A DNA stretch of 64,000 nucleotides from an uncultured Flavobacteriaceae bacterium (GTDB lineage: Bacteria > Bacteroidota > Bacteroidia > Flavobacteriales > Flavobacteriaceae), in assembly GCA_938092005.1 (NCBI GenBank), contig CALKOU010000007.1, forward strand, positions 34,523-98,522. The letters run 5' to 3'. Numbering within the stretch: position 1 is the first letter of the stretch; each line of letters opens with the position of its first letter. The position numbers were made by a program, and so were the translations under genes. A model generated the notes under the pieces. That model worked only from the letters and a program-made list of their open reading frames with translations, ran no database searches and was not told the origin of the DNA. Positions 1 through 64,000 of the stretch are shown in pieces.

Positions 1-179
1 CTTCCTACAATCTCCGCACGTTCTTTTGCTTTGTGCGTTCCTTGACGTTGGTGCGCTAGGTATTGCTTTACGTCTAAATAAAGTGCATGTTCATTTGGTT
101 CAATACCAAAAACAGCCTTGTCAAGCGCAACAGTGCGACCCGTTTCTTTTCCGTTAATATCAACTACTGCTACTTTCAT
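1..179 (-). CDS. rplD: 50S ribosomal protein L4 (N-terminal part only; the gene runs off the window start)
   Basis: The reverse complement reads [59 protein letters not shown], a typical L4 N-terminus. Its ATG overlaps the rplC stop (ATGA), and it follows rplC as in S10 operons. Confidence 0.85.
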
Positions 180-796
180 TACTTACGAATTAAGATGAAG
201 GAATTTTTGTGACCAGGTACACAACCTTTAACCACTAATAAATTTTTCTCAGGAACAACTTGCAAAACCTTTAAGTTTTGAACAGTAACCTTTTCATTCC
301 CCATTTGACCTGCCATGCGCATTCCTTTGAATACACGAGCAGGATATGAAGCGGCACCAATGGAACCTGGAGCACGCAAACGGTTGTGCTGTCCGTGTGT
401 TGCTTGACCTACACCACCAAATCCGTGACGCTTTACAACGCCTTGGAAACCTTTACCTTTTGAAGTACCTGTAACATCTACAAATTCTCCTGCAGCAAAG
501 TGATCTACCGTAATGGTATCACCAAGATTGTATTCCTCATCAAATCCTTGAAACTCAACAAGTTTACGTTTAGGTGCAGTACTTGCTTTCTTAAAATGAC
601 CGCTAGCAGCTTTTGTAGCCTTACGATCGGGCTTATCATCAAAACCAAGTTGTAGTGCATTGTAGCCATCAACTTCTTTTGATCGTACTTGTGTAACAAC
701 ACAAGGACCAGCCTCTATAACGGTACATGGAAGATTCTTTCCATTCTCGTCAAAGATGCTTGTCATACCAATTTTTCTTCCTATCAAACCAGACAT
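179..796 (-). CDS. rplC: 50S ribosomal protein L3
   Basis: The 205-aa ORF starts [15 protein letters not shown] and contains [13 protein letters not shown], canonical L3 sequence. It sits between rpsJ and rplD. Confidence 0.97.
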
Positions 797-825
797 AATC
801 TGAATGTTTACTCCCTAAAAGGGTG

Positions 826-1131
826 TTATACTTTAATTTCTACTTCAACGCCACTTGGCAATTCGAGCTTCATCAAGGCGTCGATGGTCTTGGATGAAGA
901 GCTGTAAATGTCCAATAAGCGCTTGTACGAACTTAATTGGAACTGCTCACGAGACTTCTTATTTACGTGAGGGGAACGCAATACGGTAAAGAGTTTCTTG
1001 TGCGTAGGTAAAGGAATGGGACCTGTAACTACCGCACCAGTAGACTTTACTGTTTTTACGATCTTCTCGGCAGAGCGATCTACCAAGTTGTGGTCGTACG
1101 ATTTAAGTTTTATTCTAATTTTTTGACTCAT
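826..1131 (-). CDS. rpsJ: 30S ribosomal protein S10
   Basis: The 101-aa ORF starts [18 protein letters not shown] and contains [22 protein letters not shown]-like sequence, canonical for S10. Confidence 0.97.
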
Positions 1132-1142
1132 CGTTTATCTAT

Positions 1143-3266
1143 TTAGCTCTGACCTGTTGCTGCCGCAATTACTTCAGATGAAATATTTTGTGGTGTTTGT
1201 TCGTAGTGTGAAAACTCCATTGTTGAAGTTGCACGTCCCGAAGAAAGTGTTCTAAGTGAAGTAACATAACCGAACATTTCAGAAAGCGGCACGTTTGCTT
1301 TAACAACTTTAGAACCAGCACGGTCATCCATACTGTTTACTTGTCCACGACGACGATTTAAGTCACCTACAATATCGCCCATGTTTTCTTCTGGAGTTAG
1401 TACCTCTAACTTCATAATGGGTTCCATGATCACGGCACCAGCAGCTTTTGCAGCGGCTTTGTACCCTAATTTTGCAGCCAATTCAAAAGAAAGTGAATCT
1501 GAATCCACAGGGTGGAACGATCCGTCTTTCAACGTAACTTTAATGGCATCTACTTCAAAACCAGCTAATGGACCATTGGCCATAGCTTGTTTGAATCCTT
1601 TTTCAACAGAAGGAATGTATTCTTTTGGAACGTTACCCCCTTTTATTGAGTTAACAAACTCAAGACCAGACTTACCTTCCTCAGCGGGTTCAAGTGTAAA
1701 TACGATATCTGCAAACTTTCCACGTCCACCCGATTGCTTTTTGTACACTTCACGGTGATTGGTAGAAGTTGTGATGGCTTCTTTGTATTCTACTTGTGGC
1801 TGTCCTTGGTTTACGTCAACCTTAAACTCACGTCTAAGACGGTCAACGATAATATCAAGGTGTAGCTCACCCATACCTGAAATAATGGTTTGACCAGAAG
1901 CCTCATCCGTTTTAACTTGGAATGTTGGATCTTCTTCTGCAAGTTTTGCCAACGCCATACCGAGCTTATCAACATCAGCTTTGGTTTTAGGCTCAACCGC
2001 GATACCGATAACGGGATCAGGAAAGTCCATACTCTCCAGGATAATAGGAGATTTTTCAGCAGATAAAGTATCCCCTGTTTTTATGTCTTTAAATCCAACA
2101 GCAGCACCAATGTCACCCGCTTCGATATAATCGATTGAGTTTTGTTTGTTGGCGTGCATTTGGTAAATACGTGAAATACGTTCTTTGTTCCCAGAGCGGT
2201 TGTTAAGCACATAAGAACCTGCGTCTAAACGACCAGAATAAGCACGGAAAAAAGCTAAGCGACCTACAAAAGGGTCAGTAGCAATTTTAAATGCCAATGC
2301 TGAAAAAGGATCGTTAACGCTTGGCTTACGTGAAATTTGATCTCCCGTGTCAGGGTCAGTACCTAAAATAGCATCCTTGTCTTCAGGTGAAGGCAAGTAA
2401 CGGCAAACAGCATCCAAAAGGAACTGAACCCCTTTGTTCTTAAATGCAGAACCACAAATCATAGGAATGATACTCATGTCTTGCGTAGCAGCACGAAGCG
2501 CATTGTGTACTTCATCTTCAGAAATACTATCTGGATCTTCAAAATATTTTTCAAGAAGTGTATCGTCATATTCTGCAACGGCTTCAATAAGCTCGCCACG
2601 GAATTTTTCAACTTCTTCTTTCATGTCTTCCGGAATATCAACAACATCAAATGTTGCACCCATGTTTTCCTCATGCCAAATAATAGCGCGGTTTTTAACC
2701 AAGTCAACACAACCTCTGAAATTGTCTTCATCTCCAATTGGCAATACAATAGGTACTGCATTGGATTTTAACATCTCACGAACTTGCTTACAAACATTAA
2801 GGAAGTTAGAACCTTGACGATCCATTTTGTTTACAAAGCCCATACGTGGCACTTTGTAGTTGTCGGCTAAACGCCAATTGGTTTCTGACTGAGGCTCAAC
2901 ACCATCTACTGCAGAAAACAAAAATACCAAACCATCAAGTACGCGTAACGAACGGTTTACCTCAACGGTAAAGTCAACGTGGCCGGGGGTGTCAATAATA
3001 TTAAAGTGATATGGTTTTGCTCCTTGAACAGGCTTTCCTTGGTCTGTTGGGAACGTCCACTCACAAGTGGTTGCAGCAGAAGTAATGGTAATGCCACGTT
3101 CTTGTTCTTGCTCCATCCAGTCCATGGTTGCAGCACCGTCGTGTACTTCACCAATTTTGTGGCTTACACCCGTGTAATATAGGATACGCTCAGTGGTGGT
3201 GGTTTTACCAGCATCAATGTGCGCTGCAATTCCAATGTTACGTGTATATTTTAAATCTCTTGCCAT
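1143..3266 (-). CDS. fusA: Elongation factor G
   Basis: The 707-aa ORF has the GTPase motifs [17 protein letters not shown] and NKMD, and EF-G domain IV/V sequence. Confidence 0.98.
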
Positions 3267-3287
3267 GATAGAATATGCTACGTTATA

Positions 3288-3764
3288 TTAAAATCTAAAG
3301 TGTGAGAATGCTTTGTTTGCTTCGGCCATCTTGTGCGTATCTTGACGTTTTTTGACAGCAGCTCCTTCTTCTTTCTCAGCAGCTAAAATCTCAGATGCCA
3401 ATTTTTGAGCCATTGATTTTTCATTACGCTTGCGTGCATAACTAATTAACCACTTCATCGCCATTGATATTTTTCTATCTGGACGAATTTGCATTGGAAT
3501 TTGGAAGGTTGCACCACCAACACGACGGCTACGAACCTCAACGTGAGGCATCACGTTTGAAAGCGCATCTTTCCAAATTTGGAGTGCGTCTTTCTCGTCA
3601 TCTTGTTTTTTTGAATCTACGATATCGATTGCATCGTAAAAAATAGTGAATGCTACTGATTTCTTTCCGTTCCACATCAAGTTGTTGACAAAGCGAGTGA
3701 CCAGTTGGTCATTGAATCGCGGGTCGGGAAGTAAGGGGCGTTTTTTCGCCTTTCTTTTTCTCAT
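3288..3764 (-). CDS. rpsG: 30S ribosomal protein S7
   Basis: The 158-aa ORF starts [19 protein letters not shown] and ends ...[15 protein letters not shown], canonical S7 sequence. Confidence 0.97.
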
Positions 3765-3818
3765 ATTCTGGGTTTGAGTGGTTCAAGCAAGCTTGAACGT
3801 CATGCTACATTATATATA

Positions 3819-4193
3819 CTATTTCTTAGGTCGTTTGGCACCATACTTTGAACGGCGCTGCAAACGGCCTTCTACGCCAGCGGTGTCAAGTGCACCACGA
3901 ACAATGTGGTAGCGAACACCAGGCAAATCCTTAACACGACCACCACGCACGAGTACTATGGAGTGCTCTTGCAGGTTGTGTCCTTCTCCCGGAATATAGG
4001 CATTCACCTCGTTTCCGTTTGTTAGGCGTACCCTTGCCACTTTCCGCATTGCAGAATTTGGTTTTTTAGGTGTAGTTGTGTACACACGGGTACAAACGCC
4101 TCGGCGCTGTGGACATGAGTCCAAAGCTGCAGATTTGCTCTTCTTTGCTTGGTCTTTACGACCTTTTCGAACTAGTTGTGATATCGTTGGCAT
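3819..4193 (-). CDS. rpsL: 30S ribosomal protein S12
   Basis: The 124-aa ORF starts [12 protein letters not shown] and contains [16 protein letters not shown], canonical S12 sequence. Confidence 0.97.
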
Positions 4194-4230
4194 ACGTTAT
4201 ACTTACTTTAATCCTTTATTTAAAGGGCTG

Positions 4231-4261
4231 CAAATGTAGTATAATTTTTCTCGCTTTCAAA
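4231..4261 (-). promoter_or_regulatory. Bacteroidetes-type promoter of the rpsL operon (TTTG-N19-TACATTTG)
   Basis: On the minus strand, TTTG (4261-4258) is followed by a 19-nt spacer and then TACATTTG (4238-4231), which fits the TAnnTTTG -7 consensus. The -7 box ends 37 nt upstream of the rpsL ATG. Confidence 0.5.
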
Positions 4262-4373
4262 TAAATTTTTAGCTGTTTTTTTTACTTCGATATATAACAG
4301 GTCAAAAGAAGTTGCCATTACACGAAAATAGCACAATATTTAAATGAGTTGCTTAGATTCAATTTATGGTATG

Positions 4374-4381
4374 TAATTTTG
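4374..4381 (+). promoter_or_regulatory. -7 box TAATTTTG upstream of menF
   Basis: This is an exact TAnnTTTG match ending 12 nt before the ATG at 4394. It lies inside the longer ORF-track version of menF, so it argues for the internal start. Confidence 0.45.
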
Positions 4382-4393
4382 CAAAACGCAACC

Positions 4394-5437
4394 ATGACAA
4401 ACAAAAACAATTTTAACACGTTTTTTAATATACTACAGCATTCGGGCACTCCTTTTGTCTTGTATCGATTGCCCAATTCCAATGTGCTCATCCTACAAGA
4501 GCAGCGCAATACCAAACATTACCAAACAGCAACATTACAAGAAGAAGGGTTTGTATTTGCGCCTTTCAAGCACGTAAATAAGTACACCTACATCCCCAAT
4601 CACAAGCGTCGGGAACTTAAGATCCCAGAGCAAACACTTAAAAACAGCAACCAATCTCAATCAGAATCCACTCAACAAAAAACATATTACACCGATTTGG
4701 TGACCAAGGCCAAAGCTGCTATTGCGCAAGGTGACATGCAAAAGGTGGTGGTTTCACGCATCCACAAACATCCGTATGAAGAAAACTTGGCAGCCTCGTT
4801 TGTACGACTACTACACGCCTACCCAAATGCGATGGTCTATTTTTGGTCACACCCACACACGGGCTCGTGGATGGGTGCAACTCCCGAAACATTAGTGACT
4901 GTCAAAAATCAAAATTGCAAGACAATGGCCTTAGCTGGTACATTAGCTTATCAAGAGGCACATGCACCAAAATGGTCTATTAAAGAGCAAGACGAACAGC
5001 AAATGGTGACTGATTTTATTCAACAGCAGCTAAGCAAACTATACCCCCACCAAAATATCGCGCCCACAACTGCCTACTCCAAAAGAGCAGGAAACCTAGT
5101 TCACTTGTGTGCTGATTTTAACTTTACCATCGGAAACGTGAGCTTGTTGAATCTGATTCGCGCATTACACCCTACTCCAGCTGTTTCGGGTGTTCCTGTG
5201 GCCAAAAGCATGGTATTTTTAGAAATAACAGAAACCCACGAGCGAAAATATTACGCTGGGTTTTTAGGCCCCATTGAAAAAGACAGGGCTCATATTTGTG
5301 TGAATTTGCGTTGTGCTGAAGTGACACCACATCACCTAACGCTTTATGTTGGCGGCGGCATAACAGCAGAAAGTGACATTATTGCAGAGTGGGAAGAAAG
5401 CCAACGTAAGGCCGAAACCTTACTCAACGTGATATAA
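4394..5437 (+). CDS. menF: Isochorismate synthase (menaquinone-specific)
   Basis: The sequence is chorismate-binding family (…GATPETLV…, …YAGFLGP…, …LRCAEV…LYVGGGIT..S). It is the first gene of the men cluster. I chose the start MTNKNNF because of the upstream -7 box. Confidence 0.85.
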   Translation: MTNKNNFNTFFNILQHSGTPFVLYRLPNSNVLILQEQRNTKHYQTATLQEEGFVFAPFKHVNKYTYIPNHKRRELKIPEQTLKNSNQSQSESTQQKTYYTDLVTKAKAAIAQGDMQKVVVSRIHKHPYEENLAASFVRLLHAYPNAMVYFWSHPHTGSWMGATPETLVTVKNQNCKTMALAGTLAYQEAHAPKWSIKEQDEQQMVTDFIQQQLSKLYPHQNIAPTTAYSKRAGNLVHLCADFNFTIGNVSLLNLIRALHPTPAVSGVPVAKSMVFLEITETHERKYYAGFLGPIEKDRAHICVNLRCAEVTPHHLTLYVGGGITAESDIIAEWEESQRKAETLLNVI

Positions 5438-5481
5438 CGTGCTGTGCGTTAGTACACTCAGATGCTGTTTTGTACTTTTGC

Positions 5482-7275
5482 ATGGCTATGAAAACCCATT
5501 CCAAATCAAAGCGCACCCGTTACACCGAAATACCGCTACCACAAGCGGTGGTATTTTACTGTGAGCAATACGGTATTCAACACATCGTAATTTCAGCAGG
5601 TTCGCGAAATGCTCCGCTAACCAACGGCTTTACTGAAAATTCTTTTTTTAAGACCTATAGTATAGTTGACGAGCGTGCGGCTGCATTTTTTGCTTTGGGT
5701 ATTGCACAGCAATTGGGGCAACCGGTTGCGGTTGTGTGTACTTCAGGCTCTGCACTGTTAAACTACTACCCCGCTGTTGCTGAAGCCTATTACAGTGCAT
5801 TACCACTTGTAGTGCTATCAGCCGATCGCATGCCGCATCGCATTGGTATCGGCGATGGACAAACCATTGAGCAAGAAGGTGTTTTTGGACCACACTTACT
5901 AACGTCAGCTGCATTACTACCAGATGTGTCCCACGCCACAGAAGCTTTGCTAAAAAGTAACAAGCAACCGTATTTTAAAAAAGAACCCACAACCAAAGCA
6001 ATTGCCCAGCTGCAAGAAAAGCATCAACACCACAACATCGAGGAGCTACAACGCGTATTTACACTTGCGTGTGAAGGAAATGGCCCTGTGCATTTGAACA
6101 TTCCCATGGAGGAACCCCTCTATGGCATGACACAAAAATCCATTGATTGGCCAACTCCCAAACCCATTGACGTATCCCAGCAAGCAATGGATCTTACGGG
6201 GATTCAATCGATGTGGAACAACGCAAAGCGTAAAATGATTATCGTGGGAGTTACAAAACCCAATGCGGAACTAAACCGCATGCTTTCAGCCTTGCTGGAA
6301 GACCCAAGCGTTTTGATCCTAACAGAAAAAACATCCAATTTTACGCACCCAAAGGCTATTGCTTCTATTGACTGCCTGATGGCACCTTTGGCGTTAGAAA
6401 ACCAAAACAAGGACGCTTTACAACCCGATATCCTCATTACCATTGGCGGCATGGTGGTTTCTAAAAAAATTAAGTTTTTCCTTCGTGAATACAAAGCAGC
6501 GGCGCACTACCACATAGGCACCTCCAAAGCGAATGATACCTTTTTCTATTTGACAGATCATCTAAACATTCCTGCCAAAGAAGTCCTAAGCCAATTAGCA
6601 ATTGACCCAAAAAACAAAAGCGATTATCAACCAACAGTATTGGCGCAATACAAAGGATATCTGGAAAAAGGCGCTCGTTATTTGCAAAACATTCCCTTTA
6701 CAGACATGAAGGTTTTTGACATGATTACATCGGCATTGCCAACAAACACGCATGTGCAAGTTGCCAATAGTTCTCCTGTTCGGTACCTACAATTGTTCGA
6801 TTTGCCCAGCGGGGTAGAAGTCTTTTGCAACCGGGGTACCGCAGGAATTGACGGCAGTACGGCAACGGCTGTAGGCGCAGCACAAATCAATCCAAAACAA
6901 ACCGTGCTTATCACAGGAGATTTAAGTTTTTTCTATGATGTAAACGGGTTGTGGAACAACTATATCCCAAACAACGCGCGCATCATTATTGTCAACAATA
7001 ATGGAGGGGGGATTTTTAGAATTCTTCCTGGCGAGAAAGACACACCTAAATACGATGCTTATTTTGAAACCATCCACAAGCGAAGCGCACGTCATGTAGC
7101 TAAAAGTTTTGGACTGGGCTACAAACGCGTACAAACCAAATGGGGCTTAAAACGAGCGTTACGTTCTTTTTTTGACCCTTCAAAAAATGCAAAAATTTTA
7201 GAAATTTGTACTCCAAGGCAAATTAACGATGTGGTGCTATTGGATTATTTCAAAGCCATGGTAAAAACGAATTAA
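5482..7275 (+). CDS. menD: 2-succinyl-5-enolpyruvyl-6-hydroxy-3-cyclohexene-1-carboxylate (SEPHCHC) synthase
   Basis: This is a ThDP enzyme with GSRNAPLT near the N-terminus and a C-terminal GDLSFFYD…NNNGGGIF ThDP-binding motif. It sits in men context. The exact start is uncertain (TTG 5470, ATG 5482 or ATG 5488). Confidence 0.9.
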
Positions 7276-7285
7276 AACAACAATT

Positions 7286-8101
7286 ATGAGAAAGTGGGAA
7301 ACCATAAAAGAGTACAGCGATATCCGATTTGAGTTTTTTGAAGGAATTGCAAAAATCACCATTGACAGAGAAGCTGTTTACAATGCCTTTAGACCTGAAA
7401 CGAATAATCAGATGTTGGAAGCGATGGACGTTTGTCGTGAGCGCGAAGACATAGATGTGATTGTGTTTACTGGGGCGGGTGAAAAAGCCTTTTGCAGCGG
7501 AGGCGATCAAAATGTAAAGGGTGTTGGCGGCTATGTTGGTGAAGACGGCGTTCCACGCCTAAATGTGCTTGACCTCCACAAAAAAATCCGTGAAATTCCC
7601 AAGCCTGTTGTTGCTATGGTAAACGGATACGCCATTGGCGGCGGCCATGTACTTCATGTGGTTTGCGACTTGAGTGTTGCCAGCGAAAATGCCATTTTTG
7701 GTCAAACGGGTCCAAAGGTGGGGAGCTTTGACGGCGGATTTGGCTCATCGTATTTGGCGCGCCACGTAGGACAAAAGAAAGCTCGAGAAATTTGGTTTTT
7801 GTGTCAGCAATACTCGGCACAGGAGGCCCTAGACATGGGGTTGGTCAATAAAGTAGTGCCTTTAGCAAATTTGGAAGATACCGTTGTGGAATGGTGTAAG
7901 GTCATGCAACAACGCAGTCCGTTGGCATTGCGGATGATCAAACGTTGTATGAATGCCGAGTTGGATGGCCAACATGGATTGATGCAGCTTGCCGGTGACG
8001 CAACCCTTATGTATTACCTCATGGACGAGGCACAAGAAGGGAAAAACGCATTTTTAGAAAAACGCGCACCTAACTTTAAGCAATATCCTAAATTTCCGTA
8101 G
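7286..8101 (+). CDS. menB: 1,4-dihydroxy-2-naphthoyl-CoA synthase
   Basis: The 271-aa ORF is crotonase-fold with [26 protein letters not shown] and [14 protein letters not shown], typical of MenB. Confidence 0.95.
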
Positions 8102-9018
8102 TGTCAAAACCATCCTTGTTATTGGTTTGGGTAGCTGCAGCACGACTTCGGACGTTACCCCTGTCGATAGCAGGTATCGTGTTGGGCAATGCCGTAGCCA
8201 TCAACACGACGGATTTTTCATGGAGCATATTTGTAGGCACCTTATTAACGGCAGTTGCATTTCAAATTCTTTCCAATTTTGCCAATGACTACGGCGATGG
8301 CATAAAGGGAACCGATAACGATAATCGCATAGGTCCAAAGCGTGTTTTACAACAAAACTTGCTTACCCCAAAAACCCTTTTTCAAGGGATTGTCGTGGTG
8401 GGGATTTTGGGACTTCTGCTTGCTATAACAACCATAAATTTTGCATTTAACGAGAAAGAATTAACAAGTGGTTTGGTGTTTTTAGGATTGGCGTTGGCTG
8501 CTATTGTTGCCGCCTACAAATACACCGCGGGCAAAGGAGCCTATGGCTATCATGCCCTAGGAGACCTGTTCGTATTTCTTTTTTTCGGACTCTTAGCTGT
8601 TTGCGGGTCCTATTATTTACAAACAAAACAATTTGATGCCACCGTGTGGTGGTTTGCCGTTGCCATTGGTGCACTCAGCGTAGGCGTTTTAAACCTCAAC
8701 AACATGCGCGATATCCAAAACGATACGGCTATGGGTAAAAAAACCGTAGCGGCTGCTTTAGGACTACAAGGCGCAAAAAATTACCATACGGTTTTGATTC
8801 TTGTTGGAATAGCATCCATGGTGTTTGGACTAGTACCCATCGCCAACAATATGTGGGACTACCTCCCGTTGATCCTTACCATACCGTTGTTGTTACAACT
8901 GATCTCGGTACGTAAAACCAACCATTACAACGACTTTGATAAGCGTCTTAAACCGCTTGCACTTACCACATTTGGACTGAGCGTTATCTTGTTTATCACC
9001 CAATATACCGCATCATGA
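8101..9018 (+). CDS. menA: 1,4-dihydroxy-2-naphthoate polyprenyltransferase
   Basis: The product is a polytopic UbiA-family protein with NDYGDGIKGTD and NNMRDIQNDTAMGKKT motifs. Its GTG start overlaps the menB TAG by 1 nt. Confidence 0.9.
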   Translation: MSKPSLLLVWVAAARLRTLPLSIAGIVLGNAVAINTTDFSWSIFVGTLLTAVAFQILSNFANDYGDGIKGTDNDNRIGPKRVLQQNLLTPKTLFQGIVVVGILGLLLAITTINFAFNEKELTSGLVFLGLALAAIVAAYKYTAGKGAYGYHALGDLFVFLFFGLLAVCGSYYLQTKQFDATVWWFAVAIGALSVGVLNLNNMRDIQNDTAMGKKTVAAALGLQGAKNYHTVLILVGIASMVFGLVPIANNMWDYLPLILTIPLLLQLISVRKTNHYNDFDKRLKPLALTTFGLSVILFITQYTAS

Positions 9019-10052
9019 ACGTTCGCTTTCGTAAATACGTCTTGGATTTCAAACAACCCAGTGGCACCTCAAGAGGGGTACTGCGACAAAAAGAAACCTA
9101 TTTTATAGAAATAAGGGATGGAGAGCGCTATGGTATTGGCGAATGTGGGCTGTTTCGAGGGCTTAGCTACGATGATGTTCCGCATTATGAAACACAACTC
9201 CAAAAGGTTTGTGTAGCATTGGAAAAAGGAAATGATATTTCAGCGCTTTGCGCTGCGTTTCCTTCCATTCAAATGGGTGTAGAAATGGCTACAAGATCAT
9301 TAGCTGCAGAAACACCCTTCCATATCTACGATACTCCTTTTAGTAGCGGTAAAGAATCCATTCCCATAAACGGTTTGGTATGGATGGGAAGTCTTGATTT
9401 TATGCGGCAACAGGTATTTGATAAAATTGAACAAGGCTTTGATTGTATCAAACTTAAAATTGGCGCTTTGGATTTTGAGCAAGAGTGTCTGCTTTTGGGA
9501 GAAATTAGAGCCCGTTATGCTGCAGATAATGTGACCCTTCGGGTGGACGCCAACGGAGCTTTTGGTGTTGATGAAGCTTTAGAAAAATTACAGCTGTTAG
9601 CGCAATACGACTTGCATAGCATTGAGCAGCCTATTGCTGCTGGACAGCATCAAGCCATGAAAAATTTGTGTGCACAAACACCACTCCCTATCGCCTTAGA
9701 CGAAGAATTGATTGGGGTATTAGATGTAGCGGATAAAGATGCGCTTCTTGCATACATCCAACCGCAATACATCATCTTAAAACCAAGTCTTGTGGGCGGC
9801 TTTGCCGCTAGTGAAGAATGGATTCGACTGGCCGCAGCTCGTAACATAGGGTGGTGGGCTACCAGTGCTCTTGAAAGCAACATTGGCTTAAATGCCATTG
9901 CACAATGGACGGCCACACAACATACCACTACCCCACAAGGGTTAGGCACCGGCGGTTTGTTTACCAATAATATAGACAGCCCCTTGGTAGTAGCGCACGG
10001 CGTACTTCAAATTGACAATAGCCTTTTTTGGGATACCAAATATTTACAATAA
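9015..10052 (+). CDS. menC: o-succinylbenzoate synthase (enolase superfamily)
   Basis: The 345-aa ORF contains KLKIG…, RVDANGAF, IEQP and LDEEL, the metal-ligand pattern of muconate-lactonizing/OSBS enzymes. An ATGA overlap couples it to menA. Confidence 0.85.
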   Translation: MNVRFRKYVLDFKQPSGTSRGVLRQKETYFIEIRDGERYGIGECGLFRGLSYDDVPHYETQLQKVCVALEKGNDISALCAAFPSIQMGVEMATRSLAAETPFHIYDTPFSSGKESIPINGLVWMGSLDFMRQQVFDKIEQGFDCIKLKIGALDFEQECLLLGEIRARYAADNVTLRVDANGAFGVDEALEKLQLLAQYDLHSIEQPIAAGQHQAMKNLCAQTPLPIALDEELIGVLDVADKDALLAYIQPQYIILKPSLVGGFAASEEWIRLAAARNIGWWATSALESNIGLNAIAQWTATQHTTTPQGLGTGGLFTNNIDSPLVVAHGVLQIDNSLFWDTKYLQ

Positions 10053-11111
10053 ATGCGAGTACATCCTTCATTTCGGCTTAACGGAACGGTCTATGACCAA
10101 AACACGCTATTGGTTGCGGCACAGCAATGGGCAACGGCTACTGATTTGGAACAAAAAGGCTTGGGAATATTTCTGATGGATTGGTTAGGAGATGCCGAAC
10201 AGATAACCCTACAAACGTCTGGTTCTACAGGAAAACCAAAAGCAATTCAAATGCCCAAAACGGCCTTGCGTGCCTCGGCCATGCAAACAGGTTCTTTTTT
10301 TGAATTATCTGCTGGCGATACGGCTTTGCTGTGTTTGCCCGTTCAATACATTGCAGGAAAAATGATGGTGGTTCGTGCTTTGGTTTTAGGGTTAGCACTG
10401 GACATACTTCCTCCAACAACCCAACTCACCATTACAAAAACATATGATTTTGCTGCCTTGATTCCCTTGCAGGTAATGGCTTCTTTTGAACAGCTTGGGC
10501 GGTTAAATAAGGTATTGATTGGTGGAGCGCCTATTTCGGCGGAGCTACGAAAAAGCATTGCCCAAAGCCATGTGCAGTGCACCGAAACCTATGGCATGAC
10601 CGAAACGCTTACGCACGTGGCTACCCGTCCGGTTACGGATCCGATGGTGCCCTTTCAAGCCTTACCAGGGATTGGCATCACCACAGACGATAACGACTGT
10701 TTGGTGTTAGAAGTGCCGTATGTTTCAAACGCACCTATTGTAACACAAGACGCGGTAAGACTTCACGGCAAAGATTCTTTTTGGCTTTTGGGAAGACGTG
10801 ACTATGTGATTAATTCGGGAGGCAAAAAGGTTTTCCCAGAGCAATTGGAAGAAAGACTAGGCGCACACCTCAACCACGCTTTCTTTTTTACGGGGATTGC
10901 TGATGCGAATTTGGGCCAGAAACTTGTTTTGGTTGCGGAAGCACCTGCAGATAAAGCAACAACCATTTTGCGTATGGCGCAACAGCATTTGGGCGCAGAC
11001 AAACACCATGTTCCAAAGCAAGTCATTTGTTTGGACGCATTTGTTCTTACACCCTCAGGAAAACTAGACCGACAAGCCACACTTAAGACTGTCAATATTT
11101 TCAAACACTAA
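10053..11111 (+). CDS. menE: o-succinylbenzoate-CoA ligase (short adenylate-forming enzyme)
   Basis: The sequence has the AMP-binding motif TSGSTGKPK, then YGMTET and SGKLDR. It is the last gene of the men cluster. Confidence 0.85.
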   Translation: MRVHPSFRLNGTVYDQNTLLVAAQQWATATDLEQKGLGIFLMDWLGDAEQITLQTSGSTGKPKAIQMPKTALRASAMQTGSFFELSAGDTALLCLPVQYIAGKMMVVRALVLGLALDILPPTTQLTITKTYDFAALIPLQVMASFEQLGRLNKVLIGGAPISAELRKSIAQSHVQCTETYGMTETLTHVATRPVTDPMVPFQALPGIGITTDDNDCLVLEVPYVSNAPIVTQDAVRLHGKDSFWLLGRRDYVINSGGKKVFPEQLEERLGAHLNHAFFFTGIADANLGQKLVLVAEAPADKATTILRMAQQHLGADKHHVPKQVICLDAFVLTPSGKLDRQATLKTVNIFKH

Positions 11112-11134
11112 GCCTGCCCGTTCCATTCAGGCGG

Positions 11135-11156
11135 GCCTGCCTGCCGGTAGGCAGGC
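11135..11156 (+). terminator. Perfect 8-bp GC-rich hairpin GCCTGCCT-GCCGGT-AGGCAGGC just after menE
   Basis: The inverted repeat was read directly from the sequence, 24 nt after the menE stop. There is no clear U-tract, so terminator function is only presumed. Confidence 0.35.
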
Positions 11157-11211
11157 TTACTTCGACAAGCCTGTCAGTTCGATTTCTATGACGCAACCAA
11201 AGAGATGTAAT

Positions 11212-11277
11212 ACTTCGGCACTGCGGCACTTCGGCAGGCTCAGTGTCCGAAGTGCCGAAGTGCCACAGTGCCGAAGT
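11212..11277. repeat. 25-bp imperfect inverted repeat (24/25) built from tandem GTGCCGAA-like octamers
   Basis: The left arm ACTTCGGCACTGCGGCACTTCGGCA (11212-11236) pairs with the right arm TGCCGAAGTGCCACAGTGCCGAAGT (11253-11277) across a 16-nt loop. The right side reads GTGTCCGAA/GTGCCGAA/GTGCCACA/GTGCCGAA/GTGCC. Confidence 0.7.
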
Positions 11278-11493
11278 GCCAGCAGCTTTTATAAAGTGTG
11301 CCAACCCACCCTTTTCGTTAACGTTTCATTAACAGAAAAAGTGCTAAGTAAGAATAGTAAATAAATTTTTGTGTTAAACACACAAAAAAGCTGCTATTTG
11401 GTGTATTTAACACTTTTATTATGTGATTTTGGCTTTGAGTTTTACCAGCAACCTACCAACTTGGCACTATAAAACCGAAAAAACCGAAATCAT

Positions 11494-14400
11494 ATGAACT
11501 TTAAACTATATGTAGGAGTGCTAGTACTAGCACTTATGAGTACGGTAGCATGGGCACAAACCGTGTCTGGAACCGTAACCGACGAAAACAACCAACCGCT
11601 CCCTGGAGCAACCGTTGTGGTACAAGGTACAAACACAGGTACCACTTCTGATTTTGATGGAAACTATCAAATTAGTGCCACACAAGGCCAAACCCTAGTG
11701 TTTAGCTATGTGGGCTACGCCACCCAAAACGTAGTGGTAAGTGCCGCTACTCATAATGTGAGTATGCAAACGGATAACGCACTAGATGAGGTGGTTCTAA
11801 CTGGAGTAGCTACTGGAACTTCTACTAGAAAACTCGGATTTACTGTATCAAAAATTTCAGAGGAAGGACTTCAAGACGTGCCTGCATCAGATCCTGGAAA
11901 TGCTTTGCGTGCAAAAGTAGCTGGAATCAGAGTAGTACAGGCTTCGGGAAATCCATCTTCAGCTCCTGAAATTAGACTTAGAGGATCAACATCAATTTCC
12001 GGAAATCAATCGCCCTTATATATAGTCGATGGTGTTATCCTTGAAAATACTATTAGAGATATAAATGTTGAAGACATTAGATCTGTGGAAGTAGTCAAGG
12101 GAGCAGCAGGCTCATCCTTATATGGCTCACTAGCAGGAAATGGTGTAATTCAATATTTCACATATCGAGGTAAAGGGGTCAGTGATTTTAAAGTAACATT
12201 GAGAAGTGAAGCTGGATGGTCAGAATTACCAAGTAAATACCCTATTTCAAAAAGACACAACTATGAGTTAAACTCTGACGGAACATTTGCTTTCAACAGT
12301 GCAAACCAACTTCAAAGTGATGATGATGGATTAAAGGACAACTTATATCCAACAAGCCACGACAATCTTTCAGAAATATTAACATCCCAACCAACATTGA
12401 CGAACTATGTTTCAATTAGCAAAGGCACAGAAAATTTTAACTTTCATGCATCTGCACAAAACACAGAAGTTGGCGGACTTATCTCGTCCCTGCCTCCATA
12501 CGTAAGAAAAAACTTTAGGCTAAACGCTGACTACAGAGAAGATAAATTTGATTTTAGTTCAAGTATTAGCTATGCAAAATCAAAAGGTATTTCTATTCAG
12601 GAACAAGGGCAAGGAGCAAACATTTTCTATAGTGTTCTAATTGCAGAGCCATTTGTGAATTTATCGGAAAAAGATGGAAATGGTAATTATGTTTCGGAAC
12701 CAACAGGATTTAACTGGGGTGGTGGTTCAAACATCCAAAACCCACTATATGTAGGACGTGTTGCTAAGTTTGACTTAACAGGTGAAAGGCTATTGGGTAG
12801 ATTTGCTTTTAATTATCATCTAAATAAAAATTTAACTTTTAGTGCAGCACAATCAATTGATCGAAGGGATACTAGATTTTATAATTATTATCCCAAAGGA
12901 TTTGAAACTCCAACACCAGGAACATTAAATGAAGGGTTTATTTTAAAAACTAATGGAGTAAATGAACTCGTATTATCTGAAGCCTCTTTAAACTATAAAA
13001 AAGATTTTGGAGATTTTCTTTTTGGTGCTACTCTAAAATATCAATTTGAAAACAGAAAAAGAAATAATGAAAGTGCTAGCGGTAGAGAGTTTTTTGCTTT
13101 AGGTGTTGAGTCTCTTCAAAACACCCAACAAGATACAAGAACTATCACAAGTATTTCTCAAAAAGAAGTAGCTGAAAATATCTTCTTAAATCTTGATTTA
13201 GATTATCAAGATAAGATCATATTAAATGCGCTTGGAAGAAGAGACAAATCATCTTTATTTGGATCTGAAAATAGGGAAAAATACTACGGAAGAGTTTCGC
13301 TAGCGTATATACTAACAGAAGATTTAGAAATAGATAATGTTGATTTTTTAAAACTGCGTCTCTCATATGGAACTTCAGGAAATAGACCTCCTGTCTGGAA
13401 TGCACAATATGAAACCTATCAAGTAACATCAGCGTCTATATCTCCTGGAATTCTCGGAAACAACGAACTTAAGCCGTCAACAGTTAGCGAATATGAGTTT
13501 GGTGCTGATTTTGAATTTTTTAATAATTCGTCAAAGCTAGAAATCACCTACAGTTTACAAAATGTTGAAGATGATCATCTATTGGTTCCGCTTAGTGCAC
13601 CTGCAGGTTTTTCATCTCAATGGAAAAACATTGGTAATTTAAAGGCTACATCTTTTGAAGTTGGACTTTCTTCTGACATTATTAATAAGGACGAATTCAG
13701 GTGGAATGCAAATTTACTATGGGACAAAGTTACTCAAGAAATAACTGATTTAGGTGAAGTGCCGCCTTTTACACGGCAAATTAATAATACTGCAGTAAAT
13801 ATTTTTAGAGTTGAAGAGAACAAGCCTTACGGTACATTATATGGAAATGTTCTTGCAAAAAATTTAAGTGATCTTACTGTCAATGATGACGGTGTCGTAT
13901 TGAATGGTGGAGGATCTAATAACTTGAGTGCTTATTCTATAAATAATAATGGCCATGTTGTACTTACAAGTGCTATTGGAACTGAAAATGAACAAGCTCT
14001 AGTAATCTTAGACCCCAACACAAACACACCACTTGTCAAGGATATTGGTAACACAAATCCAGACTTTAATGTTGGCTTTTCTAACCGTTTTTACTTCAAA
14101 AACTTTTCGCTTTACACACTTGTGGATTGGCAACAAGGAGGTGATATCTATAACTTTTCAAAACAGTTAATTTATTTTAATGAGCGGCATGCTGACCAAG
14201 ATAATTTTGCAAAGCAGGAAAAGCACATTAATTATTCCAACGGAGCATCAACTATATATAATCAATCTAACCCTATAGATTATTTTGTTGAGGATGGAAC
14301 TTATGTTAAGGTTAGAGAAATTTCGTTGTCCTACACGTTAAGAGATCATGCATTGAAAAAAACATTTGGCAAACATATTGATCGAGTTAGGATTAGTGCA

Positions 14401-14547
14401 TCGGGAAGAAATCTTTTCACATTTACAAATTATACAGGTTGGGATCCTGAAGTAGCGATAGGAACAAATCCAACAAATTTTAGGTTGGATGAATTTTCTT
14501 ACCCGAACTTTAGATCATACACCGTTTCAATAAACATAGATTTTTAA
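11494..14547 (+). CDS. SusC/RagA-family TonB-linked outer membrane protein (locus 1)
   Basis: The 1017-aa ORF has a signal peptide, a carboxypeptidase-regulatory-like N-domain (VSGTVTDENNQPLPGATVVVQGT…DFDGNYQI), a plug (PLYIVDGV…VEVVKGAAGSSLYGS) and a C-terminal …YTVSINIDF. A SusD gene follows. Confidence 0.9.
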   Translation: MNFKLYVGVLVLALMSTVAWAQTVSGTVTDENNQPLPGATVVVQGTNTGTTSDFDGNYQISATQGQTLVFSYVGYATQNVVVSAATHNVSMQTDNALDEVVLTGVATGTSTRKLGFTVSKISEEGLQDVPASDPGNALRAKVAGIRVVQASGNPSSAPEIRLRGSTSISGNQSPLYIVDGVILENTIRDINVEDIRSVEVVKGAAGSSLYGSLAGNGVIQYFTYRGKGVSDFKVTLRSEAGWSELPSKYPISKRHNYELNSDGTFAFNSANQLQSDDDGLKDNLYPTSHDNLSEILTSQPTLTNYVSISKGTENFNFHASAQNTEVGGLISSLPPYVRKNFRLNADYREDKFDFSSSISYAKSKGISIQEQGQGANIFYSVLIAEPFVNLSEKDGNGNYVSEPTGFNWGGGSNIQNPLYVGRVAKFDLTGERLLGRFAFNYHLNKNLTFSAAQSIDRRDTRFYNYYPKGFETPTPGTLNEGFILKTNGVNELVLSEASLNYKKDFGDFLFGATLKYQFENRKRNNESASGREFFALGVESLQNTQQDTRTITSISQKEVAENIFLNLDLDYQDKIILNALGRRDKSSLFGSENREKYYGRVSLAYILTEDLEIDNVDFLKLRLSYGTSGNRPPVWNAQYETYQVTSASISPGILGNNELKPSTVSEYEFGADFEFFNNSSKLEITYSLQNVEDDHLLVPLSAPAGFSSQWKNIGNLKATSFEVGLSSDIINKDEFRWNANLLWDKVTQEITDLGEVPPFTRQINNTAVNIFRVEENKPYGTLYGNVLAKNLSDLTVNDDGVVLNGGGSNNLSAYSINNNGHVVLTSAIGTENEQALVILDPNTNTPLVKDIGNTNPDFNVGFSNRFYFKNFSLYTLVDWQQGGDIYNFSKQLIYFNERHADQDNFAKQEKHINYSNGASTIYNQSNPIDYFVEDGTYVKVREISLSYTLRDHALKKTFGKHIDRVRISASGRNLFTFTNYTGWDPEVAIGTNPTNFRLDEFSYPNFRSYTVSINIDF

Positions 14548-14558
14548 AATAGGATATC

Positions 14559-16064
14559 ATGAAAAAAACAAATTATTTTATTAAGTATCTGCTTTCAACT
14601 TTAATCATAGCATCGTTATTCCTTAGCTGCAATGATGATATTTTTGATATTGAAAACACTAATGAACCAGATGCAGCAAGAGCATTGGCACAAGCTGAGG
14701 ACGTTGAAAACTTAATTACTGGAGCATTTAGAAGCTTTTTTGGAGATGCTGTTGGTTTTGAAGCTATTTTCCCAAATTTAATAGCTGACCAAACATCAAC
14801 CACAAATGCTTCTAGTGGTTTTTGGGATTATTCCAAAGAGAATAATAAAATTGCAATTAACAACCACCCAACAAACCAAAATCCGTTTGCCTATACAGGT
14901 CCTTTTTCAGATCATAATGCTAATATCCAAACGGTAAATTCAATTTTGAAATCAATAGCCGATGGAAAGAAGTATGAAATATCAAATACTGACATGACCA
15001 ATAAGTTTAAGGCGATTTGTTTAGCAACTAGAGGGCTTTCAATGGGAATATTAGGTTTACTCTACGACAAAGGATACGTGGTGACAGAAGATAGTGATTT
15101 AACTACATTAGAGTTGAAACCATATGGCGACCTTGTTGATCAAGCGATCTTAGATATAGATGAAGCAATTAAAGTTATTAATTCATTGGATAGTGCTACC
15201 ATGTTTACTTTACATGCAAATGTGGATTTAAGCTCAGAATTATTAGTAAAGGTGTTAAATTCTTTTGCTGCAAAATTTATATTAAGTGAAGCTAGGTCTT
15301 CTCAAGAAGCATCATCAATTGACTATTCAAAAATTATAGCTTACGCAACTAAAGGTATAACCACTGATTTTAAGCCTGTAGCATTGGAAAATGTTTTCTA
15401 CAGTTTTTTACAAGATTGGTCTACATATACGCTAGCTGATGGAGCTGCATATTTGCCTACAGATATTAAAATCCCTCATTTAATGGACAAAACTGGTGAT
15501 TATCCTGATCGTTATCCAACAGACTCAAAAACAATTCTTGGTGAAGTTGAAACAGACGATGAGAGAATCTCATATTTTGGGTATACTAAAGCCTTTGGTT
15601 TCTTAAGAGAATCAAGAGGAAGATGGTTATTTACCAATTACAAGAACAATAGATTCTATTCAGACAATGATCGTAATGAAACAGGTATACCCGTTGATAT
15701 TTTTCATAAATCTGAGTTAGATTATATTCTTGCAGAGGCTTACCTTATGACAAATCAGTTAGACAAAGCAAAAGAACTTTTGGATAATAGCCCAAGAGTT
15801 ACCATTGGAAAATTACCGTTGGTTAATGCAGAGGCTAGTGAAATTAGAGATGCGTTATTCTACGAATATTCTATTGAGTTAGATTTAGCATCAACGATTG
15901 GAACTCACTGGTTTTTTATGAGAAGGCATGACTTGTTGCAAAAAGGCACACCGCTTCACTACCCTGTGCCAGCTACAGAATTAGAATTAATTAGTGTAGA
16001 TTTTTACACTTTTGGTGGAGATTCATCAGAAGGAACAGCTACGGGGGATAAATCATGGAGGTAG
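14559..16064 (+). CDS. SusD/RagB-family outer membrane lipoprotein (locus 1)
   Basis: The 501-aa ORF has a lipoprotein signal (…SLFLSC), lies immediately downstream of SusC, and has TPR-like helical content (…LAEAYLMTNQLDKAKELL…). Confidence 0.85.
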   Translation: MKKTNYFIKYLLSTLIIASLFLSCNDDIFDIENTNEPDAARALAQAEDVENLITGAFRSFFGDAVGFEAIFPNLIADQTSTTNASSGFWDYSKENNKIAINNHPTNQNPFAYTGPFSDHNANIQTVNSILKSIADGKKYEISNTDMTNKFKAICLATRGLSMGILGLLYDKGYVVTEDSDLTTLELKPYGDLVDQAILDIDEAIKVINSLDSATMFTLHANVDLSSELLVKVLNSFAAKFILSEARSSQEASSIDYSKIIAYATKGITTDFKPVALENVFYSFLQDWSTYTLADGAAYLPTDIKIPHLMDKTGDYPDRYPTDSKTILGEVETDDERISYFGYTKAFGFLRESRGRWLFTNYKNNRFYSDNDRNETGIPVDIFHKSELDYILAEAYLMTNQLDKAKELLDNSPRVTIGKLPLVNAEASEIRDALFYEYSIELDLASTIGTHWFFMRRHDLLQKGTPLHYPVPATELELISVDFYTFGGDSSEGTATGDKSWR

Positions 16065-16075
16065 TGTAATTACAA

Positions 16076-16537
16076 TTGAGAGTTGTATTCAATTATATAA
16101 AAAAAGATAGGGTGTCAGCAATCGTCATCCTATCTTTTGTTTTGTTAGCTGCATGTTTTAATAATTATGATAACCATACGTATTCCATTCAATTCAAGAA
16201 TAAAATAAAGGATGGAACAGAATATAAAATAGATTCAATATTAATAAAACATTCTGCAAAGCCTTACACAAATGAAAACATACTTTCAGCTTCAAAAATC
16301 ATATACTATGAAGATAATAAAAGAAAATTCACTAATGATGTTCCAAATAACTATATCGCTAAAGAACTTTATTTTAACCTAAGTAATAATAAAAAATATA
16401 TAGTTTGGCACAAGGGAGGAGAGCTAACGTTGTTAGGGAAATTTTATATTAAAAGAAAAGATGGAAGAGTAATAAAATTTGATTCAATAAAACATGAAAT
16501 GCCAATAAATTATTGGTGTATTGATGACAAGTCCTAA
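16076..16537 (+). CDS. Hypothetical small lipoprotein (no family recognised)
   Basis: The 153-aa ORF has a lipobox LLAAC and is very AT-rich. It has only non-ATG starts (TTG 16076 or GTG 16112). It lies 11 nt after the SusD stop. Confidence 0.5.
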   Translation: MRVVFNYIKKDRVSAIVILSFVLLAACFNNYDNHTYSIQFKNKIKDGTEYKIDSILIKHSAKPYTNENILSASKIIYYEDNKRKFTNDVPNNYIAKELYFNLSNNKKYIVWHKGGELTLLGKFYIKRKDGRVIKFDSIKHEMPINYWCIDDKS

Positions 16538-16713
16538 AAGAATCTAAAAAATTAATAAAAATATCAAGTTTTTATTCTGGAAAAGTTGGAGGCACTGAAA
16601 AGAAATCCAATGATAGCTATGATAGTGCTGTAAGTAGTCAAGGTGGTCACTTACTTGATAATGACCTTTGGGCATTCCCAAAGTAGTTCATTTAAATATG
16701 TTTTACATCAACC

Positions 16714-16745
16714 ACCCCCACCCTTTTGGTGGGGGTTTTTTATTT
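16714..16745 (+). terminator. Rho-independent terminator (9-bp stem ACCCCCACC/GGTGGGGGT, loop CTTTT, T-run)
   Basis: The hairpin and the following TTTTTTATTT were read directly from the sequence. It closes SusC/SusD locus 1. Confidence 0.8.
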
Positions 16746-16941
16746 GTAACGCACAATATCATAGAGCTTTCTATCATTAGCAAAACGATCATTTTGTAAT
16801 GGAATTAACAGGTGTTGTTACCAAACTGTGGCGCGTAGCATAACCGATATTTTGTCTAAGTAAAGGATTGTTAATTTTAAACAAGGTTTGGAAATTTAAC
16901 ATTTTATTAACATATTTGAAATCGCTAACAATTAAAAAACA

Positions 16942-19900
16942 ATGAAGAAAAATAAATTTATTCAAATTTTAACACTTGCATTTTTAGCAGTGTTTCAAGT
17001 TGCTTTAGCACAACAATCGGTTTCAGGAACCGTAACAGATCAAGATGGTCTGCCGCTTCCTGGTGCATCTGTTATGGTTAAAGGAACAGCTACAGCTACG
17101 TCAGCTGACTTTGATGGTAATTATTCAATTGCAGCGGCTACCGGAGATATTTTGGTAGTGAGCTACGTTGGATACTCCGCTGTTGAAGCCTCTGTTAATA
17201 GTGCAACCGTTAATGTTTCACTTACAAGTGCCAACGAATTGGAAGAAGTTGTTGTACTAGGTTATGGTACACAACGAAAACTCGCACTTACGGGTTCTGT
17301 TGGTCAACTTGAAGCTGAAGCACTTGATAAAGCAAGAAATCCAAACGTGATTCAATCTGTAGTGGGTAAAGTTGCTGGGGTTCAAGTATTCAACAATACG
17401 GGACAACCAGGTTCTGGACCTACCGTACGTATTAGAGGTATTGGTTCGCTTTATGCATCCAGTGCCCCACTTTACGTAGTAGACGGGGTGCCTTTTAATG
17501 GTTCTATCAACACGATTAACCCACAAGACATTGCATCGATTACATTCCTAAAAGACGCATCTGCCGTATCCATTTATGGAAGTAGAGGTTCTAATGGTGT
17601 TGTGATTATCACCACCAAAACCAGCAAAAAAGGGGAAATCAAAGCATCTATTGATATCAGTACATCTATTGCCACGCGTGCCACTGAGGACTACGATCGT
17701 ATCATGAATGCTGGTAGCTATTATGAAGGATTCTTTATGGTATCCAGAAACACCTTAATGCACGACTTAGGATACAGTGATGCTCTAGCAAGAACTACAG
17801 CGGCAGCTAACCTTATTACGGATGGCGCTGGATTAGGATATTCACTTGGTTACAACGCCTATGGTGTTGCAAATAATGCATTAATCGATCCAGCAACGGG
17901 TAGATTATTAGCAAGCAACGACAACTTGCTTTGGAATGAGCGTTGGGACGACTATATGTTTGATGAAAACCTATCAAAGAAAATATTCTTGAATGTTTCG
18001 GGTGGTGGTGAGAATTCAAAAACGTATTTCTCTTTAGGTCATGAGGTAAATGAATCGTACGCTATAAACTCAAATTTTGAACGTACTACCGCTACATTTA
18101 AGCACAGTTTTAAGTTTAAAGACAAAATCAACTTAGACTCAAGCATTAATTATGCGCACACCGTGCAAAACACGCCTGACCAAGGAGGTTATGCAGGTGC
18201 ATTTAGCTGGACACGTTCTATTGCACCAATTTATCCAATATTTGGTTACGATCTTGACGGTACCCCTATTTTAGATGCTTCTGGAAAACAAGTTTATGAC
18301 TTTGGAGATAAATCTACAGGAACACCAACTGCAAGACCATATGCTGGATTTGCTAACCCATATGCAACATCTATATTAGATGAAAAAGTATTTACAACCA
18401 ACAACATCAATGCAACTGTAAACGCAAGCATTGATTTAACAGATGATATTTCAATTCGTCACATTTCTAACGTACTTAGTAGAACAACTAATGGCGTTAG
18501 TTACGATACTTCTGTAGGAGGTGATGCCTATTCTGTAGGGGGGCGTTCAACACCTTCTGCATCTAGTTCGTTTACTTTTTCAAATCAAACATTTTTAGAG
18601 TATAAAAGCTCTATTGGTGATCACAATATTGATTTCCTTGCAGGATATGAATCTAATGCATGGAAAAACGTAAACCTTTCAGCACAAAAAACGAAGTTCT
18701 TGCTACCGCAAGTAAACGTATTGAATCAAGGTATTACCATGCAGTATATGAATAACAGTGAGTATGACTATACTGTTAGAGGATGGATTGCAAGACTGTA
18801 TTATAATTTTGATGACAAGTACTTTTTCAGTACTAACTTAAGAAAAGATGCTTCTTCTGTGTTTGATCCTTCTGTTAGATGGGGTAACTTCTATGGCGGT
18901 GGTGCTGCATGGCGTATTTCTCAAGAAGACTTTTTTGATGTGAGCTTTATCAATGAATTAAAGATAAAAGCAAGTGTTGGACAAGTTGGTAATGATCGTA
19001 TTCTTTACCCTGACGGAGGAAGAAACTATTTAGCATACCAAGATCAATTTAGTGTTACAAACAACAACGGCGACTTTGGACTTGCATTAGCTTACCAAGG
19101 GAATCCAGCTTTAACATGGGAAACGTCAACCAATACAAACTTTGGTTTTGAAGCCAGCCTGTTTGACTCTAAAGTAACTATTGACTTTGAGTACTTTACA
19201 AGAAAAGTTGAAGACCTGTTGTTTAACACACCACAACCGCCATCTTCAGGATTGCCTAGCTTCCCTGAAAACATTGGAGACATGGAAAATCGTGGATGGG
19301 AACTAACCCTTAACGGTACAGCATACAGCAGTACAGATCTAAATATTGATTTTAACTTTAATATTTCAACCTTTGAAAACGAAATCACAAAACTCCCAAG
19401 AGATTTTATTGATGCAGGATCGTTTCGATATGAAGAAGGTCGTTCAGTGTATGAATACTACATGCGTGAATTTGCTGGTGTAAACCCTGCGAATGGTGCA
19501 GCAACATTCTACAAAGATATTCTTGATGACGATGGCAATCCTACTGGAGAACGTAATGTTACAGAAACGTTTGCTGAGGCAAGTGAATATTATTTAGACA
19601 AATCACCAATTGCTGATTTCTATGGCGGATTTGGTGCTGCTGTACAATACAAAAAAATAAGCTTTGGTATTAACTTTGCTTATTCTATCGGTGGCTATGG
19701 TAGAGACGCCACGTATTTCTCTATGCTACGTTCGGAGCCAGGAGAAAATTTCCACAACGATTTATTTACAAAAACATGGACACCAGAAAACACAAGTGCC
19801 CAATTACCAATCGTTGTTAAAAATGATGACAATACCTATTATGGAACTTCATCACTTTATTTTATAGACAATTCTTATCTAAGTATTCAGGACATCTCTG

Positions 19901-20100
19901 TTTCTTATGACCTAAGTTCAAGCATACCCGAAAACATTTTCATCGAAAATGCTTCGCTTTACGCTTCTGCAGACAACGTCTACTTGTGGTCTAAGCGTCA
20001 AGGATATGACCCGAGAACAGCTGGTCTTACTGCTTATGCAGCTGAGAGCGACTACTCGTTACTTAGAAACATTAGTTTAGGTTTAAAACTATCATTCTAA
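16942..20100 (+). CDS. SusC/RagA-family TonB-linked outer membrane protein (locus 2)
   Basis: The 1052-aa ORF has a signal peptide, VSGTVTDQDGLPLPGASVMVKGT…DFDGNYSI, a plug (PLYVVDGVPF…ITFLKDASAVSIYGSRGSNGVVIITTK) and a C-terminal …SLGLKLSF. Confidence 0.92.
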   Translation: MKKNKFIQILTLAFLAVFQVALAQQSVSGTVTDQDGLPLPGASVMVKGTATATSADFDGNYSIAAATGDILVVSYVGYSAVEASVNSATVNVSLTSANELEEVVVLGYGTQRKLALTGSVGQLEAEALDKARNPNVIQSVVGKVAGVQVFNNTGQPGSGPTVRIRGIGSLYASSAPLYVVDGVPFNGSINTINPQDIASITFLKDASAVSIYGSRGSNGVVIITTKTSKKGEIKASIDISTSIATRATEDYDRIMNAGSYYEGFFMVSRNTLMHDLGYSDALARTTAAANLITDGAGLGYSLGYNAYGVANNALIDPATGRLLASNDNLLWNERWDDYMFDENLSKKIFLNVSGGGENSKTYFSLGHEVNESYAINSNFERTTATFKHSFKFKDKINLDSSINYAHTVQNTPDQGGYAGAFSWTRSIAPIYPIFGYDLDGTPILDASGKQVYDFGDKSTGTPTARPYAGFANPYATSILDEKVFTTNNINATVNASIDLTDDISIRHISNVLSRTTNGVSYDTSVGGDAYSVGGRSTPSASSSFTFSNQTFLEYKSSIGDHNIDFLAGYESNAWKNVNLSAQKTKFLLPQVNVLNQGITMQYMNNSEYDYTVRGWIARLYYNFDDKYFFSTNLRKDASSVFDPSVRWGNFYGGGAAWRISQEDFFDVSFINELKIKASVGQVGNDRILYPDGGRNYLAYQDQFSVTNNNGDFGLALAYQGNPALTWETSTNTNFGFEASLFDSKVTIDFEYFTRKVEDLLFNTPQPPSSGLPSFPENIGDMENRGWELTLNGTAYSSTDLNIDFNFNISTFENEITKLPRDFIDAGSFRYEEGRSVYEYYMREFAGVNPANGAATFYKDILDDDGNPTGERNVTETFAEASEYYLDKSPIADFYGGFGAAVQYKKISFGINFAYSIGGYGRDATYFSMLRSEPGENFHNDLFTKTWTPENTSAQLPIVVKNDDNTYYGTSSLYFIDNSYLSIQDISVSYDLSSSIPENIFIENASLYASADNVYLWSKRQGYDPRTAGLTAYAAESDYSLLRNISLGLKLSF

Positions 20101-20111
20101 CATAAAAAATC

Positions 20112-21593
20112 ATGAAAAAAAATATAATATACATACTAACGCTCGGTTTAGTCATAGCAGCTTGTTCAAGCGAGGATGACTTAAATCACGAAGCAAAAAG
20201 TTTAGTAACCGAAAAACAGTTATTGGATTTAGCAGATTCATCACCCGAAGCTGCACTAACCATCAACCTTGGTGTTGAAGACGGGCAATACTCTTTTATG
20301 AGAGAATATGCAACGAACTTTGGAGATACTGGAGAGCGAGCCGATGATTATGGACAAAAATCAATTGACCTAGGGGTAGATTTACTTTCAAATGATGTTT
20401 CTATGGCCATAGATCATTGGATGGGTAATTATTATTCATATCGTGGCAGAACGCAAGATTTCTCAACAACACGTATTGTATGGAACTTTTACTATTCGAT
20501 AATCATGAATGTAAATTCAATTATTGGTAAAATTGCTCCAGACGTGGCAGATGAAGATTTGAAACATTTGCGTGCACGTGCTATGGCAATCAGAGCATAC
20601 AGCTACTTCAATTTAGTTCGTTTCTATCAGCATACATACCAAAAAAATCCACAAGCAGCAGGTGTGCCATTATATGCACCAGAGCAAGGGATTGACAGCA
20701 AAGGCCGAGGTACCGTTCAGCAAGTATATGACTTGATCTTGTCTGACTTGGACTATGCTTTTACAAATGTTGATGGCTATTCAAGACCTTCTAAAGAAAA
20801 ATTGAACAAGCAAGTTGTTGCAGGAATTTATGCACGTGTTCTTTTAGAAACAGGAACCGATGATGCGCTTTGTGCTCAAATGGCAAATGTGGCAAAGTCT
20901 GGCTATAGCTTAATGAGTGCTACTGAGTGGGTAAATGGTGGATTTGACAACATCGGTAACTCAGAGTGGATGTGGGGTGCTGACATAAATTCAGAATCTT
21001 CAACCGTTTATGCTTCTTTCTTCTCGCACATGGCTACATCAAATGCAGGTTATGCAGGGCTTATTGGTGCCTACAAATCAATTGATGTGAGGTTGTATAA
21101 TGCAATTTCAGACACCGACGCTAGAAAACAAGCCTTTGGGGATGCAGATGACACTAATGCTCCATATGCAAACTACAAATTCTATGATGCTACGTTTTTT
21201 GAGGGAGATTATGTTTACATGCGTGCTTCCGAAATGTATTTGATTGAAGCAGAAGCTCTTGCAAGAAGTGGAAACAATGTGCAAGCAGCAGAAGTGTTAC
21301 ATGATCTTGTAAGCAACAGAGATTCTGCATATACCCTTTCAACCAAAACAGGTACTGCTTTGGTTGCTGAAATTCAATTGCATAGAAGAATTGAACTTTG
21401 GGGTGAAGGTTTTGCATGGTTAGATATGAAACGTAACGGAAAAGCTCTAGAGCGTGACTACACAGGTTCAAACCATACAGCATATGGAAAGAAAAACTTT
21501 GCAAGTGATGCTAACGAAATGTTGTTCCAAATCCCTGAAAAGGAATTAGACAACAACACTGAAATCAACGAAGTTGACCAAAATCCAATATAA
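20112..21593 (+). CDS. SusD/RagB-family outer membrane lipoprotein (locus 2)
   Basis: The 493-aa ORF has a lipobox VIAACSS. It contains RAMAIRAYSYFNLVRFYQ and MRASEMYLIEAEALARSGN…ELWGEGFAWLDMKR, typical SusD motifs. Confidence 0.9.
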   Translation: MKKNIIYILTLGLVIAACSSEDDLNHEAKSLVTEKQLLDLADSSPEAALTINLGVEDGQYSFMREYATNFGDTGERADDYGQKSIDLGVDLLSNDVSMAIDHWMGNYYSYRGRTQDFSTTRIVWNFYYSIIMNVNSIIGKIAPDVADEDLKHLRARAMAIRAYSYFNLVRFYQHTYQKNPQAAGVPLYAPEQGIDSKGRGTVQQVYDLILSDLDYAFTNVDGYSRPSKEKLNKQVVAGIYARVLLETGTDDALCAQMANVAKSGYSLMSATEWVNGGFDNIGNSEWMWGADINSESSTVYASFFSHMATSNAGYAGLIGAYKSIDVRLYNAISDTDARKQAFGDADDTNAPYANYKFYDATFFEGDYVYMRASEMYLIEAEALARSGNNVQAAEVLHDLVSNRDSAYTLSTKTGTALVAEIQLHRRIELWGEGFAWLDMKRNGKALERDYTGSNHTAYGKKNFASDANEMLFQIPEKELDNNTEINEVDQNPI

Positions 21594-21603
21594 TATTAAG
21601 AAT

Positions 21604-22362
21604 ATGTTTTTAAATAAATTTAGTTTTAAGGCCGCTTACATACTGGCTTTACCCTTGCTTATTGTAGCAGGTTGTGACACAGAAGAAGCACTACTTGATG
21701 TAGATGCCCCTGTTGCCATATCGTTTGATGTGGACACAAAGAGAATTGAAGTAGAAGAAACAACAACTTACGATGTTGTCGTATCTACTTTAAAAGCACC
21801 TAGTTCTGATGTTACCGTTAATCTAGAAGTAACATCGGGCCCAGATGAAAGTTTGTATAATATGTCACCATCAATAACGATTCCTGCTGGGGAGCTTAGC
21901 GGTAAATCAACATTGAGTTTTAGTCACAGCTTGTTAGAGTTTGGTGACGAAAAAACACTAGAGGTTGACATAGCTGAATCTAGCAGAAGTGGTGGTGTCA
22001 TTCTTAACGAAGAACGAGCTTCAACATCTATTACATTTGTAAAAAAATGTACCCTAAATGATGTAATTGTATCGATTACAACGGATCAATATCCTGAAGA
22101 AACGCTCTTTAGACTTTTTGATATAAGCACAAATCCATCTGGAGATTTACTTTTCCAAAGTGATACGTATAATGGCAATGCAAACACAACCGTATCAAAA
22201 GCATTTTGTCTTAATGCAGGAAGCTATGCTATTGTCGTTTATGATTTATATGAAGACGGAATCACTGGCGGTGGTTTTAGTGTAACAGTAAACGGAACCT
22301 CAGCGGTAGCCCTAACTCCTGTAACGGGAGCTAGTGCAGTTGCTTTCTTTGATGTTGAGTAA
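21604..22362 (+). CDS. PUL-associated surface lipoprotein, two-domain, function unknown
   Basis: The start MFLNKFSFKAAYILALPLLIVAGC gives a clean lipobox, whereas the ORF-track start at 21574 overlaps SusD. An N-terminal beta-rich Calx-beta-like segment is followed by a Cys-bracketed C-terminal module. Confidence 0.6.
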   Translation: MFLNKFSFKAAYILALPLLIVAGCDTEEALLDVDAPVAISFDVDTKRIEVEETTTYDVVVSTLKAPSSDVTVNLEVTSGPDESLYNMSPSITIPAGELSGKSTLSFSHSLLEFGDEKTLEVDIAESSRSGGVILNEERASTSITFVKKCTLNDVIVSITTDQYPEETLFRLFDISTNPSGDLLFQSDTYNGNANTTVSKAFCLNAGSYAIVVYDLYEDGITGGGFSVTVNGTSAVALTPVTGASAVAFFDVE

Positions 22363-22383
22363 TTAACAAAACCTTAATATTAA

Positions 22384-22417
22384 AACCACTCAACCTTTGG
22401 GATGAGTGGTTTTTTTT
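22384..22417 (+). terminator. Rho-independent terminator (AACCACTCA…TGAGTGGTT followed by T8)
   Basis: The hairpin and T-run were read directly from the sequence, 22 nt after the lipoprotein stop. The ORF-track ATG at 22402 lies inside the stem. Confidence 0.8.
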
Positions 22418-22422
22418 GCCTT

Positions 22423-24309
22423 ATGAAAAAAATATTTTTATTCTTTTTATGCATCCTAACTACATTTGGATATGCGCAAGAAATGTCGGACGGAAACAAA
22501 AAACTTTTAGAAGCGTTTAATCTAAGAGAAGAAAAAAAGAATGAAAGAGTAAAAGCATATCTAAAGATAAATAGTACAGAAAAAAAACGCTTTTCCAAAG
22601 ACGGAAAAACATTTGAAATTTTTGATATAAAGAATGGAAAGCCCCTCTATATTGCTACCGACAATATAAATTCGGCTAAAGGAACAAAAACAACACACCT
22701 TTACAACGGAGGGAGTTTAGGACTTTCGCTAGCTGGAAATGGCTACACAGTAGGCGTTTGGGATTCAGGAATTGTAGAAGTATCACATCAAGAATTTTTA
22801 ACAGACAATGAAGCAAAACTTGTCGTTGAAAACACTTTGGAAGTCACAAATCATGCCACCCATGTAAGTGGTACTATTGCAGCTCAAGGCACCAATAGTG
22901 CTGCAAAAGGAATGGCATATGATGCCAACATAAAATCGTACGACTGGACAAATGATGGCAGCGAAATGGTTACTGCCGCAAATGATTCAGAAAATCCAAT
23001 CTATTTCTCCAATCACTCGTATGGTTTTCCAATTTTTTCAGATGATAATGATGAGCAAAACGTTAGCTCAGAAAATATTGGCGCATACACAAGCTCGGCA
23101 AGAGACTGGGATAATATTGCATTCCAAAACAGAAAATTACTAATCGTTGGCTCTGCTGGAAATGACGGAACGACTACCTACGAAGGGGGGATGCTTCCAA
23201 ATTACGATAAACTAACAGGCACAAAAACAGCTAAAAACAACTTAGTAGTTGCAAATGCTAATCCAAGCTTTAATCCACTAACACAAGAACTAACAGGTTT
23301 CCCAATTAACAGCGGTAGCAGCAAAGGCCCAACAGACGATCTTAGAATAAAACCTGACATTTCTGGAGATGGCACAAATGTTTTCTCTAGCATCACAAAT
23401 AACGACTACGACAATTACTCTGGCACATCAATGGCCGCGCCTAACGTATGCGGCTCACTTGTTTTGGTACATGAGCATTATGTCAATATCACAAACGAAC
23501 TGCCAAACGCTGAAACCATAAAAGCCATTGCTTGCCATACAGCCCAAGATGATAGCGAAACCATTGGCCCAGATCCTATTTACGGATGGGGATTATTGAA
23601 TGCCAAAGCTGCTGCTGAGCTGATTAGTGCAACAGCAACTGGCGGTGCCCATATAAAAGAATCGTCGATCAATCAAGGAGATGAGTTTTCGATGCCTGTA
23701 GTAATTGAAAGCAGCACTAGACTTTCCGTATCGCTATGTTGGGCTGATCCACCTGGCCCTGTGTTCAATCCATCCCTTAATAATCCTGCACCAGTACTCA
23801 TGAATGATTTGGATTTACGCGTTACTAAAGATGGAGAAACGTATTACCCTTGGAAACTAAAATTAAATGAAAACAGCATTACAAACGAAAAAGGAGACAA
23901 TACTGTTGACAATTTTGAGAAAATAGATATTGAAACACCTACACCAGGAACATATACGATTTCGGTAAGTCATAAAAACAACTTAACAAACCCTAACCAA
24001 TCTCCGCTACAATTACCTAAGTATCAAGAGTTCTCACTCATTGTAAGTGGAATTAACAACTCATTAAGCACAAATAATAGCAACTATGATGTTTTCAAGA
24101 TATATCCGAACCCTATAAAAGATGGTGTGCTTAGCGTTCAAGGTGTTAACGAAGTTTCACAAGCAGCAATTAAAAATATTAGAGGTCAAATTGTTTGGGA
24201 TGGTATCTTGTCTACGGCCATTGATATAAGTCATTTGAATAGCGGAATGTACTTTTTAACAGTAAAAGGAAAAACCGACAAAACGGTTAAGTTCATCTTA
24301 GTAAAATAA
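22423..24309 (+). CDS. S8 (subtilisin-family) serine peptidase with T9SS C-terminal sorting domain
   Basis: The catalytic triad contexts are VGVWDSG (Asp), HATHVSGTIAA (His) and GTSMAAPNVCG (Ser). The C-terminal …FKIYPNPIKDGVLSV…LNSGMYFLTVKGK…KFILVK is a Por/T9SS CTD. The start MKKIFLFFLCILTTFGYAQ gives a signal peptide. Confidence 0.88.
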   Translation: MKKIFLFFLCILTTFGYAQEMSDGNKKLLEAFNLREEKKNERVKAYLKINSTEKKRFSKDGKTFEIFDIKNGKPLYIATDNINSAKGTKTTHLYNGGSLGLSLAGNGYTVGVWDSGIVEVSHQEFLTDNEAKLVVENTLEVTNHATHVSGTIAAQGTNSAAKGMAYDANIKSYDWTNDGSEMVTAANDSENPIYFSNHSYGFPIFSDDNDEQNVSSENIGAYTSSARDWDNIAFQNRKLLIVGSAGNDGTTTYEGGMLPNYDKLTGTKTAKNNLVVANANPSFNPLTQELTGFPINSGSSKGPTDDLRIKPDISGDGTNVFSSITNNDYDNYSGTSMAAPNVCGSLVLVHEHYVNITNELPNAETIKAIACHTAQDDSETIGPDPIYGWGLLNAKAAAELISATATGGAHIKESSINQGDEFSMPVVIESSTRLSVSLCWADPPGPVFNPSLNNPAPVLMNDLDLRVTKDGETYYPWKLKLNENSITNEKGDNTVDNFEKIDIETPTPGTYTISVSHKNNLTNPNQSPLQLPKYQEFSLIVSGINNSLSTNNSNYDVFKIYPNPIKDGVLSVQGVNEVSQAAIKNIRGQIVWDGILSTAIDISHLNSGMYFLTVKGKTDKTVKFILVK

Positions 24310-24335
24310 ACCGATTATTATTTAATCAATTGCAT

Positions 24336-24343
24336 TAGGTTTG
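24336..24343 (+). promoter_or_regulatory. -7 box TAGGTTTG upstream of the rlmB-like gene
   Basis: This is an exact TAnnTTTG match 18 nt before the ATG at 24362. Confidence 0.45.
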
Positions 24344-24361
24344 CATTTCAACTAAGTTATC

Positions 24362-25078
24362 ATGAGCGCAATAACATTTGGCATAAATGCCGTACGTGAA
24401 GCCATTCAAAATCCGTCTAAGATTCAAAAAGTACTTATCGAAAATGGGATTAAAAATCCTGCGGCTCAAAAACTAAAAGAAGAGGTGATGCGATCAGGTG
24501 TGTCGTTTTCTTTTGTGCCAGAACAAAAGCTCTACAAGCACACCAAGGAAAATCATCAAGGGTTTGTTGCGCTATTGGGAAGTATCGAATTTGCAAACCT
24601 AGAAGACATCATTGACGAAAACAAACAACAGTTGTTTTTACTTCTCGACGGCGTTACCGATGTGCGAAATTTCGGAGCCATTATTAGATCTGCTGCAGGC
24701 TTGAGTGCCAGTGGTATTATCATTGGACAAACAGGAGCTGCACCGCTTAATGACATCGCCATTCAGGCATCTGCTGGTGGTGCATTTCATATTCCAATTG
24801 TTCGTGTTAGTCATTTAAAAGACGCCATGTATGTACTTCAGTCACACGAAATCGCATTGGTGGGATGTACAGAAAAAGCCACTTCATTTGTGGGAGATAT
24901 TAATCTAAAACGATCATTGGGGGTTGTTTTAGGCAACGAACACAAAGGCATCAGTAAAGGAATCCTAAACCTTTGCGATGAACAAATCAAAATACCCATC
25001 AACGAAGCATTGGACTCTTACAACGTATCTGTGGCAGCCTCTTTAGTGTTATATGAATGCTTCAGACAAAATAACTAG
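24362..25078 (+). CDS. rlmB: SpoU/TrmH-family RNA 2'-O-methyltransferase (RlmB-like)
   Basis: The 238-aa ORF contains LLLDGVTDVRNFGAIIRSA, LGNEHKGIS and IPI….DSYNVSVAASLVLYE, which are SpoU methylase motifs. Confidence 0.8.
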   Translation: MSAITFGINAVREAIQNPSKIQKVLIENGIKNPAAQKLKEEVMRSGVSFSFVPEQKLYKHTKENHQGFVALLGSIEFANLEDIIDENKQQLFLLLDGVTDVRNFGAIIRSAAGLSASGIIIGQTGAAPLNDIAIQASAGGAFHIPIVRVSHLKDAMYVLQSHEIALVGCTEKATSFVGDINLKRSLGVVLGNEHKGISKGILNLCDEQIKIPINEALDSYNVSVAASLVLYECFRQNN

Positions 25079-25764
25079 AGTAAAAAAGATAAGGCGTCAA
25101 GTGATTCTATTTCTTTGTAATGCGCTGCATTACTTTTAGCTGACGGCATAAAGTGAACCGCATGCATACCAACTTTTAAGGCACCCTCAATGTCAGCTTC
25201 CAAACTATCGCCAATCATAACTGCTTCGTGTGGATGCACCTCCCCCACTTTTAGTGCGTGCTCGAATATTTGAGGATCAGGCTTTTTCTTCCCTACCGAA
25301 GATGAATCTGTAACCGTTTCAAAATAAGGAAGTAAGCCCGAATTTTTCATCTTAAAATGTTGTACGTCCTTAAAGCCGTTGGTAATAACATGAAGTGCAT
25401 AATGTGGTTTTAAAGCATCAAGCATGGTAATAGCGCCTGGGAAAAGAATATTGTTTTCAGGTAATGTTTGAATATAGGCATCGGCCAATTCATAGATAAA
25501 TGCTTTACTGGCTTGATAATCAAGTTGATCAAACACCGTTTTAAGCCGTTGGTAACGAAGGGTTTCTTTATCAATAGTACCTTCTCTAAAACGTTTCCAA
25601 AAAACAATATTATTTGGTATATAAACGCTGATAAAATCATGAAAATCTAAATCAATTTCATACCGCTCAAAAAGGGCTTTAAACGCTAAGGCCGAGTTTG
25701 CCTCAAAATCCCAAAGGGTGTGATCTAAATCAAAATACAACGCTTTTATGACGTGTTTATTCAT
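25075..25764 (-). CDS. HAD-superfamily hydrolase (YjjG-like nucleotidase subfamily)
   Basis: The sequence has the DLDHTLWDF (DxDxT) motif, …VITNG…, KKKPDPQIF and IGDSLEADIEGA. Confidence 0.8.
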   Translation of the reverse strand: MNKHVIKALYFDLDHTLWDFEANSALAFKALFERYEIDLDFHDFISVYIPNNIVFWKRFREGTIDKETLRYQRLKTVFDQLDYQASKAFIYELADAYIQTLPENNILFPGAITMLDALKPHYALHVITNGFKDVQHFKMKNSGLLPYFETVTDSSSVGKKKPDPQIFEHALKVGEVHPHEAVMIGDSLEADIEGALKVGMHAVHFMPSAKSNAAHYKEIESLDALSFLL

Positions 25765-27049
25765 GTATCAGTAGCTTTTTGAGTGTAGCTAAGAACGTCA
25801 TGTTTCTGGAGCGAGAATTAAAACTTTCATTGGTCAACGAAATAACAAAAGGAGCCTCTAATTGTTCTAACCGTGACTGATATGCTATAACAAGTTGGCG
25901 CATTTTTCTAGAATATTGTTGTGCTCGAATTTGTGCTTCACTAAGACAAATTGGATGAATGGTAAGTGAAGTTTGCAATTCATCTCCAAGGTCATAAAAA
26001 CGAAACGGAAAAGCAGTGCTGGCGCGAAAGCCTGGACTGTCAGCGTATTGTAAAGAATAATCACGGGCAATGCCTGCGGCTGAAAAAGCACGGTATGTGT
26101 CTGGAAAACGCAACACTAATTTGTGTTGACGAATCGCTTTTATCGGGCGATGAATCAATCCAGAAAAACGCTTCATATCTAGTTGTAAAAGTTGCTTTTT
26201 TTGAGTTGACTCATAAGAAGCTAAAGGAGCCGTTGGCGCATAGTCAGATAAACTTTTGATTTCCTGTTGATGCTTTTTGTTAAAGATACTAAGGCTTTTA
26301 TCATGAACACCCAACGCAGCATAAAGTGCAAAAAAACGGAACGAAACAGCGGCCGATTGAAAATCCTCCAAATGCTCCAACAGACCGTCAAGAGGATCTT
26401 CGCGTAGTCCTAACAGCACCATAACCCTATCAAAAACTGCAGCAAATTTGAGTCGTCCGAAATCGTAAACTCCCTCAAAAAATGTTCTGAAAAACGTTTT
26501 GTGTTTGTAGGCATACAATTGAGGAATCTCAACAACTAGCGCAATGGCTGGTGGATGCTTTTTTGTAGCTGTCAATCCAAAGAAAGCATTCCACTTCTCT
26601 AAAAACCTTGTAAACCACATATCGACCAAGGGCTGGTCCAAGAAATTGTGTGTGAATGCCAACGACTGTTCAGGCTTATACCTACCTAAGGTATCTGCAG
26701 CATACGGCATGTATTCCTCATAGCGTGAAATAAGATAAAATGAGGCTGCAAAAAAATCAAACGGCAACATGCTTTTTTCAGATGTTGCAAAAAATGCAGG
26801 CAAACCATCCCAATCAAAAACAGCAATATCAACAGGGTCTACGCCTTGTTCAAAAAGCAATCCATGAGCAGCAATAAAAAATTCATTTCCTAACGGCACA
26901 TCGCCATAAGACATTTTAGGACCCTTGTGAGCCACAAAAGCACTAACGTCAGATGTAAACGAAACATCTTGACCTAAACGATGGTAAAAAAAGTGTCGGA
27001 AAATGTAACGAATACGTGGCTTAACAACTGATGTATGAATCAAAATCAT
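25757..27049 (-). CDS. Conserved hypothetical protein (possibly the polysaccharide-deacetylase-related family seen in Flavobacteria)
   Basis: The 430-aa ORF is uninterrupted, has backbone-like GC, and is translationally coupled to its neighbours (8-nt overlap with the HAD gene). The family assignment is from memory of similar N-termini only. Confidence 0.45.
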   Translation of the reverse strand: MILIHTSVVKPRIRYIFRHFFYHRLGQDVSFTSDVSAFVAHKGPKMSYGDVPLGNEFFIAAHGLLFEQGVDPVDIAVFDWDGLPAFFATSEKSMLPFDFFAASFYLISRYEEYMPYAADTLGRYKPEQSLAFTHNFLDQPLVDMWFTRFLEKWNAFFGLTATKKHPPAIALVVEIPQLYAYKHKTFFRTFFEGVYDFGRLKFAAVFDRVMVLLGLREDPLDGLLEHLEDFQSAAVSFRFFALYAALGVHDKSLSIFNKKHQQEIKSLSDYAPTAPLASYESTQKKQLLQLDMKRFSGLIHRPIKAIRQHKLVLRFPDTYRAFSAAGIARDYSLQYADSPGFRASTAFPFRFYDLGDELQTSLTIHPICLSEAQIRAQQYSRKMRQLVIAYQSRLEQLEAPFVISLTNESFNSRSRNMTFLATLKKLLIHE

Positions 27050-27056
27050 GATTCGA

Positions 27057-27911
27057 TTACTTAAAGTTATTTTGGATCCAACTTGTCAGTGGATCATATG
27101 TTTTCAACTGCGCTTCCAGCGTTTGATCAACGTAAACAACCGATGACAATTTATCGATATAGTGACGAGCAAAAGCCTTTGGATAACGATCTCCATCGCT
27201 ATAACGAGCAACATACTCTTCAAAGAAACAGAGCGCTTTGGTAATATCTTTTTGTAAGTAATAACTCAAAACCCCTAGATGATAGTATGCATCATTTGAA
27301 ATATTAGGTGTACTACAACTATCCACTTCATTTACCGCTTTCAGGTAAGCTACCAACGCAGCCTTATTTTTGTTCGTGGAACGATAAAAATACCCAGCTG
27401 CTAAAAACCCTTCAACAACAGAAAGCGATTGAATGGTCTCAAGCGTTTTGGTTGCTTTTTTGTTACTACCACCCAGTACCCAAGGCAGTGCAGTATAAAG
27501 TTCTAAAAGAACCAAATGAACAGCAAGAGTGTCCGGTGCCAGGATAGCAGCGCGCTCAAATGCGGACTTCATGGTTCTGATATAAGGCAACGACTTCATT
27601 TGTGGTAATTCACTAGCAAGCGTGCCTGCTATACCGCCCAATAAAAACTGATAGTCGTAGGTGTTTGGATGTGCTTCCGCAAGTACTTCGAACAAAGTGA
27701 AAGACGGTTTATAGGCTTGGGTGCGTGCATATAACGTAGCAAGTTCAAGCTGTTGTTGTTCTGTTTTGTCGGTTATCGTATCTAAAACATAAATACGTTC
27801 TTGCTGTTGTGACGTTACAACAACAGGCTCAAAAAGTGCTTTTGGAATACGCTGTCCATAAGCAAGACCTACACAGAAAACAAAAAGTACTAATCGTTGA
27901 GCAAGTGCCAT
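27057..27911 (-). CDS. Hypothetical secreted protein with TPR-like helical repeats
   Basis: The 284-aa ORF has a signal peptide ([20 protein letters not shown]). Its start overlaps the obg 3' end by 22 nt. Confidence 0.55.
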
Positions 27912-28888
27912 AATGCGTCTTTCAATGCCGTTACACCTAGTTGTGAAACAGACGAGAACATAACAAAAGGTATATGTTCAAATGCAGCTTTACATTCGTC
28001 GTTAATGGCATCGTACAATTCTTGATCTAACAGATCTGCTTTAGAAATACCAATCATAAACTTTTTGTCTAACAGTTCAGGGTTAAAACGTGTTAATTCA
28101 CCCTTCAAAATAGTGAATTGTTTTTTAATGTCGTCTGCATCCGCAGGAATAACGTAAAGCAATACGCTGTTGCGCTCTATATGTCGTAAAAAATAATGGC
28201 CTAAACCTTTCCCTTCTGCTGCGCCTTCAATAATACCAGGAATATCAGCCATCACAAAAGAAGTAAAACTTCGATGTTCTACAATTCCTAAATTGGGTTT
28301 TAGTGTGGTGAAGGGATAATCGGCAATCTTTGGTTTTGCCGAGGTTATGGTTGCAAGCAGCGTTGACTTACCAGCATTTGGGAAACCTACCAATCCCACA
28401 TCAGCCAATAATTTAAGCTCCAAGGTGATATCGCGCTCAATGCCTTCTTTTCCAGGTTGGGCATAGCGTGGTGCTTGGTTTGTAGGACTTTTAAAGTGCC
28501 AGTTTCCGCGTCCGCCCATGCCACCAGGCGCCACGATAATATCTTCTTCGGTTGTAACTTCAGCAATGCGTTCACCTGTATTATTATCCAAAATAACGGT
28601 ACCTAAGGGAACTGGAATAATAAGGTCTTCGCCATCGGCACCTGTGCTCCTACTCTTGCTGCCGTGTGCACCATGCTCGGCTTTAAAGTGACGCTTATAC
28701 TTGAATGAAATTAAGGTCCAAAGGTTTTTATCTCCACGAAGAATCACGTGTCCACCACGACCGCCATCGCCGCCATCTGGTCCACCTTTGGTAATGTATT
28801 TTTCGCGATGAAAATGTGTAGAACCCTTGCCCCCGTTTCCAGATGTAACATGTACTTTAACGTAGTCTACAAAGTTCCCTTCTGTCAT
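27890..28888 (-). CDS. obg: GTPase Obg/CgtA
   Basis: The sequence has a glycine-rich Obg fold ([12 protein letters not shown]), then [18 protein letters not shown] and ISKAD. Confidence 0.95.
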
Positions 28889-29460
28889 TACAGTTGATCA
28901 ACAATAGTGGTGAGTTGTTCGGCAATAGCTTCAATCGAACGCGAACCATCTACCGCATGGAATTTTCCTTGTGCTGAGTAAAAATCAATAAGGGGTGCTG
29001 TTTTAGCATTGTATTCCGCAAAGCGATTTCGAATCTTTTCTTCGTCCTGATCATCAGCACGTCCACTGTCTTTTCCACGAGATAACAAACGTGCCACCAA
29101 AATATCCTCGTCTACCTCTAACGCCAACGTGGCCGATATAGCCAAATTGTTTTTGGACAAAAAGGCATCTAACGCCTCTGCTTGTGATATCGTACGTGGA
29201 AATCCATCAAAAATAAAGCCGGCAGCATTTGGGTGTTTTGCCACTTCGCCCTCCAACATTTGTATGGTAACCTCATCAGGAACTAAGTCGCCATTATCCA
29301 TAAATGCCTTTGCCATAACGCCTAGCGGTGTCTGGTTTTTGATGTTATAGCGAAACACATCTCCCGTTGATATGTGTATCAAATTAAAGCTTTCTTTTAA
29401 GAAAACCGCTTGCGTTCCTTTGCCTGCTCCAGGTTTTCCAAACAAAATAATGTTTTTCAT
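28888..29460 (-). CDS. adk: Adenylate kinase
   Basis: The sequence contains [11 protein letters not shown] and ISTGDVFR, and has no zinc lid. An ATGA-type overlap couples it to obg. Confidence 0.95.
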
Positions 29461-29477
29461 TGGTGTTAATTTCTTTG

Positions 29478-29485
29478 CAAAGATA
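29478..29485 (-). promoter_or_regulatory. -7 box TATCTTTG upstream of adk
   Basis: This is an exact TAnnTTTG on the minus strand, 17 nt upstream of the adk ATG. Confidence 0.45.
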
Positions 29486-29697
29486 TTCTATTTTAATAAG
29501 GAAGACTACCGATGTTGAACATTGAATTTATCTAGCATTATTCTATTCCCTAAATATGACTGAAATTCGCCCATGTTTTGTTACTTTTTTTAGTCGTAGC
29601 CCAGCTATGACATTTAAAAAGTGCCTCATCTAGTCAAATTACATCTTCTTTTCATTTAAAAACAAAAAGGCAAGATGAGTTCATTGTGGAATATCCT

Positions 29698-29705
29698 TAC
29701 CTTTG
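29698..29705 (+). promoter_or_regulatory. -7 box TACCTTTG upstream of purK
   Basis: This is an exact TAnnTTTG 8 nt before the ATG at 29714. It lies inside the longer ORF-track version of purK, so it supports the internal start. Confidence 0.45.
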
Positions 29706-29713
29706 CAGCGATT

Positions 29714-30871
29714 ATGCAGCAGTATATTTCTACAAATTTTAAGCTCGGTGTATTAGGTGGTGGTCAATTAGGCAAAATGCTAATGGACGTCACCCGAAGA
29801 TGGGACATTCGCACATATATTCTCGATTCAAACGCAGCGGCTCCTGCAAAAAACAGCTGCTATCGCTTTGTACAAGGCGACTTAATGGATTACGAAACCG
29901 TATTCGAGTTTGGTAAAGAAGTAGATGTTTTAACGATTGAAATTGAACACGTTAACATCGAAGCATTGTATGCGTTGGAGGAAAGAGGTGTTTTGGTGTA
30001 TCCTAAACCCGCAACCTTAGATATCATTCAAAACAAACAAACGCAAAAAGCTTTTTTTGAAGCACAAAAACTCCCCACTGCTCCCTTTATTACATGTCAA
30101 AACAAAGAGGAACTTTTAGCTCAAGTTGTGGCTGGAAATGTTGATTTTCCTTGCATTTGGAAAGCAGCTCGTTTTGGATATGACGGCTTTGGTGTAAAGA
30201 AATTAGACAACAAAGATGCTATTGTTACACTACCCGACAGCCCTTGTATTGTGGAACATCTTGTTCCTATTGCTCAAGAAATTGCAGTCATTGTTGCTCG
30301 AAACGCATCGGGTGATGTAGCCCTTTACCCTGCTGTGGGGATGGCTTTTCATCCCGAAGCTAATCAGGTAGAATATGTGTATTACCCAGCTGATGTTGAT
30401 AAAGCAATAGCAAGCAAAGCGGAAGCTATTGCCAAAAAACTGGTAAGTGCTTGGGAGCATGTTGGTTTGTTGGCTGTTGAATTTTTTGTTGATCACAATA
30501 ATAATCTGCTCATTAATGAAGTAGCACCCCGTCCTCACAACAGCGGACACCTAACCATTGAAGGCTGTATTACATCGCAATTTGAACAGCACATTCGTGC
30601 CGTTCTTGACGCTCCGCTTGGCAGTACTGCTTTTCATCAACCAACCATTATGGCCAATGTAGTAGGGCCTCAAGATGTAAACGGTACATTTGTTTACGAC
30701 GGCGTGGAAACCATTCTTAATACGCCAAAAGCGGGCTTGCACATTTATGGCAAGAAAACCACTAAGCCGCAACGAAAAATGGGACACATAACCTTAACCG
30801 GTGATGATTTAAATGGTATTTTTAAAAAAATTAAAGATCTAAAAGCAATCCTTCAACTAAAAGCAAATTGA
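29714..30871 (+). CDS. purK: 5-(carboxyamino)imidazole ribonucleotide synthase
   Basis: The product is an ATP-grasp enzyme with LGVLGGGQLGKM, EVAPRPHNSGH and QRKMGHITL. purE follows it. Confidence 0.9.
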   Translation: MQQYISTNFKLGVLGGGQLGKMLMDVTRRWDIRTYILDSNAAAPAKNSCYRFVQGDLMDYETVFEFGKEVDVLTIEIEHVNIEALYALEERGVLVYPKPATLDIIQNKQTQKAFFEAQKLPTAPFITCQNKEELLAQVVAGNVDFPCIWKAARFGYDGFGVKKLDNKDAIVTLPDSPCIVEHLVPIAQEIAVIVARNASGDVALYPAVGMAFHPEANQVEYVYYPADVDKAIASKAEAIAKKLVSAWEHVGLLAVEFFVDHNNNLLINEVAPRPHNSGHLTIEGCITSQFEQHIRAVLDAPLGSTAFHQPTIMANVVGPQDVNGTFVYDGVETILNTPKAGLHIYGKKTTKPQRKMGHITLTGDDLNGIFKKIKDLKAILQLKAN

Positions 30872-30872
30872 C

Positions 30873-31358
30873 ATGAAAGTAGCCGTTATTATGGGAAGCA
30901 AAAGCGACCTCCCCGTTATGCAAGATGCCATTGACACCTTGGCATTGTTTGAAATTGACACACACGTTGATATTGTTTCGGCGCATCGTACTGCCGATAA
31001 AATGATGACATTTGGAAAAACAGCTCACGAAAATGGTATTGATGTTATTATTGCCGGTGCAGGTGGTGCCGCACACCTTCCTGGAATGGTAGCCGCTATA
31101 TCTCCATTACCTGTCATTGGAGTACCCGTTAAATCATCTAATTCAATTGATGGTTGGGACTCTGTTTTATCAATACTCCAAATGCCCGGGGGTGTGCCCG
31201 TAGCAACTGTAGCCCTTAATGGTTCCAAAAATGCAGCATTACTTGCTTGTCAAATTCTAGGGGTTAAAAATCCAGCCTTGCGAGAGGCAATGATTGCTTA
31301 CAAAGAATCTTTGGCGGAAAAAGTGCATCAAAGTGCTAAAGACCTCAACAAAAACTAA
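30873..31358 (+). CDS. purE: 5-(carboxyamino)imidazole ribonucleotide mutase
   Basis: The sequence contains VAVIMGSKSDL, SAHRT, AGGAAHLPGMVA and IGVPV. Confidence 0.95.
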   Translation: MKVAVIMGSKSDLPVMQDAIDTLALFEIDTHVDIVSAHRTADKMMTFGKTAHENGIDVIIAGAGGAAHLPGMVAAISPLPVIGVPVKSSNSIDGWDSVLSILQMPGGVPVATVALNGSKNAALLACQILGVKNPALREAMIAYKESLAEKVHQSAKDLNKN

Positions 31359-32136
31359 GCGCTAAACAACTTATTCCAAGCCAAAGAACAGGAATAGCTT
31401 CTACCCAAAAAGAAGTTATATATTTTGCAGACTTCTTCTTCACAACAAAAACCACCCATCCCAAGGTTAACAACATGGTGATTTCTATCCACAGCAATGC
31501 CTCATTGTTCGTGGTAATGAACGCCAAAAGCGCTAAGATGATTAAAATCAAATAGGCTATTTTTTTTGCATTACCAACACCCAAAAGCTGAGGAAGTGTT
31601 TTTAACTCTGGTGCGTCTTTTGTTATGTCGTGTACCTCTAACGGGATCATCATGACCAAAACCCAAAGCATGGATTTGAATGCAAGAAGCAAAAAATCAA
31701 CTGAGCTGGTTTGAACTATTGAAAAAAGTGCAAGTATGGACCAACATAAAGCCACAATAAAAATTTTGAGCGTGGGCACATAGCGCAGTCCTCTACTTTT
31801 TTGAAGTGGAGACGCATACAAAAGCGTTAACACACCTACAAAACCAAAAATAAGCCAAACACGTAGTGGTTGCTGAACGATTCCAAAAACACCAATACTC
31901 AATCCTAACAAAATCATAAATACAGCCTGCCAACGCATACGCTGTTGCTGCAACAATACAGGCACAACAACATGGAAATATTGATAGGCAAGCCAACCAA
32001 AACCAAAAATGGAACATTGCAAAGAACTTGATAAACGAATATCATGCTGTAAAGCAAGAACGCTACAAAAAGCCCAAAGCGACACGGCCACGTGAAGGCT
32101 CGATTGAATGTAGCTATGGATTAAACGATGTATCAT
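31345..32136 (-). CDS. Polytopic membrane protein, possibly UbiA-prenyltransferase-like
   Basis: The 263-aa ORF has about 8 hydrophobic spans. Its HDITKDAPELKTLPQLLG resembles the second Asp-rich UbiA motif (DxxxD…KTL…G). I saw no first Asp-rich motif. Confidence 0.45.
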   Translation of the reverse strand: MIHRLIHSYIQSSLHVAVSLWAFCSVLALQHDIRLSSSLQCSIFGFGWLAYQYFHVVVPVLLQQQRMRWQAVFMILLGLSIGVFGIVQQPLRVWLIFGFVGVLTLLYASPLQKSRGLRYVPTLKIFIVALCWSILALFSIVQTSSVDFLLLAFKSMLWVLVMMIPLEVHDITKDAPELKTLPQLLGVGNAKKIAYLILIILALLAFITTNNEALLWIEITMLLTLGWVVFVVKKKSAKYITSFWVEAIPVLWLGISCLALSFC

Positions 32137-32240
32137 AAGAAGCTACAAAACTACCAAATGTGTTAATAAGGTAGCGTTTTACGGTTAACAACTTTAGGCT
32201 GAAATGATTAGGTTTTCTTTTTAGGTTTTTGTCAAAAATA

Positions 32241-32248
32241 TAACTTTG
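32241..32248 (+). promoter_or_regulatory. -7 box TAACTTTG upstream of gcvP
   Basis: This is an exact TAnnTTTG 22 nt before the ATG at 32271. Confidence 0.45.
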
Positions 32249-32270
32249 GAAGGGTAATAAACTTACGCTT

Positions 32271-35135
32271 ATGGATACGCAGAACTTTGCTCTTCGCCAT
32301 TTAGGTCCAAACGAAAAGGAGTTGGATCAAATGCTTCATATGATTCAAGCGGAATCGCTTGATGAATTAGTCGCTCAAACGGTTCCAGATGCCATTCGAA
32401 TCCAAAAACCCTTGTCGCTGCCAGAGGCCATGAGCGAACATGGTTTTTCTAAACACATTGCAGCACTTGGGAAACAAAACAGCGTATTTACCTCATTCAT
32501 TGGTCTAGGCTATCATGAAGCCATTTTACCAGGTGTTATTCAACGGAATATTTTAGAAAATCCAGGTTGGTATACAGCCTATACGCCTTACCAAGCTGAA
32601 ATTGCTCAAGGGCGCATGGAAGCGTTGTTGAACTTCCAAACCATGATTGTAGAACTTACAGGAATGGAACTTGCCAACGCATCGCTACTAGATGAATCAA
32701 CCGCTGCTGCAGAAGCCATGAGCTTGCTTTTTGGACAACGTACACGAGTGCAAAAAAAACAACAAACCAATTGCTTTTTTGTTGATGAAAACACCTTGCC
32801 TCAAACCAAGTCGGTATTAGAAACAAGAGCAACCCCTGTTGGGATTACGCTTGTTTATGGCAACTGTGATGATTTTGTTCCATCATCCGAATTCTTTGGT
32901 GCTTTAGTGCAATACCCAGGGTGTAATGGAGCCATTCCCGACTTAAAATCTTTTATTGACACTGCATCAGCAGCAGACATCAAAACAGCAGTAGCTGCCG
33001 ATTTAATGAGTCTGATACTTTTGGAAGCACCCGGAACGTTGGGTGCCGACGTTGTTGTGGGGAGCAGTCAGCGCTTTGGTATTCCACTTGGTTACGGTGG
33101 CCCACACGCAGCATTTTTTGCAACCAAAACTGCCTATAAGCGAAGTGTCCCAGGAAGAATCATTGGCGTCACACAAGATAAATCTGGAAAACGAGCGTTA
33201 CGAATGGCGTTACAAACACGCGAACAACACATCAAACGCGACAGAGCAACATCAAATATTTGCACAGCGCAAGTACTGCTGGCCATCATGGCAGGGATGT
33301 ATGCCGTTTATCACGGGCCTAAGGGCCTATCAGCTATCGCTAGCCGCATACACAAAAATGCATGCCAACTAAATCAAGCACTAGACGCGATGGGTATTCC
33401 TCAAAAAAACAAAGCGTTTTTTGACACCCTACACATTGAAGCTCCCACCGAAAAAGTGAAACTTTTAGCTGAAGCTGAAGGAATCAATTTAAGGTATATC
33501 AACGAAAACGAGTTAACCGTTTCGTTCCATGAGGCTACTGAAAACCATCATGTAGAAACACTCATTGAGGTATTTGCTAAAGCAACAACTAAAAATGAAG
33601 TGGATGTAAATGTTAGCAATATAGACTGCATCCCACACACACATAAGAGAACAACGACATTTTTAACACACGACGTATTCCAAAGCTATCATGCCGAAAC
33701 CAGCATGATGCGCTATATCAAGTCGTTGGAACGAAAAGATTTGGCACTCAACCATTCTATGATTGCGTTGGGATCATGTACCATGAAACTCAATGCTGCT
33801 ACAGAAATGTTTGCCTTGAGCGATCCACAATGGAACAACATACACCCTTTTGCACCCATTCACCAAGCAGCAGGGTATACACGGGTACTACACGACCTAG
33901 AAGATTACCTAACCGAAATCACTGGTTTTGGAGGCACTTCTTTACAACCCAATTCAGGAGCCCAAGGAGAATTTGCAGGACTAATGGTAATCCGAGCTTT
34001 TCATCGAGCTAATAACGATGTTCATCGTAATATTTGTCTTATTCCAGCATCTGCTCACGGAACAAACCCTGCATCTGCGGTTATGGCAGGGATGAATGTG
34101 GTCGTTGTTGGCACAGATGAACGTGGAAATATTGATATTGATGATTTAAAAGCAAAAGCTGATGAATATGCCGATAAGCTTGCGGCACTCATGATTACCT
34201 ACCCATCAACGCATGGTGTTTTTGAATCTGGCATAAAAGAAATAACGAGTTACATCCACAGCAAAGGAGGGCAAGTTTATATGGACGGCGCCAACATGAA
34301 TGCACAAGTTGGCTTAACAAGTCCTGGTGCTATTGGAGCAGACGTTTGTCACCTTAACTTACACAAAACATTTGCCATTCCGCACGGGGGTGGTGGTCCA
34401 GGAGTTGGCCCCATTTGCGTTGCCAAACACCTCGTGCCGTTCTTACCTAACCATGCTCTTGTCTCAACAAGCGGCAAACAAGGTATCAACGCACTTGCTG
34501 CAGCTCCTTATGGGTCAGCGCTTGCTTGTCTTATCTCTTATGCATATATACGTTTATTAGGTGCATCGGGGCTTACCAAAGCAACGGAAGTAGCTATCCT
34601 AAATGCAAACTATATAAAAGAACGAATTGCCAAGCATTATCCAGTACTGTATAGCGGTGATAACAACCGTGCAGCACATGAATTTATTATTGACTGCCGT
34701 TCGTTTAAAGAAAAGGGTATTGAAGTCATGGACATTGCGAAGCGTCTAATCGATTACGGTTTTCATGCGCCAACAGTTTCATTTCCAGTGCCAGGCACCA
34801 TGATGATTGAACCAACCGAGAGCGAAAATAAAGCTGAATTGGATCGCTTTTGTGAAGCATTCATTTCCATTCGTTACGAAATTGAAGCAAGTTTCACAAA
34901 ACAACCTAACAACTTGCTTCGCAATGCACCCCACACGTTAGCACAACTTACGGCTCATGATTGGGAACTGCCTTACACTAGAGAAGAAGCAGCCTATCCA
35001 AAGCAATTTGTGCGTGACAATAAATTTTGGCCAAGCGTGCAACGTGTAGACGAAGCTTTTGGTGACCGAAACTTAGTGTGTACTTGTGCTCCCATAGAAA
35101 TGTATATGGAAAAACCAGTACCTAACACACCTTGA
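32271..35135 (+). CDS. gcvP: Glycine dehydrogenase (decarboxylating), glycine cleavage P protein
   Basis: The 954-aa single-chain P protein contains YTPYQAEI.QGR.EALLNFQT, and the PLP-lysine context HLNLHKTFAIPHGGGGPG. Confidence 0.97.
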   Translation: MDTQNFALRHLGPNEKELDQMLHMIQAESLDELVAQTVPDAIRIQKPLSLPEAMSEHGFSKHIAALGKQNSVFTSFIGLGYHEAILPGVIQRNILENPGWYTAYTPYQAEIAQGRMEALLNFQTMIVELTGMELANASLLDESTAAAEAMSLLFGQRTRVQKKQQTNCFFVDENTLPQTKSVLETRATPVGITLVYGNCDDFVPSSEFFGALVQYPGCNGAIPDLKSFIDTASAADIKTAVAADLMSLILLEAPGTLGADVVVGSSQRFGIPLGYGGPHAAFFATKTAYKRSVPGRIIGVTQDKSGKRALRMALQTREQHIKRDRATSNICTAQVLLAIMAGMYAVYHGPKGLSAIASRIHKNACQLNQALDAMGIPQKNKAFFDTLHIEAPTEKVKLLAEAEGINLRYINENELTVSFHEATENHHVETLIEVFAKATTKNEVDVNVSNIDCIPHTHKRTTTFLTHDVFQSYHAETSMMRYIKSLERKDLALNHSMIALGSCTMKLNAATEMFALSDPQWNNIHPFAPIHQAAGYTRVLHDLEDYLTEITGFGGTSLQPNSGAQGEFAGLMVIRAFHRANNDVHRNICLIPASAHGTNPASAVMAGMNVVVVGTDERGNIDIDDLKAKADEYADKLAALMITYPSTHGVFESGIKEITSYIHSKGGQVYMDGANMNAQVGLTSPGAIGADVCHLNLHKTFAIPHGGGGPGVGPICVAKHLVPFLPNHALVSTSGKQGINALAAAPYGSALACLISYAYIRLLGASGLTKATEVAILNANYIKERIAKHYPVLYSGDNNRAAHEFIIDCRSFKEKGIEVMDIAKRLIDYGFHAPTVSFPVPGTMMIEPTESENKAELDRFCEAFISIRYEIEASFTKQPNNLLRNAPHTLAQLTAHDWELPYTREEAAYPKQFVRDNKFWPSVQRVDEAFGDRNLVCTCAPIEMYMEKPVPNTP

Positions 35136-35192
35136 TATTATTGGTGACACCATTTAAATCAACATCTTGTTTCTTCATAGCGTTTAGATTTC

Positions 35193-35200
35193 TATATTTG
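35193..35200 (+). promoter_or_regulatory. -7 box TATATTTG upstream of the KAS III-like gene
   Basis: This is an exact TAnnTTTG 33 nt before the ATG at 35234. Confidence 0.4.
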
Positions 35201-35233
35201 AATATCAGAATACGACCACTACTTTAAGCAACC

Positions 35234-36292
35234 ATGGGGATTCATATTACAGGCGTTGGAAGCTATATTCCTTCACACATAGAACGAAATCAAGATTTTT
35301 TAGACCACCTTTTTTTAGACGAAAGCGGAAATCCGTTTGGGAATGGAAATGGAGATATCATTGAAAAATTTAAAGTCATAACGGGTATCGAAGAACGGCG
35401 TTATGCCAAACCGCATCAAACAACATCTGATCTTGCTTTTTTAGCTGCAGAAAACGCCATTCAAGACGCGTCGCTTGATCCAGAAACCCTCGATTATATC
35501 ATCGTAGCACACAATTTTGGTGATATTCAACACGGTTGTATACAGACTGACATGTTACCCTCTTTAGCCACAAGAGTAAAGCATCATTTGCAAATCAAAA
35601 ATCCAAACTGTGTGGCTTATGACCTCATTTTTGGATGCCCGGGTTGGATAGAAGGCGTTATCCAGGCAAAAGCATTTATCAAAGCAGGAATGGCAAAACG
35701 CTGTTTGGTTATTGGAGCAGATGCACTGTCACGCATAGTCGATCAGAACGACAGAGATGCCATGATTTTTGCTGATGGTGCAGGTGCCACCATTATTGAA
35801 GAAACGGAAGAAGATGGTGGCATTCTAAGCCATGGTTCTCAAACCTATAGTACAGAAGAAGCCTTCTTCTTATATGCAGGAAAATCAAATGATCCAACTG
35901 CAAAACCAGAGGACAAATACATCAAAATGTTCGGAAGAAAGGTGTATGAATTTGCGATTAGTCATGTGCCGCAAGCCATGAAAGATTGTTTTGACAAAAG
36001 CGGTGAAGACATCCATTCGTTAAAAAAGATTTTTTTACATCAAGCCAATGAAAAAATGGACGAAGCTATCGTCAAACGATTCTATCGTCTTTTTCGTCAA
36101 CCAGCTCCAGACGACATATTGCCTATTAGTATTCATAAGCTAGGAAACAGCTCCGTAGCAACTGTGCCTACCCTACTGGACTTGGTCAAACGAAATGACC
36201 TAAACGGGCACCAAATAAAAAAAGGGGATGTAGCCATTTTTGCAAGTGTTGGTGCGGGCATGAATATCAATGCATTTACATACAAGTTTTAA
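35234..36292 (+). CDS. 3-oxoacyl-ACP synthase III family protein (FabH-like)
   Basis: The active-site contexts are GCPGW (Cys), LHQAN (His) and GNSSVATVP (Asn). The ORF is 352 aa. Confidence 0.85.
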   Translation: MGIHITGVGSYIPSHIERNQDFLDHLFLDESGNPFGNGNGDIIEKFKVITGIEERRYAKPHQTTSDLAFLAAENAIQDASLDPETLDYIIVAHNFGDIQHGCIQTDMLPSLATRVKHHLQIKNPNCVAYDLIFGCPGWIEGVIQAKAFIKAGMAKRCLVIGADALSRIVDQNDRDAMIFADGAGATIIEETEEDGGILSHGSQTYSTEEAFFLYAGKSNDPTAKPEDKYIKMFGRKVYEFAISHVPQAMKDCFDKSGEDIHSLKKIFLHQANEKMDEAIVKRFYRLFRQPAPDDILPISIHKLGNSSVATVPTLLDLVKRNDLNGHQIKKGDVAIFASVGAGMNINAFTYKF

Positions 36293-37922
36293 CGCCGTTC
36301 TAGTACTTCGCCAATAGGATTACCAATGGTTCCTGTTGGATTACTTATTTCAAGTAATGCGCTTATGGTTGGTGCAATATCTGTAATGTTTGTTCTTTTA
36401 AACGTCTCCCCCTTTTTGACTCCTTTTCCAAACAACAACAATGGAACATGCGTGTCATACACAAATGCAGAACCGTGTGTAGTTCCATATTTACGGTAGT
36501 TCATATAGCCAGGCAACAAGACATAGTTAATATCTCCAGAACGTTTTGGGTGATAACCGCGTTGCAGACGTTGAATAAGCGGATTGTCTTCATTCATTTT
36601 CATTAGCGTTGCTGTTGGATACGCAGCAGCAATTCCTTCTTGACTTTGAATAAAAGAGGCTATAAAATGGCTTACCCTGCCACTATCGAGTTTAGCAGCT
36701 GCTATTTTTTTATGATCTAAATACACTTCATTATTTGAAACATTTCGAATCAAATTAGCGACACCATACTGATCCTGAACACCCTTCTTAAGGGCTTCCA
36801 CCAGTTCCTTCTCATGAATATATCCAGCAGGAATTTTGTTGTCAGTCAAATAATTAGGTACTGGTGCAACACCATGATCTGCAGTAAGAAAAACGGTGTA
36901 TTGTCCTTTTCCAACCTCACGATCAAGTGTTTCAAACAAACGAGCTAACTCAAGGTCCAGCCGAACATAGGTATCTTGCAATTCTTTGGCGTTTGTGCCA
37001 AAAGCGTGGCCTATATAATCTGTTGATGAGTAGCACACCATCATAACATCAGCGTAAGTGTCTGCTCCTAAAGCTTCTCCTTTTAGAGCCTCATTGCAAA
37101 ATCGGTAACCAAACTATTCCCGTAGGGTGTACTTTCCAACACATCATACCCACCACTATTCAGGGCTAGTGCTTTCAAATCATAGGGAAATGTTGGCGTA
37201 TCTTTCCCATTTATCAATCGTTCATAAGGGCTGTTATCAGGGCCTGTTTCAGCATAAGCATCTATCGGGTAAAAGGTATCCCAGATCGTAAGATAATCAT
37301 CTATTTTTCTAGAGCTATTAAAGGTTTTTGCCCAATCGGGTAGTGAATCCACATAAAAATTGCTAGTCACAAAATTTCCCTCATCTTTCCCTGAAAACCA
37401 ATATGCACCATTCGCGGTATGTCCAATAGAAAGTATGGCACTTCTATCTTTAATAGAGACGCTTATGGATTTGCCCCTCATCTGGGTAGCAAGTCTGTTT
37501 TCGTCTGCAAATGTGGAAACCAAAAGGGATGTGGGTGCTTTTTTTCCTTCCTTGCCTTGAGTACCTACTCCCAAAAAGCTTGTATCGTCAACGCAGTATC
37601 TTTTTTCCCCTGTTTGCCGATCAAACCAACTGTTTCCTATAATGCCATGAACAGCTGGTGGGGTTCCGGTTGCAATGCTAGCATGGCCTGGTCCTGTTTT
37701 GGTTTGAGCATAGTCAAAGTGATGGTTATTGGCCACGAATCCTTCGTTATAAAAGCGCATAAAACCATGTGCTGTAAAGTGATCCTGAAAGCGATATACG
37801 TAATCCATACGCATCTGATCTACAACGATACCCACCACAAGTTTCGTCTTGGTCGTATCGTGATTATTAACGCAACCCAATAGCAAAAGCAACGTTATTA
37901 AATATGTCGGTATTTTGTTCAT
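36289..37922 (-). pseudogene. PafA-like alkaline phosphatase / nucleotide pyrophosphatase family gene split by a 1-nt frameshift
   Basis: The N-terminal ORF (37922-37083) has a lipoprotein signal LLLLGC and the motifs VVDQMRMDY and GPGHASIATGT. The C-terminal ORF (37044-36289) has SSTDYIGHAFG and LTADHG. The C-terminal frame stays open upstream to 37113, and the two frames overlap at 37083-37113. Confidence 0.75.
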
Positions 37923-38000
37923 GATTTAAGATTTTAACAAAGGTTCATTTTTATTTAGATAATAAGGTTATAGTAACATTAATTTTTTACATTCGTTTAC

Positions 38001-38738
38001 GTGAAAATGCTACATCATATTGGGGGATATTTATTGATGCTTCGGTTGGTTTTTGTCAAACCTACTAAAGGTAAAGTAATGCGGAAGCTCATTTTCAAAG
38101 ATATTCAAGATCTTATTATTGGGTCATTAGGTATTGTTGGTTTTCTATCTTTTTTTGTGGGTGGTGTGGTTGCCATACAAACAGCACTTAATATTGACAG
38201 CCCACTAATTCCAAAAAATTTGGTCGGCTTTGCCACACGACAATCTGTTATTTTAGAATTTGCACCCACGTTTATGAGCATCATTTTGGCGGGAAAAGTA
38301 GGTTCGTTTATCACTTCAAGCATAGGCACCATGCGTGTGACAGAGCAAATTGATGCGCTGGAAGTAATGGGCATCAACTCGGTAAACTACTTGGTGTTCC
38401 CCAAAATTATCGCCATGCTGTTATTACCGCTTGTGATTAACATCTCCATGTTCTTGGGGATTATGGGTGGATATGCAGCAACGCTTTATGGCGGCTTCTC
38501 TAGTAGTGCTGATTTTATTGAAGGAATACAACTCGATTTTAGACCTTTTCATGTGGTGTATGCTTTTGTCAAAACATTCATCTTTGCGATAATATTAGCA
38601 ACCATTCCATCCTATCACGGCTATTACATGAAAGGTGGTGCTTTAGAAGTAGGTAAGGCTGCAACAGTTGCTTTTGTGTGGACTTCTGTCGTGATCATTG
38701 TACTCAATTATTTTATTACGCAATTACTATTAGCCTAA
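38001..38738 (+). CDS. MlaE-family ABC transporter permease
   Basis: The 245-aa ORF contains MRVTEQIDALEVMGINSVNYLVFPK, a hallmark of MlaE/YrbE permeases. The start is either GTG 38001 or ATG 38007. Confidence 0.85.
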   Translation: MKMLHHIGGYLLMLRLVFVKPTKGKVMRKLIFKDIQDLIIGSLGIVGFLSFFVGGVVAIQTALNIDSPLIPKNLVGFATRQSVILEFAPTFMSIILAGKVGSFITSSIGTMRVTEQIDALEVMGINSVNYLVFPKIIAMLLLPLVINISMFLGIMGGYAATLYGGFSSSADFIEGIQLDFRPFHVVYAFVKTFIFAIILATIPSYHGYYMKGGALEVGKAATVAFVWTSVVIIVLNYFITQLLLA

Positions 38739-39493
38739 TGATAGCGTTACGAAACATTACGAAGTCTTTTGATGGACGAGAAGTTCTTAAGGGCATTAGT
38801 ATGGTTTTTGAGCCTGGGAAGACCAACCTTATCATTGGTCAAAGCGGTTCGGGAAAAACCGTTTTACTCAAATGTTTATTGGGATTGCATCAACCCGATT
38901 CAGGCGAGATGCTTTTTAATGGAGAGGTATTTGGTGAAATGGACGACAGCATCAAACGAACCTTAAGACGTGAAATGGGAATGGTATTTCAAGGAAGCGC
39001 ATTGTTTGACTCCATGACTGTTTTGGAAAATGTAATGTTCCCCATGCAAATGCTAACCAATACCCCTCAAAAAGAAATAAAAAGTGCCGCCGAGCAAGTT
39101 ATTGAGCGCGTTAATTTAAAAGACGCCAACAAAAAACTCCCAGCAGAACTTTCTGGAGGTATGCAAAAGCGGGTAGCAATTGCACGTGCGGTGGTCATGA
39201 AACCCAAATACCTATTTTGTGACGAGCCTAACTCTGGACTTGATCCCAAAACAGCCATTGTCATCGATAACTTGATTCGAGAAATAACGCAAGAAAACAA
39301 CATTACGACTGTCATAAATTCACACGACATGAACTCGGTGATGGAAATTGGAGATAGCATCTTATTTTTAAAAGACGGCATTAAAGCGTGGGAAGGAAGC
39401 AAGGAATTGATTTTTAAAACCGATAATACTGCCGTAAATGACTTTGTATATTCATCGGATTTAATGAAAAAAGTCAAGCAGCTTTACAAGTAA
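38738..39493 (+). CDS. ABC transporter ATP-binding protein (MlaF-like)
   Basis: The sequence has Walker A GQSGSGKT, the signature LSGGMQKRVAIARA and Walker B LFCDEP. Its ATG overlaps the permease stop (TAATG). Confidence 0.88.
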   Translation: MIALRNITKSFDGREVLKGISMVFEPGKTNLIIGQSGSGKTVLLKCLLGLHQPDSGEMLFNGEVFGEMDDSIKRTLRREMGMVFQGSALFDSMTVLENVMFPMQMLTNTPQKEIKSAAEQVIERVNLKDANKKLPAELSGGMQKRVAIARAVVMKPKYLFCDEPNSGLDPKTAIVIDNLIREITQENNITTVINSHDMNSVMEIGDSILFLKDGIKAWEGSKELIFKTDNTAVNDFVYSSDLMKKVKQLYK

Positions 39494-39494
39494 C

Positions 39495-40550
39495 TCAATC
39501 TTGATCTCGCGATAAAACAAGTAACTCTGCTTCTTTCAACCTATCGTACTTCACTAATTCTTGCTCTAAAAACTGGATGGTTGCCGTATCTACCGCTACT
39601 AATCCTAAAGGGTTGATAACAAGTTGATGGTCTGTTTTTTGGTTATAATGTATTGCTGCAGATTCTACTAGATAGTTACCATAACGCAATGGAGAAACAT
39701 GCTGTGCCAAAAATAAATTTACTTCCTTTCTAAACGCATTTTCTACTAAGGCGTTTTTGAATGTTACGCCAGCAGGAATCATCACGAGCAAAGCAATAAA
39801 ACTGACAGCGCGAACCACATACCTACGCCTTTTTGAATCGGCATAGTGAATCATGGGGAAACGCAACAACTTCACAACAATAAATGAAGCAAAAGCAATG
39901 AAGGTAGCATTAATAAAAAAAAGATACAAAGCACCAAGCGCATAGCTAAGATTTCCTACTGCCAAACCAAAGCCAATAGTACACAAAGGAGGCATTAGCG
40001 CAGTTGCGATGGCAACACCAAAAATAACGGAAGCGATAGTTCCCTTTTTTGTTCGGGCAATCGCTAGTGCTGCACCACCGAAAAAAGCAATAAACACATC
40101 TCGAATATCGGGTTGTGTTCGTGCCAATAGTTCTGAAGATTCTTGTTGAAGTGGAAACAATAAGAAGAAAACCGTAGCTGTAACGGCACTCAACAACACC
40201 ATGACAATAAAATTTTGAGTGGCCGATTTGAGCATATCCAGATCGTTAATAGCTAATCCAATGCCAATTCCCAAAACAGGACCCATAAGCGGTGCAATAA
40301 GCATCGCACCAATAACAACAGCCGTGGAATCAGTATTCAAACCAATGCATGCAATAAAAATAGAACACATCAACACCCAAGCTGTGGCACCTTTGAAAGG
40401 GATATCTTGGCGAACAGCTTCAAGTGTAGCTGCATAATCAGTACTCCTAGTGATATCAAAAAGATGACGCATATAACTCAGTTGACCAGCCCAACCTTGC
40501 TTTTTTGGTGGCTCTTGCGTGTTATCCGAAAAGTCAAATTTAGTTTCCAT
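39495..40550 (-). CDS. DUF389-family membrane protein
   Basis: The 351-aa ORF contains …DSTAVVIGAMLIAPLMGPVLGIG…, typical of DUF389, and has multiple transmembrane spans. Confidence 0.7.
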   Translation of the reverse strand: METKFDFSDNTQEPPKKQGWAGQLSYMRHLFDITRSTDYAATLEAVRQDIPFKGATAWVLMCSIFIACIGLNTDSTAVVIGAMLIAPLMGPVLGIGIGLAINDLDMLKSATQNFIVMVLLSAVTATVFFLLFPLQQESSELLARTQPDIRDVFIAFFGGAALAIARTKKGTIASVIFGVAIATALMPPLCTIGFGLAVGNLSYALGALYLFFINATFIAFASFIVVKLLRFPMIHYADSKRRRYVVRAVSFIALLVMIPAGVTFKNALVENAFRKEVNLFLAQHVSPLRYGNYLVESAAIHYNQKTDHQLVINPLGLVAVDTATIQFLEQELVKYDRLKEAELLVLSRDQD

Positions 40551-41143
40551 TAAAGTGGATTAACTTCTACAAACGGCGGAAACAAATATTGCTTTTTTGT
40601 TTTAACACACGTACACACGAATCGTGTTCTACGCTTGGTACTTTTACGAAAATCCCGACCATCTGCGGTGCGAAAAAGCGCATTGTGTTCCAATTCAAAA
40701 ATACATTTTTTATTGTTGGGTGGGTCATATTGACGAAGCGCTTGCATAAGCATAGCATCTGCAGCAAAGGTAGCCTTTGGATTTTGCATATGCTTTTTAA
40801 GAGGCATTAGAAGGTCTTCTGGGAAGATTAGCGGGTTTAGAAATGGCTCGGTAATACGCTGAAAAGCTGCCTTCCATTCCTTACCATGTGGTTTTTTTCT
40901 AAAAGCAAATGAGCTAAAAACAGCATAATGTGCCCATTCGTGCAAAAACGTAAGTAAAAAACGATACGAATTTTCCATAGCGTTAATGGAAATTGCAACA
41001 GGCTTCTTGGTTTGAACTCTAAAATCGCCATGTTTGGTTTTACGCTCGCGAACAACTTTAATAACCACACGCTGACCTTTGATTAGCGTAGCACATTTTG
41101 CCTTAGCCAATTCAGGTAAGTAAGAATAAAATTCCGATTGCAT
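40550..41143 (-). CDS. SprT-like zinc metallopeptidase-domain protein
   Basis: The sequence has the HExxH motif (LHEWAH) in an SprT-like context. I took the start at MQSEFYSYLPE because the longer ORF overlaps the upstream SDR gene. Confidence 0.65.
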   Translation of the reverse strand: MQSEFYSYLPELAKAKCATLIKGQRVVIKVVRERKTKHGDFRVQTKKPVAISINAMENSYRFLLTFLHEWAHYAVFSSFAFRKKPHGKEWKAAFQRITEPFLNPLIFPEDLLMPLKKHMQNPKATFAADAMLMQALRQYDPPNNKKCIFELEHNALFRTADGRDFRKSTKRRTRFVCTCVKTKKQYLFPPFVEVNPL

Positions 41144-41144
41144 T

Positions 41145-41828
41145 TTAGGGGGTCGTGTTCGAAACTGGAAGCACTTTGCCATTGTAAAAATCATGACCGC
41201 TTAGTGCAAAATTAGCAATATATGCTGCCATATTAGCGGCGCTCATAGGCACCTGCAACCCTGGAAACGCCTCCGAAAGCATTTCGGTTTGTACTGCCCC
41301 AAGTGCCAAGGCATTTACTGCAGGACCCGTTTCCTTAAACTCTTCAGCAAGCAATTCGGTAAGAATAGACACCGCACCCTTACTGCTACTATATGCAGCT
41401 AAACCAGGAAACTTAGACGTGCCACCAATACCACCCATGCTACTTATGTTGAGCACATGACCACTTGGCTGCAATTTTCCAAGAAGCACACGTGTTAACG
41501 TGGCAAGACCAAACACATTTACTTTGTAAACTTCCTCAAAGTCGGCCTGGGTAGTTTCGGCAAAAGGTTTGTTGATGAGTTTACCAGCGTTGTTAATTAA
41601 CGCATCTATACGGTTTGGCGAAAACGTATCACTCCATTCCAAAACAGCATTTTCGTTGGATAAATCAAGGGCAATTGCGGTAACATTAGGTAATTGGAGC
41701 GCCTCAATAGGTGCTGTGTTTCGCGAAAGTGCCCAAACGTTGTGTTGGTTATGTGCAAACCATTGAACCAATGCCAAGCCGATTCCGCGACTGGCACCTG
41801 TTATCACAATGTTTTTTGCTTTATCCAA
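41145..41828 (-). CDS. SDR-family oxidoreductase
   Basis: The sequence contains TGASRGIGLAL, NNAG and YSSSKGA, the motifs of a classical short-chain dehydrogenase. Confidence 0.85.
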   Translation of the reverse strand: MDKAKNIVITGASRGIGLALVQWFAHNQHNVWALSRNTAPIEALQLPNVTAIALDLSNENAVLEWSDTFSPNRIDALINNAGKLINKPFAETTQADFEEVYKVNVFGLATLTRVLLGKLQPSGHVLNISSMGGIGGTSKFPGLAAYSSSKGAVSILTELLAEEFKETGPAVNALALGAVQTEMLSEAFPGLQVPMSAANMAAYIANFALSGHDFYNGKVLPVSNTTP

Positions 41829-41833
41829 AACGA

Positions 41834-43429
41834 TTATACTACCAATCGAATGGGGTTTTCGATATATCCTTTAAGCGTTTGTAAAAACTGTGCGCCTGTT
41901 GCACCATCTACGGTTCGGTGATCACAAGCTAAAGTCAGTTTCATGGTATTTCCAACAACTATTTCACCCTCTTTTACAACTGGCTTTTGCACGATAGCAC
42001 CAACAGAAAGAATAGCTGAATTCGGCTGGTTGATAATGGATGTAAATTCATCAATACCAAACATACCCAGGTTGGATACCGTAAAAGTACTGCCGTCCAT
42101 CTCTTGCGGTGTAAGTTTTTTACTTCTTGCTCTTCCAGCAAAATCTCTTACTTGTGAACCAATTTGTGGAAGGTTCATTTCGTTAGCAAATTTCAGTACA
42201 GGAACAACAAGCCCATCTTCAACAGCAACGGCAACACCAACATGTACGTGGTGATTTAGCACCATTTTATCGTCGAACCATTGTGAATTAACCTGTGGGT
42301 GCTCCTTTAATGAAAGTGCAACTGCTTTTACCACGATATCATTAAATGATATTTTGGTATCGGGGATTGAGTTGTATTGTTTTCTAAAGGCAATGGCTGC
42401 GTCCATATCAAACTCCACTGACAAATAGTAATGCGGAGCACTAAATTTAGATGCTCCAAGTCGCTTTGCAATGGTTTTACGCATTTGCGAGTTTGGAATC
42501 TCTTCTTGCTTTTCTTGACCTGCAGGAACAAAAACGCCTACTTGAGCAGCGGCAGCGGCAGGAGTAAACTGCTCAACATCACGTTTTACAATTCTTCCAG
42601 ACTCGCCTGTGCCTGACACAAGACCTAAATCAATTCCTTTTTCCTTAGCAATTCGTTTTGCCAAAGGGGATGCCATTATTCTACCTGTGCTAGCAGTAGC
42701 AGGTGCTTGAACTGCTGGGGTTGCTACAGATGTTGATGCTGTAGGGGTTGCCTCAACGGCAGGAGCAGCGGCTGGTGTTTCAGGAGTTGTTGGTTGTGGA
42801 GCAGTCGGAGGTGCAGCTAAAATAGGAGCAACATCAGTACCCGCTGGACCGATAATAGCCAATAGCGTATCTACTGGGGCTGTTTCGCCTACTGCAGTTC
42901 CAATATGTAACAGCACACCATTGAAAAACGATTCGAATTCCATGGTAGCTTTGTCGGTTTCAATTTCGGCTAGAATATCTCCTTCTTCGACCGTGTCGCC
43001 AACTTGTTTTAACCAAGAAGCGACTGTTCCTTCTTCCATGGTATCACTTAGGCGGGGCATGTTGATGATTTCAACACCCTCTGGTATCGCCGCTGGAGCT
43101 GCTGCTGCAGCTGTTTCTGTTTCAGAGGCAGCTTCTTTAGGAGCTTCCTCAGTTGACGTATCACCGCTTAACAAGGCCGAAATATCTTCACCTTCTTCGC
43201 CAATAATGGCTAGAAGCACATCAACGGGAGCTGTTTCACCAGCTTGCACACCAATGTGCAAAAGTGTACCGTCGTGAAACGATTCAAATTCCATAGTGGC
43301 TTTATCGGTTTCGATTTCAGCCAAAATATCCCCTTCAACTATTTTATCGCCTACATTTTTGAGCCAAGTAGCTACTGTTCCTTCTTCCATGGTGTCGCTA
43401 AGACGCGGCATGTTGATGATTGTTGCCAT
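41834..43429 (-). CDS. Pyruvate dehydrogenase complex dihydrolipoamide acetyltransferase (E2) with two lipoyl domains
   Basis: There are two copies of …MPRLSDTMEEGTV…EIETDKATMEFES…, then Ala/Pro linkers, a PSBD (ASPLAKRIAKEKGIDL) and a catalytic DHRTVDGA. The start MATIINMP abuts the pdhA stop. Confidence 0.92.
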   Translation of the reverse strand: MATIINMPRLSDTMEEGTVATWLKNVGDKIVEGDILAEIETDKATMEFESFHDGTLLHIGVQAGETAPVDVLLAIIGEEGEDISALLSGDTSTEEAPKEAASETETAAAAAPAAIPEGVEIINMPRLSDTMEEGTVASWLKQVGDTVEEGDILAEIETDKATMEFESFFNGVLLHIGTAVGETAPVDTLLAIIGPAGTDVAPILAAPPTAPQPTTPETPAAAPAVEATPTASTSVATPAVQAPATASTGRIMASPLAKRIAKEKGIDLGLVSGTGESGRIVKRDVEQFTPAAAAAQVGVFVPAGQEKQEEIPNSQMRKTIAKRLGASKFSAPHYYLSVEFDMDAAIAFRKQYNSIPDTKISFNDIVVKAVALSLKEHPQVNSQWFDDKMVLNHHVHVGVAVAVEDGLVVPVLKFANEMNLPQIGSQVRDFAGRARSKKLTPQEMDGSTFTVSNLGMFGIDEFTSIINQPNSAILSVGAIVQKPVVKEGEIVVGNTMKLTLACDHRTVDGATGAQFLQTLKGYIENPIRLVV

Positions 43430-43430
43430 A

Positions 43431-44429
43431 CTATAGTTTGTGAGAAATAAATGGATAATCTTCTTGTTCGTAAACGGCATCGTACATCACATTCTTTTCA
43501 GGGAATGGCGATGACTCAGCAAATGCTTCACACTCCTTGACACGTGATTTTACATCGGCGTCAATTTCAGCAAGTTCTTCAGCAGAAGCATACTTTTCGG
43601 CGAGTATGATATCTTTAACCTGTGTGATTGGGTCAATTTTTCGATATTCTTCTACTTCGTCTTTTGTTCGATAGTGTTGCGCATCGGACATAGAATGTCC
43701 ACGATAACGATACGTTTTGGCTTCCAAAAAGGTTGGGCCATCCCCTCTGCGTGCGCGTTGGATAGCCTCATCAATACCCTCGGCTACAGCAACGGGATTC
43801 ATCCCGTCTAATGGACCACAAGGCATTTCATAACCTAATCCTAGTTTCCAAATATCGGTGTGATTAGCAGTTCGCTCTACAGAAGTTCCCATTGCGTATC
43901 CGTTGTTTTCAACGATGAACACTACGGGTAATTTCCACAACATTGCTAAGTTTAATGTTTCGTGAAGGGAACCTTGGCGCACAGCACCATCACCCATAAA
44001 ACAAAGCGTTACGGCGTCGCTTCCATGATATTTATCGCCAAAAGCCATACCAGCACCAAGTGGTATTTGTCCACCAACAATTCCGTGCCCCCCGTGGAAA
44101 CGATGTTCTTTTGAAAAAATGTGCATGGATCCTCCGAGACCGTTAGATGTTCCAGTAGCTTTTCCAAAAAGCTCTGCCATTACGCGTTTAGGATCTACAC
44201 CCATTCCTATTGGCTGTACGTGATTTCGGTAAGCGGTAATCATGCGGTCTTTGGAAAGATCCATAGCATGTAATGAACCTGCTAAAATGGCCTCTTGACC
44301 ATTGTAGAGGTGTAAAAATCCGCGTACTTTTTGTTGAATATAAACCGAGGCAAGCTTGTCTTCAAACTTGCGCCAAAACATCATGTTTTTGTACCAATCA
44401 AGGTAGGTGTCACGTGTGACTTTTTTCAT
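43431..44429 (-). CDS. pdhA: Pyruvate dehydrogenase E1 component alpha subunit
   Basis: The 332-aa ORF has the ThDP motif …GDGAVRQGSLHETLNLAMLWKLPVVFIVENNGYAMGT…. Confidence 0.9.
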   Translation of the reverse strand: MKKVTRDTYLDWYKNMMFWRKFEDKLASVYIQQKVRGFLHLYNGQEAILAGSLHAMDLSKDRMITAYRNHVQPIGMGVDPKRVMAELFGKATGTSNGLGGSMHIFSKEHRFHGGHGIVGGQIPLGAGMAFGDKYHGSDAVTLCFMGDGAVRQGSLHETLNLAMLWKLPVVFIVENNGYAMGTSVERTANHTDIWKLGLGYEMPCGPLDGMNPVAVAEGIDEAIQRARRGDGPTFLEAKTYRYRGHSMSDAQHYRTKDEVEEYRKIDPITQVKDIILAEKYASAEELAEIDADVKSRVKECEAFAESSPFPEKNVMYDAVYEQEDYPFISHKL

Positions 44430-44453
44430 AAGGCTCTTCTGTTATGAGTGCCG

Positions 44454-44461
44454 CAAAGATA
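44454..44461 (-). promoter_or_regulatory. -7 box TATCTTTG upstream of pdhA
   Basis: This is an exact TAnnTTTG on the minus strand, 24 nt upstream of the pdhA ATG. Confidence 0.4.
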
Positions 44462-44498
44462 AGGCAACTTCCTGTTGGAAAAAAACGAAAACTAAGGG

Positions 44499-45647
44499 TT
44501 AATAACGTTCTGCCCCAAAATTAAATGTTAAAGAAAAACGCAAGGTGTTTTCTAGTGGGTTAATAACCCTTCCCGCAGAAATCAAATAAGACAAATCAAC
44601 ATCTATAACGTTGTATTTAAAACCAGCGCCAAGGGTAAAGAATTTCCGTGCTCCCTTAAGTTCATTTTCGTTAAAGTATCCTGCACGTAACGCAAAGGAT
44701 TCGTCATACATAAACTCTGCGCCAAGCGCCCACGTAAACTCTTTTAACTCCTCTGAGAAACCATCGGGAGCATCGCCAAAGGACTTAAAAATACCTGATA
44801 ACACACCTACATTATCGGGTTGTCGATAGCCGGTAATATTTCCGTCGCTGTCGGTAATGGGCTCGCTAGGTGAAGGCACCAATAATTTGTTTATTTCTAA
44901 ACTGACTGCAAGTTTGTTGTATGAGTCAAAAATAAAATCAAAACCACCTCCCAGTTTTAAATTAGTAGGCAAAAAGTCTTCTTGACCCTCATCTTCATAT
45001 TTGATCTTAGGACCAATATTAGAGAGGTTAAAACCTGCTCGCCACATTCCAGAAAAACTGGAGTAAGGCACCTCATAAGACTGGTAAAAACCAGAAACAC
45101 CAACAGCAACCGAACTTGCCGAAGAGCTATCGCCATTACCTGAGTTTAATTTTAAGTCAGAGTTTAAAAATGAGGCTTGAATGGCCATCGAAAATTTATC
45201 ACTTAATTTAAGTGCATATGAGGCATCAAAAACAAATTCATTGGGTCTCTCGATGAGGGGATTAAGAAAATCATTAGGTGTTTCTCCAATTTCAATTTCA
45301 CCCAAACTAAAATAACGCAAGCCTGCTGCCCAAGCCGAACGGTCATCTATGGCTCTATAATACGTTACATCTGCTAAAAAAATATCGTTTACTAGTTTAC
45401 TTAAGTAAGGTGTATAACTAACAGCAGCACCGGTATCATTAGCTATAAAAGCATATTTTGAAGGGTTCCAATGGTTGGCAAACGCATCGGATGATGTAGC
45501 CACCCCTTGATCACCTAGTGCAGCAGAACGTGCGTCTGGTGCAATGGACAAAAAGGGCACCGCAGTGGTAACCACGCGAATGTCTTGTTGTGCAAATGTG
45601 AATTGCGTTGCTACTGCAAGTACTATAACTAGAATTAATTTTTTCAT
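44499..45647 (-). CDS. porV: Type IX secretion system outer-membrane shuttle protein PorV
   Basis: The 382-aa beta-barrel protein contains …TTAVPFLSIAPDARSAALGDQGVATSSDAFANHWNPSKYAF…, matching the PorV N-terminal signature. It lies immediately downstream of porU. Confidence 0.88.
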   Translation of the reverse strand: MKKLILVIVLAVATQFTFAQQDIRVVTTAVPFLSIAPDARSAALGDQGVATSSDAFANHWNPSKYAFIANDTGAAVSYTPYLSKLVNDIFLADVTYYRAIDDRSAWAAGLRYFSLGEIEIGETPNDFLNPLIERPNEFVFDASYALKLSDKFSMAIQASFLNSDLKLNSGNGDSSSASSVAVGVSGFYQSYEVPYSSFSGMWRAGFNLSNIGPKIKYEDEGQEDFLPTNLKLGGGFDFIFDSYNKLAVSLEINKLLVPSPSEPITDSDGNITGYRQPDNVGVLSGIFKSFGDAPDGFSEELKEFTWALGAEFMYDESFALRAGYFNENELKGARKFFTLGAGFKYNVIDVDLSYLISAGRVINPLENTLRFSLTFNFGAERY

Positions 45648-45648
45648 A

Positions 45649-48600
45649 TTAGTTTACTATAATTTTTCCAGAGTGGATGTCACTCGAATTGGACAACGTT
45701 GAAATAAGTTCAATCGTGTACAAATAGGTTCCTTTATTTACTTTTTGACCATTGTAAGATGTTGCATCCCACGACAAACTATCGATTAAATAGCTTGTTG
45801 AAAACACGTTTTGGCTACTGTGCCATATACGTTTTCCATCGACGGCAAATATAGAAATTTTAACATCAAGAAGTTCTCTTGGTCGGTTATGCTGCACATA
45901 AAATATTGTTTGATTTGTAACAGGGTTCGGAGAATTGAACACCTTTTCAATTTGAATTGTGTTGTTATCAACAACGGTAAAGCTTATGGTTTTGGTGCTT
46001 GGGTTGTTATAGGTATCCCACCCGCGAACGGTCAAGGTGTGCCCTCCAAGCGCAAGATCATTAAGTGGATAAGCGATGCTTCCTTTTGTAAAATCATCCA
46101 AAACGGTGGCGTAAAACGCATTGAGAACATACGGACTTGTTTGATCATCATCCAATACAGCGATGATGTCATGACCTAGACCACCTGAAGAGTTTATGCC
46201 ATTTTCATCTTCTAAATCTATGATAAGCACAGGACTATCAAAAACCTTGTCGCCGCTTTTAAATGTTCTTTGTTCAAGAAAGACATCAATTGTAGGCCCC
46301 TGAGTATCTTGATCAACCGTATTGTTTATCCCCCCAATAGCAAAAGCTTCTGAGAAACCACCTACAGACTCTGTTTTGTCTTCATTAAATGCAATAAAAC
46401 TTATCTTAGATGCACCAACGTCCAAATTAATATCCTTAGGAATAACAAATGTGGATGTAAAAGTTCCGTCGCTTACCGTTGCCAACCCCTTAAACACTTC
46501 TTCGCCAAGCGTTTTAAAGGTCATGATTTTAGGCTGATCATTACCAAGCGTGGTACGCGTTACTTCCTTGTCAAAAATTTGCAGGGTTACCGCTCCATTG
46601 AAATCGTTTCTTATACCTCCTGCCGCATCTAACATTTTACCCTCTAGGGTGACCTTGTCAAGTGCTTTGAATTGACGTGCTTCATCAGAAACATCTTCAA
46701 TAGGGATACCATTCATGTGTGATATCACAATTTCGCGTTTGGGGATATTTAGTTTTAGTGCAGGATCTCCAATATAAAAAAGAACACGTTTTTGATCGGC
46801 ACCTGTAAATTCATTTTTAGCACGCCTTAGTGCTTCTGCGACACTGGTATAATTCTCGCTGTCATAGGCGAACAAGTGTTTTGAAAAAATCTTGTTGTAC
46901 GCTATTCCCCTGTCTACGTAAATTTGTCTTGTTGTGGACACCATCGCAATAGCTCCACCAACTGGGTTTTGATAAAGCATTTCACCAGCGGTTGGTCTGG
47001 TGTGGTTATCAAAGCGTGTAAACTCACAAGTAACGGTAATAAAAAGGGGGTATTTTCCGGGATGGAAGAGCGTTGAAACCATGTCCTTGTCTACGATAAA
47101 TTCTTGAGCCAAACCATCTTCTCCACCATGACCAAAATAATTAAGTGCCAAGGTCCCTTGGGACATGATGTTCTCTAAAGCTGTTTCAACTCCTGGATAA
47201 CGATCACCGCCAGCTGAGGCAACCTGCTTATACGCATCAGCATGAATCTTGGTAATGTTCATCAGTGGTTTTTGAGCAACAATCTCATCCCCTAATGCAT
47301 CTAATGTTTCTTGAAGAAAATAATCATCCTTATTTCTAGATTTATCTGCATCATCAGAGAGTATCGTAAAGCTATTGTTCCAGCTGCCGCTATTCTCTGG
47401 ATTTTCGTAATCAATGACTTTATTGACTAATACCCGCGCCTGCGAAGCATTAGAGAAAATCATGCGTCCCACAGCAATATCCATTTTGTCTGAAGCTGTG
47501 AGCAATCCTTCTTCTGCGTCCATCATTGTGAAAAAATCATCAGACATAAAAGAATATGTCAATGAAAAACTATTGAGTGCATGAAAAGTTGGAACTACCA
47601 TGTCATTGGCGGCAGTTCTCTTTTTATAGTCGTAGCTCGTATCGCCAAACAAACACAAATACTTTAACTGCTTTCCTTGTGTAAAGTAGAGATATTGCAC
47701 AAAATTTCGAATGGCAGCAATGTCTTGTTGGCCTATTGAAAAGGCTTCGTAAATTTCTTCTAATGTAACGAGTTGTGCAGCTAATCCTGCAACATGTTTT
47801 CGATGATTGATGAGCATTTCAGCTTCTTCACGAAATGCCTCGGAAGTAATTAACAAGTATGTTGTTGGAGAAAACGAGGTAATTTTATTTAAAAATGAAG
47901 TAGGACTAAAAACACGTGAGCGTCTAGTGTATGTAGGCGTTTTATAGTCCGTAGAAAGGTAAAATTTACTGTTGGCATCTACCATTACGTCGGTTGCAAA
48001 AGCAGGTGCGTTAGCAGGTGGAATGTGAACAACATCTGCGCCCAACTCCCAGATAGCGGTTTCAGGTGACACGGCGTCAATGGCAAGTTGTTGCACGGGA
48101 TTTTCCGAATCTAATGAAAACAAAAAACTTCCTCCAGACCCTGTAAAACTGCGTTCGTATTGCGCCGTTATGTAGTCTAAATATCCGTTTGAAGAAAAAT
48201 CTCCATTTGAAGAAAATGCAAGGGTCGCATTAATCTTGTCAGTCGCTTTTTGTTTTAAATAAAGTACTCCTCTAATTTGATTATAGCTACTGCTTGGCTC
48301 ATTAGCGATTGAAGTTTTATTATATCCCGCTACTGCTTTGACAACCTCTTCGGTGCCAATTTTCATGCTAAATTCAGTCTGGCTGGTACTAACGGTTGCC
48401 ACACGAGCCAAAACAACAACCTCAGCACCATCAGCTGCATTGGGCGTTTCTAACGTATATGCTTCTTCTTGCTTGTCTGAAAAGCGCTGACCAAACCAAC
48501 GTCTACCCAAAGCCCCTAAATTATACTCGTTTTCTTCTAAAAATGTAGTGTACGCTCCACTAGACACTGCATTGGCTGAAGGCGTATCACTTCCTTCTTG

Positions 48601-49056
48601 CACAAGCACTCGTTTACCAAAAGAAGCCCCATACGTAATGTAATATTGTGTAGTATCGTGATATAGATTTCGATAGGTTTGACTTTCTGCATTCCAGGTA
48701 TCGTTAGCATACCCCATAAACAAAATATAATCTTCATCGTCAAAACTTCCGTCTTGTTCTCCGCTAATAATTAAGGCGTTCTCATAGAGGGTTTCTACCT
48801 CCTCACCCAACTTTAGGGGAAGCATTTGCCCACCACGACCAAAAACACGAATGGTTCTTGGGTCAATGTCGTCTACTGGCACATCTAATTGTCGTAAAAA
48901 GTCTTTTGTTATTTTTTGGACGCCTGTTTCTTCTACAGAAAATTGACGCCAAACTTTTAAACCCTCATCTAAAAAGGGATGTGTATTTGCTACCTGAGCA
49001 GCAACAGGGTAACCACACAGCACAAAAAATAATATTGTCGAAAAAAAGTTTCGCAT
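45649..49056 (-). CDS. porU: Type IX secretion system sortase/C-terminal signal peptidase PorU
   Basis: The 1135-aa ORF has a gingipain (C25)-like core (…NYFGHGGEDGLA…, …FITVTCEF…) and its own T9SS CTD at the C-terminus. The arrangement porU-porV divergent from gldJ matches Flavobacterium johnsoniae. Confidence 0.85.
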   Translation of the reverse strand: MRNFFSTILFFVLCGYPVAAQVANTHPFLDEGLKVWRQFSVEETGVQKITKDFLRQLDVPVDDIDPRTIRVFGRGGQMLPLKLGEEVETLYENALIISGEQDGSFDDEDYILFMGYANDTWNAESQTYRNLYHDTTQYYITYGASFGKRVLVQEGSDTPSANAVSSGAYTTFLEENEYNLGALGRRWFGQRFSDKQEEAYTLETPNAADGAEVVVLARVATVSTSQTEFSMKIGTEEVVKAVAGYNKTSIANEPSSSYNQIRGVLYLKQKATDKINATLAFSSNGDFSSNGYLDYITAQYERSFTGSGGSFLFSLDSENPVQQLAIDAVSPETAIWELGADVVHIPPANAPAFATDVMVDANSKFYLSTDYKTPTYTRRSRVFSPTSFLNKITSFSPTTYLLITSEAFREEAEMLINHRKHVAGLAAQLVTLEEIYEAFSIGQQDIAAIRNFVQYLYFTQGKQLKYLCLFGDTSYDYKKRTAANDMVVPTFHALNSFSLTYSFMSDDFFTMMDAEEGLLTASDKMDIAVGRMIFSNASQARVLVNKVIDYENPENSGSWNNSFTILSDDADKSRNKDDYFLQETLDALGDEIVAQKPLMNITKIHADAYKQVASAGGDRYPGVETALENIMSQGTLALNYFGHGGEDGLAQEFIVDKDMVSTLFHPGKYPLFITVTCEFTRFDNHTRPTAGEMLYQNPVGGAIAMVSTTRQIYVDRGIAYNKIFSKHLFAYDSENYTSVAEALRRAKNEFTGADQKRVLFYIGDPALKLNIPKREIVISHMNGIPIEDVSDEARQFKALDKVTLEGKMLDAAGGIRNDFNGAVTLQIFDKEVTRTTLGNDQPKIMTFKTLGEEVFKGLATVSDGTFTSTFVIPKDINLDVGASKISFIAFNEDKTESVGGFSEAFAIGGINNTVDQDTQGPTIDVFLEQRTFKSGDKVFDSPVLIIDLEDENGINSSGGLGHDIIAVLDDDQTSPYVLNAFYATVLDDFTKGSIAYPLNDLALGGHTLTVRGWDTYNNPSTKTISFTVVDNNTIQIEKVFNSPNPVTNQTIFYVQHNRPRELLDVKISIFAVDGKRIWHSSQNVFSTSYLIDSLSWDATSYNGQKVNKGTYLYTIELISTLSNSSDIHSGKIIVN

Positions 49057-49195
49057 CTTATAGGTATAACGGCAATGAATATAGATTCGTATAGTACATG
49101 ATATATACTATTTTAGTGTTGTCTTCGTTTTGTAAGTATCTAAACGCACTTTTTATTCGTATATTGCAACAATGTTTTTGAATCGTAATTTAAAC

Positions 49196-50797
49196 ATGAA
49201 CACGTACACAAATCTATTCATTTCCGTTTTAATAATCGCAATCTTTTCTGGTTGTAGTTCTAATAAACGCCGTTCAAATGTATCGCAAGGTACTGGTCTT
49301 GAAATCAACTCAGCTCGAGGTGGTTTTCAATATGAAACTAATTTTAAAGGTCAAGAAGCAGGTCCTGGACTCGTATTTGTACCTGGCGGCACTTTTGTCA
49401 AAGGGCGTGTACAAGATGATGTGATGCGTGATTGGAATAATGCTCCTGTTCGTGTTCAAGTACGTTCTTTTTATATAGACGAAACCGAAGTAACCAACCT
49501 AATGTACAACGAATATTTGGATTGGCTTGATCGAGTTTACAAAGAAGAAGGAGGGGTTTACAGAAGTGTTTATACGGCTGCATTACCAGACACCATGGTG
49601 TGGCGCAGTCCACTCGGATTTAACGAAGACATGGTAAATAACTACCTACGCCATCCATCCTTTCAAGACTATCCAGTAGTAGGTGTTACATGGCAACAGG
49701 CGAGCAACTATGCCAAATGGCGTACAGAGCGTGTTAACGAACGACTACTAGAAAGAGAAGGTTATATCAATAAAGGGGTAAGCTTACAAATTGACAGTAT
49801 TGCTCCTGGATCCGAATTTAACACACAAACATACTTACGAGCACCAGATCAATCCTATGGTGGAAACGTTGCTGATGTAGCAGGCAGAAATGCTCAACCT
49901 AGAAGCAGAGATGCGGATTCTACCGCATTGAATTTTGTAAAACGTGAAAAGGGACTTTTATTACCCGAATACCGCCTACCCACAGAGTCTGAATGGGAAT
50001 ATGCAGCTTTAGGATTATCCGAATTAAGAGAGTATAACAGCTACCGTGGTAAGAAAAAATACCCTTGGTCAGGAGCGTCAACACGTTCTGACAAACGAAA
50101 AAACGAAGGGGATCAGTTGGCAAACTTCAAACAAGGAAAAGGAGATTATAGCGGCGTAGCTGGATGGTCATCTGACAATGCGGATATTACCGCTCCTGTT
50201 CGTGCCTATCCTCCAAACAGTTTTGGTTTATACGGAATGGCAGGAAATGTAGCCGAGTGGGTCGCAGATGTATACAGACCTATTGTTGACAATAATGTTT
50301 CTGATATGAGTTACTACAGAGGTAACCTTTACACAAAACCGGCAATTGGCGAGGATGGCAAAACCGTTCTTATTGATGATATTTTGCTTGATACGATGGC
50401 AAACAACAAATTGTATGTAAAATCACTTCCTGGAGAAGTGAAATTTACCGAACTAAATGAGCAGGATACACAGCTTAGAACTAACTTCAACAAGTCGTAC
50501 AACACAGATTACCTTGACGGAGATGAACAGTCAAATCCAGCTGGTGAAAACGAAGCAATGTACAAGTTTGCCGTTGACGATAACGGAAATCAAATTACGG
50601 ATCAGGACAATGTAAAGTCTTTGATCTCGGATCAAACACGTGTTGTTAAAGGAGGTTCGTGGAAAGATCGTGCCTATTACCTTGACCCTGCACAACGACG
50701 TTATTTGCCAGAGTTTATGGCAGCAGACTTCATCGGTTTCCGATGTGCCATGTCGTATTTGGGAGAAAGTAAGTTAAAGAAACGTCCGCGCGACTAA
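49196..50797 (+). CDS. gldJ: Gliding motility lipoprotein GldJ (FGE-sulfatase/SUMF1-like fold)
   Basis: The sequence has a lipobox (IFSGCSS) and contains GGFQYETNFKGQEAGPGLVFVPGGTF.KGRVQDDVM.DWNN and YIDETEVTN, matching GldJ. murF lies downstream, as in F. johnsoniae. Confidence 0.88.
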   Translation: MNTYTNLFISVLIIAIFSGCSSNKRRSNVSQGTGLEINSARGGFQYETNFKGQEAGPGLVFVPGGTFVKGRVQDDVMRDWNNAPVRVQVRSFYIDETEVTNLMYNEYLDWLDRVYKEEGGVYRSVYTAALPDTMVWRSPLGFNEDMVNNYLRHPSFQDYPVVGVTWQQASNYAKWRTERVNERLLEREGYINKGVSLQIDSIAPGSEFNTQTYLRAPDQSYGGNVADVAGRNAQPRSRDADSTALNFVKREKGLLLPEYRLPTESEWEYAALGLSELREYNSYRGKKKYPWSGASTRSDKRKNEGDQLANFKQGKGDYSGVAGWSSDNADITAPVRAYPPNSFGLYGMAGNVAEWVADVYRPIVDNNVSDMSYYRGNLYTKPAIGEDGKTVLIDDILLDTMANNKLYVKSLPGEVKFTELNEQDTQLRTNFNKSYNTDYLDGDEQSNPAGENEAMYKFAVDDNGNQITDQDNVKSLISDQTRVVKGGSWKDRAYYLDPAQRRYLPEFMAADFIGFRCAMSYLGESKLKKRPRD

Positions 50798-50803
50798 ACC
50801 CAT

Positions 50804-52060
50804 ATGGCTTCGTTGCAGGAAGTATATCACTTGTTCTTAAAATCTTCGGGAGTTCAAACCGACAGTAGAAAAGTTGTTCAAAACCAATTATTCTTTGCAT
50901 TAACAGGGCCTAACTTTGATGGGAATGCCTATGCACAGGATGCACTCAACAAAGGAGCATTGGCTGCCATTGTTGACCGCAAAGACATCGCCAAAGCGCA
51001 CAAAAATTGCATGTTGGTTGATGATGTTCTTGAGACCCTGCAAGCACTTGCCAAACACCATCGAAAGCAATTTGACATCCCGATTATTGCGTTAACAGGC
51101 AGCAACGGCAAAACGACTACAAAAGAGTTGATCCATACGGTGTTAGGCTCAAAGCATCAGGTACTAGCCACAAAAGGAAATCTTAATAATCATATTGGTG
51201 TGCCGCTAACCTTACTAGGACTTACAAGCAAACACAGTTACGCCTTGATTGAAATGGGAGCAAATCATCTTAAAGAAATTGCTTTTTTGTGCAACATTAC
51301 CCAACCCACACATGGACTCATCACCAATGTGGGCAAAGCACATTTAGAGGGATTTGGATCAGAAGCAGGAGTGTTGCAGGGCAAAACAGAACTATACAGA
51401 CATATTGAAAAAAATGACGGGGTTCTTTTTGTAAATAAGGAAGATGAAAAACTTACAAATGCGTTGGGCACTGCAAAGGCTATCTATTACCACCCAAGAG
51501 AATTTGATGTTATTGAAGAACAGCCTATGCTTACGCTCATGCATAAAAGCATCAAAATAAACACACAACTTGTTGGGAAGTACAACACGTCAAATATTGC
51601 TGCTGCTCTTTGCATTGGAAAGCACTTTGATGTTTCACAAAAACAATCGGCTAATGCTATCGAAACATACACCCCCAAAAACAACCGTTCTCAATTATTA
51701 AAGCAAAACAACAAAACAATCGTGTTGGATGCATACAATGCTAACCCTTCAAGTATGTACGCGGCCTTAACTGCATTTAGTCAGCAGCAGGGAACAAAGG
51801 CCTTGCTATTGGGCCATATGGCCGAACTTGGTGCGCATGAAGCAGATGAACACGAAAAAATCGTACGCTTAGCGAATGACTTAGGGTTTGATGAATGCTA
51901 TTGGGTAGGAAAGGGATACAAACCTTTTGTAACAACCAATTGGTTTGCGACAACTGCAAAAATGAAAGCACACTTGGAAGTAAACAAGATAACGGCTGAA
52001 CACATCTTAGTGAAGGGTTCTCGAAGCGCTGGGTTAGAAGTACTAACAACCGTATTGTAG
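50804..52060 (+). CDS. murF: UDP-N-acetylmuramoyl-tripeptide--D-alanyl-D-alanine ligase
   Basis: The sequence contains the Mur ligase motifs ALTGSNGKTTTKE, EMGANH and DAYNANPSSM. Confidence 0.9.
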   Translation: MASLQEVYHLFLKSSGVQTDSRKVVQNQLFFALTGPNFDGNAYAQDALNKGALAAIVDRKDIAKAHKNCMLVDDVLETLQALAKHHRKQFDIPIIALTGSNGKTTTKELIHTVLGSKHQVLATKGNLNNHIGVPLTLLGLTSKHSYALIEMGANHLKEIAFLCNITQPTHGLITNVGKAHLEGFGSEAGVLQGKTELYRHIEKNDGVLFVNKEDEKLTNALGTAKAIYYHPREFDVIEEQPMLTLMHKSIKINTQLVGKYNTSNIAAALCIGKHFDVSQKQSANAIETYTPKNNRSQLLKQNNKTIVLDAYNANPSSMYAALTAFSQQQGTKALLLGHMAELGAHEADEHEKIVRLANDLGFDECYWVGKGYKPFVTTNWFATTAKMKAHLEVNKITAEHILVKGSRSAGLEVLTTVL

Positions 52061-52068
52061 TATTTGTG

Positions 52069-52143
52069 TGGGTCATATTGGATTCGAACCAATGACTTCC
52101 GCCCTGTCAAGGCGACACTCTGAACCAACTGAGTTAATGACCC
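52069..52143 (-). tRNA. tRNA-Val (anticodon GAC)
   Basis: I folded it by hand. The acceptor GGGTCAT pairs with ATGACCC, the D-stem ACTC with GAGT, the anticodon stem TCGCC with GGCGG around the loop TTGACAG, and the T-arm ATTGG-TTCGAAT-CCAAT is intact. The discriminator is A. It is 75 nt and CCA is not encoded. Confidence 0.95.
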
Positions 52144-52150
52144 GGTGGCG

Positions 52151-52158
52151 CAAAAGTA
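52151..52158 (-). promoter_or_regulatory. -7 box TACTTTTG upstream of tRNA-Val
   Basis: This is an exact TAnnTTTG on the minus strand ending 7 nt before the mature tRNA 5' end. Confidence 0.45.
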
Positions 52159-52178
52159 ACCAAATTCAACGTATTGTG

Positions 52179-52186
52179 TAAGTTTG
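52179..52186 (+). promoter_or_regulatory. -7 box TAAGTTTG upstream of the flavin reductase gene
   Basis: This is an exact TAnnTTTG 15 nt before the ATG at 52202. The ORF-track TTG start (52184) lies inside this box. Confidence 0.45.
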
Positions 52187-52201
52187 CAAAAAAAAGCTAC
52201 T

Positions 52202-52825
52202 ATGATTCACTACACGCGTACGGACATTAACCAAATGGATAAGATTTTTCGATTAAACCTTATCAACAGTTGTACCGGCTTTAAATCGGCAAATTTATTA
52301 GGAACCAAATCAACCACTGGACAACCTAATGTTGCGGTATTTAGTAGCATTACACACCTGGGCAGCAATCCACCGCTTATTGGTTTTGTACTACGTCCCA
52401 CCACCGTTCCGCGTGACACTTATCGAAACATCAAAGAAACAGGCGTGTTTACGGTAAATCACATTCATGCTAACATGGTAGCCGATGCGCATCACACCTC
52501 AGCTAAGTATCCAGAAAACATTTCGGAATTTGACCAAACCAGTCTTGAGCAAGAATATCGTAACGATTTTCATGCGCCTTTTGTAAAAGGAGCTGCTATC
52601 CGATTAGGGTGTCGCTTTCTCAATGAATATGAAATCAAAGAAAACGGAACCCTACTACTTGTTAGTGAAATTGAGCACGTATACGTAGCAGATCAAAATA
52701 TCCAACAAGAAGACGGATGGCTCAAATTACAAAATGCCAATACCGTTACCATTAACGGTTTGGATGGCTACGCCAAAACCGAACTCATTGAACGTTTCCC
52801 TTACGCCAGACCTAAAAAAGCATGA
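52202..52825 (+). CDS. Flavin reductase family protein
   Basis: The 207-aa ORF contains …SANLLGT…PNVAVFSS..HLGSNPPLIGFV.RP, typical of the flavin reductase-like FMN-binding domain. Confidence 0.75.
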   Translation: MIHYTRTDINQMDKIFRLNLINSCTGFKSANLLGTKSTTGQPNVAVFSSITHLGSNPPLIGFVLRPTTVPRDTYRNIKETGVFTVNHIHANMVADAHHTSAKYPENISEFDQTSLEQEYRNDFHAPFVKGAAIRLGCRFLNEYEIKENGTLLLVSEIEHVYVADQNIQQEDGWLKLQNANTVTINGLDGYAKTELIERFPYARPKKA

Positions 52826-53457
52826 ATTTTTTAGCAAAAAACCTTGAAGATTACGTCCAAAACCATTCGGAAAAAGAACCCGAATTACTGGAGCAATTGG
52901 TTCGTGAAACACATCTAAAAGTATTGCAACCGCGTATGCTCAGCGGCGCCTATCAAGGGCGTTTGTTAGCTTTATTATCAAAGCTTATGGCACCAAAACA
53001 CATTCTAGAAATTGGCACATATACAGGTTACTCAGCCTTGTGTTTGGCTGAAGGATTACAAGAAGGTGGTCGCATAGACACCATTGACGTAAACGAAGAA
53101 CTTGCAAACATTCAACGGCGCTATTTTAACGCCTCGGGATATGGAGCACAAATCAAACAGCACCTTGGCAATGCCGCGAATATCATCCCTACCCTATCAG
53201 GTACTTTTGATTTTGTTTTTATTGATGCTGATAAAGAGCAATATCCGCTTTATTTTGATTTGATCCTGGATCGGGTGCGTACGGGTGGTTTGATTATTGC
53301 CGATAATGTACTTTGGTCTGGAAAAGTTATTGAAAAGGCCACAGACGAGGCCACACAATCGCTACAACTCTTTAACAAAAAAGTAGTGGATGACACTCGG
53401 GTTGAAACCGTAATCCTACCCATACGAGACGGACTTACACTGATGCGTAAAATCTAG
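52822..53457 (+). CDS. Class I SAM-dependent O-methyltransferase (caffeoyl-CoA OMT-like)
   Basis: The sequence contains ILEIGTYTGYSALCLAEG and FIDADKEQY…GGLIIADNVLW. An ATGA overlap couples it to the upstream gene. Confidence 0.85.
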   Translation: MNFLAKNLEDYVQNHSEKEPELLEQLVRETHLKVLQPRMLSGAYQGRLLALLSKLMAPKHILEIGTYTGYSALCLAEGLQEGGRIDTIDVNEELANIQRRYFNASGYGAQIKQHLGNAANIIPTLSGTFDFVFIDADKEQYPLYFDLILDRVRTGGLIIADNVLWSGKVIEKATDEATQSLQLFNKKVVDDTRVETVILPIRDGLTLMRKI

Positions 53458-53717
53458 CGTTTCCGCTTGACGGTTCCCGTAATATCGTTGAGTTCTTTTT
53501 TGAGGTCATTCACCTCTTTTTGAAGCTCTTTGGTGTCTAACCCTTGAGCCTCGGCAGATTTTTCAATTTCTTCTCTAAAATCACGACTTGCGTTCTTAAC
53601 TTGCTGAATTCCTTTGGCTACGGTGCGAGCAATATCTGGCATCTTATTGGCACCAAAAACCAAAAGCACTACCATAAACACAAACACTATCTCTGGACCA
53701 CTGATAAAGTAAATCAT
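53454..53717 (-). CDS. tatA: Twin-arginine translocase subunit TatA/E
   Basis: The 87-aa ORF has an N-terminal transmembrane helix plus an amphipathic helix (…VLLVFGANKMPDIARTVAKGI…). Confidence 0.88.
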   Translation of the reverse strand: MIYFISGPEIVFVFMVVLLVFGANKMPDIARTVAKGIQQVKNASRDFREEIEKSAEAQGLDTKELQKEVNDLKKELNDITGTVKRKR

Positions 53718-53721
53718 GGGT

Positions 53722-53729
53722 CAAATATA
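53722..53729 (-). promoter_or_regulatory. -7 box TATATTTG only 4 nt upstream of the tatA ATG
   Basis: This is an exact TAnnTTTG on the minus strand. If it is functional, the spacing implies a leaderless or near-leaderless tatA mRNA. Confidence 0.35.
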
Positions 53730-53869
53730 AGGCAAACTAAAAAGCTAGTGAAAGCATCTATTGTTTACTTTTTGTCTGCTTTACGGAAGACCTACTTACA
53801 GCAGGCTCAATCACCATCGACTGCTGCTGAGAGTACCGAAGTAGACCAGCCCTAAGGCTGACTTTTATA

Positions 53870-56050
53870 TTAGTTTTGTTTCTTTTTAAACTTTTCAAAG
53901 TCGTTTTCTTCCAACACCTTTGGCCAAGCATTGTTGTCTTTGTTAATATCAGCAGTAGCATGGTCGGGGTCTACCACTACGCCTATTAACTCTTTGTCGG
54001 TAGCAAGATACTTACTTACCGTAGCATCGCTTTTACGCCACACTTGTGCAGGGTAGGTTTTGCGCTCGGTTGTACCGTCCGCAAAAGCATATTCAACAAT
54101 AAGCGGCATGGGAATACCACCTGGCTTTTCAAACACAACCTCATAGAACTTCTTAGGTTCTTTTCGTTTTTTAAATGTCTTGGGCGTTAGGTTTTCCAAG
54201 CTGCGTTGGAAATAGCGTTCAAAGTAATATTGCTTATCTGTAAATTTTTGAATGTCATTCACTTCGGTTACCCCTATGTCAACAACATCTGTAGTGAAAA
54301 ACCAGCCCCGCCAAAACCAATCCAAATCAAAGGCCGAAGCGTCTTCCATGGTACGGAAAAAGTCTTCGGGAGTAGGGTGTTTAAACATCCAACGCCTTGA
54401 AAACGTCTTAAAGGCATGATCAAACAGCTCACGACCCATTACGGTTTCGCGTAAGATATTCAAAGCAGTAGCGGGTTTGCTATAGGCATTTGGTCCTAAT
54501 TGATATACATTCTCAGGATTGGACATGATAGGGGCTATAAAATCTTGATCACCCGCCATGTAGCGCACAATGTTCTGTGGATCCATATCGTCTGATGGAT
54601 AGTGGTCTAAGCCTGGAATAGCATCGGGATGTGTTTTGCCAAAATCTTGCTCTGCAATAATCTGCACAAAACTGTTAAGTCCTTCGTCCATCCAACCCCA
54701 CTGGCGCTCGTCTGAATTAACAATCATTGGAAAGAAGTTATGTCCTACTTCGTGAATGATAACGCCAATCATCCCAAACTTGGTACGATCACTGTAATTA
54801 CCATTTTCATCAGGGCGTCCAAAATTGAAACAAATCATGGGGTATTCCATGCCCACATCATCGGCGTGTACCGATACGGCCTTGTGATACGGATAATCAA
54901 ACGTCATACGTGAATACGATTTCAGCGCGCTAGCTACTGTTTTGGTAGACCATTGCTCCCATAACGGATTTCCTTCTTTTGGATATACCGAAACAGCCAT
55001 AACATCAGTTCCATTGACATCTACATTCATCATGTCAACAATAAATTTACGAGAAGACGCAAATGCAAAATCACGAACATTCTTGGCAGTAAAGTGCCAG
55101 GTTTTTGTTCCTGTAGGTGTGCTTTTTTCGTTTGCTTCTGCTTCATCTTGCGTTACAATAAACACAGGATTATCATACGATTTTTTTGCTTGTTTAAAGC
55201 GTTTCATCATGGTGGATGAATACACTTCTTTACGGTTTTCCAACACGCCCGTTGCCTCAACAATATGATCGTTAGGAACGGTAATTTTCACATCATAATC
55301 ACCAAAGGGTAGTGCAAACTCACCGTTGCCCCAAAACTGTTGGTTTTGCCAGCCCTCAACGTCGTTATAAACCGCCATTCGAGGGAAGAACTGCGCAATA
55401 AAATAAGCGTAGTTGTCGTCCTTTTTAAAGTACTCGTAACCCGAACGTGCATCCCAAAATTGACGGTTTGGAATGTTGTAATGCCATTTCAAACGAAACG
55501 ACATAGAAGTACCTGAAGCCAATGGTGTTGGCAAGTCAATACGCATCATGGTTTGGTGAATCGTATAGGGTAGGTCTGTCCCGTCAGTGTCTTGTAAGGC
55601 GTCTATTTTAAAGCCGCCATCAAATTTTTCTCCTAATAGAAATTCGTTTATAAAACCAGGAGCAACCGAACGTTGCGTACCATAATACTCGCTTCCATTG
55701 TTTAAACGATCAAAAGACTGTGCATCGCGGGCACGAACGTTCTGATCAAGTTGTACCCACAAATACGAAAGGGTTTCGGGCGAATTATTGGTATAGGTAA
55801 CCGTTTGATCGCCAAAAAGCTGTTGGGTTTTATCGTTTAAAATAAGCTCCATGTCATAATCGGCCTGTTGCTGATAATACGCAGGGCCTGGAGCACCAGA
55901 AGCCGTGCGGTATACGTTGGGCGTTGCAAGCTCATTGTAAAGCTGGCGAAACTTATTCTGGTTGGTGTGCCCCTGAGGGGTTGCCACTTGAGCAAAAGAA
56001 AAAACAAAAGATAGTGTGAGGGCTATCGATAACAATTGAGTAGTTTTCAT
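53870..56050 (-). CDS. M1-family zinc metallopeptidase (aminopeptidase N-like)
   Basis: The 726-aa ORF has a signal peptide, and HEVGHNFF (HExxH) followed by WMDEGLNSF (the distal Glu). Confidence 0.9.
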   Translation of the reverse strand: MKTTQLLSIALTLSFVFSFAQVATPQGHTNQNKFRQLYNELATPNVYRTASGAPGPAYYQQQADYDMELILNDKTQQLFGDQTVTYTNNSPETLSYLWVQLDQNVRARDAQSFDRLNNGSEYYGTQRSVAPGFINEFLLGEKFDGGFKIDALQDTDGTDLPYTIHQTMMRIDLPTPLASGTSMSFRLKWHYNIPNRQFWDARSGYEYFKKDDNYAYFIAQFFPRMAVYNDVEGWQNQQFWGNGEFALPFGDYDVKITVPNDHIVEATGVLENRKEVYSSTMMKRFKQAKKSYDNPVFIVTQDEAEANEKSTPTGTKTWHFTAKNVRDFAFASSRKFIVDMMNVDVNGTDVMAVSVYPKEGNPLWEQWSTKTVASALKSYSRMTFDYPYHKAVSVHADDVGMEYPMICFNFGRPDENGNYSDRTKFGMIGVIIHEVGHNFFPMIVNSDERQWGWMDEGLNSFVQIIAEQDFGKTHPDAIPGLDHYPSDDMDPQNIVRYMAGDQDFIAPIMSNPENVYQLGPNAYSKPATALNILRETVMGRELFDHAFKTFSRRWMFKHPTPEDFFRTMEDASAFDLDWFWRGWFFTTDVVDIGVTEVNDIQKFTDKQYYFERYFQRSLENLTPKTFKKRKEPKKFYEVVFEKPGGIPMPLIVEYAFADGTTERKTYPAQVWRKSDATVSKYLATDKELIGVVVDPDHATADINKDNNAWPKVLEENDFEKFKKKQN

Positions 56051-56089
56051 TTTTTAAGATTTTGTTAAATATATTGGATTGTTGGAACT

Positions 56090-56584
56090 TTAAAAACTGT
56101 ATTGGGCAAAAATGCGGTCTTTCGTGTGTAAAAAACTTTTCTTCTTCGTTGAAATTGAAAGGGTTACGATGTTTTTTTGCTCTGGAAAGACTTCCATTAG
56201 AAACGTATTTGACCACTCTAATTGCATGAGCTTCGGAAGTGCATCAAAAGAGGCATACAACACCGTTTGATCTTGTTTGTACTCCCACCCCACAAAAGAA
56301 AACGTACTGCCTTCTGACAGGTTCTTGAGGTTAAAATGCGTTTGAAAATAAGAAGCAATATGTTGTTCCAAAATAGTGTGTGTGCGATTATCAGGATCAA
56401 GCTTGATGTCCTCAGAAGCAAATGCGCTTAAGGCTTTGGTAAAATCATCCGTAAAAACACGAACGACCAATTGAATTTGATTGCTTTCTGGCTTGTAATA
56501 CATGTCTGTTGTACTCACGTAGTATTTGTGCGATGCAGATGTAAGCAGCGGAACAATGAGCAAGAAAAACAAAAAACGCATCAC
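56090..56584 (-). CDS. Hypothetical secreted protein (resembles the DUF6702 family)
   Basis: The 164-aa ORF has a signal peptide followed by SHKYYVSTTDMYY, like the HKFYVS… start I recall for DUF6702 proteins. It overlaps the upstream gene by 4 nt. Confidence 0.5.
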   Translation of the reverse strand: MMRFLFFLLIVPLLTSASHKYYVSTTDMYYKPESNQIQLVVRVFTDDFTKALSAFASEDIKLDPDNRTHTILEQHIASYFQTHFNLKNLSEGSTFSFVGWEYKQDQTVLYASFDALPKLMQLEWSNTFLMEVFPEQKNIVTLSISTKKKSFLHTKDRIFAQYSF

Positions 56585-57309
56585 TGGTTTTTATTAAATT
56601 TTTGACTGGTTTTGATCAAAAAATCCATGATTTCGAAATCGGATTTATCTTCTAGTAATGCTTTGGTTTTAATCTCACCATCGCAATACAACAAAAACAA
56701 CTCAATATTATCTTGGTCAATATGCAATTGCTCGATAAAAAACGGATCGTCATACAGTTGGCGAATAACTGTGCTGGGTTGCAATTGAGAGGCTTTTTCT
56801 TTCTTCTTTCCTTTTCCTTCAACCGAGCGATACAATGCCTTAAATATATTAACGAAGTTCACGCCATTGTATAACTGATTTTGTCGCATTAAGGTGTTCT
56901 CAACTCTTGTTGAGCGGTCACGTTTATAATCAAATGTCTTAAATTCTTCGGCGCGTAAGTCCAAGAATTTTTGGCGTTGCTCAGGCGTAACGACTACCTC
57001 TTCAAGCTCGGTTACTTTTTCGTTTACGTCAATAACCAAACGCCCACGTTGTAATATTTCTTTATTGATGTTGACTATGCGAATTTGGTATTGTAGTGAG
57101 GTAAACACAAGCTCATCATCCATCATAACTTCAATGGCAAATTCACCATTATCGTCCGAAATGGTAGCCTTTTTGGAAGTGGTGTTGACCACATTGGCAG
57201 CCATTACGTTTTCGTTTTTATATAAAATCTTACCTCTAAGCCACGTGCGATAATCGGACTGAGCCATTGCTAAAGGAGCAAAAAGTAAAAAAACAAACAA
57301 ATGACGCAT
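56581..57309 (-). CDS. Carboxypeptidase-regulatory-like domain protein
   Basis: The 242-aa ORF has a signal peptide, and LRGKILYKNENVMAANVVNTTSKKATISDDNGEFAI matches the CarboxypepD_reg pattern. Confidence 0.6.
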   Translation of the reverse strand: MRHLFVFLLFAPLAMAQSDYRTWLRGKILYKNENVMAANVVNTTSKKATISDDNGEFAIEVMMDDELVFTSLQYQIRIVNINKEILQRGRLVIDVNEKVTELEEVVVTPEQRQKFLDLRAEEFKTFDYKRDRSTRVENTLMRQNQLYNGVNFVNIFKALYRSVEGKGKKKEKASQLQPSTVIRQLYDDPFFIEQLHIDQDNIELFLLYCDGEIKTKALLEDKSDFEIMDFLIKTSQKFNKNQ

Positions 57310-57363
57310 ACAAATATTGCTTTGGGTTGATTTAAATCGTGAGCTGTTAACAACAAATATACG

Positions 57364-57795
57364 CTATTCGCCTAAACGCTTAACGAAGTGAAAACCCAAA
57401 TGCGCAAACCCTTCTCGAGCATACAACCGGTGTGAAGCTGTGTTTTCTTTGTAAGCATTTAACTCAAGAGCTTCATAACCTTCGGCTTTTAGTGTATCGC
57501 CAATCCAACTTATAAATTGCGTTCCCAAGCCCTTCCCTTGAAATTCAGGCTTGATGTAAAGGTGATCCAACTCACAACTTTTTCCTGAATAATGTCGGGT
57601 TTGATACCAAAGACCACAGAGGCCTATGAGCTTATTGTTTTGATAAAACCCAATGCAATCATATTCATGCTGAAACATGGCTGTGAAACGTTTTGCATGC
57701 ACCGTATCAGTATATTTATGATGCGTAAAATCTTGCATCAAAGGCAAAATATCAGGGATATTCCCTACATTTAAATATCTAAATTCAATTTCCAT
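57364..57795 (-). CDS. GNAT-family N-acetyltransferase
   Basis: The 143-aa ORF has the acetyl-CoA-binding motif …FQGKGLGTQFISW…. Confidence 0.85.
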   Translation of the reverse strand: MEIEFRYLNVGNIPDILPLMQDFTHHKYTDTVHAKRFTAMFQHEYDCIGFYQNNKLIGLCGLWYQTRHYSGKSCELDHLYIKPEFQGKGLGTQFISWIGDTLKAEGYEALELNAYKENTASHRLYAREGFAHLGFHFVKRLGE

Positions 57796-57803
57796 AGCAA
57801 CAC

Positions 57804-58241
57804 TTGCAACTCGTTACAAACATACAATTTAAACACATTAAAGCTACAGACACTTACGCAGTGCGCCACCCTGTTTTACGTAAGGGATTACCCATAAGCA
57901 GTTGCGCCTTTGACCGTGATGAAGACAATAGCACCATACACTTAGGAGCACTGCTTGACAATAAACTTATCGGAGTGCTTACGCTAATGCGTCATGCAAC
58001 AGCTATGCAACTAAGAGGCATGGCAGTATTGGAACCCTATCAAGGGCAGGGTGTTGGAAAACAACTGATCACCAAAGCAGAGGAGCTAATAAAGACTCAA
58101 AACAGAGCTATCATTTGGATGAATGCACGCCTGATTGCCATTCCTTTTTATGAAGCCTGTGGCTATCACAAAGAAGGAAGTGCGTTTGTATTACCCTATG
58201 GTGAAACACACTACAAAATGACCAAAAAACAATGCGGATAG
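57804..58241 (+). CDS. GNAT-family N-acetyltransferase (TTG start)
   Basis: The 145-aa ORF contains …YQGQGVGKQLI… and …ARLIAIPFYEACGY…. There is no in-frame ATG before residue 62, and the frame opens only at 57798, so TTG 57804 is the first usable start. Confidence 0.75.
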   Translation: MQLVTNIQFKHIKATDTYAVRHPVLRKGLPISSCAFDRDEDNSTIHLGALLDNKLIGVLTLMRHATAMQLRGMAVLEPYQGQGVGKQLITKAEELIKTQNRAIIWMNARLIAIPFYEACGYHKEGSAFVLPYGETHYKMTKKQCG

Positions 58242-58933
58242 TCTTTATTTTATTGATGCTAAGTCAATGGGCAATGGCTCAAATAACAATCGTGCAACTG
58301 TTGGGAATCGATGAAAGCCATCTGATATCCGTTGAGCAACAGCAGTTAACCGAAAAAACAGCAACTGCATTTTGTGCCATGCAAGAAGCAGCACTAGCAG
58401 ACGGTATTGACATCCAATTGGTGTCGGCCTTTCGATCTTTTGCGCGGCAACAATACATTTGGGAAAACAAGTTTGACCGCTACACAAGCGATGGCCTAAC
58501 CCCTAATGAAGCCATAAACCGAATTTTAGCGTATTCCACCATTCCCGGAACTTCGAGGCATCATTGGGGTACCGATATTGACATTACAGATGGTAACGCC
58601 ACCAACCAAAAGCAACTACTTGTTGCTGAAAAATTTCACAACAACGGCCCTTTTGCTCCATTGCACCAATGGATGCAAGCCAACGCACACCGCTTTGGGT
58701 TTTATTTGGTTTATACCAACAACAGCAACCGTACTGGATTTTCGTATGAACCTTGGCATTATAGCTATTTGCCCGAAGCAAAAGCCTTTCTAAACGACTA
58801 CGAACCCCGAACCGCTTTTGCTTTTTTTAAATCGGTTGGCATTAAGGGTAGTGCCTATATAGACTATGCATTTTGGGAGCGCTATTATGCGCAATTTATT
58901 TTGGGGGTGAATAAAGCGTTGTTGGAAGAGTGA
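58232..58933 (+). CDS. M15-family D-alanyl-D-alanine carboxypeptidase (VanY-like)
   Basis: The sequence has a signal peptide, SAFRSFARQ, PGTSRHHWGTDIDI (SxHxxGxxxD) and EPWHYSY. Confidence 0.85.
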   Translation: MRIVFILLMLSQWAMAQITIVQLLGIDESHLISVEQQQLTEKTATAFCAMQEAALADGIDIQLVSAFRSFARQQYIWENKFDRYTSDGLTPNEAINRILAYSTIPGTSRHHWGTDIDITDGNATNQKQLLVAEKFHNNGPFAPLHQWMQANAHRFGFYLVYTNNSNRTGFSYEPWHYSYLPEAKAFLNDYEPRTAFAFFKSVGIKGSAYIDYAFWERYYAQFILGVNKALLEE

Positions 58934-58994
58934 TTTCGTTGCTTCCTTGTACGCATCTGTGATACGTGACGTATCTTTCTTAAAATGGTACGCG

Positions 58995-59045
58995 TCGCAG
59001 ACCTGCCTGGCGGCTAGACAGGCGCGCACCAGAGGGGGTAGTCAT
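58995..59045. repeat. GC-rich intergenic element related to the 11135-11156 hairpin
   Basis: CCTGCCTGGCGGCTAGACAGGC here resembles CCTGCCTGCCGGTAGGCAGGC at 11136-11156, with about 20 of 22 positions matching. This is a ~65% GC patch at the edge of an AT-rich island. Confidence 0.5.
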
Positions 59046-59048
59046 TTT

Positions 59049-59597
59049 TTAATTTTCCATTACGACACTATAAATCAATTTACCTGATTCTTTATTTTGT
59101 GTAATTATTGTGTAATAAGAGTTAACGTTCAGTTTTACAACAGTTAATAGTCTTGAATCAACATCCTTTATTTCAACATTTATGTTATAATACTGTTTCC
59201 TTTTTTTTATTAAATGATCATCCCAACCCTTAATATCAGATATAGAAATTTGACAAATTAATTCATATTCCCTCTCATTATACTTGTTTGAAGGAATATT
59301 CCTTAAATCAACTTCTAAAGGGTTTTTAGCATTTAAATCATAGTTGAAATTTAACTTAAAGTTTTTGAAATCTTTTTTCAGATTTTTCTTAAAAGTCTTC
59401 TGTAATCTTTTTTTAAGGTCCAAAAAATAATATATATAATGAGTATGCCCCTTAAAAATAAATAGAATTGATTTTGGTTTATTATACTCATCTATTTTTT
59501 CATTTTCAATTATTCTTACGCCTGGTTCAAACTTTTCACTTTTCTGAGAAAAAGCATTTAAACTATAAACTAAAACTATCAGTACTATTATTTTCAT
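59049..59597 (-). CDS. Hypothetical exported protein (island gene 3), no family recognised
   Basis: The 182-aa ORF has a signal peptide (MKIIVLIVLVYSLNAFSQ), is Lys/Asn-rich, and is about 25% GC. Confidence 0.6.
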   Translation of the reverse strand: MKIIVLIVLVYSLNAFSQKSEKFEPGVRIIENEKIDEYNKPKSILFIFKGHTHYIYYFLDLKKRLQKTFKKNLKKDFKNFKLNFNYDLNAKNPLEVDLRNIPSNKYNEREYELICQISISDIKGWDDHLIKKRKQYYNINVEIKDVDSRLLTVVKLNVNSYYTIITQNKESGKLIYSVVMEN

Positions 59598-59701
59598 TTC
59601 ATTTTTTTAATTTAATCCATTCAACAAAAGAGGCAATACCTCGTTAGTTTGCTTGAGTATCTAGCCCTACTAAAACAGGTGCGCCAGAGTAGGAAATCTC
59701 A

Positions 59702-60145
59702 TTACTCTTTTCGCATATTACTTCCTGAAAATTCAAATAACTCAACATTCCTGTCATCAAAAGCCCCATGCTCTATTTTAACATAAAAGCTTGGGTATTT
59801 TATTTCTATTATTTCAACAATTTTTGGGTCATACATTCCCTCTATCTTATAAAGTTTACTCCAAGAATAATAATCCCCATCAGGCTTTATTGACACTAAA
59901 AAACTGTAGAGTATTTCACAAGACTCAGGAGAAAATTCTGAAGGTGTAGCTTTAGAATCGCTCATTAAAAATAAGTTTACATAAAATGCCCCATTATATA
60001 AGGAGGCTTTTTTTTCACACACCAGTAAATTTGATATAATATAATTTAGCTCAGTATTAGGCGTTAGTGCTGTCACTTTTATATCGTTCTGTGCATTGCA
60101 TATTAAAGCAAAAAACACAAATAAAAATGCAATTACTTTTTTCAT
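59702..60145 (-). CDS. Hypothetical exported protein (island gene 2), no family recognised
   Basis: The 147-aa ORF has a signal peptide (MKKVIAFLFVFFALICNAQ). It starts 13 nt after the stop of the 601-aa gene. Confidence 0.6.
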   Translation of the reverse strand: MKKVIAFLFVFFALICNAQNDIKVTALTPNTELNYIISNLLVCEKKASLYNGAFYVNLFLMSDSKATPSEFSPESCEILYSFLVSIKPDGDYYSWSKLYKIEGMYDPKIVEIIEIKYPSFYVKIEHGAFDDRNVELFEFSGSNMRKE

Positions 60146-60158
60146 GATTTATTAAATT

Positions 60159-61964
60159 TTAAGGTTTTCTTATTGCAAAATGTATATGGTTTTTGTGTGC
60201 AGTTTTCACGCTTTCTCTGTTTAAATCCCACTGATTATTTTCAACTTCATATCTGTGATTAAAATATGGACCATAATTTTCTCTAATGTACGGGAAAGCA
60301 TCAAAGGCTTTTTGAAACTCTTTAATTTGATTTGTTAGCCCTGTTTCAATCATTCGCTTTCCATTAATACTATTGATATCTAGTGCAGTACTATTATAAT
60401 GATTACTTTCATTCCCATGCTTTCCATTTGTTGTTGCATAAATGTTGATGTTAGTTATTTTATCTCCTAAAGACAAGTTAGAGTTCGCTTTTTCTAATGC
60501 AAATTTTAACCCATTAACAAGTTCAGTTGCAACGGGTTGGTTTGAGCTAATACCATCTTTAGTATGTGTAATAAAAGTTACATCCACCTTAGTTCCGTTT
60601 GACAAAACAAGAACACTAGGTATTTTTTGTTTTGGTCCTTGGTAAACATAATTATCATCAGGCGTTTCTGTGGAAATATAAAATTCTTCAAAATCCACTT
60701 CACCACCATTTCCCAATGCCACAAGTGCCGCTTCTGCAAAATCTTTTCTTATAGAAAAATTATTTTGAATTTCGTTATCTTCTTCTAAGAAATAAAACAT
60801 TGATTTCAATATACTTGGGTTTTCTTCAAGGTACTCAAAACTAGCTGGTTTCTGAGCCTTAAGTTCATGCATAAAGTAAAAAAACTGTGTTATATAACTT
60901 TGTTTTTTTGCATGGTCTACTATTGAGGTTTTTTCTGATGTTATGTATGAATTAATTTGACTTACATAAACCTTTTTATAGTATTCGCTTATCGTATTTT
61001 TTAATCCTGCCATTTTGTAGGGGTAAAAGTACTGAAAGGGCACATATGAGCTTCCTGTGGTATTTCGAGGAATTCTAACATCCTGTACAGAAAAAGTTAA
61101 AACTGGCTGTGTATGATTTACTGGAGAGCTATGTCCAGTACCAATGCCAATCGTGTATGACCCCGTAAATACTCCAGCCGCTTTGAGCGAAGCAATTACG
61201 TGGTAAGGAAGTGTGTTTAATGGTGGTAACACGTAACCAATACCAGAAGCAGAAGAACCCACATATCCCCTATCAGGTGGGAATGGTGTCCACTTTGGTG
61301 CAGGTGTGGAACTACCTCCACTTCGACAACTACATTTTTTTGCATACGCTAAACTTTTTGTTGATAGCTTTTTAATTTTTTGAATACTATCGTTATTCGT
61401 TTTTTTTTCTTCTATATCTTCAGTTTCATCTACATCTGTAAGCTCCATAAAAAATATTTTATCCCAAAACCCATCATAACTTTTATTTTTGATTGCCATT
61501 ACAAACTCATCTGGTGTAAGGTCATACCTAATTAAGTTACTTTTTAACTGATTATTCTCATCATAATACGTGTGGAGGTTGATTTTTCCTTTTGAACTGG
61601 TTGTTGTGTCTGGTAATTTAACTTCAAAAGTATAAGACGGTATTCCTTTTTCATTTCTAACTTCAGCAAACACATCTGTGTTGATTTCTATTTTATGAAG
61701 TGCGGTTTCATCTAAGTTTCTACTATAATACGATTCAGATTTTATTGTTGAATCATTAGATTCTGCAGGAAACAAAAATTTTAACGTAGAGAGGTTTTTT
61801 GTTACGTTAAACTTCAAATCAATATCACTTATTTCATGTTTATAAAAAAACTCAATATGGTTGTCATTTTGCGGTTCTTGGTTTGAAAAATCTTCAGTTT
61901 CCAACTCCTCAACACATCCAAAAAACAATACCGTTACTAAAATAGGTGTAATAAACTTTTTCAT
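60159..61964 (-). CDS. Hypothetical lipoprotein with C-terminal LAS-type (M15/M74/hedgehog-like) zinc peptidase motifs
   Basis: The 601-aa ORF has a lipobox (VLFFGC). SNHYNSTALD (aa 520-529, nt 60378-60407) fits SxHxxGxAxD with Gly replaced by Ser. HIH (aa 593-595, nt 60180-60188) sits in HKNHIHFAIR. I did not recognise the N-terminal 470 aa. Confidence 0.6.
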   Translation of the reverse strand: MKKFITPILVTVLFFGCVEELETEDFSNQEPQNDNHIEFFYKHEISDIDLKFNVTKNLSTLKFLFPAESNDSTIKSESYYSRNLDETALHKIEINTDVFAEVRNEKGIPSYTFEVKLPDTTTSSKGKINLHTYYDENNQLKSNLIRYDLTPDEFVMAIKNKSYDGFWDKIFFMELTDVDETEDIEEKKTNNDSIQKIKKLSTKSLAYAKKCSCRSGGSSTPAPKWTPFPPDRGYVGSSASGIGYVLPPLNTLPYHVIASLKAAGVFTGSYTIGIGTGHSSPVNHTQPVLTFSVQDVRIPRNTTGSSYVPFQYFYPYKMAGLKNTISEYYKKVYVSQINSYITSEKTSIVDHAKKQSYITQFFYFMHELKAQKPASFEYLEENPSILKSMFYFLEEDNEIQNNFSIRKDFAEAALVALGNGGEVDFEEFYISTETPDDNYVYQGPKQKIPSVLVLSNGTKVDVTFITHTKDGISSNQPVATELVNGLKFALEKANSNLSLGDKITNINIYATTNGKHGNESNHYNSTALDINSINGKRMIETGLTNQIKEFQKAFDAFPYIRENYGPYFNHRYEVENNQWDLNRESVKTAHKNHIHFAIRKP

Positions 61965-62114
61965 AATTCAGGATTTTAAACCCCAAACCATTCAAAAGAA
62001 AACAAAGGACGTAGGTCAAACTTGGTCTTAAATACACGATTAGGGGCGTGTTGATGCTAAGTTAAACAAAAAAATTGAGTCTAAAAAGTACTTTACAAGC
62101 GTTACGGATTGCCC

Positions 62115-62122
62115 TATCTTTG
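62115..62122 (+). promoter_or_regulatory. -7 box TATCTTTG upstream of gpmI
   Basis: This is an exact TAnnTTTG 17 nt before the ATG at 62140. Confidence 0.45.
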
Positions 62123-62139
62123 CACCACAATTTAGACCT

Positions 62140-63657
62140 ATGAATAAACGTGTTGTTTTAATGATTTTAGACGGTTGGGGCATCTCTCCTGACCCAGCGG
62201 TTTCGGCAGTAGCCCAAGCCAACACTCCCTTTGTGGATAGCCTTAGTACAGCCGCAGTGCACAATGTACTCCACACCGATGGTATGCATGTGGGACTTCC
62301 CGAAGGACAAATGGGAAACAGCGAAGTGGGACACGTAAACTTAGGTGCTGGGCGAGTGGTGTATCAAGACCTTGCCAAAATAAACATGGCCGTAAAGCAA
62401 GACACGCTTAAAGACGAAGCCGTACTTCAAGATGCCTTTGCATACGCCAAAGCAAACAACAAAGCCGTTCACTTTTTGGGATTGGTTTCTGACGGAGGTG
62501 TGCATGCGCACATCAACCACCTCGAAGGATTGTTAAAAGCGGCGCACGCAGCAGCCGTACCCAAAAGCTATGTACACGCCTTTACTGATGGTCGTGATGT
62601 GGATCCCAAATCGGGTGCTGGTTTTTTAGCTAAGGTGCAAGCCATTTGTGCTACTACCAACGCACACCTAGCCAGTGTGGTAGGACGCTATTTTGCAATG
62701 GATCGCGATCAGCGTTGGGAACGGGTTAAAAAAGCATACGACGTGTTGGTACACGGCACAGGAACTACTACCGAAAACCTTGACAAGGTCATTCAGACAA
62801 ACTATGCCGCAGGTACAACTGACGAGTTTATTGAACCAATAGTGTTACCTGAAGACGGAGACATAGCCGCTGGCCGTGTGAAAGAAGGAGATGTGGTCAT
62901 CTTCTTTAATTTCCGCACCGATCGTGGACGCGAACTTACACAAGCATTAAATCAAGTGGCCTTTCCAGAATACGGAATGGAACCGCTTTCGCTACACTAT
63001 GTCACGCTTACCAACTACGATGAATCCTTTAAGGATGTTAAAGTGGTGTATGACAAAGAAAATATTGCACAAACACTGGGCGACGTGTTGTCCAAAGCAG
63101 GTAAAAAGCAAATCCGCATTGCCGAAACCGAAAAATATCCACACGTTACCTTTTTCTTTAACGGGGGTCGTGAAGAACCTTTTGATGGCGAAGAGCGCAT
63201 CTTATGCCCATCCCCTAAAGTGGCTACCTATGACCTGCAACCCGAAATGAGCGCATACGATATTCGAGATGCGATTGTGCCCAAACTCAAAGCACAGGCA
63301 ACCGATTTTGTTTGCCTAAACTTTGCCAATCCAGATATGGTGGGACACACAGGCGATATGGCGGCTGCCATAAAAGCTTGCGAAGTGGTAGATGGTTGCA
63401 CAGCCGATGTAGTAGCCGCTGCCAAAGAAGGCGGGTACTCGGTTATTATCATTGCCGATCACGGCAACTGCGACACGATGATAAACCCTGACGGAAGTCC
63501 AAATACCGCACACACCACCAACTTAGTACCTGTCTATCTTATTGATGCAGACGCAAAAAGCATCAACGAAGGTGCGCTTTGCGATATTGCACCAACAGTA
63601 CTAGAACTTATGGGTGTCGATCAACCTTCTGCCATGACCGCAAAATCATTACTTTAG
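62140..63657 (+). CDS. gpmI: 2,3-bisphosphoglycerate-independent phosphoglycerate mutase
   Basis: The 505-aa ORF contains LMILDGWG, MGNSEVGH.N.GAGR, VSDGGVH.H and ADHGN. Confidence 0.96.
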   Translation: MNKRVVLMILDGWGISPDPAVSAVAQANTPFVDSLSTAAVHNVLHTDGMHVGLPEGQMGNSEVGHVNLGAGRVVYQDLAKINMAVKQDTLKDEAVLQDAFAYAKANNKAVHFLGLVSDGGVHAHINHLEGLLKAAHAAAVPKSYVHAFTDGRDVDPKSGAGFLAKVQAICATTNAHLASVVGRYFAMDRDQRWERVKKAYDVLVHGTGTTTENLDKVIQTNYAAGTTDEFIEPIVLPEDGDIAAGRVKEGDVVIFFNFRTDRGRELTQALNQVAFPEYGMEPLSLHYVTLTNYDESFKDVKVVYDKENIAQTLGDVLSKAGKKQIRIAETEKYPHVTFFFNGGREEPFDGEERILCPSPKVATYDLQPEMSAYDIRDAIVPKLKAQATDFVCLNFANPDMVGHTGDMAAAIKACEVVDGCTADVVAAAKEGGYSVIIIADHGNCDTMINPDGSPNTAHTTNLVPVYLIDADAKSINEGALCDIAPTVLELMGVDQPSAMTAKSLL

Positions 63658-63661
63658 TATC

Positions 63662-64000
63662 ATGAAACGCTTGTTCCTTTTAGGTTTTATGATGTGCATA
63701 ACCTCTGTGCTTGGCCAAGATTTGTTAGGCCCCGTTACTGTTGACCAGCTAAAAAAAGCACCTTTTGACACATGGTTTATCCCTGAATACGAAAACTACA
63801 CTCCTTTCTCAAAAACAATTGATCAATTGTCCAAAAAACAAAAAGGGGTAGAAGTTGTTGTTTTTATGGGCACGTGGTGCTCGGACAGTCGTATGCAAGT
63901 GCCTGCCTTTTTTAGGATTTTAGACATGCTTGATCTTATGGGAAAAACAAGCATTATTGCGGTAGACGAGGATAAACAAACACCATCGGGAAGTGCTACC
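63662..64000 (+). CDS. Thioredoxin-fold family protein (N-terminal part; the gene runs off the window end)
   Basis: The sequence has a signal peptide (MKRLFLLGFMMCITSVLGQ), then …VVVFMGTWCSDSRMQVPAF…, a thioredoxin-like WCxxS context. Confidence 0.55.
   Translation, partial: MKRLFLLGFMMCITSVLGQDLLGPVTVDQLKKAPFDTWFIPEYENYTPFSKTIDQLSKKQKGVEVVVFMGTWCSDSRMQVPAFFRILDMLDLMGKTSIIAVDEDKQTPSGSAT

Follow-up and report, generated by a model that had tools for sequence, protein, structure and literature searches.

Analysis of the window, meaning the whole 64-kb stretch of DNA under study, which comes from a marine flavobacterium, located a small insert between a gene for a VanY-type carboxypeptidase and gpmI. 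The insert carries three co-directional ORFs on the minus strand, and the 147-aa gene starts 13 nt past the stop of the 601-aa ORF. The locus comprises:

58934..62139, no strand: accessory insert between VanY and gpmI (the whole islet), 3.2 kb, 31.6% GC
60159-61964, minus strand: gene for a 601-aa predicted lipoprotein polymorphic toxin (ORF; homologue alignment with conserved N-terminus and variable C-termini)
59702-60145, minus strand: 147-aa exported protein, candidate cognate immunity protein (ORF and linkage)
59049-59597, minus strand: 182-aa exported Lys-rich protein, probable passenger, possibly an orphan immunity gene (ORF)
59630..59642, minus strand: terminator-like hairpin between the 147-aa and 182-aa genes (consensus scan only)
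58232-58933: VanY flank gene (PF02557, E 1e-38)
62140-63657: gpmI flank gene

The three ORFs lie exactly where a preliminary description of this DNA had placed them, and the AT-rich block that it had reported between VanY and gpmI was recovered. Its figure of about 47% GC for both flanks agreed with gpmI (47.6%) but was overstated for VanY (43.4%). Within the insert, GC was 32.6% for the toxin gene, 30.2% for the 147-aa gene and 23.7% for the 182-aa gene. Relative to a mean of 40.2% for the 64-kb window (SD 2.9% for 3.2-kb windows), the insert was the lowest-GC 3.2-kb window, about 2.9 SD under the mean. Low GC was not exclusive to the insert, as 13.5-17 kb of the window was 32.3% GC. The hairpin suggests that the toxin and 147-aa genes may be transcribed together and the 182-aa gene separately.

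None of the three proteins produced a significant or credible match in Pfam, NCBIfam, PADLOC, PHROG or PDB sequences. The remaining matches were sub-threshold, far under any cut-off and functionally implausible, consistent with the earlier statement that no named family could be assigned. The three-gene module, with an identical 601-aa protein, was present in at least two other independent sequencing runs, and a third contained the toxin gene on a contig that stops just after it. This recurrence indicates that the module is not an artefact. Comparison with relatives indicates that the locus between VanY and gpmI is accessory: VanY directly adjoins gpmI in several (about 55 bp apart), with gaps of 55-60 bp at the empty sites in L011, L012, L016 and L030, and elsewhere among relatives the gap reached 4.4 kb and held other cargo.

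The 601-aa protein consists of a constant N-terminal region (aa 1-408), a junction (aa 409-427) and a replaceable C-terminal domain (aa 428-601), with the following features:

61890..61964, minus strand: signal peptide with lipobox Cys17 (aa 1-17) and acidic tract C-V-E-E-L-E-T-E-D (aa 17-25), resembling the Bacteroidetes lipoprotein export signal
60741..61889, minus strand: constant N-terminal region (aa ~26-408), presumed trafficking/delivery part
61212..61334, minus strand: low-complexity Gly/Ser/Pro/Thr-rich segment (aa 211-251), after a C-x-C motif
60684..60740, minus strand: 19-aa junction motif FAEAALVALGNGGEVDFEE (aa 409-427), putative recombination joint between constant and variable parts
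60162..60683, minus strand: C-terminal toxin domain (aa 428-601), putative LAS / Hedgehog-DD-peptidase-like zinc peptidase, presumed peptidoglycan peptidase
60378..60404, minus strand: predicted metal-ligand motif N-H522-Y-N-S-T-A-L-D529 (H-x6-D)
60180..60197, minus strand: motif H590-K-N-H593-I-H595 (H-x-H)
59430..60743, minus strand: cassette apparently exchanged in the recent past, spanning the junction, the C-terminal domain and the 147-aa gene, together with at least the first part of the 182-aa gene

The N-terminal region matched no Pfam or NCBIfam model, and only 22 representatives were found among 1.84 billion proteins. Identity was 77-89% in P0001-P0004 and L088, and 36-47% in Formosa-type homologues; the lipobox Cys17 was nearly invariant in the lipoprotein homologue alignment. 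The AF2 model of the region was poor (pLDDT 48; 65-87 for the helical part alone), and at this low confidence its first third was rich in beta structure and its last quarter helical, with the C-x-C motif and the Gly/Ser/Pro-rich segment between. This segment was 60% G/S/P/T/N over 40 aa and disordered in the model. The C-termini found on N-terminal homologues included DUF6973, Tae4, Tox-MPTase3, SprT-like zincins, AHH nuclease and Colicin/Pyocin-S2 DNase. The first 408 residues would be read, in our proposal, as a constant scaffold with a structured first third, a disordered stretch after the C-x-C motif and a helical pre-toxin region.

Comparison of homologues points to a modular N/C architecture with cassette exchange at the junction. 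The junction motif was shared by different N-terminal families and also opened the orphan cassettes. The window-type C-terminus was found on about six unrelated lipoprotein N-terminal clusters (100% amino-acid identical on the unrelated P0006 N-terminus, 64% on P0021), and also as short orphan genes starting just before the junction. At the DNA level, the cassette was 97.6-97.9% identical to L001/L002, in which the toxin N-terminus is unrelated to that of the window and the gpmI flank is just 78% identical. Breakpoints flanked the junction, with homology to L001/L002 beginning at 60743 and homology to L088 ending at 60687. The L010 array combined full-length toxins with orphan C-terminus/immunity cassettes that retain pre-junction homology. 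In L005, a newer C-terminus/immunity pair is followed by a scar, made up of the last 35 codons of a window-type C-terminus and a 147-aa gene broken by a frameshift. At the junction, homologous recombination would exchange one C-terminal toxin cassette for another. By these comparisons, the exchangeable unit is the stretch from the junction motif onward, rather than the whole three-gene block that had been described as the module; the N-terminal part is resident at the VanY-gpmI site in several relatives.

The pseudogenised pieces in L005 could also be taken to indicate that the locus is a decaying, non-functional relic of past cassette traffic, no longer expressed or active, and AT-rich accessory DNA is often silenced. 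This is highly improbable, however, as all three ORFs are intact with every conserved motif residue present, and the toxin recurs with intact 147-aa and 182-aa genes in the two other sequencing runs and as the toxin gene in the third. The identity of about 98% between the cassette and copies in other lineages implies recent transfer and purifying selection.

The pair of LAS motifs previously noted in the lipoprotein C-terminus was conserved in a 15-member alignment of the C-terminal family: N, H, T, A, D and I of the H-x6-D motif were invariant, and H590 and H593-I-H595 were nearly so, the sole exception being a truncated sequence. With the AF2 model of the domain (pLDDT 78, pTM 0.77), the top 15 matches of a PDB fold search were all Hedgehog N-terminal domains (probability 0.77-1.0, TM 0.36-0.48, rmsd 6-7 Å), and the best match in BFVD was hedgehog-like, followed by M15 lysins. 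Alignment by hhalign placed the H-x6-D motif on the S-x-H-x-x-G-x-A-x-D motif of VanY, with a probability of just 14%. The window's own C-terminus had no Pfam M15 match, the family profile found nothing among PDB sequences, and the usual M15 catalytic Glu had no obvious counterpart in the domain. The S-x-H-x-x-[G/S]-x-A-x-D-I and H-x-H motifs and the predicted fold are shared with LAS peptidases (M15 VanY/VanX and phage L-Ala-D-Glu peptidases; M23 lysostaphin; Hedgehog N-terminal domain), whereas the Peptidase_M15_3, M15_4 and VanY matches of relatives, seen in 3-7 of the 15 family members, were weak and under every curated family threshold. Unlike LAS housekeeping enzymes and endolysins, the domain here ends a swappable toxin scaffold. 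Confidence in the LAS assignment is moderate. The domain is putatively zinc-dependent and would most likely cut peptidoglycan peptide stems or cross-links in the periplasm of a competitor.

A C-terminus resembling DD/LD-peptidases, in a gene that adjoins a VanY-type carboxypeptidase, might instead belong to a peptidoglycan peptidase that the producing cell directs at its own wall, in a housekeeping role or in the niche-specific remodelling that the preliminary description had offered as its alternative. The small exported proteins would then be regulators or partners, and lipoprotein-anchored peptidoglycan hydrolases with inhibitor partners exist. We regard this as extremely improbable. Homologues carry DNases, Tae4 amidases and zincins on the same N-terminal scaffold, and the nuclease C-termini in particular are hard to reconcile with niche-specific remodelling. 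The C-terminus also occurs as an orphan cassette in toxin/immunity arrays, the cassette bears the marks of recent lateral exchange, and the locus is missing from many relatives in which VanY-gpmI is intact. Adjacency to VanY is a feature of the backbone, independent of the insert.

The 147-aa protein was 99% identical beside the same C-terminus on a different N-terminus, and homologues of 40-44% identity stood beside diverged C-termini. Among 34 evaluable metagenome loci, 29 had a gene of this family after the C-terminal gene (C-terminal identity 49-68%), at a spacing of -4 to +17 nt, and L001, L004, L008 and L010 had one there as well. Comparison across loci thus indicates linkage of the C-terminus and the 147-aa gene, and the 147-aa protein is a candidate cognate immunity protein. 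It would be directed to the producer periplasm, neutralising the peptidase both while the toxin passes through and when kin attack. In P0001, a C-terminus 76% identical to that of the window is paired with an unrelated 182-aa lipoprotein and has no 147-aa-family partner, so immunity pairing is not one-to-one with the C-terminal domain family.

Taken together, we favour, at a probability of roughly 0.8, the interpretation of the locus as a polymorphic toxin-immunity locus of a lipoprotein-anchored class with a swappable cassette. The core of the preliminary description, a polymorphic toxin/immunity system directed at the cell wall, is supported by the swapping of toxins on the N-terminal scaffold, the movement of the C-terminus and 147-aa gene as a unit, the empty sites and the LAS-like fold. 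No description of a lipoprotein-anchored polymorphic toxin class of this kind was found in the literature consulted. In the available part of the polymorphic toxin survey (Zhang et al. 2012, PMC3482391), such systems likewise have a constant N-terminus, polymorphic C-termini, an immunity gene directly downstream and orphan cassettes displaced by recombination. The survey lists N-terminal domains that are confined to particular lineages and follow a signal peptide or lipobox (MAFB-N, Microscilla-N, Amoebophilus APD1/APD2), and also Tox-MPTase3 and AHH, both C-termini on the present scaffold. APD1/2 also follow a lipobox, but these proteins are believed to be used side by side against a eukaryotic host, not serially swapped. 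The junction motif ('NGGEVDF') did not occur in that part, and term searches of the survey returned no LAS/M15-type toxin domain. DD-peptidase domains of the M15-like, M23 and MepA-like types have been predicted to act as toxin modules in WHIX effectors of the T6SS (PMC12135965). The arrangement proposed here, a periplasm-acting wall enzyme paired with an exported immunity protein that neutralises it and is encoded beside it, resembles T6SS Tae4-Tai4 and WHIX pairs, and Tae4 is itself an alternative C-terminus on this scaffold. However, this locus lacks any PAAR, VgrG, Hcp, Rhs, MIX or WHIX marker, and export would occur via Sec and lipoprotein processing instead of a contractile injection apparatus. 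TANFOR polymorphic toxins of Bacteroidetes (Jana, Salomon and Bosis 2020, PMC7073777) are large, match TIGR02542, often contain Fn3 repeats and are hypothesised T9SS substrates. Both are Bacteroidetes-specific classes that combine a signal peptide at the N-terminus with variable C-terminal toxins and immunity genes downstream, whereas the 601-aa protein is much shorter, a lipoprotein, and has no NCBIfam match (TIGR02542 assumed to be among the models searched).

N-terminal hydrophobic leaders were visible in all three protein sequences and, together with the conserved lipobox, agree with the earlier description of a lipoprotein and two exported small proteins. The 601-aa protein would be exported by Sec and lipidated at Cys17. 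Acidic residues follow this Cys in the 601-aa protein and in most full-length relatives examined. Homologues read C-S-K-D-E, corresponding to the export signal C-X-K-(D/E)2-X, defined by experiment (S-D-D-F-E in F. johnsoniae; PMC5080379), whereas the window's C-V-E-E-L-E is without the preferred Lys or polar residue at +2/+3. Signals of the C-x-K/Q-(D/E)2 type drive surface exposure in three Bacteroidetes species (PMC5080379), and in Bacteroides, according to the available part of a further report, surface exposure is coupled to vesicle packing (PMC6222051). The acidic signal suggests surface or vesicle display, probably flipping the lipoprotein to the outside of the cell, in which case outer-membrane vesicles would probably carry it too. 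Surface exposure is what we infer from this signal; the whole path into a target cell is conjecture, the N-terminal model being too poor for interpretation. T6SS, T9SS, Rhs and TANFOR markers were absent, in line with the earlier statement that PAAR, Rhs, VgrG and a T9SS CTD were lacking, and no secretion or uptake genes were found near any locus examined.

This absence of dedicated secretion genes, and the departure of the window's acidic tract from the optimal export signal, would also suit a toxin/immunity system whose lipoprotein faces the periplasm in the outer membrane. Vesicle fusion or SitA/TraAB-like exchange would put it directly in the recipient periplasm, as a periplasm-acting peptidase on an inner-leaflet anchor is correctly placed once membranes fuse. 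Myxobacterial lipoprotein polymorphic toxins are delivered in this way, with SitA/SitI of Myxococcus passing by TraAB outer-membrane exchange (Vassallo et al. 2017, PMC5562445). Like the present protein, SitA has a lipobox within a type II signal peptide and joins a conserved N-terminal region to unrelated C-terminal toxins; it too is encoded on accessory DNA, with a cognate immunity gene downstream. However, the two are not detectably related in sequence, a SitB-like gene is missing upstream here, and SitA C-termini are cytoplasm-acting nucleases with cytoplasmic immunity, in contrast to the periplasm-directed putative peptidase and exported partner proposed here. SitA orthologues are confined to traAB-bearing species of Myxococcales (PMC5562445). 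The acidic surface-export signal is a further difference from SitA, and it is near-perfect (C-x-K/Q-(D/E)2) in most family members; nuclease C-termini on the same scaffold would need an additional import step. We know of no TraAB-type exchange in Bacteroidota. Delivery by membrane fusion is accordingly judged quite unlikely.

Also unlikely is a diffusible colicin-like bacteriocin, in which the lipoprotein or a cleaved fragment is released, the structured N-terminal part binds an outer-membrane receptor and the Gly/Ser-rich segment threads a porin or TonB-dependent transporter, bringing the C-terminus in. The three-part layout does resemble colicins and pyocins, a Colicin/Pyocin-S2 DNase domain occurs on one homologue, and a central Gly/Ser/Asn/Pro-rich disordered segment (at about aa 180-270) was present in 9 of the 10 other lipoprotein toxins examined. 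The resemblance is compositional only, however, and no homology to the receptor or translocation domains of colicins or pyocins was detected; a lysis or release gene is absent, and the lipid anchor argues against free diffusion unless the protein is cleaved.

Within the preferred toxin-immunity interpretation, the suggestion that both small proteins are toxin partners stood for the 147-aa protein but not for the 182-aa protein, whose gene was absent beside the window-type C-terminus in all 53 metagenome loci. Homologues were found alone in L084, beside a lipoprotein toxin-like gene and an IS in L085 (Tenacibaculum), and in L086 in an island with a weak sub-threshold SUKH (SMI1_KNR4) match and a DUF6985 gene. 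In L088, an 85% identical homologue follows a different pair, a DUF6973 toxin and a 120-aa protein, at the same gpmI site. Judged by this distribution, the 182-aa gene is a separate passenger that does not belong with this toxin domain, and it may be an orphan immunity gene remaining from an earlier cassette.

Analysis of the 3.2-kb insert (58934–62139) between a VanY-family gene and gpmI placed the three co-directional minus-strand ORFs of the preliminary description (601, 147 and 182 aa) exactly at the coordinates claimed for them.

58232–58933: VanY-family gene, one flank of the insert (PF02557, E = 1e-38)
59049–59597, minus strand: ORF call, 182-aa protein
59702–60145, minus strand: ORF of the 147-aa protein, beginning 13 nt downstream of the 601-aa ORF
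60159–61964, minus strand: ORF call, 601-aa lipoprotein
62140–63657: gpmI, other flank of the insert

The insert has 31.6% GC, whereas the whole window averages 40.2% (SD 2.9%, same-size windows); this was the minimum among 3.2-kb windows across the 64 kb. Both flanks had been described as about 47% GC; this was the case for gpmI (47.6%), but the VanY gene reached only 43.4%. A second AT-rich stretch (13500–17000; 32.3% GC over 3.2 kb, almost as low as the insert) takes in the last part of a gene for a SusC-like TonB receptor (11494–14547), a 501-aa ORF with no Pfam match (14559–16064) and the interval ahead of the following SusC/SusD pair. The 601-aa gene was found again in two other sequencing runs, where the 147-aa and 182-aa genes were intact too, and a third run held the 601-aa gene alone, on a short contig. 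Searches of Pfam, NCBIfam, PADLOC, PHROGs and PDB sequences returned nothing significant or credible for any of the three proteins, the sparse family matches all lying far below any cut-off. A sigma-70 promoter scan did not rise above shuffled expectation, with a model that is uninformative for Bacteroidetes. The earlier remark that no mobility gene is present held: neither an integrase nor a transposase was detected at the insert, nor were convincing direct or inverted repeats around it, and a mobile element with its own boundaries was dropped as an explanation on these grounds.

The VanY–gpmI gap was compared among genome representatives by a scan with VanY as query. The nearest VanY carriers, at about 70% identity (best 71%), were MAGs of uncultured marine Flavobacteriaceae. 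The backbone order GNAT–VanY–gpmI was conserved across about 20 related MAGs, with a VanY–gpmI gap of variable size, and the VanY gene did lie directly beside gpmI in several of them, the arrangement proposed for comparison in the preliminary description.

VanY–gpmI gap in related loci (L, homologous loci or contigs from relatives or metagenomes)
55–60 bp: L011, L012, L016, L030; empty site
70 bp: L042, L044 (Mesonia); empty site
121–310 bp: L025, L026, L028; no ORF of at least 60 aa in L025 and L026
About 670 bp: L020, L021, L024, L027, L032; single unrelated lipoprotein gene
1.6–4.4 kb: L013, L014, L015, L019, L022; different low-GC cargo

The 601-aa, 147-aa and 182-aa genes were absent from all of these representatives. 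The site is a hotspot for accessory DNA, and a reproducible one for strain-level variation in this clade. VanY was also considered as a functional partner of the 601-aa protein; this was rejected, since VanY and gpmI are conserved together with or without the insert. Several neighbouring features were recorded. The low-GC cargo of L015 (8693–11290) and L022 (2091–6519) at the same site is a pair of 286-aa and 65-aa proteins, accompanied in L022 by a small HTH protein and two others of 367 and 137 aa, and looks defence-like. An unrelated 182-aa lipoprotein occupies the site in many other MAGs. In the window, the VanY side (57364–58933) carries two divergent GNAT acetyltransferase genes, the second of which (57804–58241) overlaps VanY by 10 nt; just upstream of them (56090–57309) is a gene pair with a 4-nt overlap, whose products are a 164-aa DUF6702 protein and a 242-aa CarboxypepD_reg-like protein.

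Among 5.8 billion proteins searched, 23 homologues of the 601-aa protein were recovered, most of which spanned only about 60–78% of the query. In their alignment (A1), the conserved part begins at the lipobox Cys17, reaches approximately residue 408 and closes with the motif FAEAALVALGNGGEVDFEE (aa 409–427, nt 60740–60684), beyond which the sequences were unrelated. Pfam scans assigned the alternative C-termini on this scaffold to DUF6973, Tae4 (amidase effectors of type VI secretion), Tox-MPTase3 and SprT-like zincins, and in more distant representatives the C-terminus was an AHH nuclease, a Colicin/Pyocin-S2 DNase or again Tae4. Few proteins belong to the N-terminal family: 1.84 billion sequences yielded 22 representatives, 12 of which reached E ≤ 1e-30. 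The converse was also observed. The C-terminus of the window protein (aa 428–601) occurred on unrelated lipoprotein N-termini, 100% identical on one homologous protein (P0006) and 64% identical on another (P0021), and in metagenome loci on N-terminal regions of about six clusters, which have just 30–80 pre-junction residues in common. It was found as well in short genes of 180–260 aa without signal peptide, beginning just ahead of the junction.

Nucleotide comparisons located the points of exchange. Two near-identical copies of the cassette (L001/L002) matched the window at 97.6–97.9% identity from 60743 onward, through the junction, C-terminus and 147-aa gene into the beginning of the 182-aa gene, while their gpmI flank was only 78% identical and their toxin N-termini were unrelated. 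The opposite pattern was seen in L088, a locus at the same gpmI site, where 81% identity from gpmI through the N-terminal region ended at 60687 and homology returned (89%) only over the 182-aa gene, the sequence between encoding a DUF6973 C-terminus and a 120-aa protein. The breakpoints at 60743 and 60687 bracket the 19-codon junction motif. L005 has the same gpmI site and the same N-terminus, joined to a C-terminus 76% identical to that of the window and followed by an unrelated 182-aa lipoprotein. Farther on, the last 35 codons of a window-type C-terminus survive at 91% identity together with a 147-aa gene that carries a frameshift; this remnant is a displacement scar. L010 is a textbook array of full-length lipoprotein toxins followed by orphan C-terminus/immunity cassettes; in one orphan with a window-type C-terminus, that domain is preceded by a duplicated pre-junction segment of the upstream full-length gene.

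An AlphaFold2 model of the C-terminus, built on 15 family members, was reasonably confident (pLDDT 78, pTM 0.77), with disordered junction residues. In a Foldseek search of the PDB, the best 15 matches were all Hedgehog N-terminal signalling domains (probability 0.77–1.0, E about 2e-3, TM 0.36–0.48), and the VldE zinc peptidase domain ranked next. A hedgehog-like protein was likewise the best match in a viral library (BFVD), above ARB_07466-like and M15 lysin domains. The family conserves the motifs N-H-x-x-x-T-A-x-D-I and H-x-x-H-I-H (window residues H522, D529, H590, H593 and H595). The LAS zinc-peptidase motif pair previously read from the sequence could therefore be recovered as H522-x6-D529 plus H593-x-H595, invariant or nearly so in the 15 sequences. 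The zinc site of Sonic hedgehog contains S-L-H-Y-E-G-R-A-V-D-I and H-I-H, and M15 enzymes contain S-x-H-x-x-G-x-A-x-D. Profile comparisons gave weaker signals. Alignment of the family to the VanY alignment with hhalign reached 14% probability, the sole aligned block being the zinc-ligand motif, and sub-threshold Pfam matches to Peptidase_M15_3 (best E = 6.5e-5), Peptidase_M15_4 and VanY appeared in 3–7 of the 15 members. The window's own C-terminus had no Pfam M15 match, the family profile found nothing among PDB sequences, and no match of the domain to a curated family profile was significant. We conclude that the C-terminus is probably a divergent member of the LAS/Hedgehog–DD-peptidase fold, outside any curated family. 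A peptidoglycan peptidase is its most likely predicted activity, and zinc dependence is a reasonably probable part of that prediction. Predicted M15-like, M23 and MepA-like modules in WHIX T6SS effectors (PMC12135965) indicate that this enzyme class serves as a weapon elsewhere.

The 147-aa protein was 99% identical beside the identical C-terminus on another N-terminus, and relatives 40–44% identical stood beside C-termini 52–64% identical (L004, L008, L010), with a stand-alone copy of the family in L010 as well. A metagenome scan with the C-terminal alignment yielded 53 loci, of which 34 retained an intact C-terminal gene and downstream sequence and could be evaluated.

Gene lying −4 to +17 nt downstream of the C-terminal gene, evaluable metagenome loci
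147-aa family, about 22 distinct sequences: 29/34
L005-type 182-aa lipoprotein: 2/34
Unclassified: 3/34

The exceptions, in which an unrelated 182-aa lipoprotein takes the place of the 147-aa family, were L005 (2601–3644), L100 and L105. A C-terminus 76% identical to that of the window paired with this lipoprotein, whereas C-termini only 49–68% identical kept the 147-aa family; judged from these pairings, the candidate immunity family does not simply track toxin divergence. Leaders of all members of the 147-aa family are hydrophobic and end in Cys with Gln three residues on (usually Cys-x-[Ala/Ser]-Gln), with no acidic tract. Such a leader fits either a periplasm-facing lipoprotein or a signal-peptidase-I substrate beginning with Gln. 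Under either reading the protein is predicted to be periplasmic, where a peptidoglycan peptidase would need neutralising. The family also diverges faster (23–49% identity) than the toxin domain (49–68%), as is usual for immunity proteins. Taken together, the 147-aa protein is probably the cognate immunity protein, a candidate assignment that draws on linkage and sequence. The M15/Hedgehog-like toxin domain and its exported partner are each a candidate new family, since none of the searched libraries has a curated profile for either, and the pair is potentially useful for studying peptidoglycan peptidase inhibition.

The 182-aa protein did not behave in the same way. The preliminary description grouped it with the 147-aa protein as a partner of this C-terminus, and this part of the description was not sustained: the 182-aa gene was missing from all 53 metagenome loci with the C-terminus. 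It does follow the cassette in L001 (96%), a copy that is not independent evidence because it is nearly identical to the window. Homologues were found in other settings:

L088–L091: last gene of the gpmI-site locus, after a DUF6973 toxin and a 120-aa gene (85%)
L086 (335–6729): run of small genes including a weak SUKH (SMI1_KNR4) match and a DUF6985 protein
L085 (Tenacibaculum): neighbours are an IS and a lipoprotein toxin-like gene
L084: alone, with unrelated genes either side

A second cognate immunity protein was accordingly rejected, with 0/53 loci and homologues in these other settings. A terminator-like hairpin (59642–59630) lies between the 147-aa and 182-aa genes. We treat the 182-aa gene as a putative passenger, which is our weakest assignment; that it is an orphan immunity gene is a tentative suggestion, at somewhat less than even odds. 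The genes of the L086 run are mostly leaderless and adjoin the end of an mltG-like gene, and the run looks like a heterogeneous immunity-gene island.

Three lines of comparative evidence argue for a polymorphic toxin/immunity locus: N-terminal regions that are homologous but continue into unrelated toxin domains (A1, Pfam scans), a small downstream gene co-occurring with a particular C-terminus (the 29/34 metagenome loci together with L001, L004, L008 and L010), and orphan C-terminus/immunity cassettes with recombinational displacement (L010, the short genes, the L005 scar and the junction breakpoints). The probability of this reading is put at about 0.8–0.9. The toxin/immunity-like module of the preliminary description is thus supported by comparison, with the 147-aa gene as the linked partner. 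In its logic the locus follows the polymorphic toxin systems of Zhang et al. 2012 (PMC3482391). The APD1/2 domains, presented in that paper as lineage-specific N-terminal domains following a lipobox, are close analogues. So are the SitA lipoprotein toxins of Myxococcus, an analogy and not a family assignment: they are set apart by their description, with orthologues limited to traAB-bearing Myxococcales (PMC5562445). The TANFOR class of Bacteroidetes (PMC7073777) is a further close analogue, of which the 601-aa protein is not a member, as an NCBIfam scan gave 0 families at E ≤ 1 (assuming TIGR02542 was included). We place the 601-aa lipoprotein outside the APD1/2, SitA and TANFOR groups. In full-text literature searches, DUF6973 was mentioned in no paper, and no paper dealt with polymorphic toxins of lipoprotein type in Flavobacteriia.

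Known export routes were examined as explanations for delivery. Pfam and NCBIfam scans of the 601-aa protein detected no PAAR, VgrG, Hcp, Rhs/YD repeats, MIX/FIX, TPS domain or VENN motif, and T6SS/Rhs/CDI marker or secretion genes were absent from the surroundings of two homologous loci (L092, L093). The absence of PAAR, Rhs and VgrG reported before thus stands, as does that of a T9SS C-terminal domain: neither Por_Secre_tail nor a type B CTD was found in the 601-aa protein by Pfam, its C-terminus being the toxin domain. A genuine Por_Secre_tail was detected elsewhere in this window, on an S8 subtilase (22402–24309), so the test works here. The window also encodes a PorU-like, 1135-aa Peptidase_C25 protein (45649–49056), and a T9SS is probably present in the organism. 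The homologous loci from Formosa and from a related contig are plain pairs of toxin and small gene behind an AraC-type regulator. Formosa sp. Hel1_33_131 (FORMB_15470) is one culturable carrier.

A surface lipoprotein route was suggested instead by the residues following the lipobox Cys, which are commonly acidic in the family (C-S-K-D-E, C-Q-K-D-E, C-E-E-N-E and C-N-E-E-E). A C-X-K-(D/E)2-X signal, or S-D-D-F-E in F. johnsoniae, suffices for surface targeting of lipoproteins (Lauber et al. 2016, PMC5080379). The homologue signals C-S-K-D-E and C-Q-K-D-E match the optimum export signal; the window signal C-V-E-E-L-E is acidic like S-D-D-F-E, but has Val at +2. Surface exposure through the acidic signal is on balance modestly favoured from these sequences. 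In Bacteroides, surface exposure of lipoproteins is coupled to vesicle packing (PMC6222051). Most N-terminal families examined share a layout in which a Cys-containing motif and a Gly/Ser/Asn/Pro-rich stretch (55–75% of 40 residues, aa ~180–270) precede the junction. A low-confidence AlphaFold2 model of the N-terminal region (pLDDT 48) put the Gly-rich stretch between the first ~170 aa, which are rich in beta structure, and a helical segment ahead of the junction.

From the shared acidic signal and common layout we infer surface or vesicle display and scaffold-mediated entry into the target. Given the nuclease C-termini of scaffold homologues P0067 (794 aa, Colicin/Pyocin-S2 DNase) and P0065 (665 aa, AHH), such a lipoprotein platform would have to carry some cargo into the target cytoplasm; P0067 has about 200 additional residues between scaffold and DNase. 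Colicin-like threading is worth considering by analogy, because the scaffold contains a disordered stretch and one homologue ends in a colicin-type DNase, but is conjecture, and any specific entry mechanism is improbable. An undescribed Bacteroidota platform for interbacterial toxin delivery, lipidated, surface-flipped, displayed on cells or vesicles and independent of T6SS, T9SS or two-partner secretion, in which a shared cassette carries domains into neighbours, is on the whole unlikely. Under that reading the cassette would combine a structured head, a C-x-C motif followed by a disordered, Gly-rich thread, a pre-toxin region of helices and the 'NGGEVDF' joint, and its cargo would be periplasm-acting (LAS peptidase, Tae4) or cytoplasm-acting (colicin-type DNase, AHH) domains. 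Were it true, the Hedgehog-like C-terminus would be a bacterial weapon form of the animal Hedgehog-signalling fold. The delivery inference, if it holds, would tie Bacteroidetes lipoprotein surface export, along with vesicles, to antagonism between bacteria. Much algal organic matter is broken down by marine Flavobacteriaceae, which are among its major degraders and whose mutual antagonism is poorly known, and the locus points to a compact toxin format independent of secretion systems. The scaffold, joint, toxin and immunity parts are recognisable in sequence and can be mined from metagenomes.

Within the L010 toxin array, three tandem paralogous lipoproteins of 114–117 aa (6350–7979) resemble by eye a 111-aa lipoprotein of L005 (4285–4620), which stands in for the 182-aa gene there. 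These lipoproteins may represent another immunity family.
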